The position numbers were made by a program, and so were the translations under genes. Under the pieces are notes generated by a model, which was not told where the DNA came from, made no database searches, and saw nothing but the letters and a program-made list of their open reading frames with translations. Source: Mobula hypostoma (lineage: Eukaryota). From it: DNA of 64,000 nt. The stretch is from the NCBI RefSeq assembly GCF_963921235.1, contig NC_086107.1, positions 116,004,001 to 116,068,000 of the forward strand, written 5' to 3'. Shown here one piece after another: positions 1 to 64,000 of the stretch. Within the stretch, counting starts at the first letter, position 1, and each line of letters opens with the position of its first letter.

Positions 1-529
1 GCCTCGGGACAACTGGGAGGTGGTTGGGATAGATCAGTTCTTCACTCTAGACCATTGAAGGGTAGATTGGAGGCAGAGTAGAGGTTGCTGTGGTGTCCAG
101 ACCATAGGGATGGTGGAGGTATTTTGGCCATTGGGGGAGAGATTGGGGAATAAGGGCTGGGTTGGGTTCAAGACCATTGTCGGAGGTTGGGGAGGTGCTT
201 TGTTCTCAGGACCAGTCTCTCCTCACAGAGCCGGAGGGATTAATCGCAGCAACCACTGTAAGGATAGACCTGGGGAGGACCTCCACTTAATGTCTGAAAT
301 CCCTCAGGAGACTCCCTTCCCTCAATTCAACACCTCCTACATCGCACCATCACCCTCAGCCCCTGACCACAGGGGGAGGGGTGGGACCTCTGTGATGTCA
401 GGGGTCTATTCTGACATCAAGGCTTTAATCTCCCTGGCCCCTACATCCTCTGGGATGTTTCCCCATGGATCAGGTGGATAGGTGTTCAGAACGGAGACCA
501 GATGTGAGTGCGGACAATGCCAAGGGAAC

Positions 530-1212
530 TTCACTCTGTGTCTGACCCCGGGAGTGTGTGATGGAGGGTGTGTCACTCTGTGTCTGACCCTGGGAGTTTG
601 TGATGGGACGGTGTGGAGGGAGATTCACTCTGTGTCTGACCCCGGGAGTGTGTTGATGGTTCGGTGTGGACCGAGCTTCACTCTGTGTCTGACCCCGGGA
701 GTGTGTGATGGGACGGTGTGGAGGGAGATTCACTCTGTGTCTGACCCCAGGTGTGTGTGATGGGACGGTGTGGAGGGAGATTCACTCTGTGTCTGACCCC
801 GGGAGTGTGTTGATGGTTCGGTGTGGACCGAGCTTCACTCTGTGTCTGACCCCGGGAGTGTGTGATGGGACGGTGTGGACCGAGCTTCACTCTGTGTCTG
901 ACCCCGGGAGTGTGTGATGGGACGGTGTGGAGGGAGATTCACTCTGTGTCTGACCCCAGGTGTGTGTGATGGGACGGTGTGGAGGGAGCTTCACTCTGTG
1001 TCTGACCCCGGGAGTGTGTGATGGGACAGTGTGGAGGGAGATTCACTCTGTGTCTGACCCCGGGAGTGTGTGATGGGACGGTGTGGAGGGAGCTTCACTC
1101 TGTGTCTGACCCCGGGAGTGTGTGATGGGACAGTGATGAGGGATATTCATACTGTGTCTGACGACGGGAGTGTGTGATGCTATGGTGTGGTGAGAGATTC
1201 ACTCTGTGACTG
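530..1212 (+). repeat. 52-bp minisatellite (tcactctgtgtctgaccccgggagtgtgtgatgggacggtgtggagggagct)
   Basis: About 13 tandem copies read directly. Confidence 0.95.
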
Positions 1213-1426
1213 ATGGCAGGGTTAGGGGTGATATCCAGTAATCAAACTTCCTGACTGACGTGCCCACTGGTTGTGTTGTGTCTGTTGGTGGACAGGAATG
1301 TGGTGTAGAGGAGGAAGAACTGGATGTTCATGAGAGCTGACGGCACAGCTAAAGAGTGGAGTGGCAACGGGAGGCAGAGCACGGACATTAACAGCAGACC
1401 CCTGTAACCGCTGCTATCCAACCAGC

Positions 1427-1468
1427 ATGCTGTTGTATCTACTCGTCAGCCTGCTGGGGATCAGTGTG
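1427..1468 (+). CDS. Orphan gene coding exon 1 ([14 protein letters not shown])
   Basis: agcATGc start, hydrophobic peptide, donor gtgagt at 1469 (phase 0); possible upstream acceptor at 1295. Confidence 0.7.
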
Positions 1469-4400
1469 GTGAGTATTCAGGTAGTGATTGTGTGTGAGAG
1501 AGAGAGAGGGGGAGAGGAATGGTGAGGGAGATAAATAGAGAACTGGTGAGAGAGGGGGAAATGGAGGGAGGGAGAGAGAGAGAATGAGAGAATGTCAGCG
1601 TGCCTGGAGGGTGTGGCAGAGAGGAAGAGAGGAAAGTGACAGAATCAGAGAGAGGTGGAGTTGGGGAGAGAGAGTGATAGAAATAATCAGGAGAAAGTGA
1701 GGATAGAAGTACACTGTGGGAGGGAGAAATTTAGTGAAATGCACAGAGGGAGGGGATATGTCAATGGACCCAGCGAGGGAAAGCCTCTGCTCTGGACCAG
1801 TGGGTAGAGGGGGAGGAGGGAGGCACTCACAGTGAGGTGTATCTGACAGAACTTGGGGGATACTTAACGAAGCCTTCCTCCCGTCTCCCACAGCTCTTGG
1901 CCATCGCCCTCTACCTGATCAGAGGTCGGTCCCATTCCCAACAGCTTCCCGAGGTGTCCCGGCTGGATGCTGAACAGGATCTCATGCAGTCAAATATTGT
2001 GTTTGGGTTAGTATTATAACCTCTTCTCCCGTCCATCTACACGAGGACAGTGTAACAGGATGGTGTGGAGGGAGCTTCGCTCTGTGTCTGACCCCGGGAG
2101 TGTGTGATGGGACGGTGTGGAGGGAGTTTCACTCTGTCTGACCCCGGGAGTGTGTGATGGGACGGCGTGGAGGGAGATTCACTCTGTGTCTGACCACGGG
2201 AGTGTGTGATGGGACGGCGTGGAGAGAGATTCACCCCGTGTCTGACCCCGGGAGTGTGTGATGGGACGGTGTGGAGGGAGTTTCAGTCTGTGTCTGACCC
2301 CGGGAGTGTGTGATGGGACGGTGTGGAGGGAGCTTCACTCTGTGTCTGGCTCTTGGAGTGTGTGATGGGACAGTGCAGAAGGAGTTTCACTGTGTCTGAC
2401 CCCGGGAGTGTGTGATGAGACGGTGCGGAGGGAGATTCACTCTGTGTCTGACTCCGGGAGTGTGTGATGGGACAGTGTGGAGGGAGATTCACTCTGTGTC
2501 TGACCCCGGGAGTGTGTGATGGGACGGTGTGGAGGGAGCTTCACTCTGTGTCTGACCCCAGGAGTGTGTGATGGGACGGTGTGGATGGAAATTCACTCTG
2601 TGTCTGACCCCGGGAGTGTGTGATGGGACGGTGTGGAGGTAGTTTCACTCTGTGTCTGACCCCGGGAGTGTGTGATGGGACGGTGTGGAGGTAGTTTCAC
2701 TCTGTGTCTGACCCTGGGAGTGTGTGATGGGACGGTGTGGAGGTAGTTTCACTCTGTGTCTGACCCCGGGAGTGTGTGATGGGACGGTGTGGAGGTAGTT
2801 TCACTCTGTGTCTGACCCCGGGAGTGTGTGATGGGACGGTGTGGAGGGAGTTTCACTCTGTGTCTGACCCCGGGAGTGTGTGATGGGACGGTGTGGAGGT
2901 AGTTTCACTCTGTGTCTGACCCCGGGTGTGTGTGATGGGACGGTGTGGAGGGAGTTTCACTCTGTGTCTGACCCTGGGAGTGTGTGATGGGACGGTGTGG
3001 AGGGAGATTCACTGTGTCTGACCCTGGGAGTGTGTGATGGGACGGTGTGGAGGGAGATTCACTGTGTCTGACCCTGGGAGTGTGTGATGGGATGGTGTGG
3101 AGGGAGATTCACTGTGTCTGACCCTGGGAGTGTGTGATGGGACGGTGTGGAGGGAGCTTCACTCTGTGTCTGACCCCGGGAGTGTGTGATGGGACGGTGT
3201 GGAGGGAGCTTCACTCTGTGTCTGACCCCGGGAGTGTGTGATGGGACGGTGTGGAGGAAGTTTCACTCTGTGTCTGACCCTGGGAGTGTGTGATGGGACG
3301 GTGTGGAGGGAGTTTCACTCTGTGTCTGACCCCGGGAGTGTGTGATGGGACGGTGTGGAGGAAGTTTCACTCTGTGTCTGACCCTGGGAGTGTGTGATGG
3401 GACGGTGTGGAGGGAGCTTCACTCTGTGTCTGACCCTGGGAGTGTGTGATGGGACGGTGTGGAGGGAGCTTCACTCTGTGTCTGACCCCGGGAGTGTGTG
3501 ATGGGACGGTGTGGAGGAAGTTTCACTCTGTGTCTGACCCTGGGAGTGTGTGATGGGACGGTGTGGAGGGAGATTCACTCTGTGTCTGACCCCGGGAGTG
3601 CGTGATGGGACGGTGCGGAGGGAGTTTCACTCTGTGTCTGACCCTGGGAGTGTGTGATGGGACGGTGTGGAGGGAGCTTCACTCTGTGTCTGACCCTGGG
3701 AGTGTGTGATGGGACGGTGTGGAGGGAGCTTCACTCTGTGTCTGACCCCGGGAGTGTGTGATGGGACGGTGTGGAGGAAGTTTCACTCTGTGTCTGACCC
3801 TGGGAGTGTGTGATGGGACGGTGTGGAGGGAGATTCACTCTGTGTCTGACCCCGGGAGTGCGTGATGGGACGGTGCGGAGGGAGTTTCACTCTGTGTCTG
3901 ACCCTGGGAGTGTGTGATGGGACGGTGTGGAGGGAGCTTCACTCTGTGTCTGACCCTGGGAGTGAGTGTTTTTCACTGTATATCAATTTTTCTTGCAGCA
4001 ACGTATCGGGAAAAGTGGAAACACCAGATTCTAGTGAGGTGTTTAATGAGTTGGTCACATTTCAGGTCTGTATCCATAGATCTTTTGTTCTATCCTGTAA
4101 ATTGCTCTTATTTCTGTTTACCCCCTCATCCTGTCTCTCAGTCTTGGTCCCCACCTTGCCCTCTTCCCCAGCCCCTTCCTCTCCCTGGCCCCCCTCTCTC
4201 TCATCCATCCCTAACCCCTCTTCTCCATGTCTCCTCCCCGCCATTCCCCTCCATCACTCGCTGAGGTGGCTCTAACACTGTGCTCCCTGCAGTCTTCATT
4301 AGGTGACGATCACTCTTTGCTGCTGCGAAGATCGAAACAGCGTTCCCTCCTCTCACGGCTCAAGCTGTCCACATTCAAATCAAAGAAAGGTGAGAAGTGA

Positions 4401-7400
4401 TCTGTGCCCCTCCCAGGACATGGATTCCTTGTTAATCCTGTGTCAGTGTGTCTCCCTGCTCACCACCTTTCTTACTCATAGCGTGACTCTGCCTCTGACT
4501 CCTACTGCACAGTCAGGTCGTGATCCGGGTTGTGCTGATGGTTGAAGGGAAGTCACTGTTCCTGAACCTGGTGGTGTGAGACGGCAGGCTTCTGTACCTC
4601 CTGCCCGCCCGATGAGAGCTGTGAGAGGATGGCACGGCCCAATGGTGGGGATTTCGACGGTGGACGTTGCCTTCCTGAGGCAGCCCCCACCCCGTAGGTA
4701 CTCCCGAGGTTGGAGAGGGACGTGCCCATGATGTAATCTGCTGAGACAGCTCTGCTCTCCGCTGCAGATTCCTGTATTCCTACACTTGACCTGCTGCACC
4801 AGACCTGACGTGGCCAGTCAGGGCACTTCCTACAGAACCTCTGTAGAGGTTGGTTAGAGTGTCCAGTGACAAGCTGAAACTGCTAAGAAACTAAAGAGGC
4901 TGGCATGCCTTCCTGGTGATTGTATCAGTGTGCTGGGCACAGCATAGGCCACCCAAGAAATTAAACCTGCCGACTCTCTCTACCACCAATTCCCGGTCAC
5001 GTTCGCCCTCCTCCCCCTGGTGCTCAACAGTTTTGCTGATGTTGAGCAAGTGGTCTGTCATCAAAACCTCTGGCAATTTTCTATAGATATACGTGGAGAG
5101 CACTGTGACTGGTCACATCACCACCTGGTCCGCAGCTCCAACGCACAGGACTGATTGAAGCTGCAAAGGGTTAGCCACCTCCGTCACGACACATCCCTCC
5201 GTCACGACACATCCCTCCATCACATCCCTCCGTCACGACACATCCCTCCATCACATCCCTCCGTCACGACACATCCCTTCATCACGACACATCCCTCCGT
5301 CACATCCCTCTGTCACGGCACATCCCTCCATCACATCCCTCCGTCACGACACATCCCTTCATCACGACACATCCCTCCGTCACATCCCTCCGTCACGACA
5401 CATCCCTCCATCACATCCCTCCGTCACGACACATCCCTTCATCACGACACATCCCTCCATCACATCCCTCCGTCACGACACATCCCTTCATCACGACACA
5501 TCCCTCCGTCACATCCCTCCGTCACGACACATCCCTCCATCACATCCCTCCGTCACGACACATCCCTTCATCACGACACATCCCTCCGTCACATCCCTCC
5601 ATCACGGCACATCCCTTCATCACATCCCTCCGTCACGACACATCCCTTCATCACGACACATCCCTCCGTCACATCCCTCTGTCACGACACATCCCTCCAT
5701 CACATCCCTCCGTCACGACACATCCCTCCATCACATCTATCCGTCACGACACATCGCTCCATCACATCCCTCCGTCACGACACATTGCTCCATCACATCC
5801 CTCCGTCACGACACATCCCTTCATCACGACACATCCCTCCATCACATCCCTCCGTCACGACACATCCCTCCATCACATCCCTCCGTCACGACACATCCCT
5901 TCATCACGACACATCCCTCCGTCACGACACATCCCCCCGTCACATCCCTCTGTCACGGCACATCCCTTCATCACGTCACATCCCTCCGTCACGACACATC
6001 CCCCCGTCACATCCCTCTGTCACGGCACATCCCTCCATCACGGCACATTCCCCCGTCACATCCCTCCGTCACGACACATCCCTCCGTCACATCCCTCTGT
6101 CACGACACATCCCTTCATCATGACACATCCCTCCGTCGCGACACATCCCCCCGTCACATCCCTCCATCACGGCACATTCCCCCGTCACATCCCTCCGTCA
6201 CGACACATCCCTTCGTCACGACACATCCCTCCGTCACATCCCTCTGTCACGACACATCCCTCCGTCACATCCCCCCGTCACGACACATCCCTCCGTCACG
6301 ACACATTCCCCCGTCACATCCCTCCGTCACGACACATCCCCCCGTCACATCCCTCCATCACGGCACATCCCTCCGTCACATCCCCCCGTCACGACACATC
6401 CCTCCGTCACGACACATCCCCCCGTCACATCCATCCATCACGGCACATTCCCCCGTCACATCCCTCCGTCACGACACATCCCTCCATCACATCCCTCTGT
6501 CACGGCACATCCCTCCGTCACGTCCCTCTGTCACGGCACATCCCTCCATCACATCTCTCCGTCACGGGCACATCCCTCCGTCACATCCCTCCGTCTCGAC
6601 ACATCCCTCCGTCACGACACATCCCTCCGTCACGACACATCCCTCCATCACATCCCTCCATCACATCCCTCTGTCACGGCACATCCCTCCATCACATCCC
6701 TCCGTCACGACACATCCCTCTGTCACGGCACATCCCTCCGTCACATCCCTCCGTCACGACACATCCCTTCATCACGACACAACCCTCCGTCACAACACAT
6801 CCCTCTGTCACGGCACATCCCTCCATCACAGCACATTCCCCCGTCACATCCCTCCGTCACGACACATCCCTCTATCACATCCCTCCATCACGGCACATCC
6901 CTCCGTCACGACACATCCCTCCATCACGACACATCCCTCCGTCACGACACATCCCTCCATCACGGCACATCCCCCCGTCACATCCCTCCGTCACGACACA
7001 TCCCTCCATCACGGCACATCCCCCCGTCACGACACATCCCTCCGTCACATCGCTCCGTCACGACACATCCCTCCATCACGGCACATCCCCCCGTCACATC
7101 CCCCCGTCACGACACATCCCTCCGTCACATCCCTCCATCTCGACACATCCCTCCGTCACGACACATCCCTCCGTCACATCGCTCCGTCACGACACATCCC
7201 TCCGTCACGGGCACATCCCTCCGTCACATCCCTCTGTCACGGCACATTCCCCCGTCACATCCCTCCATCACAGCACATCCCTCCGTCACGGGCACATCCC
7301 TCCGTCACAACACATCCCTCCATCACATCCCTCCGTCACTACACATCCCTCCATCACGACACATCCCTCCGTTACGACACATCCCTCCGTCACATCTCTC

Positions 7401-10400
7401 CGTCACGACACATCCCTCCGTCACATCCCTCCGTCACGGCACATCCCTCCACCACATCTCTCCGTCACGACACATCCCTCCATCACATCCCTCCGTCACA
7501 TCCCTCTGTCACGGCACATCCCTCCATCACATCTCTCCGTCACGGGCACATCCCTCCGTCTCGACACATCCCTCCGTCTCGACACATCCCTCCGTCACGA
7601 CACATCCCTCCGTCACATCCCTCCGTCACGACACATCCCTCCGTCACGACACATCCCTCCGTCACGATACGTCCCTCCGTCACGACACATCCCCCCGTCA
7701 CGACACATCCCTCCATCACGTCCCTCCGTCACGACACATCCCTCCATCACGTCCCTCCGTCACGACACATCCCTCTGTCACGTCCCTCCGTCACGACACA
7801 TCCCTCCGTCACGGCACATCCCTCCGTCACGACACATCCCTCCGTCACGGCACATCCCTCTGTCACGACACATCCCTCCGTCACGACACATCCCTCTGTC
7901 ACGGCACATCCCTCCGTCTCGACACATCCCTCCATCACATCCCTCCGTTACGACACATCCCTCCATCACATCCCTCTGTCACGACACATCCCTCCGTCAC
8001 GGCACATCCCTCCATCACGTCCCTCCGTCACGTCCCTCCATCACGGCACATCCCTCCGTCATGGCACATCCCCCCGTCACGACACATCCCTCCGTCACGG
8101 CACATCCCTCCGTCACGGCACATCCCCCCGTCACGGCACATCCCCCCGTCACGACACATCCCTCCGTCACGACACATCCCTCCGTCACGACACATCCCTC
8201 CATCACGACACATCCCTCCGTCACGATACGTCCCTCCATCACGTCCCTCCGTCATGACACATCCCCCCGTCACGACACATCCCTCCATCATGTCCCTCCG
8301 TCACGACACATCCCTCCGTCACGGCACATCCCCCCGTCACGGCACATCCCTCCGTCACGACACATCCCTCCGTCACGGCACATCCCTCCGTCTCGACACA
8401 TCCCTCCATCACATCCCTCCGTTACGACACATCCCTCCATCACATCCCTCTGTCACGACACATCCCTCCGTCACGGCACATCCCTCCATCACGTCCCTCC
8501 GTCACGTCCCTCCGTCACGGCACATCCCCCCGTCACGACACATCCCTCCATCACATCCCTCCGTCACGACACATCCCTCCATCACATACCCCCGTCACGA
8601 CACATCCCTCCGTCACGACACATCTCCCCGTCACGACACATCATTCCGTCACGGCACATCCCCCTGTCACGACACATCCCTCCATCACATCCCCCCGTCA
8701 CGACACATCCCCCCGTCACGACACATCCCTCCGTCACCGCGACATTTCCCCCCCCGTCACGACACATCCCTCCATCACATCCCTCCGTCACGACACATCC
8801 CTCCATCACATCCCTCCGTCACGACACATCCCTCCATCACATCCCTCCGTCACGACACATCCCTCCATCACATCCCTCCGTCACGACACATCCCTCCATC
8901 ACATCCCCCCGTCACGACACATCCCTCCATCACATCCCTCCGTCATGACACATCCCTCCATCACCACGACATCCCCCCCATCACGACACATCCCTCCGTC
9001 ACCGCGACATTTCCCCCCCCGTCACGACACATCCCTCCACCACATCCCTCCGTCACGACACATCCCTCCATCACATCCCCCCGTCACGACACATCCCTCC
9101 GTCACGACACATCCCTCCATCACGACACATCCCTCCGTCACGACACATCCCTCCGTCACGACACATCCCTCCGTCACGACACATCCCCCCGTCACGACAC
9201 ATCCCTCCATCACATCCCTCCGTCATGACACATCCCTCCATCACGACACATCCCTCCATCACGACACATCCCTCCGTCACGACACATCCCTCCGTCACGA
9301 CACATCCCCCCGTCACGACACATCCCTCCGTCACATCCCTCCATCACGACACATCCCTCCATCACATCCCCCCGTCACGGCACATCCCCCTGTCACGACA
9401 CATCCCTCCATCACATCCCCCCGTCACGACACATCCCCCCGTCACGACACATCCCTCCGTCACGGCATATCCCTCCGTCACGGCATATCCCTCCATCACC
9501 ACGACATCCCCCCCATCACGACACATCCCTCCGTCACCGCGACATTTCCCCCCCTCCCCCGTCACGGGATATCCCTCCATCACATCCCCCCGACACTGGC
9601 ACATCCCTCCCCAGCATCGACAACATCTTCAAGAGGCGATGGCTGAGAAGGCAGCATCCATCACTAAGGACCCTCACCAATAGAAAATGCCATTGGGGAG
9701 GAGTGGCCTGAAGACCCACAGTCCACAATTCAGGAACAACTTCTTCCTCTCCACCATCAGACGTCTGAATGGTTCTTGACCCATGACTACAACTTCACTT
9801 CCTTGATATTCCTCTTTCCAATTATTTATCATTGTGATTTAGTGTTTTTTTTATTTATTGAAGTGTACTGCTGTCCCAAAATAACAAATTTCACAACAAT
9901 TCAGAATCGGAAGGCAGAGGGGAAGAAGCTGTTCCTGAATCGCTGAGTGTGTGCCTTCAGTCTTCTGTATCTCCTACCTGACGGTAACAGTGAGAAAAGG
10001 GCATGTCCTGGGTGCTGGAGATCTTTAATAATGGACGCTGCCTTTCTGAGATACCACTCCTTGAAGATGTCCTGGGTATTTTGTAGACTAGTACCCAAGA
10101 TGGAGCCGACTAAATTTACAACCTTCTGCAGCTTCTTTCGGTCCTGTGCAGTAGCCCCTCCATACCAGACAGTGATGCAGCCTGTCAGAATGCTCTCCAC
10201 GGTACAACTATAGAAGTTTTTGAGTGTATTTGTTGACATGCCAAATCTCTTCAAACTCCTAATGAAGTATAGTCGCTGTCTTGCCTTCTTTATAACTGCA
10301 TCGATATGTTGGGACCAGGTTAGGTCCTCAGAGATCTTGACACCGAGAAACTTGAAGCTGCTCACTCTCTCCACTTCTGATCCCTCTGAGGATTGGTATG

Positions 10401-13400
10401 TGTTCCTCCGTCTTACCCTTCCTGAAGTCCACAATCAGCTCTTTCGACTTTCTGACGTTGAGTGCAGGGTTGTTTCTGTGACACCATTCCACTAGTTGGC
10501 ATATCTCACTCCTGTACGCCCTCTTGTCACCATCTGAGATTCTATCATCAGCAAATTTATAGATGATGTTTGAGCTATGCCTAGTCACACAGTCATGGGT
10601 ATAGAGAGAGTAGAGCAGTGGGCTAAGCACACACCCCCGAGGCGCACCAGTGTTGATTGTTAGCAAGGAGGAGATATTGTCAGCAATCCGCACAGATTGG
10701 ATCTTCTGATTAGGAAGTCAAGGATCCCATTGCAGAGGGAGGTACAGAGGCCCAGGTTCTGCAACTTCTCAAGCAGGATTGTGGGAATGATGGTATTAAA
10801 TGCTGAGCTATAGTTGATGAACAGCATCCTGATGTAGGAGTTTGTGTTGTCCAGGTGGTCTAAGGCTGTGTGGAGCGCCATTGAGGTTGCGTCTGCCATT
10901 GACCTACTGTGGCCATAGGCAAATTGCAATGAGTCCAGGTCCTCGCTGAGGCAGGAGTTCAGTCTAGTCATGACCAACCTCTCAAAAGCATTTCATCACT
11001 GTCGATGTGAGTGCTACCGGATGATAGTCATTAAGGCAGCTCCCATCTGTCAGTGATAACAAAGCTGATTTTGATTTGGCGTGCTTGCCGTTGTTGACCA
11101 AGGCCCAGAGGATGAGCTGGGATGTGACATTGTTTCTCAACAAGGCATTGGTCAGACCACACTTGGAATATTCTGGTCACCGCACTATAGTGGAGATATG
11201 GTAGCAACGATTCACCAGATTGTTTTCTGAAATGGAGGGTTGGAGATTGAACAGGTTGGGTTTGTATTCATGAGGATAGAAAGCTGAGGAGTGACCCTCA
11301 TTAAACAAGAGTGAATGAGCACAGTCCTTATCTCCAGGGGAGGGAAATCAGCAACCAGAGGGCATAGGTCACAGGTGAAAGGGGGACTCGAGGCAATTTT
11401 TTCCCCCAGAGGGTGGTCCGTATATGGAGAGAGCTGCCAGAGGAAGTGGATTAAGCAGATGTATTCACACATTTAAAACTACTGGGACAGGTTTGGAGGG
11501 ATATTGACCACATCCCCTTCAGGTTTTTAATCACCTGGCGTTGGTACTGGAGTTAAGCTCGCTCTACCAATTGGAAGCTCCCAATGGTGTGTGTCTCAGT
11601 TAGCCTCTGACAACCCATTACAGCTCCTGCCTTCAGTGTGGATTAGCTGCCAAGCCAGGAGGAAACGTTTCTACTGACGGGAGAAGGGGCAGAGGCGGGT
11701 TACTGGCGCCTTAAAAACAGTCGTTTCGGACAGATGGGGCTCATCTGCCGTAGTTGATGGCTCTTCTCGGGGAAGGAAAACGTTGATCTCAAACCTCCGC
11801 TGCCTTGCAGATATACCCACTGACGAGGTTGGTTTCAGGAGTGACCCTGAGGGAAAACCCAGAGCTGCAGTCCCTGAGACAATCCCATGCTGAATTCAAC
11901 ACTGACTGGCAACTGCTGCGACACGACACCGCTGGTGTCCAACTGCACTGGTCTTTGCCATTCCTTTTGATTCATCAGCTGTGTGGCAAGGGGCAGCTTG
12001 CTGTCCCTATCCTACCGCCCTGACTTCCATATCACGTGCACAACAACTGAGGGCCTCATTTGACCAAACACATGTAAATGGCACTGGCTTGGATGGGGAT
12101 CTGTGTCGGCACAGACTGACCGGGCTGTTAACTGCTGTATTACTCTGTGCATGGGGAGTGGAGCCCAACGGGAGGGGGGAGAGCAGTGGGACTGTGCACA
12201 TGCAGGCTGGGAAGTGGAGTCCAACAGGGAGAGGGGAGAGGGGAGAGCAGTGGGACTGTGCATGTGCAGGCTGGGAAGTGGAGTCCAACAGGGAGAGGGG
12301 AGGGGGGAGAGCAGTGGGACTGTGCATGTGCAGGCTGGGGAGTGGAGCCCGACGGGAGAGAGGAGAGCAGTGGGACTGTGCATGTGCAGGCTGGGAAGTG
12401 GAGTCCAACAGGGAGAGGGGAGAGGGGAGAGCAGTGGGACTGTGCATGTGCAGGCTGGGGAGTGGAGCCCGACGGGAGAGGGGAGAGGGGAGAGCAGTGG
12501 GACTGTGCATGTGCAGGCTGGGGAGTGGAGCCCGACGGGAGAGGGGAGAGGGGAGAGCAGTGGGACTGTGCATGTGCAGGCTGGGGAGTGGAGTTGTTGA
12601 CACGATGTGTTCTGGGGAGGAGCCACAATGATGGTTTTCTATGAGGTTTTCACTCTGTTGGCTCAGCTGACGGTCCTCTTCCTCCCCCTCTCTCCTCCCC
12701 ACTGGATTGACAGCCGAGTGGAGCCAAGGGTCCAAGGCTGCCCCCGAGAGGAGCATGGCTGACCTTTCCTCACTGGGAGAATCGGTGACCTCGCTGACCC
12801 AGGTTCCTGCCCCAGTCGGTCCGGGTGAGAAAGGTAAGGAGACTGCTTCACTCCAGGTTCCAGCACTGTCCTAACCCCACCTCTCCTCTGTCCCGCCCCA
12901 CCAACCACCCTTCTCACTCCCCGCTGATTGACCGCTAACCCCTGCCCCTGCCTCCAGCCTTCCTGTCCTGCTTCAGTCTGGGTTCAGTATTTCTGCACTG
13001 TCCTCCACCACAGCTCTGTCCAGCAGAGACCGGGCACTCGTTTTGCAGGAGTGGGTGGGGGTACCACGAGTGATGGCAAGGAATGGTTGTGGGCAAGTCA
13101 GTCTTTGCTGGTGTGATATGTCTGCTAACCTTTATCCCCCTGCACGACCCCTCCCAATCGCTCCTCCTGCCCCTCTCCCTCTCATCGTGCCACTCTCCCA
13201 CTGCCACATCCCTCCCCTTCCTCCCTCCTTCCCCTCCCCATTTCACCACCTCCTGATACCCTCTCAACTTCTCTCCTCTCATCCCCTTCCTCTCCTGCCC
13301 CACCTCTCCCACCCCTCCTTCCTGCCCCTCTGCCCACCCTTGCCCCTACCTCTCCCTACCCCCAGCAGCAGATAGGAGCAAGAGTCTGAAGCCTCCTCCA

Positions 13401-16400
13401 GCAACGACCATTCCCTTGCCGGAGGTGGAGGTGACCCAGATCCCAGCACCGACTCGCCGCAGTGATGAGGGGTCCCCCACCCAGCTGGAGAGAAACGTGG
13501 TCAAGCCGGAGGAAATGGTGATCAAACCAGAGACAACTGTGGTCAAGCCCCCACCACTCCCTGAGGCGGTCCCCCCTGTACAGCCGTTGCCGCCATTCCG
13601 TCAGACCATCCCTCCGAGGAAGGGCAGGGGCCGCCAGCCTGTCCCTCGGCCCCGAAGGAATCTGGAGGAAATTGGCAGGCTGATGAGCGGCAAAATGGAA
13701 AAGCAACAGGTAAAGATGGATTCCTGAAATCTCGGACTGGGAGGGAGGGGTCTTCTGGGAGTGCGGAGGGACAGAGGAAACGGGAAGGGAGGGTCCCGTT
13801 GTGAGTGTGGATGGAGGGAATGGGTCACGTTGGGAGTGAGGACAGTGGGTGTGAATTGGAAGGGAGGGTCCCATTGTGAGTGTGGATGGAGGGAGAGAAT
13901 GGGGTCCCATTGAGTAAACGGGAGGGGGGCCGGGATGGGTCCCTTTGGGAGTGAACGGGAAGGGGAGGTACTCAATAGACCTTCATTCTCTGTTTCTGAC
14001 AGATGGTGAATGAATATCCCAGTGATCAACAGGGTCGCTCAGAGGAGTAAGTGTTTCATCCACTCTACAGGGTTCAAAGCATATCACACCCCCAACTCCT
14101 GCGTCCCCGTCTCCGTGAGCAATCCCTCTCTGCCTCTCTCCCCATCGCTGTCACACCTCCCAGTCCAACAGCATCAGCCCTCCTCGCAACATCCCTCCAT
14201 CTCTCTATATCCCTCCATCCCTCTATATTCCTCCATCCCTCTATATCCCTCCAACTCTATCCCTCCATCCCTCTATATCCCTCCAACTCTCTATATTCCT
14301 CCATCCCTCTATATCCCTCCATCTCTCTATATCCCTCCAACTCTATCCCTCCATCCCTCTATATCCCTCCAACTCTCTATATTCCTCCATCCCTCTATAT
14401 CCCTCCATCCCTCTATATCCCTCCAACTCTCTATATTCCTCCATCCCTCTATATCCCTCCATCTCTCTATATCCCTCCAACTCTCTATATCCCTCCATCT
14501 CTCTATATCCCTCACTGTGTCTGTGGGCGGGAGGGGGTGGGGGGTAGCTCAGACACCCAACTGACACCCCTGTTGCCCCTCCTGACAGGGACAGGAAAAC
14601 AACAACGTCAAAGGTGTCAGAACAGATGGAGAAGGTGAGTGGGGTCCTCACCGATGGCAGCTGGATGGGTGGTGGGTCAGAGGTGGGGAAGGGTGAAGGT
14701 AGGGAGGAGGTAATGGAGACGGGGAGGGGTATGGGGGAGGGAGGGGATGACATACAGGGAGAAAGGGGTTGGAGAAGGGGAGGGGTGCAGCGGAAGGGTG
14801 GGATGGCGACGATTGGAAGGGGTTTAGGGGAGTGATGGATGAGGGAGACAGAGGTGCAGGGGAGGGAGGGGATGACAAAGATGGGGAGGGGTATGGGGGA
14901 GGGAGGGGATGACATACAGGGAGAAAGGGGTTGGAGAAGGGGAGGGGTGCAGCGGAAGGGTGGGATGGCGACGATTGGAAGGGGTTTAGGGGAGTGACGG
15001 ATGAGGGAGATGGGGAGAGTTGTAGGGGAAGGAGGGTTGAGGGAGATGGGGTGTAGGAAGGTAGGTGAGGGTATAGAAAATTACCAAATGATGGAGTGGT
15101 GTTCAGTGAGGTGAGGGCACCCTAGGATTTATGATAAAACCATAAGAATTAAGCCATTTAGCCCATCAAGTCTGCTCCACCATTCAATCATAGAAACAGA
15201 AAACCTACAGCACAGTACAGGCTTGGCTGATCTTTTCTCCCCCTTATGGACCCCACTCCCCATAATCTTAGAGGCCACGTCCAATCAAGAACCTATCAAG
15301 TTCTGCCTTAAATACACCCAAAGACCGGACCTCCACAGCTGCCCGTGGTAATAAATTCCACAAATTCACCTTCTGGCTAAAGAAATTCCTCCACATTTTA
15401 AATAAATGCCCCTCTATCGTGAGGCTGTGCCTCTTGTCCTCAACTCCCCTACCATGGGAAACCTCCTTTCCACATCTGCTCTGTGTAAGCCTTCCCTCTC
15501 AACCTTTGAAAGTGTCAACGAGGTCCCCCTCATCCGTCTAAATTCCAGTGAGTACAGACCCAGAGCCATCAAACAATACTCATATGATAACCCTTTCACT
15601 CCCAGAATCATTTTTGTGAACCTCCTCAGAACCCTTTCCTATGCCAGCACATCTTTTCTTATATGAGGATCCCAGCATTGTTCACAATGTTCAAGGTGAG
15701 GCCTCACCAAAGGCTTTTAAAGCCTCAGCATCACATCCCTGCTCTTGTATTCTAGACCTCTGGAAATGAATGCTAACATGGCATTCACCTTCCTCACCAC
15801 CAACTCAACCTGCAGTTCAACCTTTTTGGCTGCTCTGTACAAGGAATCCCAAGTCCCTTCACATCTCAGATTTTTGGATTTTCTCTCCATTTAGAAAATA
15901 GTCTGCACATTTATTTCTACTACCAAAGTGCTTGACCATGAATTTTACATTGTATTTCATTTGTCACTTTCTTGCCCACTCTCCTAATCTGTTTTAAGTC
16001 GTTCTGCAGCCTACATGTTTCCTCAACACCACCTGCCCTTCCTCCAATCTTCGTATCAGCTGCAAACTTGGCATCAAAGCCATCTATTTCATCATCTAAA
16101 CCATTGATATACAGCATCAAACAATTATCAACACTGACCCTTTGTTACACTCAGCAGAGGTGAAGGTCTGGTGATATGTTTCGGTCTCAGGGGAAATCCT
16201 GGGGGTGGCCCTCGTCCTTGCAGAGTAGGGGTGGGGTGTTTGGGAGCGGATGTTGGAATGTGATAAATGCGTACACTGCTGCCTCGGTCCGTCGATTGTG
16301 ATGGATGTTGTCTGCATGGACCTAACCCCACCCAGGAAAGTAGGGAGTGTCCCGTCACACCCCTGACTTGAAGGTGGGGGATGTCTCTGTTACCCAACCC

Positions 16401-19400
16401 TAGAACCGTCAGCTGATTCACCATCTGATCCCCTGCAGAGAATCCCAAAGGAACGCAAGAAACTGGGGAAAAAGAGCAAAGGTCATCCAAGGTTACGGAC
16501 CAAGCCCAGCACGATGCTCAGTGTCGGTGGAACGGACCTGTGGTCAGGTACTGGGAATGTCCCCATGTCACTTCTGGCCTGGTCAGTTGGCTCATTTTTT
16601 TAAGCCTATGGACAACTCCCACCTTCTTATTCTGGCTTCTGCCTCCTTTCTTTTCAGTCCCGATGAAGGCTCTTGGCCCAGAACCTCGACTGATTAGTCC
16701 TCTCTGTTGATGCTTCAGCATTTTGTACGTGTTGCTCTGTATTTCCAGCACCTGCAGCTCCTCGTGTTTATAAATTTTTTCTGCATCAATTTTCAGTTTG
16801 ATATCTTTCCTACAGCAGGGTGAGCAGAGCTGTAGACAATCGCCCGAGTGTGGTCTTCCAGCTCCTGGACCTAGTGCCCGACCTGTAGAACAGAGAACAG
16901 AACAGGGCAGGCTCTTCAGCCCTACCTATTAAACCTACTCCATCTTCCCTCCCTGTGCCTAAGAGTTTCTGAAATGTCCTTGATGTACCTGCCTCTACTG
17001 TGCATTTATTTACCAGTCTGCACATACAACTTGACCCCTGCACTTTCTTCAATTACCTTCAAAATACGCCCTCTTGTGTTGGTCACTTTCTCCCAGGGAA
17101 CAAGTCTCTGGCTGTCCACTCTGACAATGCCTCTCATCATCTTGTACACCTCTATCAAGTCACCTTTCATCCTCTTCCACTCCAGAGAGAAAAGCCCTGA
17201 TTCACTCAACCTCTCCACATAGGGCATACAATCTAATCCAGACCACATCCCGGTAAATGCCTCTGCACCCTCACTAAAACTTCCTCATCCTTTCGATACC
17301 AAGGTGACAGAACTGAACGCAGTAGTCTGACCAGAGTTTTTATAAAGGGAGAGAATAGAGGTAAGTGGGAGGGGGAGGGGGAAATAGTAGGGAAGTTGGC
17401 AGGAGAGGGAGGGGGAGGGGCAGGAGGAGGGAAGTTGGAGAGGGAGAGAGGGGGAGAGGAGGGAAGTGAGAGGGGCAGAAGGGAGGGGAAGTGGGAGTCA
17501 GGTGGAAGTTGGGGGGAGAGGAAAGATAGATGGGGAGAGGGAAGTGGGGGGAGAAGGGAAGAGGGAAATTGGGAGAGTGAGGAAAGTGGGAAGGGGAGAG
17601 GAAGAAGGTGAGGACGGAGGGGAAGAGGCAAGTGGGAGGAGGGGGAGAAGGAAGTAGGAGCGGGAGAGGGAAGTAGAGAGGAGAGGAAAGGTGGATCGTA
17701 AGAGGGAAGTAGAGGGGAGAGGGAAGTGGGGGAAGGGGAGGGGAGAGGGAAGTGGGAGAGGAGGGGTGGGGAAATTGGGGGGAAGGAAGCGGGGGGAAGT
17801 TGGAGAAAGAGAAAAGGGTTGGTTTGGTGAGGAGTTGGGCGGAGAGGAGGGGTGACGTGGTGGGTGGGGGGAGTGGGAGAGAAATCGGTTCGCTGGCATC
17901 TCTGTATAACAAGTAGCAGACAACCAGGATTAAAACCTGGATGGATGGGTGAGCAAGTCTGCCGATAACTCAGAGTGGGGCGCTGTGGGTGATGTCCAGT
18001 GAGGCCTTTCACAAAATGCGATCGGGGATGGGGGCAGTTGTCTGGTCCTGAAGGTTGCTGCTGTTGTGGACAATGTAGATTACCAAAGGACACAGGGAGA
18101 GAGATCAGTCACAGATAGGGGCGGAGAAACGGCCGATGGAAGGGTTACACTTTAGGAAAGGGAGAGGACACTGAACGGTCCTGACGTACAGAACCCATTC
18201 CTCCCTGACGGCCCGTTTGCCTTTATCACTGGAGGTGCTGAATTCAAGTCAGGAATGCCACTGGACAGGGAGGTCCAGCCAGACGAAGTCTCATCAATCA
18301 GCAGCCTCAGTCCTTTCTAGGCCGTATCTCCTTCATTTGTCAAGAGTCAGGAAGTTACGTTGCAGTTTCATAAATCTCAGGCGTGCTGTGTACAGTTCTA
18401 GAGAGCCCATCACACTACCCTTGGTGGAGTTCATACCTGCCACATCCCCTGTCCTCCAGCTACTGATCAGGAGTGAGACAGGATGCTCTCCAATTTCCCA
18501 GAATGAAACTCCATCACACACTCCCGGGGTCAGACACAGAGTGAATCTCCCTCCACACCGTCCCATCACACACTCCCGGGGTCAGACACAGAGTGAGTCT
18601 CCCTCCACACCGTCCCATCACACACTCCCGGGGTCAGACACAGAGTGAAACTCCCTCCACACCGTCCCATCACACACTCCCGGGGTCAGACACAGAGTGA
18701 ATCTCCCTCCACACCGTCCCATCACACACTCCCGGGGTCAGACACAGAGTGAAACTCCCTCCACACCGTCCCATCACACACTCCCGGGGTCAGACACAGA
18801 GTGAATCTCCCTCCACACCGTCCCATCACACACTCCCGGGGTCAGACACAGAGTGAAGCTCGCTGCACACCGTCCCATCACACACTCCCGGGGTCAGACA
18901 CAGAGTGAAACTCCCTCCACACCGTCCCATCACACACTCCCGGGGTCAGACACAGAGTGAATCTCCCTCCACACTGTCCCATCACACACTCCCGGGGTCA
19001 GACACAGAGTGAAGCTCGCTGCACACCGTCCCATCACACACTCCCGGACAAGGTTGGGGATGGATAAATGACAGTTTGCTTTCTACATCCTTGGTTCTGT
19101 GAACATCCTTCCATAGACCACACCCAATCTGGCACATCGCAGGTTCCTGAGGCTGGATCCGACGTGGAGTCAGAGACCAATTTCGAGATGTGGGTGACGC
19201 AGCTCGAGGCCCCGCAGAGTCCAAAGTTCAGTGAGGAGCGGGCTCAGCTAGCCCAGCCGAGCAAGGTAACACCCCTGTCTCCCTGTCTCCCGAGGGCAGC
19301 AGACTCTGGCCACTCTGATGGGAAACGCTGGGGGAGGGGGGAGCTGAGCCATTGGCCGCAAATGGGAAGTGAGAGGTCCCATTCGCACTGCAGACAGTGG

Positions 19401-20463
19401 GAAGGGATGGGGTCCTGTTGGGAGTGAATGAGTGAATGGATGAATGGGAAGGGGTCGGGGTGGAACTGCTGTCATCTCTGCATGTTTCTGAGATTCCAAT
19501 CTTTGTGAAGGCCAAGTCCAAAGCTGAGGGCAAACGTAAAGTGAAGACTTCCACCCGCACAGCAAAAGCAGGGTAAGTAGCTGGAACTGCAACACAGGAA
19601 GTGGGAACCCGTCCACTCTGAGCACAGTGCGTCCCACCGTGTGGGGAGGAGCGAGTTGAGTGGACCGAGGTGACAAACCAGGTGGGGGGGGTGAAATCAG
19701 GGACAGGGGGACTGAGGGGAGAGCGGAGCGGGGAGGGGGAAGGGGGATGTGGGGACTGAAGGGAGGGGGAAGGGGGACCGAGGGGACAGCGGAGGGGGGA
19801 GGGGGGCCGAGGGGAGGGAGAAGGGGAATGGGGGGGGACTGAGGAGAGGGGGATGGGGGGGCGGAGGGGGAAGGGGGCCGAGGGGAGAGCAGAGGGGAAG
19901 GGGGGCTAAGGGGAGGGGGAAGGGGGCGGAGGGGGATGGGGGACTGAGGGGAGGGGGAAGGGGGATGGGGGGACTGAGGGGAGGGGGAAGGGGGATGGGG
20001 GGGACTGAGGGGAGGGGGAAGGGGGGACCGAGGGGAGAGCAGAGGGGGAAGGGGGGCCGAGTGGAGGGGGATGGGGGGACTGAGGGGAGGGGGAAGGGAA
20101 AGGGGAGGCCGAGGGGAGAGCAGAGGGGGATGGGGGGACCGAGGGGAGGGGGAAGAGGGATGGGGGGACTGAGGGAAGGGGAAGGGGGATGAGGGGACTG
20201 AGGGGAGAGTGGGTCCACACCGTCCCGTTACGTATTCCTTGGAGACCGAGGGGAAGTGGGAGACTGGGGAGAGGTTTGGAACCCCTGGGGAAGAGTGCAG
20301 TGGGGTGCAGACCAAGGGTGGGGAGGAAAGTTGGCTGAGGGTTCCATTAAGAGGAAGTGCGGGTTGAGGTTGGAGATGAGGCTGTTATGGATGCATCTCC
20401 ACTGGACATACTGATCCAGACTGTCTGACCCACAGGCCGAAGGAACGTACAACCCAGCCTTGA
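1427..20463 (+). CDS. Uncharacterised spliced gene, 12 coding exons (1427-1468, 1894-2006, 3999-4065, 4293-4389, 12714-12833, 13366-13709, 14003-14046, 14589-14634, 16439-16547, 19117-19265, 19493-19572, 20436-20463); about 412 aa, N-terminal signal peptide/anchor then a low-complexity Pro/Lys/Ser/Glu-rich region
   Basis: Every exon is bounded by AG/GT, mostly with polypyrimidine tracts. Intron phases 0,2,0,1,1,0,2,0,1,0,2 join into one open frame of 1239 nt: [35 protein letters not shown]...[21 protein letters not shown]...[11 protein letters not shown]...[15 protein letters not shown]...GPKERTTQP*. The ATG has A at -3 and an in-frame stop lies upstream. Confidence 0.8.
1894..2006 (+). CDS. 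Orphan gene exon 2 ([37 protein letters not shown])
   Basis: ctcccacag acceptor, gttagt donor, phase 0 to 2; completes the hydrophobic segment. Confidence 0.75.
2060..3963 (+). repeat. 52-bp minisatellite, same family, filling intron 2 of the orphan gene
   Basis: More than 35 tandem near-identical copies. Confidence 0.97.
3999..4065 (+). CDS. Orphan gene exon 3 ([22 protein letters not shown])
   Basis: ttttcttgcag acceptor, gtctgt donor, phase 2 to 0. Confidence 0.75.
4293..4389 (+). CDS. Orphan gene exon 4 ([32 protein letters not shown])
   Basis: ctccctgcag acceptor, gtgaga donor, phase 0 to 1. Confidence 0.78.
4500..5060 (-). mobile_element. Degenerate Rex/Babar-type LINE 3' fragment
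   Basis: Minus-strand remnants ([18 protein letters not shown], ttcaggaacagt) parallel the better preserved copy at 9901-11040. Confidence 0.65.
5060..9900 (+). mobile_element. Rex/Babar-type LINE 3' fragment split by an internal minisatellite expansion
   Basis: Left flank NFYRY.VES...AQD.LKLQRV and right flank [20 protein letters not shown]...FRNNFF are colinear with ORF 9901..10434. Confidence 0.75.
5177..9600 (+). repeat. Composite 13/18-bp minisatellite (cacatccctccgt / cacgacacatccctccgt), about 4.4 kb
   Basis: Direct reading; source of the spurious H/T/P/S-rich ORFs. Confidence 0.97.
9901..11040 (-). mobile_element. Rex1/Babar-clade LINE ORF2 fragment (RT and C-terminus), frameshifted
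   Basis: [60 protein letters not shown] and FRNSFFP are spread over three frames. Confidence 0.9.
11060..11510 (+). mobile_element. Degenerate CR1 LINE 3' fragment
   Basis: ttggtcagaccacacttggaatat (LVRPHLEY), ctgaggagtgacct and gagctgccagaggaagtgg remnants typical of the CR1 ORF2 3' end. Confidence 0.7.
12150..12595 (+). repeat. About 60-bp minisatellite (gagcagtgggactgtgcatgtgcaggctggggagtggagcccgacgggagagggga), about 7 copies
   Basis: Direct reading. Confidence 0.92.
12714..12833 (+). CDS. Orphan gene exon 5 ([39 protein letters not shown])
   Basis: Pyrimidine tract then gacag acceptor, gtaagg donor, 120 nt, phase 1 to 1. Confidence 0.78.
13366..13709 (+). CDS. Orphan gene exon 6, proline-rich (..[42 protein letters not shown])
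   Basis: Long pyrimidine tract, cagcagcag acceptor, gtaaag donor; overlaps ORF 13416..13727; phase 1 to 0. Confidence 0.8.
14003..14046 (+). CDS. Orphan gene exon 7 ([14 protein letters not shown])
   Basis: tctctgtttctgacag acceptor, gtaagt donor, phase 0 to 2; required to keep the downstream exons in frame. Confidence 0.75.
14190..14512 (+). repeat. 18-bp pyrimidine minisatellite (ccctccatccctctatat)
   Basis: Direct reading. Confidence 0.92.
14589..14634 (+). CDS. Orphan gene exon 8 ([15 protein letters not shown])
   Basis: cctcctgacag acceptor, gtgagt donor, phase 2 to 0. Confidence 0.75.
14715..15010 (+). repeat. Tandem duplication of a G-rich unit of about 160 bp
   Basis: ggggatgacatacagggagaaaggggttggagaagg...ggtttaggggagtga occurs twice, about 162 bp apart. 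Confidence 0.85.
15135..16140 (-). mobile_element. CR1 LINE 3' fragment
   Basis: Minus-strand [18 protein letters not shown] (degenerate FADDTK), [24 protein letters not shown]; 3' tail near 15140. Confidence 0.88.
16439..16547 (+). CDS. Orphan gene exon 9, basic ([36 protein letters not shown])
   Basis: cccctgcag acceptor, gtactg donor, phase 0 to 1. Confidence 0.75.
16620..16760 (+). mobile_element. Penelope-like element terminal remnant with a degenerate hammerhead motif
   Basis: cagtc-ccgatga-aggctcttggccc-agaac-ctc-gactg follows the minimal hammerhead layout found in Penelope-like repeats. Confidence 0.55.
16780..17345 (-). mobile_element. CR1 LINE 3' fragment(s)
   Basis: [54 protein letters not shown]. 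Confidence 0.85.
17345..17880 (+). repeat. Polypurine (G/A) low-complexity tract
   Basis: Direct reading. Confidence 0.85.
18511..19047 (-). repeat. 52-bp minisatellite family, inverted orientation, about 10 copies
   Basis: Reverse complement of the 530-3963 unit. Confidence 0.95.
19117..19265 (+). CDS. Orphan gene exon 10 ([49 protein letters not shown])
   Basis: ccttccatag acceptor, gtaaca donor, phase 1 to 0; lies within ORF 19068..19427. Confidence 0.78.
19493..19572 (+). CDS. Orphan gene exon 11, Lys-rich ([26 protein letters not shown])
   Basis: tttctgag acceptor (weak GAG), gtaagt donor, phase 0 to 2. Confidence 0.7.
19685..20210 (+). repeat. G-rich low-complexity repeat (gggggactgaggggagggggaagggggat)
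   Basis: Direct reading; dense runs of four to seven G. Confidence 0.88.
20436..20463 (+). CDS. Orphan gene terminal coding exon (PKERTTQP*)
   Basis: acccacag acceptor; the phase-2 join gives TGA at 20461-20463. Confidence 0.55.
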
Positions 20464-20789
20464 AGAGCAGCAGGAACACAAAGGTTGTTGGTGAGAAGCT
20501 CACTCGGCCATCCCCTCGAATCAACAGGACACTGGTTGTGCAGGGTGTGCACTTGATCAGAGTCTTCCTCTCTCCCCAGGTGGGGCTGAGTCTGATCGAT
20601 AGAAAATTACATTCGGATTTAGCCTGGAATTTTATTGTGGACTGTGGACACTCCATATGAGAATGAAATGTGATCATTACTCAATGCTTCCAGTTTTCAC
20701 TGACCCTCGTAATGACTGAGAGAAGGGGGGTGAGGTGTAGGAGTGGTGACTTTGTCATCTCTCTTTCTCTTTACCACTCACTCCCCTAT

Positions 20790-23700
20790 CCCCTCCATAT
20801 GTAACGCTGTTCCCTCCTCCCACCATATGTAACACTCCACCGTACATAACGTTTCCCTGTCCTCTCCCCGTACGTAACGTTCCCCTCCTCTCCCTGTACG
20901 TAACACTCCCCCCGTCCTCTCCCCATACGTAACACTCCTCCATACATAACGTTACCCCGTCCTCTCCCCGTACGTGACGCTCCCCCGTCCTCTCCCCGTA
21001 CGTAACACTCCCCCGTCCTCTCCCCGTACGTGACGCTCCCCTGTCCTCTCCCCATACGTAACACTCCTCCGTCCTCTCCCCGTACGTAACACTGGGAGAG
21101 GACAGGGGGAGTGTTACGTACGGGGAAGAGGCAGGGGAGTGTTGAGGACGGGAGAGTGTCCTCTCCCCGTACGTAACACTCCCCTGCCTCTCCCCCGTCC
21201 TCTCACCGTACATAACACTCCCCCATACATAACGTTCCCCTGTCCTCTCCCCGTACGTAACGCTCCCGTCCTCTCTCCGAATGTAACGCTCCCCTGTCCT
21301 CTCTCCATACATAACCCTCCCCCGTCCTCTCCCGATACGTAATGCTCCCCTGCTCCCCTCCCCTGCCTCTCCCCATACGTAACGCTCCCCCGTCCTCTCC
21401 CCGTACGTAACGCTCCCCTGCCTCTCCCCGTACGTAACGCTCCCCCGTCCTCTCCCCGTACGTAACGCTCCCCCGTCCTTTCCCTGTACGTAACGCTCCC
21501 CCGTCCTCTCCCTGTACGGAATGCTCCCCCATCCTCTCCCCGTACATAACGCTCCCCTGTCCTCTCCCCATATGTGACACTCCCCCCGTCCTCTCCCCAT
21601 ACGTAACATTCCTCCATACATAACGTTCCCCCTTACGTAACACTCCCCTGTACATAACGTTCCCCTGTCCTCTCCCCGTACGTGACGCTCCCCCGTCCTC
21701 TCCCCGTACGTGATGCTCCCCCCGTCCTCTCCCAGTGTTACGTACGGGGAAGAGGCAGGGGAGTGTTGAGGACGGGGGAGTGTCCTCTCCCCGTACGTAA
21801 CGCTCCCCTGCCTCTCCCCCGTCCTCTCACCGTACATAACACTCCCCCATACATAACGTTCCCCTGTCCTCTCCCCGTACGTAACGCTCCCGTCCTCTCT
21901 CCGTATGTAACGCTCCCCTGTCCTCTCTCCATACATAACCCTCCCCCGTCCTCTCCCGATACGTAACGCTCCCCCGTCCTCTCCCCGTACGTAACGCTCC
22001 CCCGCCTCTCCCCATACGTAACGCTCCCCCGTCCTCTCCCCATACGTAACGCTCCCCTGCCTCTCCCCGTACGTAACGCTCCCCCGCCCTCTCCCCATAC
22101 GTAACGCTCCCCCATCCTTTCCCTGTACGTAACGCTCCCCCGTCCTCTCCCCGTACGTAATGCTCCCCCGTCCTCTCCCCGTACGTAACGCTCCCCCGTC
22201 CTCTCCCCATATGTGACACTCCCCCCGTCCTCTCCCCATACGTAACATTCCTCCATACATAACGTTCCCCCTTACGTAACACTCCCCTGTACATAACGTT
22301 CCCCCGTCCTCTCCCCGTACGTGACGCTCCCCCGTCCTCTCCCCGTACGTGACGCTCCCCCGTCCTCTCCCCATACGTAACACTCCTCCGTCCTCTCCCC
22401 GTACGTAACACTGGGAGAGGACGGGGGGAGTGTTACGTACGGGGAAGAGGCAGGGGAGTGTTGAGGACGGGGGAGTGTCCTCTCCCCGTACGTAACGCTC
22501 CCCTGCCTCTCCCCCGTCCTCTCACCGTACATAACACTCCCCCATACATAACGTTCCCCTGTCCTCTCCCCGTACGTAACGCTCCCGTCCTCTCTCCGTA
22601 TGTAACGCTCCCCTGTCCTCTCCCCATATGTAACGCTCCCCCGTCCTCTCCCGATACGTAACGCTCCCCCGTCCTCTCCCCATACGTGCTCCCCTGTCCT
22701 CTCCCCATACGTAATGCTCCCCCGTCCTCTCCCCGTACGTAACGCTCCCGTCCTCTCTCCGTATGTAACGCTCCCCTGTCCTCTCCCCATACGTGACACT
22801 CCCCCGTCCTCTCCCTGTACGTAATGCTCCCCATCCTCTCCCCGTATGTAACGCTCCCCCGTCCTCTCCCCGTACGTAACACTCCCCCGTCCTCTCCCCG
22901 TACGTGACGCTCCCCCTGTCCTCTCCCCGTGCGTGACGCTCCCCCTGTCCTCTCCCCGTACGTAACGCTCCCCTGCCTCTCCCCCGTACGTAACGCTCCC
23001 CCCGTCATCTCCCCATATGTGACACTCCCCCCATCCTTTCCCCATACGTAACACTCCTCCATACATAACGTTCCCCCGTACGTAACACTCCCCTGTACAT
23101 AACGTTCCCCTGTCCTCTCCCCGTACGTGACGCTCCCCCGTCCTCTCCCCGTACGTGATGCTCCCCCCGTCCTCTCCCCGTACGTGACGCTCCCCCCGTC
23201 CTCTCCCCGTACGTAACACTCCTCCGTCCTCTCCCCGTACGTAACACTGGGAGAGGACAGGGCGAGTGTTAAGTACGGGGAAGAGGCAGGGGAGTGTTGA
23301 GGACGGGGGAGTGTTGAGGACGGGGGAGTGTTGAGGACGGGGGAGTGTCCTCTTCCCGTACGTAACACTCCCCTGCCTCTCCCCCGACCTCTCACCGTAC
23401 ATAACACTCCCCCATACATAACGCTCCCCCGTCCTCTCCCCGTACGTGACGTCCCCCCGTCCTCTCCCCGTACGTGACGCTCCTCCATCCTTTCCCCGTA
23501 TGTGACACTCTCCCCGTACGTGACGCTCACCCCGTCCTCTCCCTGTGCGTGACACTCCCCTGCCTCTCCCCGTACGTGACACTCCCCCGTCCTCTCCCAG
23601 TACGTAACACTCCCCTGCCTCTCCCCGTACGTAACGCTCCCCGTCTTCTCCCCATACGTGACACTCCCCCATCCTCTCCCCGTTCGTAACGCGCCCCCTG

Positions 23701-26700
23701 TCCTCTCCCCATACGTGACGCTCCCCCGTCCTCTCCCCGTACGTAACGCTCCCCATCCTCTCCCCATACGTGACACTCCCCCGTCCTCTCCCCGTTCATA
23801 ACACACCCCTGCGTCTCCCCGTATGTAACGCTCCCCCGTCCTCTCCCCGTGCGTAATGCTCCCCCTGTCCTCTCCCCGTACATAACAATCCCCCTGTCCT
23901 CTCCCCGTACATAACACTCCCCCATCCTCTCCCCGTACGTAACACTCCCCCGTCCTCTCCCCGTACATGACGCTCCCCCCGTCCTCTCCCCGTACGTAAC
24001 GCTCCCCCCGTCCTCTCCCCGTAGGTGACACTCCCCCGTCCTCTCCCCGTACGTAACGCTCCCCCTGTCCTCTCCCCCGTCCTCACCCCGTACGTAACGC
24101 TCCCCCGTCCTCTCCCCATACATAACACACCTCCACACATAACGTTCCCCAGTCCTCTCCCCGTACGTAACACTCCCCCGTACATAACGTTACCGTCCTC
24201 TCCCCGTACGTGACGCTCCCCCGTCCTCTCCCCGTACGTGACGCTCCCCCGTCCTCTCCCCGTACGTGATGTCCCCCCGTCCTCTCCCCGCAGGCGACGC
24301 TCCCCCCGTCCTCTCCCCGTACGTGACACTCCCCCGTCCTCTCCCCGTACATAACGCTCCCCTGTCCTCTCCCCGTACGTGACGCTCCCCCGTCCTCTCC
24401 CCGTACGTGACGCTCCCCCCGTCCTCTCCCCGTACGTAACACTCCTCCGTCCTCTCCCCGTACGTAACACTGGGAGAGGACGGGGAGCGTTACGTACGGG
24501 GAAGAGGCAGGGGAGTGTTGAGGACGGGGGAGTGTCCTCTCCCCGTACGTAACACTCCCCTGCCTCTCCCCCGTCCTCTCACCGTACATAACACTCCCTC
24601 ATACATAACGTTCCCCTGTCCTCTCCCCGTACGTAACGCTCCCGTCCTCTCTCCGAATGTAACGCTCCCCTGTCCTCTCTCCATACATAACCCTCCCCCG
24701 TCCTCTCCCGATACGTAACGCTCCCCCGTCCTCAACGCTCCCCTGCCTCTCCCCATACGTAATGCTCCCCCGTCCTCTCCCCGTACGTAACGCTCCCCTG
24801 CCTCTCCCCGTACGTAACGCTCCCCCGTCCTCTCCCCGTACGTAACGCTCCCCCGTCCTTTCCTGTACGTAACGCTCCCCCGTCCTCTCCCTGTACGGAA
24901 TGCTCCCCCATCCTCTCCCCGTACATAACGCTCCCCTGTCCTCTCCCCATATGTGACACTCCCCCCGTCCTCTCCCCATACGTAACATTCCTCCATACAT
25001 AACGTTCCCCCTTACGTAACACTCCCCTGTACATAACGTTCCCCTGTCCTCTCCCCGTACGTGACGCTCCCCCGTCCTCTCCCCGTACGTGACGCTCCCC
25101 CCGTCCTCTCCCAGTGTTACGTACGGGGAAGAGGCAGGGGAGTGTTGAGGACGGGAGAGTGTCCTCTCCCCGTACGTAACACTCCCCTGCCTCTCCCCCG
25201 TCCTCTCAAAGTACATAACACTCCCCCATACATAACGTTCCCCTGTCCTCTCCCCGTACGTAACGCTCCCGTCCTCTCTCCGTATGTAACGCTCCCCTGT
25301 CCTCTCTCCATACATAACCCTCCCCCGTCCTCTCCCGATACGTAACGCTCCCCCGTCCTCAACGCTCCCCTGCCTCTCCCCATACGTAATGCTCCCCCGT
25401 CCTCTCCCCGTACGTAACGCTCCCGTCCTCTCTCCGTATGTAACGCTCCCCTGTCCTCTCCCCATACGTGACACTCCCCCGTCCTCTCCCTGTACGTAAT
25501 GCTCCCCCGTCCTCTCCCCGTACGTAACGCTCCCCCGTCCTCTCCCCGTACGTAACACTCCCCCGTCCTCTCCCCGTACGTGACGCTCCCCCTGTCCTCT
25601 CCCCGTACGTGACGCTCCCCCTGTCCTCTCCCCGTACGTAACGCTCCCCTGCCTCTCCCCGTACGTAACGCTCCCCCCGTCATCTCCCCATATGTGACAC
25701 TCCCCCCGTCCTCTCCCCATACGTAACATTCCTCCATACATAACGTTCCCCCGTACGTAACACTCCCCTGTACATAACGTTCCCCTGTCCTCTCCCCGTA
25801 CGTGACGCTCCCCCGTCCTCTCCCCATACGTGACGCTCCCCCCGTCCTCTCCCCGTACGTGACGCTCCCCCCGTCCTCTCCCCGTACGTAACACTCCTCC
25901 GTCCTCTCCCCGTACGTAACACTGGGAGAGGACAGGGCGAGTGTTACGTACGGGGAAGAGGCAGGGGAGTGTTGAGGACGGGGGAGTGTCCTCTCCCCGT
26001 ACGTAACACTCCCCTGCCTCTCCCCCGACCTCTCACCGTACATAACACTCCCCCATACATAACGCTCCCCCGTCCTCTCCCCGTACGTGACGTCCCCCCG
26101 TCCTCTCCCCGTACGTGACGCTCCTCCATCCTTTCCCCGTATGTGACACTCTCCCCGTACGTGACGCTCCCCCCGTCCTCTCCCTGTGCGTGACACTCCC
26201 CTGCCTCTCCCCGTACGTGACACTCCCCCGTCCTCTCCCAGTACGTAACACTCCCCGTCCTCTCCCCGTACGTAACGCTCCCCGTCCTCTCCCCATACGT
26301 GACACTCCCCCGTCCTCTCCCTGTACGTAACACTCCCCTGCCTCTCCCCGTACGTAACGCTCCCCCGTCCTCTCCCCGTTCATAACACACCCCTGCGTCT
26401 CCCCGTATGTAACGCTCCCCCGTCCTCTCCCCGTACGTAACTCTCCCCCTGTCCTCTCCCCGTACGTAACACTCCCCCTGTCCTCTCCCCGTACGTAACG
26501 CTCCCCCCGTCCTCTCCCCATACGTAACATTGCTCCATACATAACGTTCCCCCGTACGTAACACTCCCCTGTACATAACGTTCCCCTGTCCTCTCCCCGT
26601 ACGTGACGCTCCCCCGTCCTCTCCCCGTACGTGACGCTCCCCCCGTCCTCTCCCAGTGTTACGTACGGGGAAGAGGCAGGGGAGTGTTGAGGACGGGGGA

Positions 26701-29700
26701 GTGTCCTCTCCCCGTACGTAACACTCCCCTGCCTCTCCCCCGTCCTCTCACCGTACATAACACTCCCCCATACATAACGTTCCCCTGTCCTCTCCCCGTA
26801 CGTAACGCTCCCGTCCTCTCTCCGTATGTAACGCTCCCCTGTCCTCTCCCCATACGTAACCCTCCCCCGTCCTCTCCCCGTACGTAATGCTCCCCCGTCC
26901 TCTCCCCGTACGTAACACTCCCCTGCCTCTCCCCATACGTAACGCTCCCCCGTCCTCTCCCCGTACGTAACGCTCCCCCTGTCCTCTCCCCGTACGTAAC
27001 GCTCCCCCGTCCTCTCCCCGTACGTAACGCTCCCCCGTCCTCTCCCCGTACGTAACGCTCCCCCGTCCTCTCCCCGTACGTAATGCTCCCCCGTCCTCTC
27101 CCCGTACGTAACGCTCCCCCTGTCCTCTCCCCATATGTGACACTCCCCCCGTCCTCTCCCCATACGTAACATTCCTCCATACATAACGTTCCCCCTTACG
27201 TAACACTCCCCTGTACATAACGTTCCCCCGTCCTCTCCCCGTACGTGACGCTCCCCCGTCCTCTCCCCGTACGTGACGCTCCCCCCGTCCTCTCCCAGTG
27301 TTACGTACGGGGAAGAGGCAGGGGAGTGTTGAGGACGGGAGAGTGTCCTCTCCCCGTACGTAACACTCCCCTGCCTCTCCCCCGTCCTCTCACCGTACAT
27401 AACACTCCCCCATACATAACGTTCCCTTGTCCTCTCCCCGTACGTAACGCTCCCGTCCTCTCTCCGTATGTAACGCTCCCCTGTCCTCTCCCCATACGTA
27501 ACGCTCCCCCGTCCTCTCCCCGTACGTAACGCTCCCCCGTCCTCTCCCCATACATGACGCTCCCCGGTCCTCTCCCCATACGTAACACTCCCCCGTCCTC
27601 TCCCCGTACGTAACACTCTCCCGTACGTGACGCTCCCCCGTTCTCTCCCCATACGTAACACTCTTCCGTCCTCTCCCCGTACGTAATGCTCCCCGTCCTC
27701 TCCCCGTACGTAACGCTCCCCCGTCCTCTCCCCGTACGTAACACTCCCCCGTCCTCTCCCCGTACGTAACGCTCCCCCTGTCCTCTCCCCGTACGTAACG
27801 CTCCCCCTGTCCTCTCCCCGTACGTAACGCTCCCCTGCCTCTCCCCGTACGTAACGCTCCCCCGTCATCTCCCCATATGTGACACTCCCCATACGTAACA
27901 TTGCTCCATATATAACGTTCCCCCGTACGTAACACTCCCCTGTACATAACGTTCCCCTGTCCTCTCCCCGTACGTGACGCTCCCCGTCCTCTCCCCGTAC
28001 GTGACGCTCCCCCCGTCCTCTCCCCGTACGTGACGCTCCCCCCGTCCTCTCCCCGTACGTAACACTCCTCCGTCCTCTCCCCGTACGTAACACTGGGAGA
28101 GGACAGGGCGAGTGTTACGTACGGGGAAGAGGCAGGGGAGTGTTGAGGACGGGGGAGTGTTGAGGACGGGGGAGTGTTGAGGACGGGGGAGTGTCCTCTC
28201 CCCGTACGTAACACTCCCCTGCCTCTCCCCCGACCTCTCACCGTACATAACACTCCCCCATACATAACGCTCCCCCGTCCTCTCCCCGTACGTGACGTCC
28301 CCCCGTCCTCTCCCCGTACGTGACGCTCCTCCATCCTTTCCCCGTATGTGACACTCTCCCCGTACGTGACGCTCACCCCGTCCTCTCCCTGTGCGTGACA
28401 CTCCCCTGCCTCTCCCCGTACGTGACACTCCCCCGTCCTCTCCCAGTACGTAACACTCCCCTGCCTCTCCCCGTACGTAACGCTCCCCGTCCTCTCCCCA
28501 TACGTGACACTCCCCCGTCCTCTCCCTGTACGTAACACTCCCCTGCCTCTCCCCGTACGTAACGCTCCCCCGTCCTCTCCCCATACGTAACGCTCCCCGT
28601 CCTCTCCCCATACGTGACACTCCCCCGTCCTCTCCCCGTACGTAACGCTCGCCTGCCTCTCCGCCGTCCTCTCCCCGTACGTAACGCTCCCCCGTCCTCT
28701 CCCCGTGCGTAACGCTCCCCCTGTCCTCTCCCCGTACATAACAATCCCCCTGTCCTCTCCCCGTACGTAACACTCCCCCGTCCTCTCCCCGTACGTAACA
28801 CTCCCCCGTCCTCTCCCCATACGTAACGCTCCCCCGTCCTCTCCCCGTACGTAACGCTCCCCCTGTCCTCTCCCCGTACGTAACACTCCCCCGTCCTCTC
28901 CCCGTACGTAACGCTCCCCCTGTCCTCTCCCCCGTCCTCACCCCGTACGTAACGCTCCCCCCGTCCTCTCCCCATACATAACACACCTCCACACATAACG
29001 TTCCCCAGTCCTCTCCCCGTACGTAACACTCCCCCGTACATAACGTTACCGTCCTCTCCCCGTACGTGACGCTCCCCCGTCCTCTCCCCGTACGTGACGC
29101 TCCCCCGTCCTCTCCCCGTACGTGACGTCCCCCCGTCCTCTCCCCGTACGTGACGCTCCCCCCGTCCTCTCCCCGTACGTGACACTCCCCCGTCCTCTCC
29201 CCGTACATAACGCTCCCCTGTCCTCTCCCCGTACGTAACGCTCCCCCGTCCTCTCCCCGTACGTGACGCTCCCCCCGTCCTCTCCCAGTGTTACGTACGG
29301 GGAAGAGGCAGGGGAGTGTTGAGGACGGGAGAGTGTCCTCTCCCCGTACGTAACACTCCCCTGCCTCTCCCCCGTCCTCTCACCGTACATAACACTCCCT
29401 CATACATAACGTTCCCCTGTCCTCTCCCCGTACGTAACGCTCCCCCGTCCTCTCCCCGTACGTAACGCTCCCCCTGTCCTCTCCCCGTACGTAACGCTCC
29501 CCTGTCCTCTCCCGGTACGTAACACTCCCCCGTCCTCTCCCCGTACGTAACGCTCCCCTGCCTCTCCCCGTACGTAACGCTCCCCCGTCCTCTCCCTGTA
29601 CGTAACACTCCCCTGCCCCTCCCCGTCCTCTCCCCGTACGTAACACTCCCCCGTCCTCTCACCGTACGTAACACTCCGTCCGTCCCTGTACGTAACGCTC

Positions 29701-32700
29701 CCCCCGTCCTCTCCCCGTACGTAATGCTCCCCCGTCCTCTCCCCGTACGTAACGCTCCCCTGTCCTCTCCCCATATGTAACACTCCCCCGTCCACTCCCC
29801 ATACGTAACATTCCTCCATACATAACGTTCCCCCGTACGTAACACTCCCCTGTACATAACGTTCCCCTGTCCTCTCCCCGTACGTGACGCTCCCCCGTCC
29901 TCTCCCCGTACGTGACGCTCCCCCCGTCCTCTCCCAGTGTTACGTACGGGGAAGAGGCAGGGGAGTGTTGAGGACGGGAGAGTGTCCTCTCCCCGTACGT
30001 AACACTCCCCTGCCTCTCCCCCGTCCTCTCACCGTACATAACACTCCCCCATACATAACGTTCCCCTGTCCTCTCCCCGTATGTAACGCTCCCGTCCTCT
30101 CTCCGTATGTAACGCTCCCCTGTCCTCTCCCCATACGTAACGCTCCCCCGTCCTCTCCCCGTACGTAACGCTCCCCCGTCCTCTTCCCCCGTACGTAACG
30201 CTCCCCGTCCTCTCCCCATACGTAATGCTCCCCCGTCCTCTCCCCGTACGTAACGCTCCCGTCCTCTCTCCGTATGTAACGCTCCCCTGTCCTCTCCCCA
30301 TACGTGACACTCCCCCGTCCTCTCCCCGTACGTAATGCTCCCCCGTCCTCTCCCCGTACGTAACGCTCCCCCGTCCTCTCCCCGTACGTAACACTCCCCC
30401 GTCCTCTCCCCGTACGTGACGCTCCCCCTGTCCTCTCCCCGTTCGTAACGCTCCCCCTGTCCTCTCCCCATACGTGACGCTCCCCCGTCCTCTCCCCGTA
30501 CGTAACGCTCCCCCGTCCTCTCCCCGTACGTAACGCTCCCCCGTCCTCTCCCCGTACGTAACACTCCCCCGTCCTCTCCCCATACGTGACGCTCCCCCCG
30601 TCCTCTCCCCGTACGTGACGCTCCCCCGTCCTCTCCCCGTACGTAACACTCCTCCGTCCTCTCCCCGTACGTAACACTGGGAGAGGACAGGGCGAGTGTT
30701 ATGTACGGGGAAGAGGCAGGGGAGTGTTGAGGACGGGGGAGTGTCCTCGCCCCGTACGTAACACTCCCCTGCCTCTCCCCCGACCTCTCACCGTACATAA
30801 CACTCCCCCATACATAACGCTCCCCCGTCCTCTCCCCGTACGTGACGTCCCCCCGTCCTCTCCCCGTACGTGACGCTCCTCCATCCTTTCCCCGTATGTG
30901 ACACTCTCCCCGTACGTGACGCTCCCCCCGTCCTCTCCCTGTGCGTGACACTCCCCTGCCTCTCCCCGTACGTGACACTCCCCCGTCCTCTCCCAGTACG
31001 TAACACTCCCCTGCCTCTCCCCGTACGTAACGCTCCCCGTCCTCTCCCCATACATGACACTCCCCCGTCCTCTCCCTGTACGTAACACTCCCCTGCCTCT
31101 CCCCGTACGTAACGCTCCCCCGTCCTCTCCCCGTTCATAACACACCCCTGCGTCTCCCCGTATGTAACGCTCCCCCGTCCTCTCCCCGTGCGTAATGCTC
31201 CCCCTGTCCTCTCCCCGTACATAACAATCCCCCTGTCCTCTCCCCGTACATAACACTCCCCCATCCTCTCCCCGTACGTGACGCTCCCCCCGTCCTCTCC
31301 CCGTACGTAACGCTCCCCCCGTAGGTGACACTCCCCCGTCCTCTCCCCATACGTAACGCTCCCCCTGTCCTCTCCCCCGTCCTCTCCCCGTACGTAACGC
31401 TCCCCCCGTCCTCTCCCCATATGTGACACTCCTCCCGTCCTCTCTCCATACATAACACACCTCCACACATAACGTTCCCCAGTCCTCTCCCCGTACGTAA
31501 CACTCCCCCGTACATAACGTTACCGTCCTCTCCCCGTACGTGACGCTCCCCCGTCCTCTCCCCGTACGTGACGCTCCCCCGTCCTCTCCCCGTACGTGAT
31601 GTCCCCCCGTCCTCTCCCCGCAGGTGACGCTCCCCCCGTCCTCTCCCCGTACGTGACAATCCCCTGCCTCTCCCCGTACGTGACACTCCCCCGTCCTCTC
31701 CCCGTACATAACGCTCCCCGTCCTCTCCCCGTACGTAACACTGGGAGAGGACGGGGAGCGTTACGTACGGGGAAGAGGCAGGGGAGTGTTGAGGACGGGG
31801 GAGTGTCCTCTCCCCGTACGTAACACTCCCCTGCCTCTCCCCCGACCTCTCACCGTACATAACACTCCCCCATACATAACGTTCCCCCGTCCTCTCCCCG
31901 TACGTGACGTCCCCCCGTCCTCTCCCTGTGCGTGACACTCCCCTGCCTCTCCCCGTACGTGACACTCCCCCGTCCTCTCCCAGTACGTAACACTCCCCTG
32001 CCTCTCCCCGTACGTAACGCTCCCCCGTCCTCTCCCCATACGTGACACTCCCCCATCCTCTCCCTGTACGTAACACTCCCCTGCCCCTCCCCCGTCCTCT
32101 CCCCGTACGTAACGCTCCCCGTCCTCTCCCCGTACGTAACGCTCCCCCGTCGTCTCCCCATACGTGATACTCCCCCGTACATAACGTTCCCCTGTCTTCT
32201 CCCCGTACGTGACGCTCTCCCGTCCTCTCCCCGTACGTGACGCTCCCCCGTCCTCTCCCCATACGTAACACTCCTCCGTCCTCTCCCCGTACGTAACACT
32301 GGGAGAGGACGGGGGGAGTGTTACGTACGAGGAAGAGGCAGGACAGTGTTGAGGACGGGGGAGTGTCCTCTCCCTGTACGTAACACTCCCCTGCCTCTCC
32401 CACGTCCTCTCACCGTACATAATACTCACCCATACATAACGTTCCCCTGTCCTCTCCCCGTATGTAACGCTCCCGTCCTCTCTCCGTATGTAACGCTCCC
32501 CTGTCCTCTCCCCGTATGTAACGCTCCCGTCCTCTCTCCGTACGTAACGCTCCCCTGTCTTCTCCCCATACGTGATACTCCCCCGTCCTCTCCCTGTACG
32601 TAATGCTCCCTCGTCCTCTCCCCGTACGTAACGCTCCCCCTGTCCTCTCCCCGTACGTAACACTCCCCGTCCTCTCCCCGTACGTAACACTCCGCCGTCC

Positions 32701-35700
32701 TCTCCCCGTACGTAACACTCCGCCGTCCTCTCCCCGTACGTAACGCTCCCCCGTCCTCTCCCCGTACGTGACGCTCCCCCGTCCTCTCCCCGTACGTGAT
32801 GTCCCCCCGTCCTCTCCCCGCAGGTGACGCTCCCCCCGTCCTCTCCCCGTACGTGACAATCCCCTGCCTCTCCCCGTACGTGACACTCCCCCGTCCTCTC
32901 CCCGTACATAACGCTCCCCGTCCTCTCCCCGTACGTAACACTCCCCCGTCCTCTCCCTGTACCTAACGCTCCCCTGTCCTCTCCCGGTACGTAACACTCC
33001 CCCGTCCTCTCCCCGTACGTGACGCTCCCCCCGTCCTCTCCCCGTACGTAACACTCCTCCGTCCTCTCCCCGTACGTAACACTGGGAGAGGACGGGGAGC
33101 GTTACGTACGGGGAAGAGGCAGGGGAGTGTTGAGGACGGGGGAGTGTCCTCTCCCCGTACGTAACACTCCCCTGCCTCTCCCCCGACCTCTCACCGTACA
33201 TAACACTCCCCCATACATAACGTTCCCCCGTCCTCTCCCCGTACGTGACGTCCCCCCGTCCTCTCCCTGTGCGTGACACTCCCCTGCCTCTCCCCGTACG
33301 TGACACTCCCCCGTCCTCTCCCAGTACGTAACACTCCCCTGCCTCTCCCCGTACGTAACGCTCCCCTGTCCTCTCCCGGTACGTAACACTCCCCTGCCTC
33401 TCCCCGTACGTAACGCTCCCCGTCCTCTCCCCATACGTGACACTCCCCCGTCCTCTCACCGTACGTAACACTCCCCCGTCCTCTCACCGTACATAACACT
33501 CCCCCGTACGTAACACTCCCCCGTCCTCTCACCGTACGTAACACTCCCCCGTCCTCTCCCCGTACGTAACGCTCCCCTGCCTCTCCCCGTACGTAACGCT
33601 CCCCCGTCGTCTCCCCATACGTGATACTCCCCCCGTACATAACGTTCCCCTGTCTTCTCCCCGTACGTGACGCTCTCCCGTCCTCTCCCCGTACGTGACG
33701 CTCCTCCGTCCTCTCCCCGTACGTAACACTGGGAGAGGACGGGGGGAGTGTTACGTACGAGGAAGAGGCAGGACAGTGTTGAGGACGGGGGAGTGTCCTC
33801 TCCCTGTACGTAACACTCCCCTGCCTCTCCCACGTCCTCTCACCGTACATAATACTCACCCATACATAACGTTCCCCTGTCCTCTCCCCGTATGTAACGC
33901 TCCCGTCCTCTCTCCGTATGTAACGCTCCCCTGTCCTCTCCCCGTATGTAACGCTCCCGTCCTCTCTCCGTACGTAACGCTCCCCTGTCTTCTCCCCATA
34001 CGTGATACTCCCCCGTCCTCTCCCTGTACGTAATGCTCCCTCGTCCTCTCCCCGTACGTAACGCTCCCCCTGTCCTCTCCCCGTACGTAACACTCCCCGT
34101 CCTCTCCCCGTACGTAACACTCCGCCGTCCTCTCACCGTACGTAACACTCCCCCGTCCTCTCCCCGTACGTGACGCTCCCCCTGTCCTCTCCCCGTACGT
34201 AACGCTCCCCTGCCTCTCCCCGTACGTAACGCTCCCCCCGTCATCTCCCCATATGTGACACTCCCCCCGTCCTCTCCCCATACGTAACATTGCTCCATAC
34301 ATAACGTTCCCCCGTACGTAACACTCCCCTGTACATAACGTTCCCCTGTCCTCTCCCCGTACGTGACGCTCCCCCGTCCTCTCCCCATACGTGACGCTCC
34401 CCCCGTCCTCTCCCCGTACGTGACGCTCCCCTGCCTCTCCCCCGACCTCTCACCGTACATAACACTCCCCCATACATAACGCTCCCCCGTCCTCTCCCCG
34501 TACGTGACGTCCCCCCGTCCTCTCCCGTGCGTGACACTCCCCTGCCTCTCCCCGTACGTAACGCCCCCCGTACTCTCCCCATACGTAACGCTCCCCCGTC
34601 CTCTCCCCGTACCTAACGCTCCTCCGTCCTCTCCCCGTACGTAACACTCCCCCTGTCCTCTCCCCATACGTAATGCTCCCTGTCCTCTCCCCATACGTGA
34701 CACTCCCCCGTCCTCTCCCTGTACGTAACACTCCCCTGCCTCTCCCCCGTCCTCTCCCCGTACGTAACGCTCCCCCTGTCCTCTCCCCGTATGTAACACT
34801 CCCCCGTCCTCTCCCCGTACGTAACGCTCCCCCGTCCTCTCACCGTACGTAACACTCCCCCGTCCTCGACGCTCCCCCCGTCCTCTCCCCGTACGTAATG
34901 CTCCCCCTGTCCTCTCCCCCGTCCTCTCCCCGTACGTAACGCTCCCCTGCCTCTCCCCGTACGTAACGCTCCCCCCGTCCTCTCCCCATATGTGACACTC
35001 CCCCCGTCCACTCCCCATACGTAACATTCCTCCATACATAACGTTCCCCCTTACGTAACACTCCCCTGTACGTAACGTTCCCCCGTCCTCTCCCCGTACG
35101 TGACGCTCCCCCGTCCTCTCCCCGTACGTAACACTGGGAGAGGACGGGGGGAGTGTTACGTACGGGGAAGAGGCAGGGCAGTGTTGAGGACTGGGGAGTG
35201 TCCTCTCCCCATACGTAACACTCCCCTGCCTCTCCCACGTCCTCTCACCGTACATAATACTCCCCCATACATAACGTTCCCTTGTCCTCTCCCCGTATGT
35301 AACGCTCCCGTCCTCTCTCCGTATGTAACGCTCCCCTGTCCTCTCCCCATACGTAACGCTCCCCCGTCCTCTGCCCATACGTAACCCTCCCCCGTCCTCT
35401 CCTTCGTACGTAACGCTCCCCCGTCCTCTCCCCGTACGTAATGCTCCCCGTCCTCTCCCCGTATGTAACGCTCCCCCGTCCTCTCCCCATATGTAACACT
35501 CCCCTGCCTCTCCCCATACATAATGCTCCCCCGTCCTGTCCCCCGTACGTAACGCTCCCCCGTCCTCTCCCCGTACGTAACGCTCCCCCGTCCTCTTCCC
35601 CCGTACGTAACACTCCCCCGTCCTCTCCCCGTACGTAATGCTCCCCTGTCCTCTCCCTGTATGTAACGCTCCCCTGCCTCTCCCCATACGTAATGCTCCC

Positions 35701-38700
35701 CCGTACGTAACGCTCCCCCGTCCTCTCCCCATACATGACGCTCCCCCGTCCTCTCCCCATACGTAACACTCCCCCGTCCTCTCCCCGTACGTAACACTCT
35801 CCCCGTACGTGACGCTCCCCCGTCCTCTCCCCATACGTAACACTCCCCCGTCCTCTCCCCGTTCATAACACACCCCTGCGTCTCTCCGTATGTAACGCTC
35901 CCCCGTCCTCTCCCCGTACGTAACGCTCCCCCTGTCCTCTCCCCGTACGTAACGCTCCCCCTGTCCTCTCCCCGTACGTAACACTCCCCCGTCCTCTCCC
36001 CGTACGTAACACTCCCCCGTCCTCTCCCCGTACGTAACGCTCCCCCCGCAGGTGACACTCCCCCGTTCTCTCCCCGTACGTAACGCTCCCCCTGTCCTCT
36101 CCCCCGTCCTCACCCCGTACGTAACGCTCCCCCCGTCCTCTCCCCATACGTAACACTCCTCCATACATAACGTTCCGCAGTCCTCTCCCCGTACGTAACA
36201 CTCCCCCGTACATAACGTTACCGTCCTCTCCCCGTACGTGACGCTCCCCCGTCCTCTCCCCGTACGTGACGCTCCCCCGTCCTCTCCCCGTACGTGACGC
36301 TCCCCCCGTCCTCTCCCCGTACGTAACGCTCCCCCCGTCCTCTCCCCGTACGTGACACTCCCCCGTCCTCTCCCCGTACGTAACGCTCCCCTGTCCTCTC
36401 CCCGTACGTGACGCTCCCCCCGTCCTCTCCCAGTGTTACGTACGGGGAAGAGGCAGGGGAGTGTTGAGGACGGGAGAGTGTCCTCTCCCCGTACGTAACA
36501 CTCCCCTGCCTCTCCCCCGTCCTCTCACCGTACATAACACTCCCTCATACATAACGTTCCCCTGTCCTCTCCCCGTATGTAACGCTCCCGTCCTCTCTCC
36601 GTATGTAACGCTCCCCTGTCCTCTCCCCGTACGTAACGCTCCTCCTGTCCTCTCCCCGTACGTAACGCTCCCCCGTCCTCTCCCCATACGTGACACTCCC
36701 CCGTCCTCTCCCCGTACGTAATGCTCCCCCGTCCTCTCCCCGTACGTAACGCTCCCCCTGTCCTCTCCCCGTACGTAACACTCCCCCGTCCTCTCCCCGT
36801 ACGTAACACTCCCCCGTCCTCTCCCCGTACGTAACACTCCCCTGTCCTCTCCCCGTACGTAACGCTCCCCCGTCCTCTCCCCGTACGTGACGCTCCCCCG
36901 TCCTCTCCCCGTACGTGACATCCCCCCGTCCTCTCCCCGTACGTGACGCTCCCCCCGTCCTCTCCCCGTACGTGACACTCCCCCGTCCTCTCCCCGTACG
37001 TGACACTCCCCCGTCCTTTCCCCGTACATAACGCTCCCCGTCCTCTCCCCGTACGTAACACTCCCCCGTCCTCTCCCTGTACCTAACGCTCCCCTGTCCT
37101 CTCCCGGTACGTAACACTCCCCCGTCCTCTCCCCGTACGTGACGCTCCCCCCGTCCTCTCCCCGTACGTAACACTCCTCCGTCCTCTCCCCGTACGTAAC
37201 ACTGGGAGAGGACGGGGAGCGTTACGTACGGGGAAGAGGCAGGGGAGTGTTGAGGACGGGGGAGTGTCCTCTCCCCGTACGTAACACTCCCCTGCCTCTC
37301 CCCCGACCTCTCACCGTACATAACACTCCCCCATACATAACGTTCCCCCGTCCTCTCCCCGTACGTGACGTCCCCCCGTCCTCTCCCTGTGCGTGACACT
37401 CCCCTGCCTCTCCCCGTACGTGACACTCCCCCGTCCTCTCCCAGTACGTAACACTCCCCTGCCTCTCCCCGTACGTAACGCTCCCCTGTCCTCTCCCGGT
37501 ACGTAACACTCCCCTGCCTCTCCCCGTACGTAACGCTCCCCGTCCTCTCCCCATACGTGACACTCCCCCGTCCTCTCCCTGTACGTAACACTCCCCTGCC
37601 CCTCCCCCGTCCTCTCCCCGTACGTAACACTCCCCCGTCCTCTCACCGTACGTAACACTCCCCCGTCCTCTCCCCGTACCTCTCCCCCTGTCCTCTCCCC
37701 GTCCTCTCCCCGTACGTAACGCTCCCCTGCCTCTCCCCGTACGTAACGCTCCCCCGTCGTCTCCCCATACGTGATACTCCCCCCGTACATAACGTTCCCC
37801 TGTCTTCTCCCCGTACGTGACGCTCTCCCGTCCTCTCCCCGTACGTGACGCTCCCCCGTCCTCTCCCCGTACGTAACACTGGGAGAGGACGGGGGGAGTG
37901 TTACGTACGAGGAAGAGGCAGGACAGTGTTGAGGACGGGGGAGTGTCCTCTCCCTGTACGTAACACTCCCCTGCCTCTCCCACGTCCTCTCACCGTACAT
38001 AATACTCACCCATACATAACGTTCCCCTGTCCTCTCCCCGTATGTAACGCTCCCGTCCTCTCTCCGTATGTAACGCTCCCCTGTCCTCTCCCCGTACGTA
38101 ACGCTCCCGTCCTCTCTCCGTACGTAACGCTCCCCTGTCTTCTCCCCATACGTGATACTCCCCCGTCCTCTCCCTGTACGTAATGCTCCCTCGTCCTCTC
38201 CCCGTACGTAACGCTCCCCCTGTCCTCTCCCCGTACGTAACACTCCCCGTCCTCTCCCCGTACGTAACACTCCCCCGTCCTCTCCCCGTACGTAACACTC
38301 CCCCGTCCTCTCCCCGTACGTGACGCTCCCCCTGTCCTCTCCCCGTACGTAACGCTCCCCTGCCTCTCCCCGTACGTAACGCTCCCCCGTCCTCTCCCCG
38401 TACGTGACGCTCCCCCCGTCCTCTCCCCATACGTAACATTGCTCCATACATAACGTTCCCCCGTACGTAACACTCCCCTGTACATAACGTTCCCCTGTCC
38501 TCTCCCCGTACGTGACGCTCCCCTGCCTCTCCCCCGACCTCTCACCGTACATAACACTCCCCCATACATAACGCTCCCCCGTCCTCTCCCCGTACGTGAC
38601 GTCCCCCCGTCCTCTCCGTGCGTGACACTCCCCTGCCTCTCCCCGTACGTAACGCCCCCCGTACTCTCCCCATACGTAACGCTCCCCCGTCCTCTCCCCG

Positions 38701-41700
38701 TACCTAACGCTCCCCCGTCCTCTCCCCGTACGTAACACTCCCCCTGTCCTCTCCCCATACGTAATGCTCCCTGTCCTCTCCCCATACGTGACACTCCCCC
38801 GTCCTCTCCCTGTACGTAACACTCCCCTGCCTCTCCCCCGTCCTCTCCCCGTACGTAACGCTCCCCCTGTCCTCTCCCCGTATGTAACACTCCCCCGTCC
38901 TCTCCCCGTACGTAACACTCCCCCGTCCTCTCACCGTACGTAACACTCCCCCGTCCTCTCCCCGTACGTTACGCTCCCCCGTCCTCTCCCCGTACGTAAC
39001 GCTCCCCCTGTCCTCTCCCCCGTCCTCTCCCCGTACGTAACGCTCCCCTGCCTCTCCCCGTACGTAACGCTCCCCCGTCCTCTCCCCATATGTGACACTC
39101 CCCCCGTCCACTCCCCATACGTAACATTCCTCCATACATAACGTTCCCCCTTACGTAACACTCCCCTGTACGTAACGTTCCCCCGTCCTCTCCCCGTACG
39201 TGACGCTCCCCCGTCCTCTCCCCGTACGTAACACTGGGAGAGGACGGGGGGAGTGTTACGTACGGGGAAGAGGCAGGGTAGTGTTGAGGACTGGGGAGTG
39301 TCCTCTCCCCATACGTAACACTCCCCTGCCTCTCCCACGTCCTCTCACCGTACATAATACTCCCCCATACATAACGTTCCCTTGTCCTCTCCCCGTACGT
39401 AACGCTCCCCCGTCCTCTTTCCGTATGTAACGCTCCCCTGTCCTCTCCCCATACGTAACGCTCCCCCGTCCTCTGCCCATACGTAAGCCTCCCCCGTCCT
39501 CTCCTTCGTACGTAACGCTCCCCCGTCCTCTCCCCGTACGTAATGCTCCCCCGTCCTCTCCCCGTACGTAACGCTCCCCCGTCCTCTCCCCATATGTAAC
39601 ACTCCCCTGCCTCTCCCCATACATAATGCTCCCCCGTCCTCTCCCCGTACGTAACGCTCCCCCGTCCTCTCCCCGTACGTAACGCTCCCCCGTCCTCTCC
39701 CCGTACGTAACACTCCCCCGTCCTCTCCCCGTACGTAATGCTCCCCTGTCCTCTCCCTGTATGTAACGCTCCCCTGCCTCTCCCCATACGTAATGCTCCC
39801 CCGTACGTAACGCTCCCCCGTCCTCTCCCCATACATGACGCTCCCCGGTCCTCTCCCCATACGTAACACTCCCCTGCCTCTCCCCGTACGTAACGCTCCC
39901 CCGTCCTCTCCCCGTACGTAACGCTCCCCATCCTCTCCCCATACGTGACACTCCCCCGTCCTCTCCCCGTACGTAACACTCCCCTGCGTCTCCCCGTATG
40001 TAACGCTCCCCCGTCCTCTCCCCGTACGTAACACTCCCCCTGTCCTCTCCCCGTACGTAACACTCCCCCTGTCCTCTCCCCGTACGTAACACTCCCCCGT
40101 CCTCTCCCCGTACGTAACACTCCCCCGTCCTCTCCCCGTACGTAACGCTCCCCCCGTCCTCTCCCCGTAGGTGACACTCCCCCGTCCTCTCCCCGTACGT
40201 AACGCTCCCCCTGTCCTCTCCCCTGTCCTCACCCCGTACGTAACGCTCCCCTGCCTCTTCCCCGTCCTCTCCCCGTACGTAACGCTCCCCCCGTCCTCTC
40301 CCCATATGTGACACTCCTCCCGTCCTCTCTCCATACATAACACACCTCCACACATAACGTTCCCCAGTCCTCTCCCCGTACGTAACACTCCCCCGTACAT
40401 AACGTTACCGTCCTCTCCCCGTACGTGACGCTCCCCCGTCCTCTCCCCGTACGTGACGCTCCCCCGTCCTCTCCCCGTACGTGACGCTCCCCCGTCCTCT
40501 CCCCGTACGTGACGCTCCCCCGTCCTCTCCCCGTACGTAACACTCCCCCGTCCTCTCCCCGTACATAACGCTCCCCTGTCCTCTCCCCGTACGTGACGCT
40601 CCCCCCGTCCTCTCCCAGTGTTACGTACGGGGAAGAGGCAGGGGAGTGTTGAGGACGGGAGAGTGTCCTCTCCCCGTACGTAACACTCCCCTGCCTCTCC
40701 CCCGTCCTCTCACCGTACATAACACTCCCCCATACATAACGTTCCCCCGTCCTCTCCCCGTACGTAACGCTCCCCCGTCCTCTCCCCGTACGTAACGCTC
40801 CCCCGTCCTCTCCCCGTACGTAACACTCCCCCGTCCTCTCCCCATACGTAACACTCCCCCGTCCTCTCCCCGTACGTAACGCTCCCCCGTCCTCTCCCCG
40901 TACGTAACACTCCCCCTGTCCTCTCCCCGTACGTAACGCTCCCCCGTACGTAACGCTCCCCCGTCCTCTCCCCATACGTAACACTCTTCCGTCCTCTCCC
41001 CGTACGTAACGCTCCCCCGTCCTCTCCCCGTACGTAACGCTCCCCCTGTCCTCTCCCCATATGTGACACTCCCCCCGTCCTCTCCCCATACGTAACATTC
41101 CTCCATACATAACGTTCCCCCGTACGTAACACTCCCCTGTACATAACGTTCCCCTGTCCTCTCCCCGTACGTGACGCTCTCCCCGTCCTCCCCCCGTGAC
41201 GTACGCTCTCCCCGTCCTCTCCCGTACGTAACACTCCTCCGTCCTCTCCCCGTACGTAACACTGGGAGAGGACAGGGCGAGTGTTACGTACGGGGAAGAG
41301 GCAGGGGAGTGTTGAGGACGGGCGAGTGTCCTCTCCCTGTACGTAACACTCCCCTGCCTCTCCCCCGACCTCTCCCCGTACATAACGCTTCCCCTGTCCT
41401 CTCCCCGTATGTAACACTCCCCCGTCCTCTCCTCGTACGTGACGCTCCCCCCGTCCTCTCCCCATACGTAACACTCCCCCGTCCTCTCCCCGTACGTGAC
41501 GCTCCCCCGTCCGTAACACTGGGAGAGGACAGGGCGAGTGTTACATACGGGGAAGAGGCAGGGGAGTGTTGAGGACGGGGGAGTGTCCTCTCCCCGTACG
41601 TAACACTCCCCTGCCTCTCCCCCGACCTCTCACCGTACATAACACTCCCCCATACATAACGTTCCCCCGTCCTCTCCCCGTACGTGACGTCCCCCCGTCC

Positions 41701-42784
41701 TCTCCCAGTGCGTAACACTCCCCTGCCTCTCCCCGTACGTGACGCTCCCCCGTCCTCTCCCCGTACGTGACACTCCCCTGCCTCTCCCCGTACGTAACGC
41801 TCCCCGTCCTCTCCCCATACGTGACACTCCCCCATCCTCTCCCCGTTCGTAACGCTCCCCCTGTCCTCTCCCCATACGTGACGCTCCCCCGTACTCTCCC
41901 CGTACGTAACACTCCCCCGTCCTCTCCCCGTACGTAACGCTCCCCCTGTCCTCTCCCCGTACGTAACGCTCCCCCGTCCTCTCCCCGTACGTAACACTCC
42001 CCCGTCATCTCCCCGTACGTAACACTCCGCCGTCCTCTCACCGTACGTAACACTCCCCCGTCCTCTCCCCGTACGTGACGCTCCCCCCGTCCTCTCCCCG
42101 TACGTAATGCTCCCCCATCCTCTCCCCATATGTGACACTCCCCCCGTCCTCTCCCCATACATAACACTCCTCCATACATAACGTTCCCCCTTACGTAATA
42201 CTCCCCTGTACATAACGTTCCCCTGTCCTCTCCCTGTACGTGACGCTCCCCCGTCCTCTCCCTGTACGTGACGCTCCCCTGTCCTCTCTCCATACATCAC
42301 CCTCCCCCGTCCTCTCCCGATACGTAACGCTCCCCCGTCCTCTCACCGTACGTAACACTCCCCTGCCTCTCCCTGTACGTGACACTCCCCCGTCCTCTCC
42401 CAGTACGTCCTCTCCCCATAAGTGACGCTCCCCCGTCCTCTCCCCCATACGTAACACTCCCCCGTCCTCTCCCCGTACGTAACACTCCCCTGCCTCTCCC
42501 CATACGTGCGCTCCCCCGTCCTCTCCCCGTACATAATGCTCCCCCTGTCCTCTCCCCGTACGTAACACTCCCCTGTCCTCTCCCCGTACATGACGCTCCT
42601 CCCGTCCTCACCCCATACATGACACTCCCCAGTCCTCTCCCTGTACGTAACGCTCCCCCTGTCCTCTCCCCGTACGTAACGCTCCCCCGTCCTCTCCCCG
42701 TACGTAACGCTCCCCTGTCCTCTCCCCGTACGTAACACTCCCCCGTCCTCTCCCCATACGTAACGCTCCCCCGTCCTCTCCCCA
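20790..42784 (+). repeat. 22-kb satellite, roughly 28-bp monomer gtcctctccccgtacgtaacgctccccc, with higher-order structure and about 25 inverted cassettes
   Basis: Direct reading; recurring inverted block agtgttacgtacggggaagaggcaggggagtgttgaggacgggggagt. Confidence 0.98.
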
Positions 42785-43029
42785 CTATGTACCAGGGTTG
42801 CAGGCAGAAGGACTGATCAGGAGCAGAGTCTCTCCATCCGCCCTCTCCCAGTGATCGTGAATGTTGTCACGAATCCCACCCCCCTTCCACTGATTGTGGG
42901 ATTGATTTTTACTCCCCCCTCGCCATTCATTCCTGCCTTTCACGTGGCTCCCCATGATATGCCCCTGCTCACTCCTCAACGCCCCTCGATCACCCGTCCA
43001 CCCCTCCCCGGAAATGAACGAACTGAGCC

Positions 43030-43316
43030 GGTGGCACCGATTCCTTCTCTTTAATGAGGTGTGAAGAATTTGCACAGCCCACCGCCGGCACGACACGGGA
43101 CCCTGGGCCTTCCACAGGCTCTCCCACTCCCCGTGGTGGGCTGCTGCTCTGGGGCTGGTCCCTGGCAGGTTGAGGGCATATTTACAGGAGCGGAGGGATT
43201 CGAGAGGGGGAGGACACGGAGCTGCAGATGATCCGAGCTGTGGATGCAGACAGCAGGACGGAGGGGGCAGTCGTTTGTTCTGTCATGGTCGGTCCAACGT
43301 ACTCCCTCTCGCTGGT
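43030..43316 (-). other. Probable non-coding terminal (3' UTR) exon of the PITP gene
   Basis: Acceptor ctcttcctgttgcag ending at 43317, unique non-repeat sequence, ATTAAA on the - strand at 43050-43055. Confidence 0.6.
43050..43055 (-). promoter_or_regulatory. Polyadenylation signal ATTAAA
   Basis: tttaat on the + strand at the end of the putative last exon. Confidence 0.55.
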
Positions 43317-43439
43317 CTGCAACAGGAAGAGCTGTGGTTAGGGCAGGGGAGAACTTGGTACAGCACAACAACAGCTCCTTCTCCCCAGTGTCCCTGTCCC
43401 TGTCCCTGCACATCCGTGTGTCCAACCACCAGCAGCATA

Positions 43440-46400
43440 AACACTTCTACCTTAACTGCCACCACCTCTACCCTTGAAAACTCATTTCAGGCACCCACCA
43501 CACTCTGTGCCAAAAAAATCCCCCTCTCACATCTCCTTTGAACTATCCCCTTCTCACATGTGATATTAGACATTTCCACCTGGGGAAAAGGATATTGGCT
43601 GCCTGCTCTTTATGTATCTCTTGTGATCTTATAAACCTCTATCGGGTCTCTCCTCAGTCTGTCACTCCAGAGAAAACAACCCAAATCGTCCAACCTCTCC
43701 TTACAGCTCAGGCCTCTAATCCAGGCAGCACCCTGCGGAACCTCCTCTGCACCCTCTCCAAATCTCCCGCACCCTCTCCAAATCCCCCCGTACCCTCTCC
43801 AAATCCCCCCGCACCCTCTCCAAAGCCCCCACACCCTCTCCAAAGCTCCCTAACCCTCTCCAAAGTCCTCACACCCTCTCCAAATCCCCCGCACCCTCTC
43901 CAAAGCCCAACCCTCTCCAAATCCCCCGCACCCTCTCCAAATCCCCCACACCCTCTCCAAATCCCCCACACCCTCTCCAAAGTCCCCACACCCTCTCCAA
44001 AGTCCCCACACCCTCTCCAAATCCCCCACATCCTCTCCAAATCCCCCACACCCTCTCCAAATCCCCCACACCCTCTCCAAAGCCCCCTAAGCCTCTCCAA
44101 AGCCGAACCCTCTCCAAAGTCCCCACATCCTCTCCAAATCCCCCGCACCCTCTCCAAATCCCCCCGCACCCTCTCCAAATCCCCCCGCACCCTCTCCGAA
44201 CCCCCCCGCACCCTCTCCGAAGCCCCCGCACCCTCTCCAAAGCTCCCTAACCCTCTCCAAAGTCCTCACACCCTCTCCAAATCCCCCGCACCCTCTCCAA
44301 ATCCCCCACATCCTCTCCAAAGCCCCCACACCCTCTCCAAATCCCCCACACCCTCTCCAAAGTCCCCACACCCTCTCCAAAGTCCTCACATCCTCTCCAA
44401 ATCCCCCACATCCTCTCCAAATCCCCCACACCCTCTCCAAAGTCCCCACATCCTCTCCAAATCCCCCACACCCTCTCCAAAGCCCCCTAAGCCTCTCCAA
44501 AGCCCAACCCTCTCCAAAGTCCCCACATCCTCTCCAAATCCCCCGCACCCTCTCCAAAGCCCCCTAACCCTCTCCAAAGCCCAACCCTCTCCAAATCCCC
44601 CACACCCTCTCCAAAGCTCCCTAACCCTCTCCAAAGCCCCCACACCCTCTCCAAATCCCCCACACCCTCTCCAAACCCCCTACCCTCTCCAAAGCCCCCA
44701 CACCCTCTCCAAATCCCCCACACCCTCTCCAAAGTCCCCACATCCTCTCCAAATCCCCCACACCCTCTCCAAATCCCCCACATCCTCTCCAAATCCCCCA
44801 CACCCTCTCCAAAGCCCCCTAACCCTCTCCAAAGCCCAACCCTCTCCAAAGTCCCCACATCCTCTCCAAATCCCCCACACCCTCTCCAAAGCCCCCTAAC
44901 CCTCTCCAAAGCCCAACCCTCTCCAAAGCCCCCACATCCTCTCCAAATCCCCCGCACCCTCTCCAAAGCTCCCTAACCCTCTCCAAAGCCCCCACACCCT
45001 CTCCAAATCCCCCACACCCTCTCCAAACCCCCTACCCTCTCCAAATCCCCCACACCCTCTCCAAATCCCCCACACCCTCTCCAAAGCCCCCTAACCCTCT
45101 CCAAAGCCCAACCCTCTCCAAATCCCCCACACCCTCTCCAAACCCCCTACCCTCTCCAAATCCCCCGCACCCTCTCCAAAGCTCCCTAACCCTCTCCAAA
45201 TCCCCCACACCCTCTCCAAACCCCCTACCCTCTCCAAAGCCCCCACACCCTCTCCAAATCCCCCACACCCTCTCCAAAGTCCCCACATCCTCTCCAAATC
45301 CCCCACACCCTCTCCAAATCCCCCACACCCTCTCCAAATCCCCCACACCCTCTCCAAAGCCCCCTAAGCCTCTCCAAAGCCGAACCCTCTCCAAAGTCCC
45401 CACATCCTCTCCAAATCCCCCGCACCCTCTCCAAATCCCCCCGCACCCTCTCCAAATCCCCCCGCACCCTCTCCAAACCCCCCCGCACCCTCTCCGAAGC
45501 CCCCGCACCCTCTCCAAAGCTCCCTAACCCTCTCCAAAGTCCTCACACCCTCTCCAAATCCCCCACACCCTCTCCAAAGTCCCCACACCCTCTCCAAAGT
45601 CCTCACATCCTCTCCAAATCCCCCACATCCTCTCCAAATCCCCCACACCCTCTCCAAAGTCCCCCGCACCCTCTCCAAATCCCCCACACCCTCTCCAAAG
45701 TCCTCACATCCTCTCCAAATCCCCCACATCCTCTCCAAATCCCCCACATCCTCTCCAAATCCCCCACATCCTCTCCAAATCCCCCACACCCTCTCCAAAT
45801 CCCCCGCACCCTCTCCAAATCCCCCACATCCTCTCCAAAGCCCCCACACCCTCTCCAAATCCCCCACACCCTCTCCAAAGTCCCCACACCCTCTCCAAAG
45901 TCCTCACATCCTCTCCAAATCCCCCACATCCTCTCCAAATCCCCCACACCCTCTCCAAAGTCCCCACATCCTCTCCAAATCCCCCACACCCTCTCCAAAG
46001 CCCCCTAAGCCTCTCCAAAGCCCAACCCTCTCCAAAGTCCCCACATCCTCTCCAAATCCCCCGCACCCTCTCCAAAGCCCCCCAACCCTCTCCAAAGCCC
46101 AACCCTCTCCAAATCCCCCACACCCTCTCCAAAGCTCCCTAACCCTCTCCAAAGCCCCCACACCCTCTCCAAATCCCCCACACCCTCTCCAAACCCCCTA
46201 CCCTCTCCAAAGCCCCCACACCCTCTCCAAATCCCCCACACCCTCTCCAAAGTCCCCACATCCTCTCCAAATCCCCCACACCCTCTCCAAATCCCCCACA
46301 TCCTCTCCAAATCCCCCACACCCTCTCCAAAGCCCCCTAACCCTCTCCAAAGCCCAACCCTCTCCAAAGTCCCCACATCCTCTCCAAATCCCCCACACCC

Positions 46401-47680
46401 TCTCCAAAGCCCCCTAACCCTCTCCAAAGCCCCCACATCCTCTCCAAATCCCCCGCACCCTCTCCAAAGCTCCCTAACCCTCTCCAAAGCCCCCACACCC
46501 TCTCCAAATCCCCCACACCCTCTCCAAACCCCCTACCCTCTCCAAATCCCCCACACCCTCTCCAAATCCCCCACACCCTCTCCAAAGCCCCCTAACCCTC
46601 TCCAAAGCCCAACCCTCTCCAAATCCCCCACACCCTCTCCAAACCCCCTACCCTCTCCAAATCCCCCGCACCCTCTCCAAATCCCCCACACCCTCTCCAA
46701 ACCCCCTACCCTCTCCAAATCCCCCACACCCTCTCCAAAGCCCAACCCTCTCCAAATCCCCCACACCCTCTCCAAATCCCCCGCACCCTCTCCAAAGACC
46801 ACACCCTCTCCAAATGCCCCTACCCTCTCCAAATCCCCCACACCCTCTCCAAAGCCCCACACCCTCTCCAAACTCCCTACCCTCTCCAAATCCCCCACAT
46901 CCTCTCCAAAGCCCCCACACCCTCTCCAAAGCTCCCTAACCCTCTCCAAAGCCCCACACCCTCTCCAAAGCTCCCTAACCCTCTCCAAAGCCCCCACACC
47001 CTCTCCAAATCCCCCACACCCTCTCCAAACCCCCTACCCTCTCCAAATCCCCCACACCCTCTCCAAATCCCCCACACCCTCTCCAAAGCCCCCTAACCCT
47101 CTCCAAAGCCCAACCCTCTCCAAATCCCCCGCACCCTCTCCAAAGCTCCCTAACCCTCTCCAAATCCCCCACACCCTCTCCAAACCCCCTACCCTCTCCA
47201 AATCCCCCGCACCCTCTCCAAAGCTCCCTAACCCTCTCCAAATCCCCCACATCCTCTCCAAAGCCCCACACCCTCTCCAAATCCCCCTACCCTCTCCAAA
47301 TCCCCCACACCCTCTCCAAAGCCCCACACCCTCTCCAAATCCCCCGCACCCTCTCCAAAGCCCCACACCCTCTCCAAATCCCCCTACCCTCTCCAAATCC
47401 CCCACACCCTCTCCAAAGCCCCCACACCCTCTCCAAAGCCCCTACCCTCTCCAAATCCCCCTACCCTCTCCAAAGCCCCACACCCTCTCCAAAGCCCCCA
47501 CACCCTCTCCAAAGCCCCCACACCCTCTCCAAAGCCCCCGCACCCTCTTCAAAGCCCCCACACCTGTCCTGTAGTGGGGCACCTAGAACTGCACAATACT
47601 CCACTTTTATAAAGCTGCAATGTAACTTTTCGTTTCTTGAACTCAGTGCCTCGACTAATAAAGGAGTTGTGGCCAAGATA
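43440..47680 (-). mobile_element. CR1 LINE 3' fragment split by an internal 20-bp repeat expansion
   Basis: Minus strand: VEYCAVLGAPLQDR lies upstream of the array; LERVQRRFRRVLPGLE and KERLDDLG.F...RLRRDPIEVYKI lie downstream. Confidence 0.85.
43750..47560 (+). repeat. 18-21-bp minisatellite (caccctctccaaatccccca), about 3.8 kb
   Basis: Direct reading. Confidence 0.97.
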
Positions 47681-47799
47681 AGACAGAGGCAGTGGTCAGC
47701 AGAGCTCACTCTGACCATGACGAGTGGTCAGTGGGACTTACTCCGCCCGTAGCTGACTTCTATCCTGTTGTATCACTTGGCAATAGTCCACACCAGCAA

Positions 47800-48170
47800 T
47801 CTTCGTATTGACCGCAAACTTACGAACGCACCCATCCACATTTTCATCAAGTCATTTCTAGTTATCATAGACATTTGATGTCCCAGTCACCTCTGGTCAC
47901 ATCTCCACACCCACGATCTCCCATCTTCCATGGACAAGCCACTTGTGAAACCAAAGAACCAATTCACCCCTTGCAACTTGGTCTTATGCCTGAGCCTCCC
48001 ACAGGGGACAGCTCTCAGTAATACCCAAGTCGCAACCTCCACAGGCTCACCTTCAATTACCTTTGCCACCTCCTTGAAAAGCCCAATCAACTTACTAAAA
48101 CATGACAACATACACAAAGCCTTGCTGACCCATTAGGCCAGTTTTCCAAATGCTCATGAATCCCATTCTT
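47800..48170 (-). mobile_element. Highly degenerate CR1 RT remnant
   Basis: Minus-strand SCFSKLIGLFKEVAKVIEGEPVEV and ataactagaaatgacttgatgaaaatgtgg resemble CR1 RT (SCLTNLIEFFEEVT; YINDLDENV). Confidence 0.6.
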
Positions 48171-48294
48171 AACAATAGTCAAGACTGTAACTTCTGTGGG
48201 ACGGCTGGGTGGGTCACAGTTAAATGGGGGGGTGGGGGGGAGACAGAAAGTGTGGGGGCAGTGCAGTCAGATGTACTTACCTCACCACAAAGAT

Positions 48295-48342
48295 TCACTC
48301 GTCCTTTGCTGACATCCCCCGCAGGGTGCTTTCGTGACGGAT
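48295..48342 (-). CDS. PITPNB-like: PITP stop-containing exon ([15 protein letters not shown]); the exon continues 14 nt to a gtaagt donor at 48280
   Basis: ttctgacttcag acceptor; RGMSA resembles the class I PITP C-terminal tail; consensus donor follows the stop. Confidence 0.85.
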   Translation of the reverse strand: MRHESTLRGMSAKDE

Positions 48343-51300
48343 CTGAAGTCAGAAACACTCAGTCACACTGAGCCCTCTCCCCACATTCCCGTCACACACT
48401 CCCCAATATCCCAATACACGCACAGAGTGAATCTCCCTCCACACCATCCCGTCACACACTCCTGGGGTCAGACACAGAGTGAAGCTCCCTCCACACCGTC
48501 CCATCACACACTCCTGGGGTCAGGCACAGAGTGAAGCTCCCTCCACACTGTCCCATCACACACACCCGGGTTAGACCCAGAGTGAATCTCCCTCCACACC
48601 GTCTCATCACACACACCCGGGTTAGACACAATGAATCTCCCTCCACACCGTCCCATCACACACTCCCGGGGTCAGACACAGTGAATCTCCCTCCACACCG
48701 TCCCATCACACACTCCCGGGGTCAGACACAGTGAATCTCCCTCCACACCGTCCCATCACACACACCCGGGTTAGACACAGTGAATCTCCCTCCACACCGT
48801 CCCATCACACACTCCCGGGTTCAGGCACAGAGTGAATCTCCCTCCACACTGTCCCATCACACACTCCCGGGGTCAGACACAGAGTGAAACTCCCTCCACA
48901 CCGTCCCATCACACACTCCCAGAGTCAGACACAGAGTGAAACTCCCTCCACACCATCCCATCACACACACCCGGGTTAGACACAGAGTGAATCTCCCTTC
49001 ACACCGTCCCATCACACACTCCCGGGGTCAGACACAGAGTGAAGCTCCCTCCACACCGACCCATCACACTCTCCCGGGGTCAGACACAGAGTGAACCTCC
49101 CTCCACACCGTCCCATCACACACTCCTGGGGTCAGGCACAGAGTGAATCTCCCTCCACACCGTCCCATCACACACTCCCGGGGTCAGACACAGAGTGAAG
49201 CTCCCTCCACACCGTCCAATCACAGACTCCCAGGGAGCTGTTCTGATTGAATTGAGAGAAATCAAGGAAAAACTGCTGCATAAAGTTCGTGAGATACTCT
49301 GGGGGAGATACAGAAGGTCTCTTGGACATCTGAGTAAGGGCTGTTTTAGTGTGGAGACTGCTTTCAGAGTTCTTCTGCCAATTTGGACTGCATAGCTTCC
49401 CACTGCGGCCGTTGGCAACTTGCCAGGAAACTGCTTTGCTCCGAGTGCAGGGAGAGAAACACAGTTATTCCCCACTAACATCGGGGCAGCATCCATTCCC
49501 TGTGTTGTGTTTCTCTCTCGTGTGGGTGCTGGAGCGTTTTAGATGCCACAAACTTTAACGGCCTGGGAGTTCTTCTTGACCGACGGAGCATTTCCTGGTG
49601 TTGGAATTTCTGGTGCAGTGCCTAAAAAGGGACTGTCTTCCTACTGCCCTAGCAACAGAAGGTTCCTCCCCATTCCAGCTGTCTTAAGGAGAGTCTGGAA
49701 TGTGTTCCAACTTCTCAGGATCCAAAGCCCTGGAGTGATGGGATTTGCTGATGCTGCAGGACTGGGCGAACTGCAGGAAGTTCCAAACATTCCTGTCCAG
49801 GAATTCTACTCACTCCAGGGCTTTATCAGCAGCACTGCTGCATATATTTCTCACTTTAGACTCTAAAGCCACCAGCCCGGCCCAGTCTGCAGGGAGTCGC
49901 AGACTTGCGGGGAGTGAGGCAAGGATGGCTGCCTCTCCATCCTCGGCCAATGCCCTGTCTCAGTCAGTGGAGAGTGAATGCAGGGGGAAATGTATTGTGT
50001 GAGCTGTGAAACGGTGCACAGTGGCCACGGAGGACCTGGTTGGGGAGGCCAGTATTTTGGCCTCCAGGGAAGAGTTCGGGAAGGCAGTGTTTTATCTGGA
50101 GACTGATGAGTTGGTGCACCGAGACCTCACTGGGGGGAGAATCACGGACAAAGACATCCTTTCACAGATGGAGCTGTACCGTCGAGCTGGAGGGCCACTC
50201 TGGTTTCCGGCGTGACCCAGTATTGGCAAAGAAGTTGAAGGAGCGAGTGGGCTCCTTTGACTTGGTGGCCTCCTGGCAGAATCTCCACCCTGACTCTAGC
50301 GTCTTCTCGAGAAGGTCTGGAGGGGGGTGCCCGCATAGACCACTTCTACATCTCTCGGGCATACATCTCCCGCATGTTGGTATCCTCCATGTGGCTGGAG
50401 TCGTGCCCGGACCATCACCTTGTGTGGATGGAATTTGCTCTGCACCCTTGGGTGGGAACTGGCACTGGCCCTTTAACAACTGGCTGCTGGGAGACAGCCA
50501 ATTCTGGGATTCATTCCGAGCATTCTGGGTCTACCGGAGGGAGAGATGGGTGGATTTCTGCTCCTTATGGCCATGGCAGGACATAGCCCACATCCGGTTT
50601 CTATGTCGGGAGTACACTAGGGGCTCGATAAAGAGGCAGGGCTCTGAAATTAAGCGGCTTGACAGAGCGTTGCTTGACCTAGGGTCCCGTCTTGGTCTGA
50701 CTGCTGGGGACCAACAGTTACGGCAGGAACACCAGGAGGAGAACACACTGAGGGATCTGCAGCTCCAGCAGTCCCGAGGTACGTCTGTGAGGTCACAGAT
50801 CCAGATGCTGTAGGATTTGGACCGTGGCTCACCCTTCTTCTACGCACCGGAGAAGTGGCGGGGAGTCCAAAAACGGCTAGTGGAATTACTGGCTGCTGAT
50901 GACTCCTCCGTCACGGACGCTGATGAAATCAATGCAGAAGGCTGCTCCTTCTATAGATCCTTATTCTCACCAGATCCGTTAACTGTGGACGTGTGCAGTG
51001 TGATCTGCAAAGATTTGCCCCAGTCACCCCAGAGGACGTAGAGTGGCTGGACACCCCTGACTCAGATGGAGCAGTCTACATCCCTTCAGCAACTCCAGAG
51101 GGGCAGGTCCCCTGGCCTAGATGGCCTAAGCATGGAGTTCTTTCAAGCTTTCAGGGATGCCTTGATGGAGAGCAGAGCCACCGGGGAAATGCCCCTCTCA
51201 TGGCGGAGAGCTGTTGTGGTCCTATTGCCCAAGAAGGGAGACCTCCGCCTGCTAAAGAACTGGTGTCTGGTCTCTCTCTTGCGTGCAGACTACAAGATCT

Positions 51301-54300
51301 TCACCCAGGGAATGGCCAACCGTCTTGGCTCAGTGTTGAGACAGGAGACTCACCCTGACCAATCTTGCACAGTCCCAGGCTGGTCCATTCAGGACAATGT
51401 CCATCTGGTCTCGACCCTGATCCACCTGCTCTAGGAAACTGGGATTTCTCTCTCTTGACCAGAAGGTGTTTGACTGGGCAGACCACAGTTTCCTGGTGGG
51501 CACTGCACAGACATTTGGGCTCAGACCACACATTGTAGCCCAGGTTCGGCTCCTATACTCTGCCACAGAGTGCCTTGTCCAGGTCGATGGATCACCGACA
51601 GCAGCCACTCCCTTTAGAAGAGTAGTACATCCGGGGTGCCCCATGTCCGGCCAGTTGTATACCATCTCTGTAGAGCCATTCCTGTGTCTGGTTCTGTGTG
51701 AATGGGACATAAAGGACATCCTCTCAGCCTACAGATGTTGTGCTCCTAATGGTGACAGACACAGTGACCTGCAGAGCACACACAAGTGCCAGGAAGTTTT
51801 CTTAGCAGTATCCACCACCCGATCAACTAGGTGAAATGTTCCAGAATCTTGGTGGTCAGTGGCAGGTGGACACACTGCCAGAGAAGATGAGACCTTTTGA
51901 GTGAAGCACCAGGCATCTCTTAGATCTGGGAGTCTACCAGAGTGCTGCTGAGAGACCTGGCTGGCGGACTGGCAGGTCCTGGAGACGAAAGTCATGGGCC
52001 GGCTAGGGCGCTGGTCAGATCTTCTCAGGGTGCTTTCCTATCGAGGCAGGGTGGTGGTCATAAACCAGCTGGTGGCCTCCAAGTTGTGGTACCGGATGGT
52101 CACTTTGCCCCCACCTTGCCCTTTGTCACAAGGATGCAGAGGAAGTTAGTGGACCTCTTCTGGGACAAGAGGAGACACTGGGTCTCTGCAGTGGTCCTGA
52201 GTCTCCCAGTGGGAGAGGGCGGACAGTTGCGGCTGGCGGCTCTCCACCTCAGGACCCTGCAGAGGTTCCTCCCAGCTGGCATGTGTTGCTGACGTACTTT
52301 CTCCGGGGGGGGGCGCACTGCTATCTTCATGAAGAGATGCAGCTACCACCAGCGGGCATCAGCTTTGCAGAGTCTGCCCGGATTCAATCAGGACCAACTG
52401 AGAGTCTGGAACATTGTTGACTCAGGCCAGGAACTCTCTCCTCTGGCAGAGGGAGCAGACCCAGCCAGGGGACGGCCGGCCCCACCTTACCTCATAGATG
52501 TCAGTGAGGCTCAGGTGTGTGGAGTGACTTCGGGCCGCTGGGCTCACCGCTGCGCCTGTCGGGCCCAGGCCCAGCAATCTTATCCGGGGGCCCAGCCCAC
52601 ACAACTTGAGCCGTCTTTCATCGACACCAACAATCTCATTCAGGGATGCAGGTAAAAGTTACCTGTTGGGCTGCTGCTCCACACCTTCCACTTCTTAGCC
52701 CCTGTCCACCATCCCAACCTGGGGGCAAGGAAGGGGGTTCCCAACGGAAGTCCCATTACGAGGGAGTTCTTCCCGTGCATCTCGGAGATCTGAGGCCGAG
52801 ACTGCTGCATAGAGCAGTGCCCTGTCACAATTCCTTAGTTTGTACACGGATCTCCCAGCCCGTTAGCTCTGCAGGCTGGAGGAGACCGTGTACCACACGT
52901 ACACAGTCTCTTTTTGCATAACTGTGAGAGATGCTCCTCGCCGCCTAGTTACATTTCAGCCCTCCTCCCCATTTATATACGGTCATCCAGTACGGGGGGA
53001 GCGGGGTGTCAAGGATGGATGAGGATGTTCTTGTCTACTTTCTCCTGGGCTGGCTAAAACAGCTATCTGTGGGTCCTGGAAACGGGTGACAGGAATCTGC
53101 CCAGACAGACTGTCTGGCAATGTTTAGGGGGTATGTCTGTGCCCGGGTAATCACTGAGAGGGAACACTCACTGTTCATGGGGACCATAAAGGTGTCCCGG
53201 GATCATTGAGCTCCGTGGGGGAGGGAAGGTAATAAACACCATCATTGATAGAAATGGAAACGTTTTAGGATAATGTCATTTGTCTAGTAATTGTGTTAGC
53301 CACTGGTTTGGAAATATTTGTAGTACTGAATTTAAAATAAAGATATCTTGTAAGAAATAGGGTCAGACACAGAGTGAAGCTCCCTCCACACCGTCCCATC
53401 ACACACTCCCGGGATCAGACACAGAGTGAAGCTCCCTCCACACCGTCCCATCACACACTCCCGGGGTCAGACACAGAGTGAAGCTCCCTCCACACCGTCC
53501 CATCACACACTCCCGGGATCAGACACGGAATGAATCTCCCTCCACACCGTCCCATCACACACTCCCAGGGTCAGACACAGAGTAAAGCTCCCTCCACACC
53601 GACCCATCACACACTCCCAGGGTCAGACACAGAGTAAAGCTCTCTGTACACTGTCCCGTCACCCACCTGAAGCAGCTCCTTTTGTGTATCCTCCTCCATC
53701 TGACGAATGTCGTCCATGGTGAGGCCGATCCATTTGTCGATCCAGCAGAAGAGTTGACGGTGGAAGTTTGTGAAGAGTCGCTTCTCTTGCTGAGGGTGAA
53801 GGAGATGAGGGTCGCAGTATGAGACAGGAGGTAGGAGTTACACAGGATGAGACACGGGAAACGCAGAACTTCCACTTCCTTATGCGTGCATGCGCAAATA
53901 CACACGTACAGTGATGTTTCACCTCTCCCTCTCTCCCTGTACCTCGTCTGTCATCTCTCCCACTTCTTCACCTTTCCTCTGAATCAGTCACTTCTGCCAT
54001 GTTTGACCCATATCCCTTTCCTGTCCGTGCATCTGTCCGAGTGTCTTCTAAACATTAATCATTAATCTACCTGTCTCAGCTCAGGCACGAGATGGACCAC
54101 CCTGACTGAAAAATTTGCCCCTCGGATCCTTATTAAACTTCTCCGCTCACACCTTAAACCCAGGGCCTTGATTCCTCCCCCATTGGCAAAAGACCTTCAG
54201 TCAATGTAAATCTATAAACCTCTATCAACCCAGACAGCCTCTGTCTCGAACACTCCGGGGAAAACTGTCTCCACCTGCCCAGTCTCTCCTTGTAACTCGG

Positions 54301-57300
54301 TCCCTCTTGCCCTGGTGAATCTTTTCTGCAACCTCCCCAGCTCCATCCCACCCTTCCAGCAGCTGGCTGAACAGACCAGCTCACAGTGTGCTCTCGTGCT
54401 CTCTCCAGTGTCTTGTCCACCTGTAACATAACGTCACAACTGCTTAACCCAGCACCCTGAGTGATGAAAGCCAGTGGGTCAGACACCTTCCTCACCAACC
54501 TGGCAACTTGTGACCTGACTTTCAGGGAACCATCTGCCGATACTCCTCGGTTCTTCTGTTCTGTACACTCCCCAGGGTCCTGCCATTCACCGTGAACATC
54601 CTGCCCTGGTCTAACCCCCTAACCTGACTTCACCCTTGTCTGTGTTCATTTCCCACTGCGTCCTTATCCCATTTCCCCAGCTAATCTGTAACCAGAGACA
54701 ACCTTCCTCACTGTCCACCACACCAGCAGTCAGTGTGGTCTGTAAACCCAGTAACCACGTCAACAACATTATCAACCGAATTGTTAACATAGAGGACAGA
54801 CCACGGTGGACCTGACACTGATCCCTGTGACACACCACTTGTCACAAGCCTCCGATCAGAACAAAGATCCTCCACCATCTCCCTCCCTCCCTCCATCCCC
54901 TCTCACCTTCCCCACTCTTACCTCTGTCTGCCCTGTCTCACCACTGCCAGCCTCTCATCCCCCCACTGTGCCCTGTCGTTCTCTCACTGCCTCTGTGCTC
55001 CTTCCCCCATCACCACGTCAATCCCAGGCCCACCCCACCCCACCCCGCAACTCTGAGAGCTGACCTTGTGGATGAACTTCTCAACTCGGCCCTGGAGCCC
55101 CCACCACTGGAAATTCACCGTCACCAGTTTGTAGGCGCACATGTGGGGGCAGTCCGGCTGATCAAGGAGATCCTTCTGTGGTTGGCAAGAGAGAGACAGG
55201 TGTCAGGGAGAGTGAGACGGAGATGGGTGTCGGGGAGAGTGAGATGGACATGGGTGTCGGGGAGAGAGAGACGGGCGTCGGGGAGACAGAGAGAGACGGG
55301 CGTCAGGGAGAGAGAGAGAGACGGGCGTCGGGGAGAGAGAGAGAGAGACGAGCGTCGGGGAGAGAGAGAGACGGACGTCGGGGAGAGAGAGACGGGCGTC
55401 GGGGGAGAGAGAGACGGGCGTCGGGGGGAGTGAGAGAGACGGGCGTCGAGGGGAGTGAGAGAGACGGGCGTCGAGGGGAGTGAGAGAGACGGGCGTCGGG
55501 GGGAGTGAGAGAGACGGGCGTCGGGGGGAGTGAGAGACGGGCGTCGGGGGAGTGAGAGACGGGCGTCGGGGGAGTGAGAGAGACGGGCGTCGGGGGGAGT
55601 GAGAGAGACGGGCGTCGGGGGGAGTGAGAGAGACGGGCGTCGGGGGGAGTGAGAGAGACGGGCGTCGGGGGAGTGAGAGAGACGGGCGTCGGGGGAGTGA
55701 GAGAGACGGGCGTCGGGGGGAGTGAGAGACGGGCGTCGGGGGGAGTGAGAGACGGGCGTCGGGGGAGTGAGAGACGGGCGTCGGGGGGAGTGAGAGAGAG
55801 ACGGGCGTCGCGGGGAGAGAGAGAGAGACGGGCGTCGGGGAGAGAGAGACGGGCGTCGGGGAGAGAGAGAGACGGGCGTCGGGGGGAGAGAGTGAGACGG
55901 GCGTGGGGGTGGGAGAGAGAGACGGGCGTCGGGGGGAGAGAGAGAGAGACGGGCGTCGGGGGAGAGAGAGACGGGCGTCGGGCCGGAAGAGAGAGACGGG
56001 CGTCGGGGGGAGAGAGAGAGACGGGCGTCGGGGAGGGAGAGAGACGGGCGTCGGGGAGGGAGAGAGACGGGCATCAGGGGGGAGAGAGACGAGAGACGGG
56101 CGTCGGGGGTAGTGAGAGAGAGACGGGCGTCCGGGGGAGAGAGAGACGGGCGTCGGGAGTGAGAGAGACGGGTGTCGGGGGGAGAGAGAGACGGGCGTCG
56201 GGGGGAGAGAGAGACGGGCGTCGGGGGGAGAGAGAGACGGGCGTCGGGGGGAGAGAGAGAGAGACAGGCGTCGGGGGAGAGAGAGACGGGCATCGGGGCG
56301 GAAGAGAGAGACGGGCGTCAGGGGGAGAGAGAGAGACGGGCGTCAGGGGGAGAGAGAGAGACGGGCGTCGGGGGGAGAGAGAGAGACGGGCGTCGGGGGG
56401 AGAGAGAGAGACGGGCGTCGGGGGAGAGAGAGACGGGCGTCGGGCCGGAAGAGAGAGACGGGCGTCGGGGAGGGAGAGAGAGACGGGCGTCGGGGGGAGA
56501 GAGAGACGAGCGTCGGGGGGAGAGAGACGGGCGTCGGGGGAGTGAGAGAGACGGGCGTCGGGGGGAGAGAGAGACGGGCGTCGGGGGGAGAGAGAGACGG
56601 GCGTCGGGGGGAGAGAGAGAGAGACGGGCGTCGGGGGAGAGAGAGACGGGCGTCGGGGCGGAAGAGAGAGACGGGCGTCGGGGGGAGAGAGAGAGACGGG
56701 CGTCGGGGGGAGAGAGAGAGACGGGCGTCGGGGGGAGAGAGAGAGACGGGCGTCGGGGGGAGAGAGAGAGACGGGCGTCGGGGGGAGAGAGAGAGACGGG
56801 CGTCGGGGGGAGAGAGAGAGACGGGCGTCGGGGGGAGAGAGAGAGACGGGCGCCGGGGGGAGAGAGAGAGACGGGCGTCGGGGGGAGAGAGAGAGACGGG
56901 CGTCGGGGAGGGAGAGAGAGACGGGCGTCGGAGGGAGAGAGAGACGGGCGTCGGGGGGAGAGAGAGACGAGCGTCGGGGGGAGAGAGACGGGTGTCGGGG
57001 GAGTGGAGAGAGACGGGCGTCGGGGGGAGAGAGAGACGGGCGTCGGGGGGAGAGAGAGATGGGCGTCGGGGGGAGAGAGAGACGGGCGTCGGGGGGAGAG
57101 AGAGACGGGCGTCGGGGAGAGAGAGAGAGACGGGCGTCGGGGGAGAGAGAGACGGGCGTCGGGGGAGAGAGAGACGGGCGTCGGGGGGAGAGAGAGACGG
57201 GCGTCGGGGGTAGTGAGAGAGAGACGGGCGTCGGGGGTCGTGAGAGAGAGACGGGCGTCCGGGGGAGAGAGAGACGGGCGTCGGGGGGAGAGAGAGACGG

Positions 57301-60300
57301 GCGTCGGGGGGAGAGAGAGACGGGCGTCGGGGGGAGAGAGAGACGGGCGTCGGGGGGAGAGAGAGATGGGCGTCGGGGGGAGAGAGAGACGGGCGTCGGG
57401 GGGAGAGAGAGACGGGCGTCGGGGAGAGAGAGAGAGACGGGCGTCGGGGGAGAGAGAGACGGGCGTCGGGGGAGAGAGAGACGGGCGTCGGGGGAGAGAG
57501 AGACGGGCGTCGGGGGGAGAGAGAGACGGGCGTCGGGGGTAGTGAGAGAGAGACGGGCGTCGGGGGTCGTGAGAGAGAGACGGGCGTCGGGGGGAGAGAG
57601 AGATGGGCGTCGGGGGGAGAGAGAGACGGGCGTCGGGGGGAGAGAGAGACGGGCGTCGGGGAGAGAGAGAGAGACGGGCGTCGGGGGAGAGAGAGACGGG
57701 CGTCGGGGGAGAGAGAGACGGGCGTCGGGGGAGAGAGAGACGGGCGTCGGGGGGAGAGAGAGACGGGCGTCGGGGGTAGTGAGAGAGAGACGGGCGTCGG
57801 GGGTCATGAGAGAGAGACGGGCGTCCGGGGGAGAGAGAGACGGGCGTCGGGGGGAGAGAGAGACGGGCGTCGGGGGGAGAGAGAGAGACGGGCGTCGGGG
57901 GGAGAGAGAGAGATGGGCGTCGGGCCGGAAGAGAGAGACGGGCGTCGGGGGGAGAGAGAGAGACGGGCGTCGGGGGGAGAGAGAGAGACGGGCGTCGGGG
58001 AGGGAGAGAGAGACGGGCGTCGGAGGGAGAGAGAGACGGGCGTCGGGGGGAGAGAGAGACGAGCGTCGGGGGGAGAGAGACGGGTGTCGGGGGAGTGAGA
58101 GAGACGGGCGTCGGGGGGAGAGAGAGACGGGCGTCGGGGGGAGAGAGAGACGGGCGTCGGGGGAGAGAGAGACGGGCGTCGGGGGGAGAGAGAGACGGGC
58201 GTCGGGGGGAGGGAGATAGAGACGGGCGTCGGGGGGAGGGAGAGAGAGACGGGCGTCGGGGGGGGAGAGAGAGAGACGGGCGTCGGGGAGGGAGAGAGAG
58301 AGACGGGTGTCGGGGGAGAGAGAGAGAGAGACGGGTGTCAGGGGAGAGAGAGAGATGGGCATCGGGGGGAGAGAGAGATGGGCATCGGGGGAGAGAGAGA
58401 TGGGCATCGGGGGGAGAGAGAGATGGGCATCGGGGGAGAGAGAGACGGGCATCGGGGGGAGAGAGAGACGGGCATCAGGGGAGAGAGAGACGGGCATCGG
58501 GGGAGAGAGAGACGGGCATCAGGGGAGAGAGAGGGAGAGAGACTGGCGTCGGAGAGAGGGAGAGAGACTGGCGTCGGGGGGAGGGAGAGAGACTGGCGTC
58601 GGGGGGAGGGAGTGAGACGGGCGTCGGGGGGAGAGAGAGACGAGCGTTGGGGGGAGAGAGACGGACGTCAGGCGGAGAGAGAGAGAGACGGGCGTCGGGG
58701 GTAGTGAGAGAGAGACGGGCGTCCGGGGGAGAGAGAGACGGGCGTCGGGGGGAGAGAGAGACGGGCGTCGGGGGGAGAGAGAGAGAGACGGGCGTCGGGG
58801 GGAGAGAGAGAGAGATGGGCCTCGGGGGAGAGAGAGAGATGGGCATCGGGGGGAGAGAGAGACGGGCGTCAGGGGAGAGAGGGGGAGAGAGAGACGGGCG
58901 TCAGGGGAGAGAGAGAGAGAGAGAGACGGGCGTCGGGGGAGAGAGAGAGACGGGCGTCGGGGGGAGAGAGAGACGGGCGTCGGGGGGAGAGAGAGACGGG
59001 CGTCGGGGGGAGAGAGAGACGGGCGTCGGGGGGAGAGAGAGACGGGCGTCGGGGGAGAGAGAGAGAGAGAGAGACGGGCGTCAGGGGAGAGAGAGAGAGA
59101 CGGGCGTCGGGGGAGAGAGAGAGACGGGCGTCGGGGGAGAGAGAGAGGGGCGTCGGGGAGAGAGAGAGACGGGCGTCGGGGGGAGAGAGAGACGGGCGTC
59201 GGGGGGAGAGAGAGACGGGCGTCGGGGGGAGAGAGAGACGGGCGTCGGGGGGAGGGAGAGACGGGCGTCGGGGGGAGGGAGAGAGACTGGCGTCGGGGGG
59301 AGGGAGTGAGACGGGCGTCGGGGGGAGAGAGAGACGAGCGTTGGGGGGAGAGAGACGGACGTCAGGCGGAGAGAGAGAGAGACGGGCGTTGGGGGTAGTG
59401 AGAGAGAGACGGGCGTCGGGGGTCGTGAGAGAGAGACGGGCGTCCGGGGGAGAGAGAGAGACGGGCGTCGGGCCGGAAGAGAGAGACGGGCATCGGGGGG
59501 AGAGAGAGAGACGGGCGTCGGGGGGAGAGAGAGAGACGGGCGTCGGGGAGGGAGAGAGAGACGGGCGTCGGAGGGAGAGAGAGACGGGCGTCGGGGGGAG
59601 AGAGAGACGAGCGTCGGGGGGAGAGAGACGGGCGTCGGGGGAGTGAGAGAGACGGGCGTCGGAGGGAGAGAGAGACGGGCGTCGGGGGAGAGAGAGACGG
59701 GCGTCGGGGGGAGAGAGAGACGGGCGTCAGGGGGAGAGAGAGACGGGCGTCGGGGGGAGGGAGAGAGAGACGGGCGTCGGGGGGAGGGAGAGACGGGCAT
59801 CGGGGGAGAGAGAGACGGGCATCGGGGGAGAGAGAGACGGGCATCAGGGGAGAGAGAGACGGGCATCGGGGGAGAGAGAGACGGGCATCAGGGGAGAGAG
59901 AGGGAGAGAGACTGGCGTCGGAGAGAGGGAGAGAGAGAGACGGGCGTCAGGGGAGAGAGAGAGAGACGGGCGTCGGGGGAGAGAGAGAGACGGGCGTCGG
60001 GGGGGAGAGAGAGAGACGGGCCTCGGGGGGGAGAGAGAGATGGGCATCGGGGGGAGAGAGAGACGGGCGTCAGGGGAGAGAGGGGGAGAGAGAGACGGGC
60101 GTCAGGGGAGAGAGGGGGAGAGAGAGACGGGCGTCAGGGGAGAGAGAGAGACTGGCGTCGGGGGGAGGGAGTGAGACGGGCGTCGGGGGGAGAGAGAGAC
60201 GAGCGTTGGGGGGAGAGAGACGGACGTCAGGCGGAGAGAGAGAGAGACGGGCGTCGGGGGTAGTGAGAGAGAGACGGGCGTCGGGGGTCGTGAGAGAGAG

Positions 60301-61965
60301 ACGGGCGTCGGGGGGAGAGAGAGAGACGGGCGTCGGAGGGAGAGAGAGACGGGCGTCGGGGGGAGAGAGAGACGAGCGTCGGGGGGAGAGAGACGGGCGT
60401 CGGGGGAGTGAGAGAGACGGGCCTCGGGGGGAGAGAGAGACGGGCGTCGGGGGGAGAGAGAGACGGGCGTCGGGGGGAGAGAGAGACGGGCGTCGGGGAG
60501 AGAGAGAGAGACGGGCGTCGGGGGAGAGAGAGACGGGCGTCGGGGGAGAGAGAGACGGGCGTCGGGGGGAGAGAGAGACGGGCGTCGGGGGGAGGGAGAG
60601 AGAGACGGGCGTCGGGGGGAGGGAGAGACGGGCATCGGGGGAGAGAGAGACGGGCATCAGGGGAGAGAGAGACGGGCATCGGGGGAGAGAGAGACGGGCA
60701 TCAGGGGAGAGAGAGGGAGAGAGACTGGCGTCGGAGAGAGGGAGAGAGAGAGACGGGCGTCAGGGGAGAAAGAGAGAGAGAGAGACGGGCGTCAGGGGAG
60801 AGAGAGAGACGGGCGTCGGGGGAGAGAGAGAGACGGGCGTCGGGGGGGAGAGAGAGAGAGACGGGCCTCGGGGGAGAGAGAGAGATGGGCATCGGGGGGA
60901 GAGAGAGACGGGCGTCAGGGGAGAGAGAGACGGGCGTCAGGGGAGAGAGGGGGAGAGAGAGACGGGCGTCAGGGGAGAGAGGGGGAGAGAGAGACGGGCG
61001 TCAGGGGAGAGAGAGAGAGAGAGAGACGGGCGTCAGGGGAGAGAGAGAGAGACGGGCGTCGGGGGAGAGAGAGAGACGGGCGTCGGGGGAGAGAGAGAGG
61101 GGCGTCGGGGGAGAGAGAGAGACGGGCGTCGGGGGGAGAGAGAGACGGGCGTCGGGGGGAGAGAGAGACGGGCGTCGGGGGGAGAGAGAGACGGGCGTCG
61201 GGGGGAGAGAGAGACGGGCGTCGGGGGGAGAGAGAGACGGGCGTCGGGGAGAGAGAGAGAGACGGGCCTCGGGGGAGAGAGAGAGATGGGCATCGGGGGG
61301 AGAGAGAGACGGGCGTCAGGGGAGAGAGGGGGAGAGAGAGACGGGCGTCAGGGGAGAGAGGGGGAGAGAGAGACGGGCGTCAGGGGAGAGAGAGAGAGAG
61401 AGAGACGGGCGTCAGGGGAGAGAGAGAGAGACTGGCGTCAGGGGAGAGAGAGAGAGACGGGCGTCGGGGGAGAGAGAGAGACGGGCGTCGGGGGAGAGAG
61501 AGACGGGCGTCGGGGAGAGAGAGACGGGCGTCGGGGGAGAGAGAGACGGGCGTCGGGGAGAGAGAGACGGGCGTCGGGGGGGGAGAGAGACGGGCGTCGG
61601 GGGGAGAGAGAGACGGGCGTCGGGGGGAGAGAGAGAGACGGGCGTCGGGGGGAGAGAGAGACGGGCGTCGGGGGGAGAGAGAGATGGGCGTCGGGAGAGG
61701 GAGAGAGGGGGCGCAGCGGGGACTGGGGGAGTGTCAGGGAGAGACGGGGAAGGACATGGTAGGATGGGAGACGATAGTGGAGGGAAGGAGGAGGCAAGGG
61801 GCGTGGGGTCAGGGGCAGAGAGGGGTGTTACATCTGGAGTGATAGGAGAGGTTGACAGAAATCTGTCAAATAGGACAAGATTTGTACCTTCCAGCTTGGC
61901 CCCAGGGGGCCTCGTCCCGTCTTCACCGATTTGAAAATCGCTGGATCTTCGTCAGATTTATAATC
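48295..61965 (-). CDS. PITPNB-like: Class I phosphatidylinositol transfer protein (PITP alpha/beta family), 3' four coding exons; the 5' exons lie beyond the window end
   Basis: Phase-0 exons of 78, 111, 123 and 48 coding nt splice to [119 protein letters not shown], the hallmark C-terminal half of class I PITPs. Which paralog this is remains unresolved. Confidence 0.95.
48410..49232 (-). repeat. 52-bp minisatellite family (left part of the array interrupted by Tx1)
   Basis: Direct reading. Confidence 0.95.
49236..53358 (+). mobile_element. Degenerate L1/Tx1-clade LINE with ORF1 remnant, endonuclease, RT, C-terminal zinc knuckle and 3' poly(A) signal; internally deleted and frameshifted. Assignment of 49236-49900 to the element is tentative.
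   Basis: ORF1-like [17 protein letters not shown]; endonuclease RIDHFYIS...[70 protein letters not shown]...EETVYH; AATAAA at 53336-53341. Confidence 0.88.
53360..53660 (-). repeat. 52-bp minisatellite family (right part of the array interrupted by Tx1)
   Basis: Direct reading; ends next to the PITP exon donor at 53666. Confidence 0.95.
53667..53789 (-). CDS. PITPNB-like: PITP exon ([41 protein letters not shown])
   Basis: caccctcag acceptor, gtgggt donor, 123 nt; [18 protein letters not shown] motif. Confidence 0.95.
54030..54880 (-). mobile_element. Degenerate CR1 LINE fragment
   Basis: [13 protein letters not shown]...YVNN..DNV...[23 protein letters not shown]...[10 protein letters not shown]. 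Confidence 0.85.
55065..55175 (-). CDS. PITPNB-like: PITP exon ([37 protein letters not shown])
   Basis: aaccacag acceptor, gtcagc donor, 111 nt; MCAYKLV..F.WWGLQ motif. Confidence 0.95.
55190..61700 (+). repeat. 6.5-kb minisatellite of 20-26 bp, (ga)n-cgggcgtc-(g)n, CpG-rich
   Basis: Direct reading; fills almost the whole PITP intron. Confidence 0.98.
61888..61965 (-). CDS. PITPNB-like: PITP exon ([26 protein letters not shown])
   Basis: cattcccag acceptor, gtacaa donor, 78 nt; conserved EDP.FKS.KTGRGPL motif. Confidence 0.95.
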
Positions 61966-62029
61966 CTGGGAATGGTGATGAGAACAATCAGATTCACTGC
62001 ATTCATTCCCATCGTCCCCACTGCCAACA

Positions 62030-64000
62030 GGATCCCACCCCTTCCCATTCACTCCCCCCGGAACCTCACCCCTTCCCATTAACTCCCCCCGGAACTTCAC
62101 CCCTTCCCATTCACTACCCCTGGAACCCCACCCCTTCCCATTCACTCCCACCGGAACCCAACCCCTTCCCATTCACTCCCAGCAGAACCCCACCCCTTCC
62201 CATTCACTCCCAGCAGAACCCCACCCCTTCCCATTCACTCCCACCGGAACCCCACCCCTTCCCATTCACTCCCACCGGAACCCCACCCCTTCCCATTCAC
62301 TCCCACCGGAACCCAACCCCTTCCCATTCACTCCCCCCCCCGGAACCCCACCCCTTCCCATTCATTCCCAGCAGAACCCCACCCCTTCCCATTCACTCCC
62401 AGCAGAACCTCACCCCTTCCCCTTCACTCCCCCAGAACCTCACCCCTTTCCATTCACCCCCCGCAGAACCCCACCTCTTCCCATTCACTCCCAGCAGAAC
62501 CCCACCCCTTCCCATTCACTCCCAGCAGAACCCCACCCCTTCCCATTCACTCCCAGCAGAACCCCACCCCTTCCCATTCACTCCCACCGGAACCCCACCC
62601 CTTCCCATTCACTCCCACCGGAACCCAACCCCTTCCCATTCAATCCCCCCGGAACCCCACCCCTTCCCATTCATTCCCAGAAGAATCCCACCCCTTCCCA
62701 TTCACTCCCAGCAGAACCTCACCCCTTCCCATTCACTCCCAGCCGAGCCCCACCCCTTCCCATTCACTCCCCCCGGAACACCACCCCTTCCCATTCATTC
62801 CCAGCAGAACCCCACCCCTTCCCATTCACTCCCAGCAGAGCCCCACCCCTTCCCATTCACTCCCAGCAGAGCCCCACCCCTTCCCATTCACTCCCCCCGG
62901 AACCCCACCCCTTCCCATTCATTCCCAGCACAACCCCACCCCTTCCCATTCACTCCTAGCAGAACCCCACCCCTTCCCATTCACTCCTAGCAGAACCCCA
63001 CCCCTTCCCATTCACTCCCAGCAGAGCCCCACACCTTCCCATTCACTCCCCCCGGAACCCCACCCCTTCCCATTCAGTCCCAGCAGAACCCCACCCCTTC
63101 CCATTCACTCCCAGCAGAACCCCACCCCTTCCCATTCACTCCCAGCAGAACCCCACCCCTTCCCATCCACTCCCAGCAGAACCCCACCCCTTCCCATTCA
63201 TTCCCAGCACAACCCCACCCCTTCCCATTCACTCCTAGCAGAACCCCACCCCTTCCCATTCACTCCTAGCAGAACCCCACCCCTTCCCATTCACTCCCAG
63301 CAGAGCCCCACACCTTCCCATTCACTCCCCCCGGAACCCCACCCCTTCCCATTCATTCCCAGCAGAACCCCACCCCTTCCCATTCACTCCCAGCAGAACC
63401 TCACCCCTTCCCATTCATTCCCCAGAACCTCACCCCTTCCCATTCACTCCCAGCAGAACCCCACCCCTTCCCATTCACTCCCAGCAGAACCCCACCCCTT
63501 CCCATTCACTCCCAGCAGAACCCCACCCCTTCCCATTCACTCCCAGCAGAACCCCACCCCTTCCCATTCACTCCCCCCAGAACCCCACCCCTTCCCATTC
63601 ACTCCCAGCAGAGCCCCACCCCTTCCCATTCACTCCCCCCGGAACCCCACCCCTTCCCATTCATTCCCAGCAGAACCCCACCCCTTCCCATTCACTCCTA
63701 GCAGAACCCCACCCCTTCCCATTCACTCCTAGCAGAACCCCACCCCTTCTCATTCACTCCCAGCAGAGCCCCACCCCTTCCCATTCACTCCCCCCGGAAC
63801 CCCACCCCTTCCCATTCATTCCCAGCAAAACCCCACCCCTTCCCATTCACTCCCAGCAGAACCCCACCCCTTCCCAGCAGAACCCCACCCCTTCCCATTC
63901 ACTCCTAGCAGAACCCCACCCCTTCCCATTCACTCCTAGCAGAACCCCACCCCTTCTCATTCACTCCCAACAGAGCCCCACCCCTTCCCAGCAGAACCCC
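62030..64000 (+). repeat. 31-bp minisatellite (ccccaccccttcccattcactcccagcagaa), running off the window end
   Basis: Direct reading. Confidence 0.97.

Follow-up and report, generated by a model that had tools for sequence, protein, structure and literature searches.

A twelve-exon gene beside CLN3 in Mobula hypostoma encodes a basic, probably membrane-anchored protein of an unnamed family known from rays

A 64,000-nucleotide stretch of Mobula hypostoma DNA (the window) contains a spliced gene whose 12 exons span positions 1427..20463 of the forward strand and encode a cysteine-free, basic protein of 406 amino acids (pI 9.85). All 11 introns follow the GT..AG rule, the phases chain into one frame, and the gene is confirmed as real. 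We are nearly certain that it is a functional protein-coding gene. A membrane anchor is probably formed by the first residues of the protein, which belongs to an unnamed family of common architecture rather than to a new kind of system. The best overall explanation, to which we assign about even confidence, is that this single-copy ray gene encodes a type III (N-out, C-in) signal-anchored protein acting as a membrane-tethered scaffold of motifs.

An earlier, sequence-only reading of the window described a hidden gene of twelve exons with canonical splice sites and a single 412-residue frame. The exons, splice sites and phases stand (Table 1), but the length does not, and RefSeq already carries a model of the gene under a spurious name. 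Exon 11 begins at 19511 and not at 19493. The contigs of two of the four runs examined join exon 10 to 19511, and acceptor 19493, which would give a canonical SKIP motif, was rejected as absent from the contigs of all four, bearing in mind that contigs drop rare forms. Because both the contigs and RefSeq use 19511, the six additional residues opening exon 11 in the 412-residue version are unsupported. With this acceptor, the translation equals XP_062919495.1 letter for letter (isoform X1, 406 residues), and with the NAGNAG acceptor at 13369 it equals XP_062919496.1 exactly (isoform X2, 405 residues). The same reading had allowed for further frame-preserving exons in intron 4. A scan of 15 acceptors and 6 donors there yielded no stop-free, frame-preserving candidate, and exon 4 is followed directly by exon 5 in the RefSeq model as well as in the proteins of M. 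birostris and Hypanus. The Hypanus RefSeq model apparently skips exon 8, which shifts its frame.

Table 1. Coding exons of the gene, in window coordinates
Feature	Position	Strand	Remarks
Exon 1, coding	1427..1468	+	ATG; first 14 anchor residues; phase 0 out; matches XP_062919495.1
Exon 2	1894..2006	+	remaining anchor residues, up to 23; basic flank; conserved block begins
Exon 3	3999..4065	+	conserved block; N-x-S sequon at N53 in all four species
Exon 4	4293..4389	+	last part of conserved block (aa 48-106); basic helix 81-100 predicted with low confidence
Exon 5	12714..12833	+	first TQ[IV]PAP repeat at 12794-12814
Exon 6	13366..13709	+	alternative NAGNAG acceptor 13369; Pro-rich; second repeat 13431-13451; PxPxPR motif 13638-13655
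Exon 7	14003..14046	+	translation matches RefSeq
Exon 8	14589..14634	+	46 nt; apparently skipped in Hypanus RefSeq model
Exon 9	16439..16547	+	basic block 1; DLWSD motif also present in Narcine isoform X1
Exon 10	19117..19265	+	joined to exon 9 and to 19511 in contigs
Exon 11	19511..19572	+	corrected acceptor (joint in 2 of 4 runs); basic block 2
Exon 12, coding part with TGA	20436..20463	+	3' UTR continues beyond

The junctions were checked in the contigs of four of the seven runs listed, over one 661-base stretch. Three of the 11 junctions, the only ones tested, are backed by these contigs. The 3' end of exon 9 is joined to exon 10 in all four runs examined, and contigs from two organisms and two studies carry a spliced GT..AG joint together with loose ends that are exact to the exon. 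In one contig, at least 255 letters follow exon 11 as the 3' UTR runs on. Exon 6 is present in six of the seven runs listed, two of which hold half or more of its words; among these six, none is recorded as RNA, and the sample names are coded without tissue. A search of the genome for paralogues returned none at a meaningful E besides the gene's own locus, so that the spliced contigs are not explained by any detected retrocopy.

RefSeq names both M. hypostoma isoforms 'ubinuclein-2-like'. This label is wrong, because no Pfam family matches the protein and the ubinuclein loci lie elsewhere. At E values up to 10, none of the four proteins searched matched any Pfam family, HUN and UBN_AB included, and the UBN_AB matches in the genome fall at C45:100.3 Mb and C36:131.4 Mb, away from this locus; a ubinuclein identity was rejected accordingly. 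The possibility that the gene is a ubinuclein after all, or a set of chance exons without function, strung together in transcripts from the CLN3 promoter, could draw on the RefSeq name, on the low contig depths (2.7–12.4) and on the continuation into intron 10 of the contigs of two of the four runs. It is opposed by the Pfam and locus results and by the retention of the frame, the anchor and a conserved block out to Narcine. We regard it as already refuted, with a negligible probability of being correct. As the sequence-only reading had it, no known family is recognisable: a Pfam search with the Narcine proteins gave FOXP-CC alone (E 0.04, below its cut-off), and a profile search of the PDB returned six matches at chance level (best E 0.39).

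The protein is known from four ray species only, with identities of 96%, ~70% and 33%. The proteins of the other rays (XP_072106745.1, XP_059809181.1 and XP_069782970.1/71.1) are labelled uncharacterized and are orthologues by sequence. The RefSeq records of the four rays thus represent the same gene or its orthologues, but they are automatic predictions that define no family and describe no function. Homology to the Narcine protein is full-length and collinear (141 of 433 residues identical, E 7e-39 by BLAST), reaching 37 of 58 (64%) in the block of residues 48–106 versus 41 of 138 and 32 of 120 in the tail. Many residues of this block are invariant in a MAFFT alignment of the four proteins. 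The fast evolution suspected earlier is evident, identity falling to 33% within rays with the tail diverging most. An amphipathic helix in the block was considered and dropped, since the hydrophobic moment is only 0.33–0.36. In a profile search of 1.84 billion representatives, two proteins scored at E ≤0.001, both from rays, and a profile of the conserved N-terminus found four at E ≤10 among 8000 candidates scored, all from rays. The earlier description of a lineage-restricted orphan thus holds in that homologues are found in rays only, but it applies just to similarity detectable by these protein searches.

The gene is arranged head-to-head with CLN3 across a CpG island, the two divergent ATGs being 2,272 bp apart, with EIF3C beyond CLN3 and NUPR1 ~560 kb away. 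At its other end it meets a class I PITP gene tail-to-tail. No further gene was recognised by eye in the 100 kb downstream of the PITP gene, 85 kb of which are tandem repeat, and the 64-kb window gave no Rfam and no tRNA matches. Literature searches on CLN3/APOBR/EIF3C synteny in sharks or fish, on TSBP1 and on Mobula hypostoma orphan genes found nothing on the gene (subscription papers and supplements lay outside the search), and none was found on a third fish class I PITP.

Mammalian APOBR faces away from CLN3 at a similar distance, and its product is disordered and fast-evolving. The head-to-head position of the ray gene is the likeness to APOBR, and PMC8496350 names CLN3, APOBR, IL27 and NUPR1 together in a human 16p11.2 duplication. 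This arrangement favours a gene that is not ray-specific but an orthologue, much diverged, of a vertebrate gene that already has a name: APOBR or a small-exon membrane protein of the TSBP1 or LAT type. With identity already at 33% within rays, detection beyond them could fail, and the searches do overlook true orthologues, since they did not return other annotated rays in which the gene is expected. The ray-only outcome of both profile searches nevertheless speaks against such an orthologue. APOBR is a long acidic protein whose gene is organised around a single giant exon. The ray protein is of opposite charge and ~40% of that length, with 12 small exons, a strong N-terminal anchor and no sequence match, the profile searches with this basic protein having returned no match outside rays. 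PF15327, which we take to be a handle on APOBR-like tails, gave five weak matches in the genome, none of them on C45.

Among other candidate relatives, the nearest ESM Atlas clusters include the N-anchored, disordered-tail proteins TSBP1, UL135, OPG164, LIME1 and SCIMP, all scoring below 0.9 and serving as leads only. TSBP1 (C6orf10, testis-expressed basic protein 1) is the top cluster in both searches (0.86 and 0.85), although these scores rest on 151 and 139 shared features versus 170 typical for true family hits. It combines an N-terminal anchor, a basic disordered tail and many small exons, and lies in the MHC. The ray gene differs in its place in the CLN3–EIF3C block and in having no alignable similarity to TSBP1 in the profile searches (no HMMER match). 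LAT, LIME1, SCIMP and UL135 share with the ray protein an N-terminal helix and a disordered, predicted cytosolic tail with short motifs. LAT-type adaptors need a juxtamembrane cysteine and several tail tyrosines. The ray protein lacks cysteine and has one tail tyrosine in both Mobula species and two in Narcine, none of them conserved; a phosphotyrosine adaptor of the LAT, LIME1 or SCIMP type was rejected on these grounds and for want of a Pfam match, and the LAT family PF15234 had no match in the genome, which left LAT itself unplaced. Taken together, we consider a diverged orthologue of a named gene unlikely.

From the initiator methionine, an apolar run without a charged n-region extends for 23, 24 and 21 residues in the three proteins computed, and the mean hydropathy of residues 1–19 is 2.63. 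Positive charge on the C-terminal side of the segment, a further trait of type III signal anchors, is present in Mobula and Narcine but not in Hypanus. A confident helix at residues 2–26 (pLDDT ~90 for residues 1–20) is the sole confident part of an AlphaFold model with a mean pLDDT of 46 and a pTM of 0.14, in which 315 of 405 residues fall below 50. The hydrophobic anchor and the disordered basic tail put forward earlier are thus both recovered, and the translation likewise shows no cysteine, the basic blocks described earlier and an apolar N-terminus of 23 residues with RGR directly after it. We suggest that residues 1–23 would insert uncleaved in the ER membrane while ~380 residues stay cytosolic, and this predicted topology is likely to be correct. 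The partly helical block of residues 48–106 would then serve as the main contact or self-association element near the membrane.

A lumenal topology would in turn explain the N-x-S sequon at N53, which is invariant in the four proteins and is joined by a second sequon near residue 60 in Hypanus and Narcine. The protein could accordingly be a secreted or lumen-facing, mucin-like glycoprotein, its N-terminus acting as a long signal peptide or type II anchor, N53 being N-glycosylated and the T-x-x-P repeats O-glycosylated. O-glycosylation prefers proline at +3, and the protein is composed of 17–18% serine plus threonine and 9–10% proline. When the Narcine N-terminus is used to search the Atlas, MUC1 fragments take ranks 2 and 3, with scores below 0.9, and the 15 residues after the anchor carry a net charge of −1 in Hypanus (+2 in Mobula, +3 in Narcine). 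However, the apolar run of 21–24 residues ends in tyrosine and basic residues in Mobula and Narcine, which rather resembles a stop-transfer anchor. Both N53 and S55 fall within a block rich in invariant residues, so the sequon needs no special cause, and the pI of 9.8–9.9 with clustered basic blocks also weighs against a mucin. We therefore regard the glycoprotein as a doubtful alternative to the cytosolic-tail reading.

In the order of its parts, a transmembrane segment, a disordered linker of ~270 residues and then basic blocks, the protein resembles Pom121 as described in PMC4569319. An inner-nuclear-membrane or nuclear-envelope protein imported by this arrangement, like Pom121 and Heh2, is the mechanism that the earlier reading implies. 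It would fit the position of both basic blocks, which is kept in Narcine, and the clustering of K and R, whose densest 20-residue window has P 0.04 in M. hypostoma and 0.01 in Narcine. Against it, the blocks keep their charge and not their sequence, and the NLS-like clusters of the earlier reading prove weak. The monopartite pattern K[KR]x[KR] occurs 1, 0, 2 and 0 times in the four proteins and is in excess of shuffles for the Hypanus model alone, one of whose two hits lies within the frameshifted tail; the bipartite pattern gives P values of 0.17, 0.09, 1.0 and 0.011 and so reaches ~0.01 in Narcine only. Furthermore, in PMC4569319, just one of five candidate mammalian NLS regions gave inner-membrane import. 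A nuclear-membrane function thus appears quite unlikely.

Within a cytosolic, motif-scaffold reading, the disordered tail would act as a tethered array of short linear motifs, a role to which we give an even chance. The pattern T[QK][IV]P occurs 2, 2, 2 and 4 times in the four tails versus 0.03–0.05 in shuffles, values that overstate the case because the pattern was picked with the sequences in view and all but one of the four species are closely related. The two Mobula repeats retain PAP with differing third codon bases. These repeats would most likely dock a cytoskeletal hub, either EB-type plus-end proteins or the dynein light chain LC8, although EB or LC8 as the actual partner is a tentative prediction that may well fail. 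STIM1 offers a precedent, a membrane protein that joins the ER to EB1 through one SxIP motif (PMC4834103). The ray protein is likewise predicted to be single-pass, and its disordered Ser/Pro/basic tail carries [ST]xIP cores, but it has no lumenal sensor or coiled-coil domains. [ST]x[IL]P cores number 2, 1, 2 and 3 in the four tails, and Narcine alone exceeds shuffles (P 0.01). In its strict form, the SxIP rule covers nine residues and calls for a basic and no acidic one (PMC3649978); it is satisfied at two sites in Narcine and at none in the other three proteins.

For LC8, PMC6607443 gives a client rule of a TQT-like anchor with Pro, Asp or Glu at +2, no large hydrophobic residue at −4 and no proline before the anchor. 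All nine TQ[IV]P sites have glutamine with proline at +2, and three of the nine, none in Narcine, pass the −4 and pre-anchor part of the rule when read by eye. LC8 itself is split over exons in the Mobula hypostoma genome. HCMV UL135 bears PxpxPR motifs for CIN85/CD2AP (PMC8728146). One match of this type is found in three of the four ray proteins, near chance, since PxxxPR is expected in 14–31% of shuffled tails; it is missing in Narcine, where a looser form aligns by MAFFT and not by BLAST. The basic blocks, finally, may bind acidic surfaces such as lipid, the microtubule lattice or importin. The EB1, LC8, CIN85 and importin motifs each fit only partly.

A more far-reaching proposal is that the gene is confined to rays, having arisen next to the CpG-island promoter of CLN3 at the place occupied by APOBR in mammals. 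It would have acquired 11 introns together with a new, conserved juxtamembrane domain of 60 residues, and would tether a membrane to microtubules through its T[QK][IV]P repeats or an undescribed class of motif. We consider this combination improbable. As it stands, the finding concerns one uncharacterised gene of common architecture. It serves at minimum to correct a RefSeq name that misleads, to repair the model in Hypanus and to define a small family, as yet unnamed, with a conserved block of 60 residues covered by no Pfam model. Should sharks prove to lack the gene, it would stand as a lineage-restricted vertebrate gene with many exons and a well-ordered structure at a divergent housekeeping promoter, and as a useful example of the origin and persistence of such genes. 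If it proves to be a diverged relative of APOBR or TSBP1, it would date these poorly understood mammalian genes.

Positions 1-24000 and 42500-64000 of the window were read, and the gene model was rebuilt. It comprises 12 exons of 28-344 nt with large tandem arrays around them; all introns are GT..AG, and the exon phases are 0,2,0,1,1,0,2,0,1,0,2. The exons proposed by the sequence-only reading were reproduced, chaining into one frame of 412 aa (pI 9.9) that lacks Cys and contains the residue blocks quoted in that reading. The exon structure stands, but the length of 412 aa does not: with 19511 in place of 19493 as the acceptor of exon 11, the product is identical to the 406-aa RefSeq protein XP_062919495.1, while the alternative NAGNAG acceptor at 13369 yields XP_062919496.1. 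The gene, which had been described as hidden, is thus already present in RefSeq, where both Mobula hypostoma proteins are named 'ubinuclein-2-like'. Searched with the exon 6 peptide, 750 candidates yielded three proteins, namely XP_062919496.1 (isoform XP_062919495.1) and uncharacterized proteins from M. birostris and Hypanus sabinus. No canonical poly(A) hexamer was found in window 20400-21000 to mark the 3' end of the gene.

Exon 6 was listed in seven sequencing runs, presumed to be RNA, with no tissue given. The contigs of four of these runs were compared with window 19052-19712, and all three of the 11 predicted junctions tested in this way were seen. The end of exon 9 appears as a loose end ahead of exon 10 in every one of the four runs. 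In runs X2 (organism A) and X3 (organism B), which belong to two studies, a 245-nt GT..AG segment is skipped into 19511, followed by exon 12. Because the gene occupies only one locus in the genome, the spliced contigs are best read as transcripts. The remaining eight junctions are supported by the exact match to the RefSeq model and by the proteins of the orthologues. In runs X1 and X7, exons 9 and 10 are spliced and the contigs extend into intron 10 (window 19266-19510), which suggests a retained intron, a late-spliced intron or nascent RNA; run X7 also holds an unspliced piece across exon 11.

When all of 1.84 billion representatives were scanned by HMMER with a three-sequence profile, two proteins reached E 0.001 or better, and Narcine bancroftii XP_069782970.1/71.1 joined the set. 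With the full-length profile, a word-seeded search found nothing beyond the three known proteins; with an N-terminal profile and 8000 candidates scored, it found nothing beyond the four. The window protein is 96% identical to that of M. birostris and about 70% identical to that of Hypanus sabinus. The Narcine protein is collinear over residues 1-393 (141/433 identical), with 11/21 identities in the anchor, 7/24 in residues 24-47, 37/58 in residues 48-106, and 41/138 and 32/120 in the tail. Non-detection outside rays is weak evidence of absence, because the protein diverges fast, assembly is poor in this satellite-rich region, and the searches also missed other annotated rays expected to carry the gene. 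The Hypanus model XP_059809181.1 ends at 311 aa, its last 30 residues being exon 9 read in a shifted frame, and a direct junction of exon 7 with exon 9 yields a peptide that matches it closely. The 46-nt exon 8 is thus apparently left out of this model, whether by misannotation or in a genuine splice form.

At E up to 10, none of the four ray proteins matches a Pfam family, and the UBN_AB domain is found at two other loci; the label 'ubinuclein-2-like' is therefore spurious. Membership of the ubinucleins fails, as does that of the LAT-type adaptors. In the AlphaFold model, residues 1-23 are the sole confident part, helices at 35-49, 63-76 and 81-100 are of low confidence, and 315 of the 405 residues fall below a score of 50. 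The apolar run of 21-24 residues from Met, together with a basic flank in two of the three proteins computed, speaks for an N-out, C-in anchor that stays uncleaved. A protein that is lumenal or secreted is also possible, as the N53 sequon is invariant across the four ray proteins and the Hypanus anchor flank is uncharged.

For the favoured N-out, C-in anchor, the disordered tail would act as a motif scaffold on the membrane, with putative EB or LC8 docking. We adopt the tethered scaffold as our reading, about as likely as not to be right, and consider EB or LC8 as its partner improbable. The clearest retained tail feature is T[QK][IV]P, with two to four copies in every species compared, a pattern picked after inspection among species that are not independent. 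The pattern is similar to SxIP, a motif that binds EB (PMC4834103); the strict SxIP context (PMC3649978) occurs twice, in Narcine only. These sites, with Pro at +2, are also similar to LC8 anchors, and six of nine break the -4 or proline rule (PMC6607443). PxPxPR, the CIN85/CD2AP motif of PMC8728146, matches three of the four proteins, near chance. A DLWSD motif and two basic blocks hold the same places in Narcine, yet NLS patterns are not clearly enriched; import by a Pom121/Heh2 route (PMC4569319), which the kept blocks would suit, therefore stays a minority reading.

Features of the window and its surroundings (G000, Mobula hypostoma genome; C45, contig carrying the window)
Feature	Position	Strand	Evidence or remark
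Window gene	window 1427-20463	plus	rebuilt from sequence
52-nt satellite	window 562-1213, 2058-3968, 18511-19047, about 48390-49230, 53360-53660
Broken non-LTR retrotransposon copies	window 9900-10990; about 49100-53350	minus; plus	reverse-transcriptase-like frames
Array of 28-nt unit	window 20935-42783		22 kb, between the two convergent genes
Class I PITP	window 43040-61965, on to G000:C45:116079289	minus	Pfam; PDB
CLN3 5' end	G000:C45:116003155-115991389	minus	four exons in one frame (37, 36, 37 and 97 nt)
NUPR1	G000:C45:115441234-115441353

About 1 Mb separates the window from the end of its contig. On its upstream side come CLN3 and, beyond it, EIF3C, both on the minus strand. The CLN3 and window gene ATGs are 2,272 bp apart, CpG observed/expected reaches 1.4 between them, and a CpG island lies just upstream of the window; the two genes form a divergent pair, possibly with a shared promoter. 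NUPR1 lies beyond EIF3C, about 560 kb further upstream, unlike the human order, in which it follows APOBR and IL27. APOBR holds the slot next to CLN3 in mammals; the window gene is alike in position only: it differs from APOBR in its charge, its size and the layout of its exons, and its protein showed no similarity to APOBR. LAT is part of this syntenic block in mammals, and its Pfam model had no match in the whole genome, which may be explained by short exons and divergence. The CLN3-EIF3C-NUPR1 neighbourhood corresponds to the human 16p11.2 block (PMC8496350), and the accessible portion of PMC6900386 holds nothing on the gene adjoining CLN3.

Downstream, the coding part of the convergent class I PITP gene ends, by eye, at a stop near 48290; a non-coding last exon follows, with ATTAAA near 43050. 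Three loci in the genome carry class I-like PITP exon patterns (C45 and two further contigs, C67 and C71), besides two other loci. There are two class I genes in mammals, and a third in zebrafish; a literature search found no paper on the third fish gene. The 52-nt satellite occurs in both orientations within introns of both the PITP and window genes. The 28-nt array unit holds a TACGTA palindrome, and the array has short inverted patches. The retrotransposons are presumably Rex/Babar-like and Tx1-like.

Literature searches found no paper on the window gene. In the ESM Atlas, TSBP1 ranked first for both the whole window protein and the Narcine N-terminus, and UL135, OPG164, LIME1, SCIMP, opalin and MUC1 fragments were matched besides, with every score under 0.9; these matches reflect common architecture and do not establish kinship, though a relationship to TSBP1 is possible. 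The window gene represents a real, conserved family of ray genes, so far uncharacterised, whose architecture is familiar and which an automatic pipeline had already predicted.

Follow-up and report, generated by a model that had tools for sequence, protein, structure and literature searches.

A C-rich minisatellite/satellite array is located at 20795-42783 on the + strand of the window, i.e. the 64-kb stretch of DNA that was analysed, its start being placed at the flank junction. The array, ~22 kb in total, sits between genes, and gene-like exons are present on its flanks. It comprises ~710 monomers of 28 bp, each built from a 17-nt and an 11-nt subunit, and the monomers group into higher-order units that are irregular and span 0.26-1.4 kb. 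The array also contains stretches of 200-559 nt duplicated exactly at a spacing of 1.2-8.9 kb. All the results on the array pertain to one haplotype of one individual.

An orientation scan revealed 25 reverse blocks in the 22-kb array and none in any of the 11 further arrays of the window that were scanned. The inverted bases make up 7.2% of the array, in tracts of 50-100 nt. With a mismatch-tolerant search the 25 inverted cassettes were resolved into 17 of form A and 8 of form B, in agreement with the approximate manual count in an earlier note on this DNA, which had described the two forms as interleaved; the 48-mers quoted there for A and B are indeed found at 22397-22444 and 25081-25128. 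Along the array the order is ABAAABABBABBAAAAAABAAABAA. Spacing between cassettes ranges from 257 to 1405 nt (median 770), a 5.5-fold variation, and no copy of the cassette was found outside the array in the 64-kb window. The cassette is absent from 2 of the 27 higher-order units. The first of these starts at 34416-34454 (+) and carries the same downstream signature as its sister unit at 25924, which has the cassette; the second starts at 38508-38546 (+), ~4.1 kb past the first.

The head of the reference form A consists of an arm (22397-22412), a spacer (22413-22428) and a second arm (22429-22444) of 16 nt each, with the head-to-head junction at 22412/22413. The inverted tract of this canonical copy, 22413-22478 on the - strand, is 66 nt long (~2.5 monomers). 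The canonical A spacer is also present in the tracts (all -) at 32301-32366, 33731-33796, 35136-35201, 37881-37946 and 39236-39301. Variant spacers are found in the - strand tracts at 25924-25989, 28095-28194 (with two extra tandem 17-mers), 30679-30744, 41264-41329 and 41521-41586 (with a truncated upstream monomer), and a spacer variant with a single copy at 21094-21159 (-). The form A tract at 23249-23348 (-), with two extra tandem 17-mers, is 100 nt long. Four copies, designated A', have a spacer shorter by 2 nt and one arm change (24472-24535, 31743-31806, 33084-33147 and 37204-37267, all -). In the reference form B head (25081-25128), a forward monomer (25081-25112) supplies left arm and spacer and is followed by the right arm (25113-25128); the tract, 25113-25162 (-), is 50 nt long. 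The other form B tracts, likewise on the - strand, are at 21734-21783 (left arm with one extra C-to-T change), 26655-26704, 27297-27346, 29287-29336, 29936-29985, 36432-36481 and 40617-40666.

The perfect 16-bp inverted repeat earlier ascribed to form A is present in 7 of the 17 copies; nine of the rest have one mismatch and one has two. Perfect arms are seen in none of the eight B copies, where 2 of 16 positions are mismatched in seven and 3 in one. Likewise, the B spacer is the exact reverse complement of the A spacer in 6 of 17 A copies, the other 11 having three variant spacers with 6, 4 and 1 copies. All eight B spacers are identical and all eight B copies have one left monomer. Together the left arm and the spacer make up an ordinary forward monomer, of a type with 30 copies among the ~710 monomers, those eight counted. 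The left arm of B differs from that of A at 2-3 positions in 8/8; no B copy (0/8) has the left arm of A, none (0/8) mirrors any of the 11 variant A spacers, and no exact flip of canonical A was found in the array. A and B are not clean reciprocal isomers differing by spacer orientation alone.

The whole inverted tract aligns to forward monomers and contains truncated monomers but no foreign sequence. It has one head junction, present in two orientations. Three features are common to all 25 cassettes and thus predate amplification: the tail junction, a tract shortened by the same 11-nt deletion, and a downstream monomer that is fused. The second, tail-to-tail junction, which in the reference A cassette shows a 2-nt overlap at 22477-22478, has a hairpin of its own (22440-22517), formed between the inverted tract and the downstream monomers with an 8-nt loop at 22469-22476. 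In single-strand folding, form A in its context takes up a different register from that of a 16-bp stem closing a 16-nt loop. Relative to shuffled sequence, the folding z-scores are -9.7 to -15.6 for cassette segments and -1.65 for a plain array segment, and the predicted double hairpins have single-strand folding energies of -46 to -68 kcal/mol, compared with -6.6 kcal/mol for plain array.

The cassettes are probably neutral and mostly historical template-switch inversions, with a history of four steps: origin, A/B switch, amplification and formation of A'. At the origin, when the ancestral array was still short, a template switch during replication would have copied ~2.5 monomers from the opposite strand. 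Return ~10 nt downstream of the end of the copy would leave a tract able to form a hairpin with the monomers downstream of it, with 8 nt in the loop. The junctions may have been set by short overlaps, 3 nt at the head and 2 nt at the tail, favoured by the near-palindromic core of the monomer. The template-switch origin proposed in the earlier note is supported.

To describe the passage between forms, the four-point template-switch model was used (PMC5453318; this and the other papers cited are drawn on for their accessible portions). On window slices the change from B to A fits a switch of type 1-3-4-2 with residual 0, against 16 linear edits. The reverse change, A to B, fits type 1-3-2-4 with residual 0, and the context for it is found in 8 of the 17 A copies. 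The change from canonical A to A' fits type 3-2-1-4, again with residual 0, on a constructed ancestor. These three types account for 23%, 45% and 31%, respectively, of human-chimp events, and all three switch orders are among those listed as observed in genomes, point 4 not preceding point 1, in the portion of PMC5453318 available. The spacer inversion that had been taken to relate A to B is thus supported, since a single switch accounts for the 16 linear edits and leaves no difference over. The 16-nt head loop would have been reversed by one further inter-strand switch; such switches, with no cruciform needed, are favoured for spacer inversion in the accessible text of PMC5453318. If B came first, the change would be a spacer inversion with homogenisation of the arms and unchanged length; if A came first, two monomers would have been lost. 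The two directions are nearly balanced, with B first slightly preferred. A' can with some confidence be attributed to one fold-back switch that copied an upstream forward monomer into the tract. At 31743 the first 21 nt of A' (31743-31763) are perfectly reverse-complementary to the forward monomer immediately upstream (31709-31729).

The donor of the inverted tract was sought among the forward monomers. No exact forward donor was found in a scan of 535 forward windows, the best cost being 5.6 for B (median 10) and 6.9 for A (median 11.5). In the B scan, order 1-3-4-2 is seen in four of the top eight windows, and three of these four belong to the unit with a forward monomer variant ending CCCAGT, an observation that serves as a lead only. 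This variant (23592-23601, +) has nine copies, at 23592, 26233, 28438, 30988, 31975, 33316, 37436, 41700 and 42395, and it provides a 3-nt AGT/ACT overlap whose phase is exactly that of the head junction. The 11-nt deletion is also present in three forward monomers, in two contexts (24730 and 25357; 34864), and so it does not identify the donor; the monomers at 24730 and 25357 were dropped as candidate donor relics because the deletion recurs at 34864. A search for an originally longer perfect palindrome yielded no intact downstream dimer, leaving that reconstruction unconfirmed. In a related species (organism B, runs X5 and X6) no contig covers the cassette-specific 22452-22545; these runs yielded just 4 and 2 records, where organism A yielded 419 and 594, and as contigs show presence, not absence, the gap in cover does not speak for a young cassette. 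A single X5 record on 22413-22445 continues as plain reverse monomer in these sparse contigs.

Amplification of both forms after the inversion, as had been suggested, is borne out. The cassette-bearing units of 0.26-1.4 kb were multiplied by unequal exchange and slippage, which also recombined the markers flanking the cassette and at times deleted the cassette itself.

The flanks of the cassettes bear on how often A and B were exchanged. All eight B copies, against 3 of 17 A copies, belong to one downstream haplogroup (Fisher p = 1.5e-4, for copies that are not independent). Orientation is not independent of flanking haplotype. On the tree of downstream flanks the A/B label is clustered, as few as 7-8 of 500 shuffles being as low, but it does not form a single clade: four changes are needed, a single change is obtained in 0% of 200 bootstrap trees, and the supported branches force at least two. 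B at 21734 and A at 22413 have an identical 150-nt downstream flank including a private substitution, and two different upstream unit types each precede both A and B. For two downstream markers unrelated to the flip all four combinations are present (17/5/2/1), so that recombination is enough by itself to bring the flanks of A and B together. The shared flanks can be put down to it, though repeated conversion would account for them too.

An alternative reading of these flanks is repeated, rare switching, in which the head junction serves as a standing exchange point, A and B have changed into each other on several occasions, and each type of A spacer records a flip of its own, or its own conversion from a different forward monomer. 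The four changes on the flank tree and the A/B pair sharing a private flank are in its favour. Further, of the four types of A spacer, three have their exact reverse complement in a type of forward monomer (with 1, 12 and 6 copies), A' at 31743 makes a perfect 21-bp stem with its neighbour, a lone forward monomer at 40248 carries a T private to the inverted tract, and cases of parallel and reversible spacer inversion are reported from yeast in the text of PMC8604942 available. However, all eight B copies are of one type and nearer registers are unused, though recurrence should favour them. A GACC downstream marker is carried by nine copies, none of them B, though several have the context that gives B in one step. 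Single-step matches are to be expected with such varied forward monomers, and the recombination of markers is demonstrated independently. Repeated switching is considered rather unlikely.

The preferred reading, a mostly historical inversion, also bears on the term 'flip-flop' used in the earlier note. Ongoing or frequent flipping finds no support, given the single left monomer and spacer of 8/8 B copies, their restriction to the one haplogroup, and the lack of any B whose spacer corresponds to one of the 11 variant A spacers. On the preferred reading flips are far less common than duplications of the unit, and no function has to be assumed for the cassette.

The periodic dyads might instead drive or organise the array, either as recombination or amplification nodes, as had been proposed, or as protein-binding hairpins under selection. 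Such a role could be read from the strong predicted double hairpins, from conserved inversion sites in Tribolium satellites for which a structural role is proposed (PMC13081366, accessible text), and from the 120 nt downstream of the cassette, where a median distance of 10.5 indicates greater uniformity than at 10 control anchors, whose flanks give 14.75-32.4. The linkage of left to right flank over the cassette, however, is within the control range (Mantel r = 0.29, against 0.02-0.82 for 10 control anchors, which being few give low power). The spacing is variable, the arms are mismatched in 10/17 A and 8/8 B, two units lack the cassette, and no Rfam family matches in 19000-45000. The proposal of nodes is thus unsupported, and a driving role of the dyads has a small probability.

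An assembly or consensus artefact might be suspected in a low-complexity, GC-rich array, the more so as the runs containing the array are probably from the source sample. Against this, the copies have lineage-specific substitutions that are nested within larger duplications, and contigs from X1 and X2 cross the tail junction with >31 letters on each side. The A head junction is contained in contigs (25 + 55 letters) and the B head junction in X1 as a 13-letter loose end, both below the 31-letter rule. Given the junction-bearing contigs in public runs, an artefact is unlikely, its probability being very small. Least probable of all is a small MITE-like mobile element with 25 independent insertions: the cassette is short, has many copies and contains inverted repeats, but the tract is entirely satellite-derived, the fused downstream monomer is the same in 25/25, where independent insertions should show unrelated sites with target-site duplications, and no copy lies outside the array in the window.

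Two forms related by inversion of the inner part of a hairpin are known as flip and flop from the terminal hairpins of parvovirus/AAV, where they are terminal and equimolar, a dedicated nicking protein restoring them in each round of replication. The array likewise has two forms related by an inner inversion, but none of these latter traits is seen in it. The A/B and A/A' changes resemble the template switches of the four-point model (PMC5453318), and B to A would match yeast REG2 (PMC8604942), where spacer inversion and arm perfection occur in one event. The array differs from the cases described in the accessible texts in that its substrate is tandem, with several pairing registers and monomers that can be lost, and in that both outcomes lie side by side in 25 paralogous copies and not in different strains. 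With 16 nt, its spacer exceeds in length both the examples from yeast (2-5 substitutions; PMC8604942) and the rRNA hairpin loops of RNA-gene loop inversion, mostly 4 and up to 7-8 nt (PMC8794818). Plastid hairpin-loop flip-flop inversions (PMC6342102) share with it a short loop, 16-19-bp arms and both orientations; as described there, they are single-locus and homoplastic between taxa, implying recurrence, whereas B of the array looks like one lineage and has asymmetric arms.

Satellites with inverted subunits and conserved inversion sites are described in Tribolium, namely TmSat1 and TmSat2 of T. madens (PMC13081366) and, of the same class, TfSat01 of T. freemani (10.1101/2024.12.02.626372), where complex monomers of T. 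brevicornis and T. audax are cited. Like the array, they have a junction of truncated monomers only, are hairpin-capable with a short loop, and are amplified as a conserved unit. The array belongs with inverted-subunit satellites in its truncated monomers and its conserved, amplified junctions, but does not form multi-kb (peri)centromeric macro-dyads: in Tribolium, as far as the available texts go, multi-kb inverted subarrays or 0.5-0.7-kb subunits occupy megabase (peri)centromeric regions, whereas here a 50-66-nt tract lies in 22 kb between genes. A head junction in two orientations is a feature of the array, unlike these satellites; in the portions available, 'flip' is absent from the T. freemani text (10.1101/2024.12.02.626372) and 'template switch' from the T. 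madens text (PMC13081366). Orientation changes in tandem arrays are also recognised variation in human alpha-satellite higher-order arrays and orangutan HSATIII (10.1101/2025.06.15.659631, accessible text), as large blocks or heterogeneous motif inversions, whereas here one micro-inversion was propagated within the repeat unit. A literature search, short on subscription journals and without supplements, turned up no account of the array, nor of any single array holding two interleaved spacer orientations. Template-switch inversions of a spacer and inverted-subunit satellites are already published; what is new is that a single vertebrate minisatellite has the two forms interleaved.

No function is indicated for the cassette, and the interleaving of A and B does not alone imply ongoing flipping. 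Should long reads reveal new flips, the locus would allow direct measurement of a mutation process that as a rule can only be deduced by comparing species. It is possible, if rather unlikely, that the cassette acts as a permanent gate through which monomer variants of a vertebrate minisatellite pass from the forward to the inverted orientation and back. Repeated template switching would then underlie more than one A/B change, A', and the single forward monomer that has the tract's private base. If true, the 25 copies per allele would be a natural in-vivo reporter of the germline rate of short-range template switching relative to that of unit duplication. The before and after states of a spacer inversion are preserved together in one haplotype. 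The array illustrates how a template-switch inversion of 50-66 nt, once taken up by a tandem array that is still growing, can come to mark the array's higher-order unit, and it offers a clean model, on a small scale, of the beginnings of satellites with inverted subunits.

Twenty-five inverted cassettes, 17 of form A and eight of form B, were counted in the C-rich array (window ~20795-42783, ~710 monomers of 28 bp), in agreement with the earlier note's estimate of ~17 A and ~8 B. Successive cassettes are separated by 257-1405 nt. The two 48-mers quoted in that note are found exactly in the window, but the cassette is larger than they indicated. It has a second, tail-to-tail junction as well as the head-to-head one. 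The inverted tract is built solely of satellite sequence and measures 66 nt in form A, 64 nt in A' (a form-A variant of four copies) and 50 nt in form B; additional 17-mers bring it to 100 nt in two copies. All 25 copies have the same tail junction, the same 11-nt deletion inside the tract and, downstream, the same fused monomer, and therefore descend from one event. Reverse blocks were absent from 11 other arrays of the window tested with the same orientation scan. A 17-mer within the inverted tract is tandemly expanded in two copies (23289-23348 and 28135-28194), a new minisatellite beginning in reverse orientation.

Public sequencing runs of organism A, probably the source sample, were searched. 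The tail junction is bridged by its contigs with more than 31 letters on either side. The A head junction is present with 25 and 55 letters, short of the bridging criterion of 31 letters per side, as is the B head junction, seen with a 13-letter loose end. These junction-bearing contigs and the nested copy-specific substitutions make an assembly artefact unlikely. In organism B, a 459-nt contig carries the left flank found at 20765-20794 of the window and continues into the 28-bp monomer; a second species therefore has the array at the same locus.

The cassette is predicted to fold into two neighbouring hairpins, with folding energies of -60 kcal/mol for A, -46 for B and -68 for the A' at 31743, compared with -6.6 for plain array. 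In the predicted fold of form A in context, pairing of the 'spacer' with the upstream monomer wins over the 16-bp stem, since several registers are open to any fold-back junction in a tandem array. A forward monomer variant ending CCCAGT (9 copies) gives a 3-nt overlap at the phase of the head junction, and in 8 of the 9 it is preceded by the monomer type that comes next in the tract's own order. This overlap is a single coincidence at about the 10% level and serves as a lead only.

Forms A and B had been described as flipped isomers. The B junction is indeed the reverse complement of the A junction, but the arms differ and B is not the exact flip of any A type. B arms are mismatched at 2-3 of 16 positions in all eight copies, and the B left arm and spacer together read as an ordinary forward monomer, of which the array has 30 copies, the eight B among them. 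One spacer type is seen in 8/8 B and four in A (6, 6, 4 and 1 copies). Exact flips of canonical A, the type whose spacer is the reverse complement of that of B, and of three A variants have no copy in the array.

Conversion between the forms was tested by exhaustive four-point fit. The B at 27297 is converted to the A at 39236 by one 1-3-4-2 switch (an order of switch points) with residual 0, versus 16 linear edits. Derivation of A from B would leave the length unchanged and account for the better-matched arms of A. The opposite conversion leaves two residual differences in this context; next to two particular upstream monomers it is achieved by a 1-3-2-4 switch with residual 0 and 55-57 nt lost, and the monomer needed lies within 105 nt in 8 of the 17 A. 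An origin of B from A would agree with the greater diversity of A and with its position at both ends of the array. Spacer inversion, among the template-switch event types described, is reported to require inter-strand switching (PMC5453318).

A and B were probably separated by a single event. The left monomer and the spacer are each of one kind across all B. One downstream haplogroup holds 8/8 B and 3/17 A (Fisher p = 1.5e-4, with copies non-independent), and B is absent from the nine copies that carry the GACC marker. Repeated interconversion at rare events appears unlikely, although the A/B label requires four changes on the flank tree that had been proposed as a check, a single change is found in 0/200 bootstrap trees, and the B at 21734 and the A at 22413 have an identical flank including a private base. 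Two downstream markers independent of the flip occur in all four combinations; units therefore exchange at this scale, which accounts for the mixing of A and B flanks without new flips. Neither feature tested for recurrent flip-flop, reciprocal isomers or an orientation independent of the flanking haplotype, was found, and on these two the cassette does not class as a recurrent flip-flop segment. A lone forward monomer at 40248-40265 has an extra T otherwise typical of the inverted tract, a possible inverted-to-forward transfer.

Relative to canonical A, A' has a G run 2 nt shorter and one substitution, and both changes match a forward monomer type of 12 copies. At 31743 this type lies immediately upstream of A' and forms a perfect 21-bp stem with it. 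The three edits from canonical A to A' are explained by one 3-2-1-4 switch on an ancestor constructed from window slices. Classical arm homogenisation, as a probable third event, is the favoured reading of A', held with moderate confidence.

The suggestion that cassettes act as recombination or amplification nodes was not borne out. Left and right flanks stay linked on either side of the cassette, with a Mantel r of 0.29 (p = 0.002); 10 control anchors gave values of 0.02-0.82 (median 0.40), a range that includes it. The cassette is missing in 2 of 27 units despite the downstream signature (34428 and 38520), and the sister of the unit at 34428 still has its cassette. Exact duplications of 200-559 nt in the array indicate ordinary turnover at unit scale. 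Within 32899-37578 and 34624-39280, identical stretches of 559, 241, 207 and 202 nt recur at a spacing of 4.1 kb and point to a recent ~4.1-kb duplication. The 120 nt 3' of the cassette vary less among copies than any control flank does, with a median distance of 10.5 versus 14.75-32.4 for the flanks of 10 control anchors. Rfam gave no match over 19000-45000.

The window is animal DNA dense in minisatellites. A spliced plus-strand gene with proline- and lysine-rich exons (1400-20600) has exon-like pieces reaching ~19.5-20.6 kb, just before the array; the one exon scanned (13368-13709) has no Pfam match. On the minus strand, a phosphatidylinositol transfer protein gene (48290-61980) has family exons at 53.7 and 55.1 kb (PF02121, E = 2.7e-15 and 8.6e-12) and introns full of minisatellites, including a 6.5-kb purine-rich array (55200-61700). 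As the plus-strand gene ends before the array and the minus-strand exons lie beyond it, the array seems to separate two convergent genes at their 3' ends. A decayed retrotransposon-like stretch on the plus strand (49900-53300), presumably Tx1/L1-type, has a weak reverse-transcriptase match near 51.2 kb (PF00078, E = 0.001, under the curated cut-off). One 52-bp minisatellite, which we take to resemble those of rays and sharks, occurs at five places (562-1213, 2058-3968, 18511-19047, 48420-49240 and 53360-53650) in both orientations, with internal inversion absent in the four tested. The array retains 2016 CpG, an observed/expected ratio of 1.26. Its minus strand carries 244 loose G-quadruplex motifs (loops <=12 nt), only 4 with loops <=7 nt. 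Simple-repeat content is reported to be high on small shark chromosomes (PMC10620051).

Comparable inversions are described in the sections of earlier reports drawn on here. In yeast, spacer inversion is accompanied by arm homogenisation, with parallel and reversible cases (PMC8604942). In rRNA genes 69 loop inversions are recorded, and inconsistent patterns in multicopy genes are put down to recombination (PMC8794818). Plastids have flip-flop hairpin loops (PMC6342102), primate arrays contain inversions (10.1101/2025.06.15.659631), and in beetle satellites inversion junctions of truncated monomers are conserved and amplified (PMC13081366; 10.1101/2024.12.02.626372). A literature search of partial coverage returned no account of this array, and none of an array that interleaves the two spacer orientations. 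The template-switch origin put forward earlier is supported. The cassette behaves as a template-switch micro-inversion would when taken up by a higher-order repeat, and judged by the four-point fit to sequence it belongs to that class, although no ancestor was found. The cassette array is real, well preserved and unusual in its arrangement, and known mechanisms explain it.
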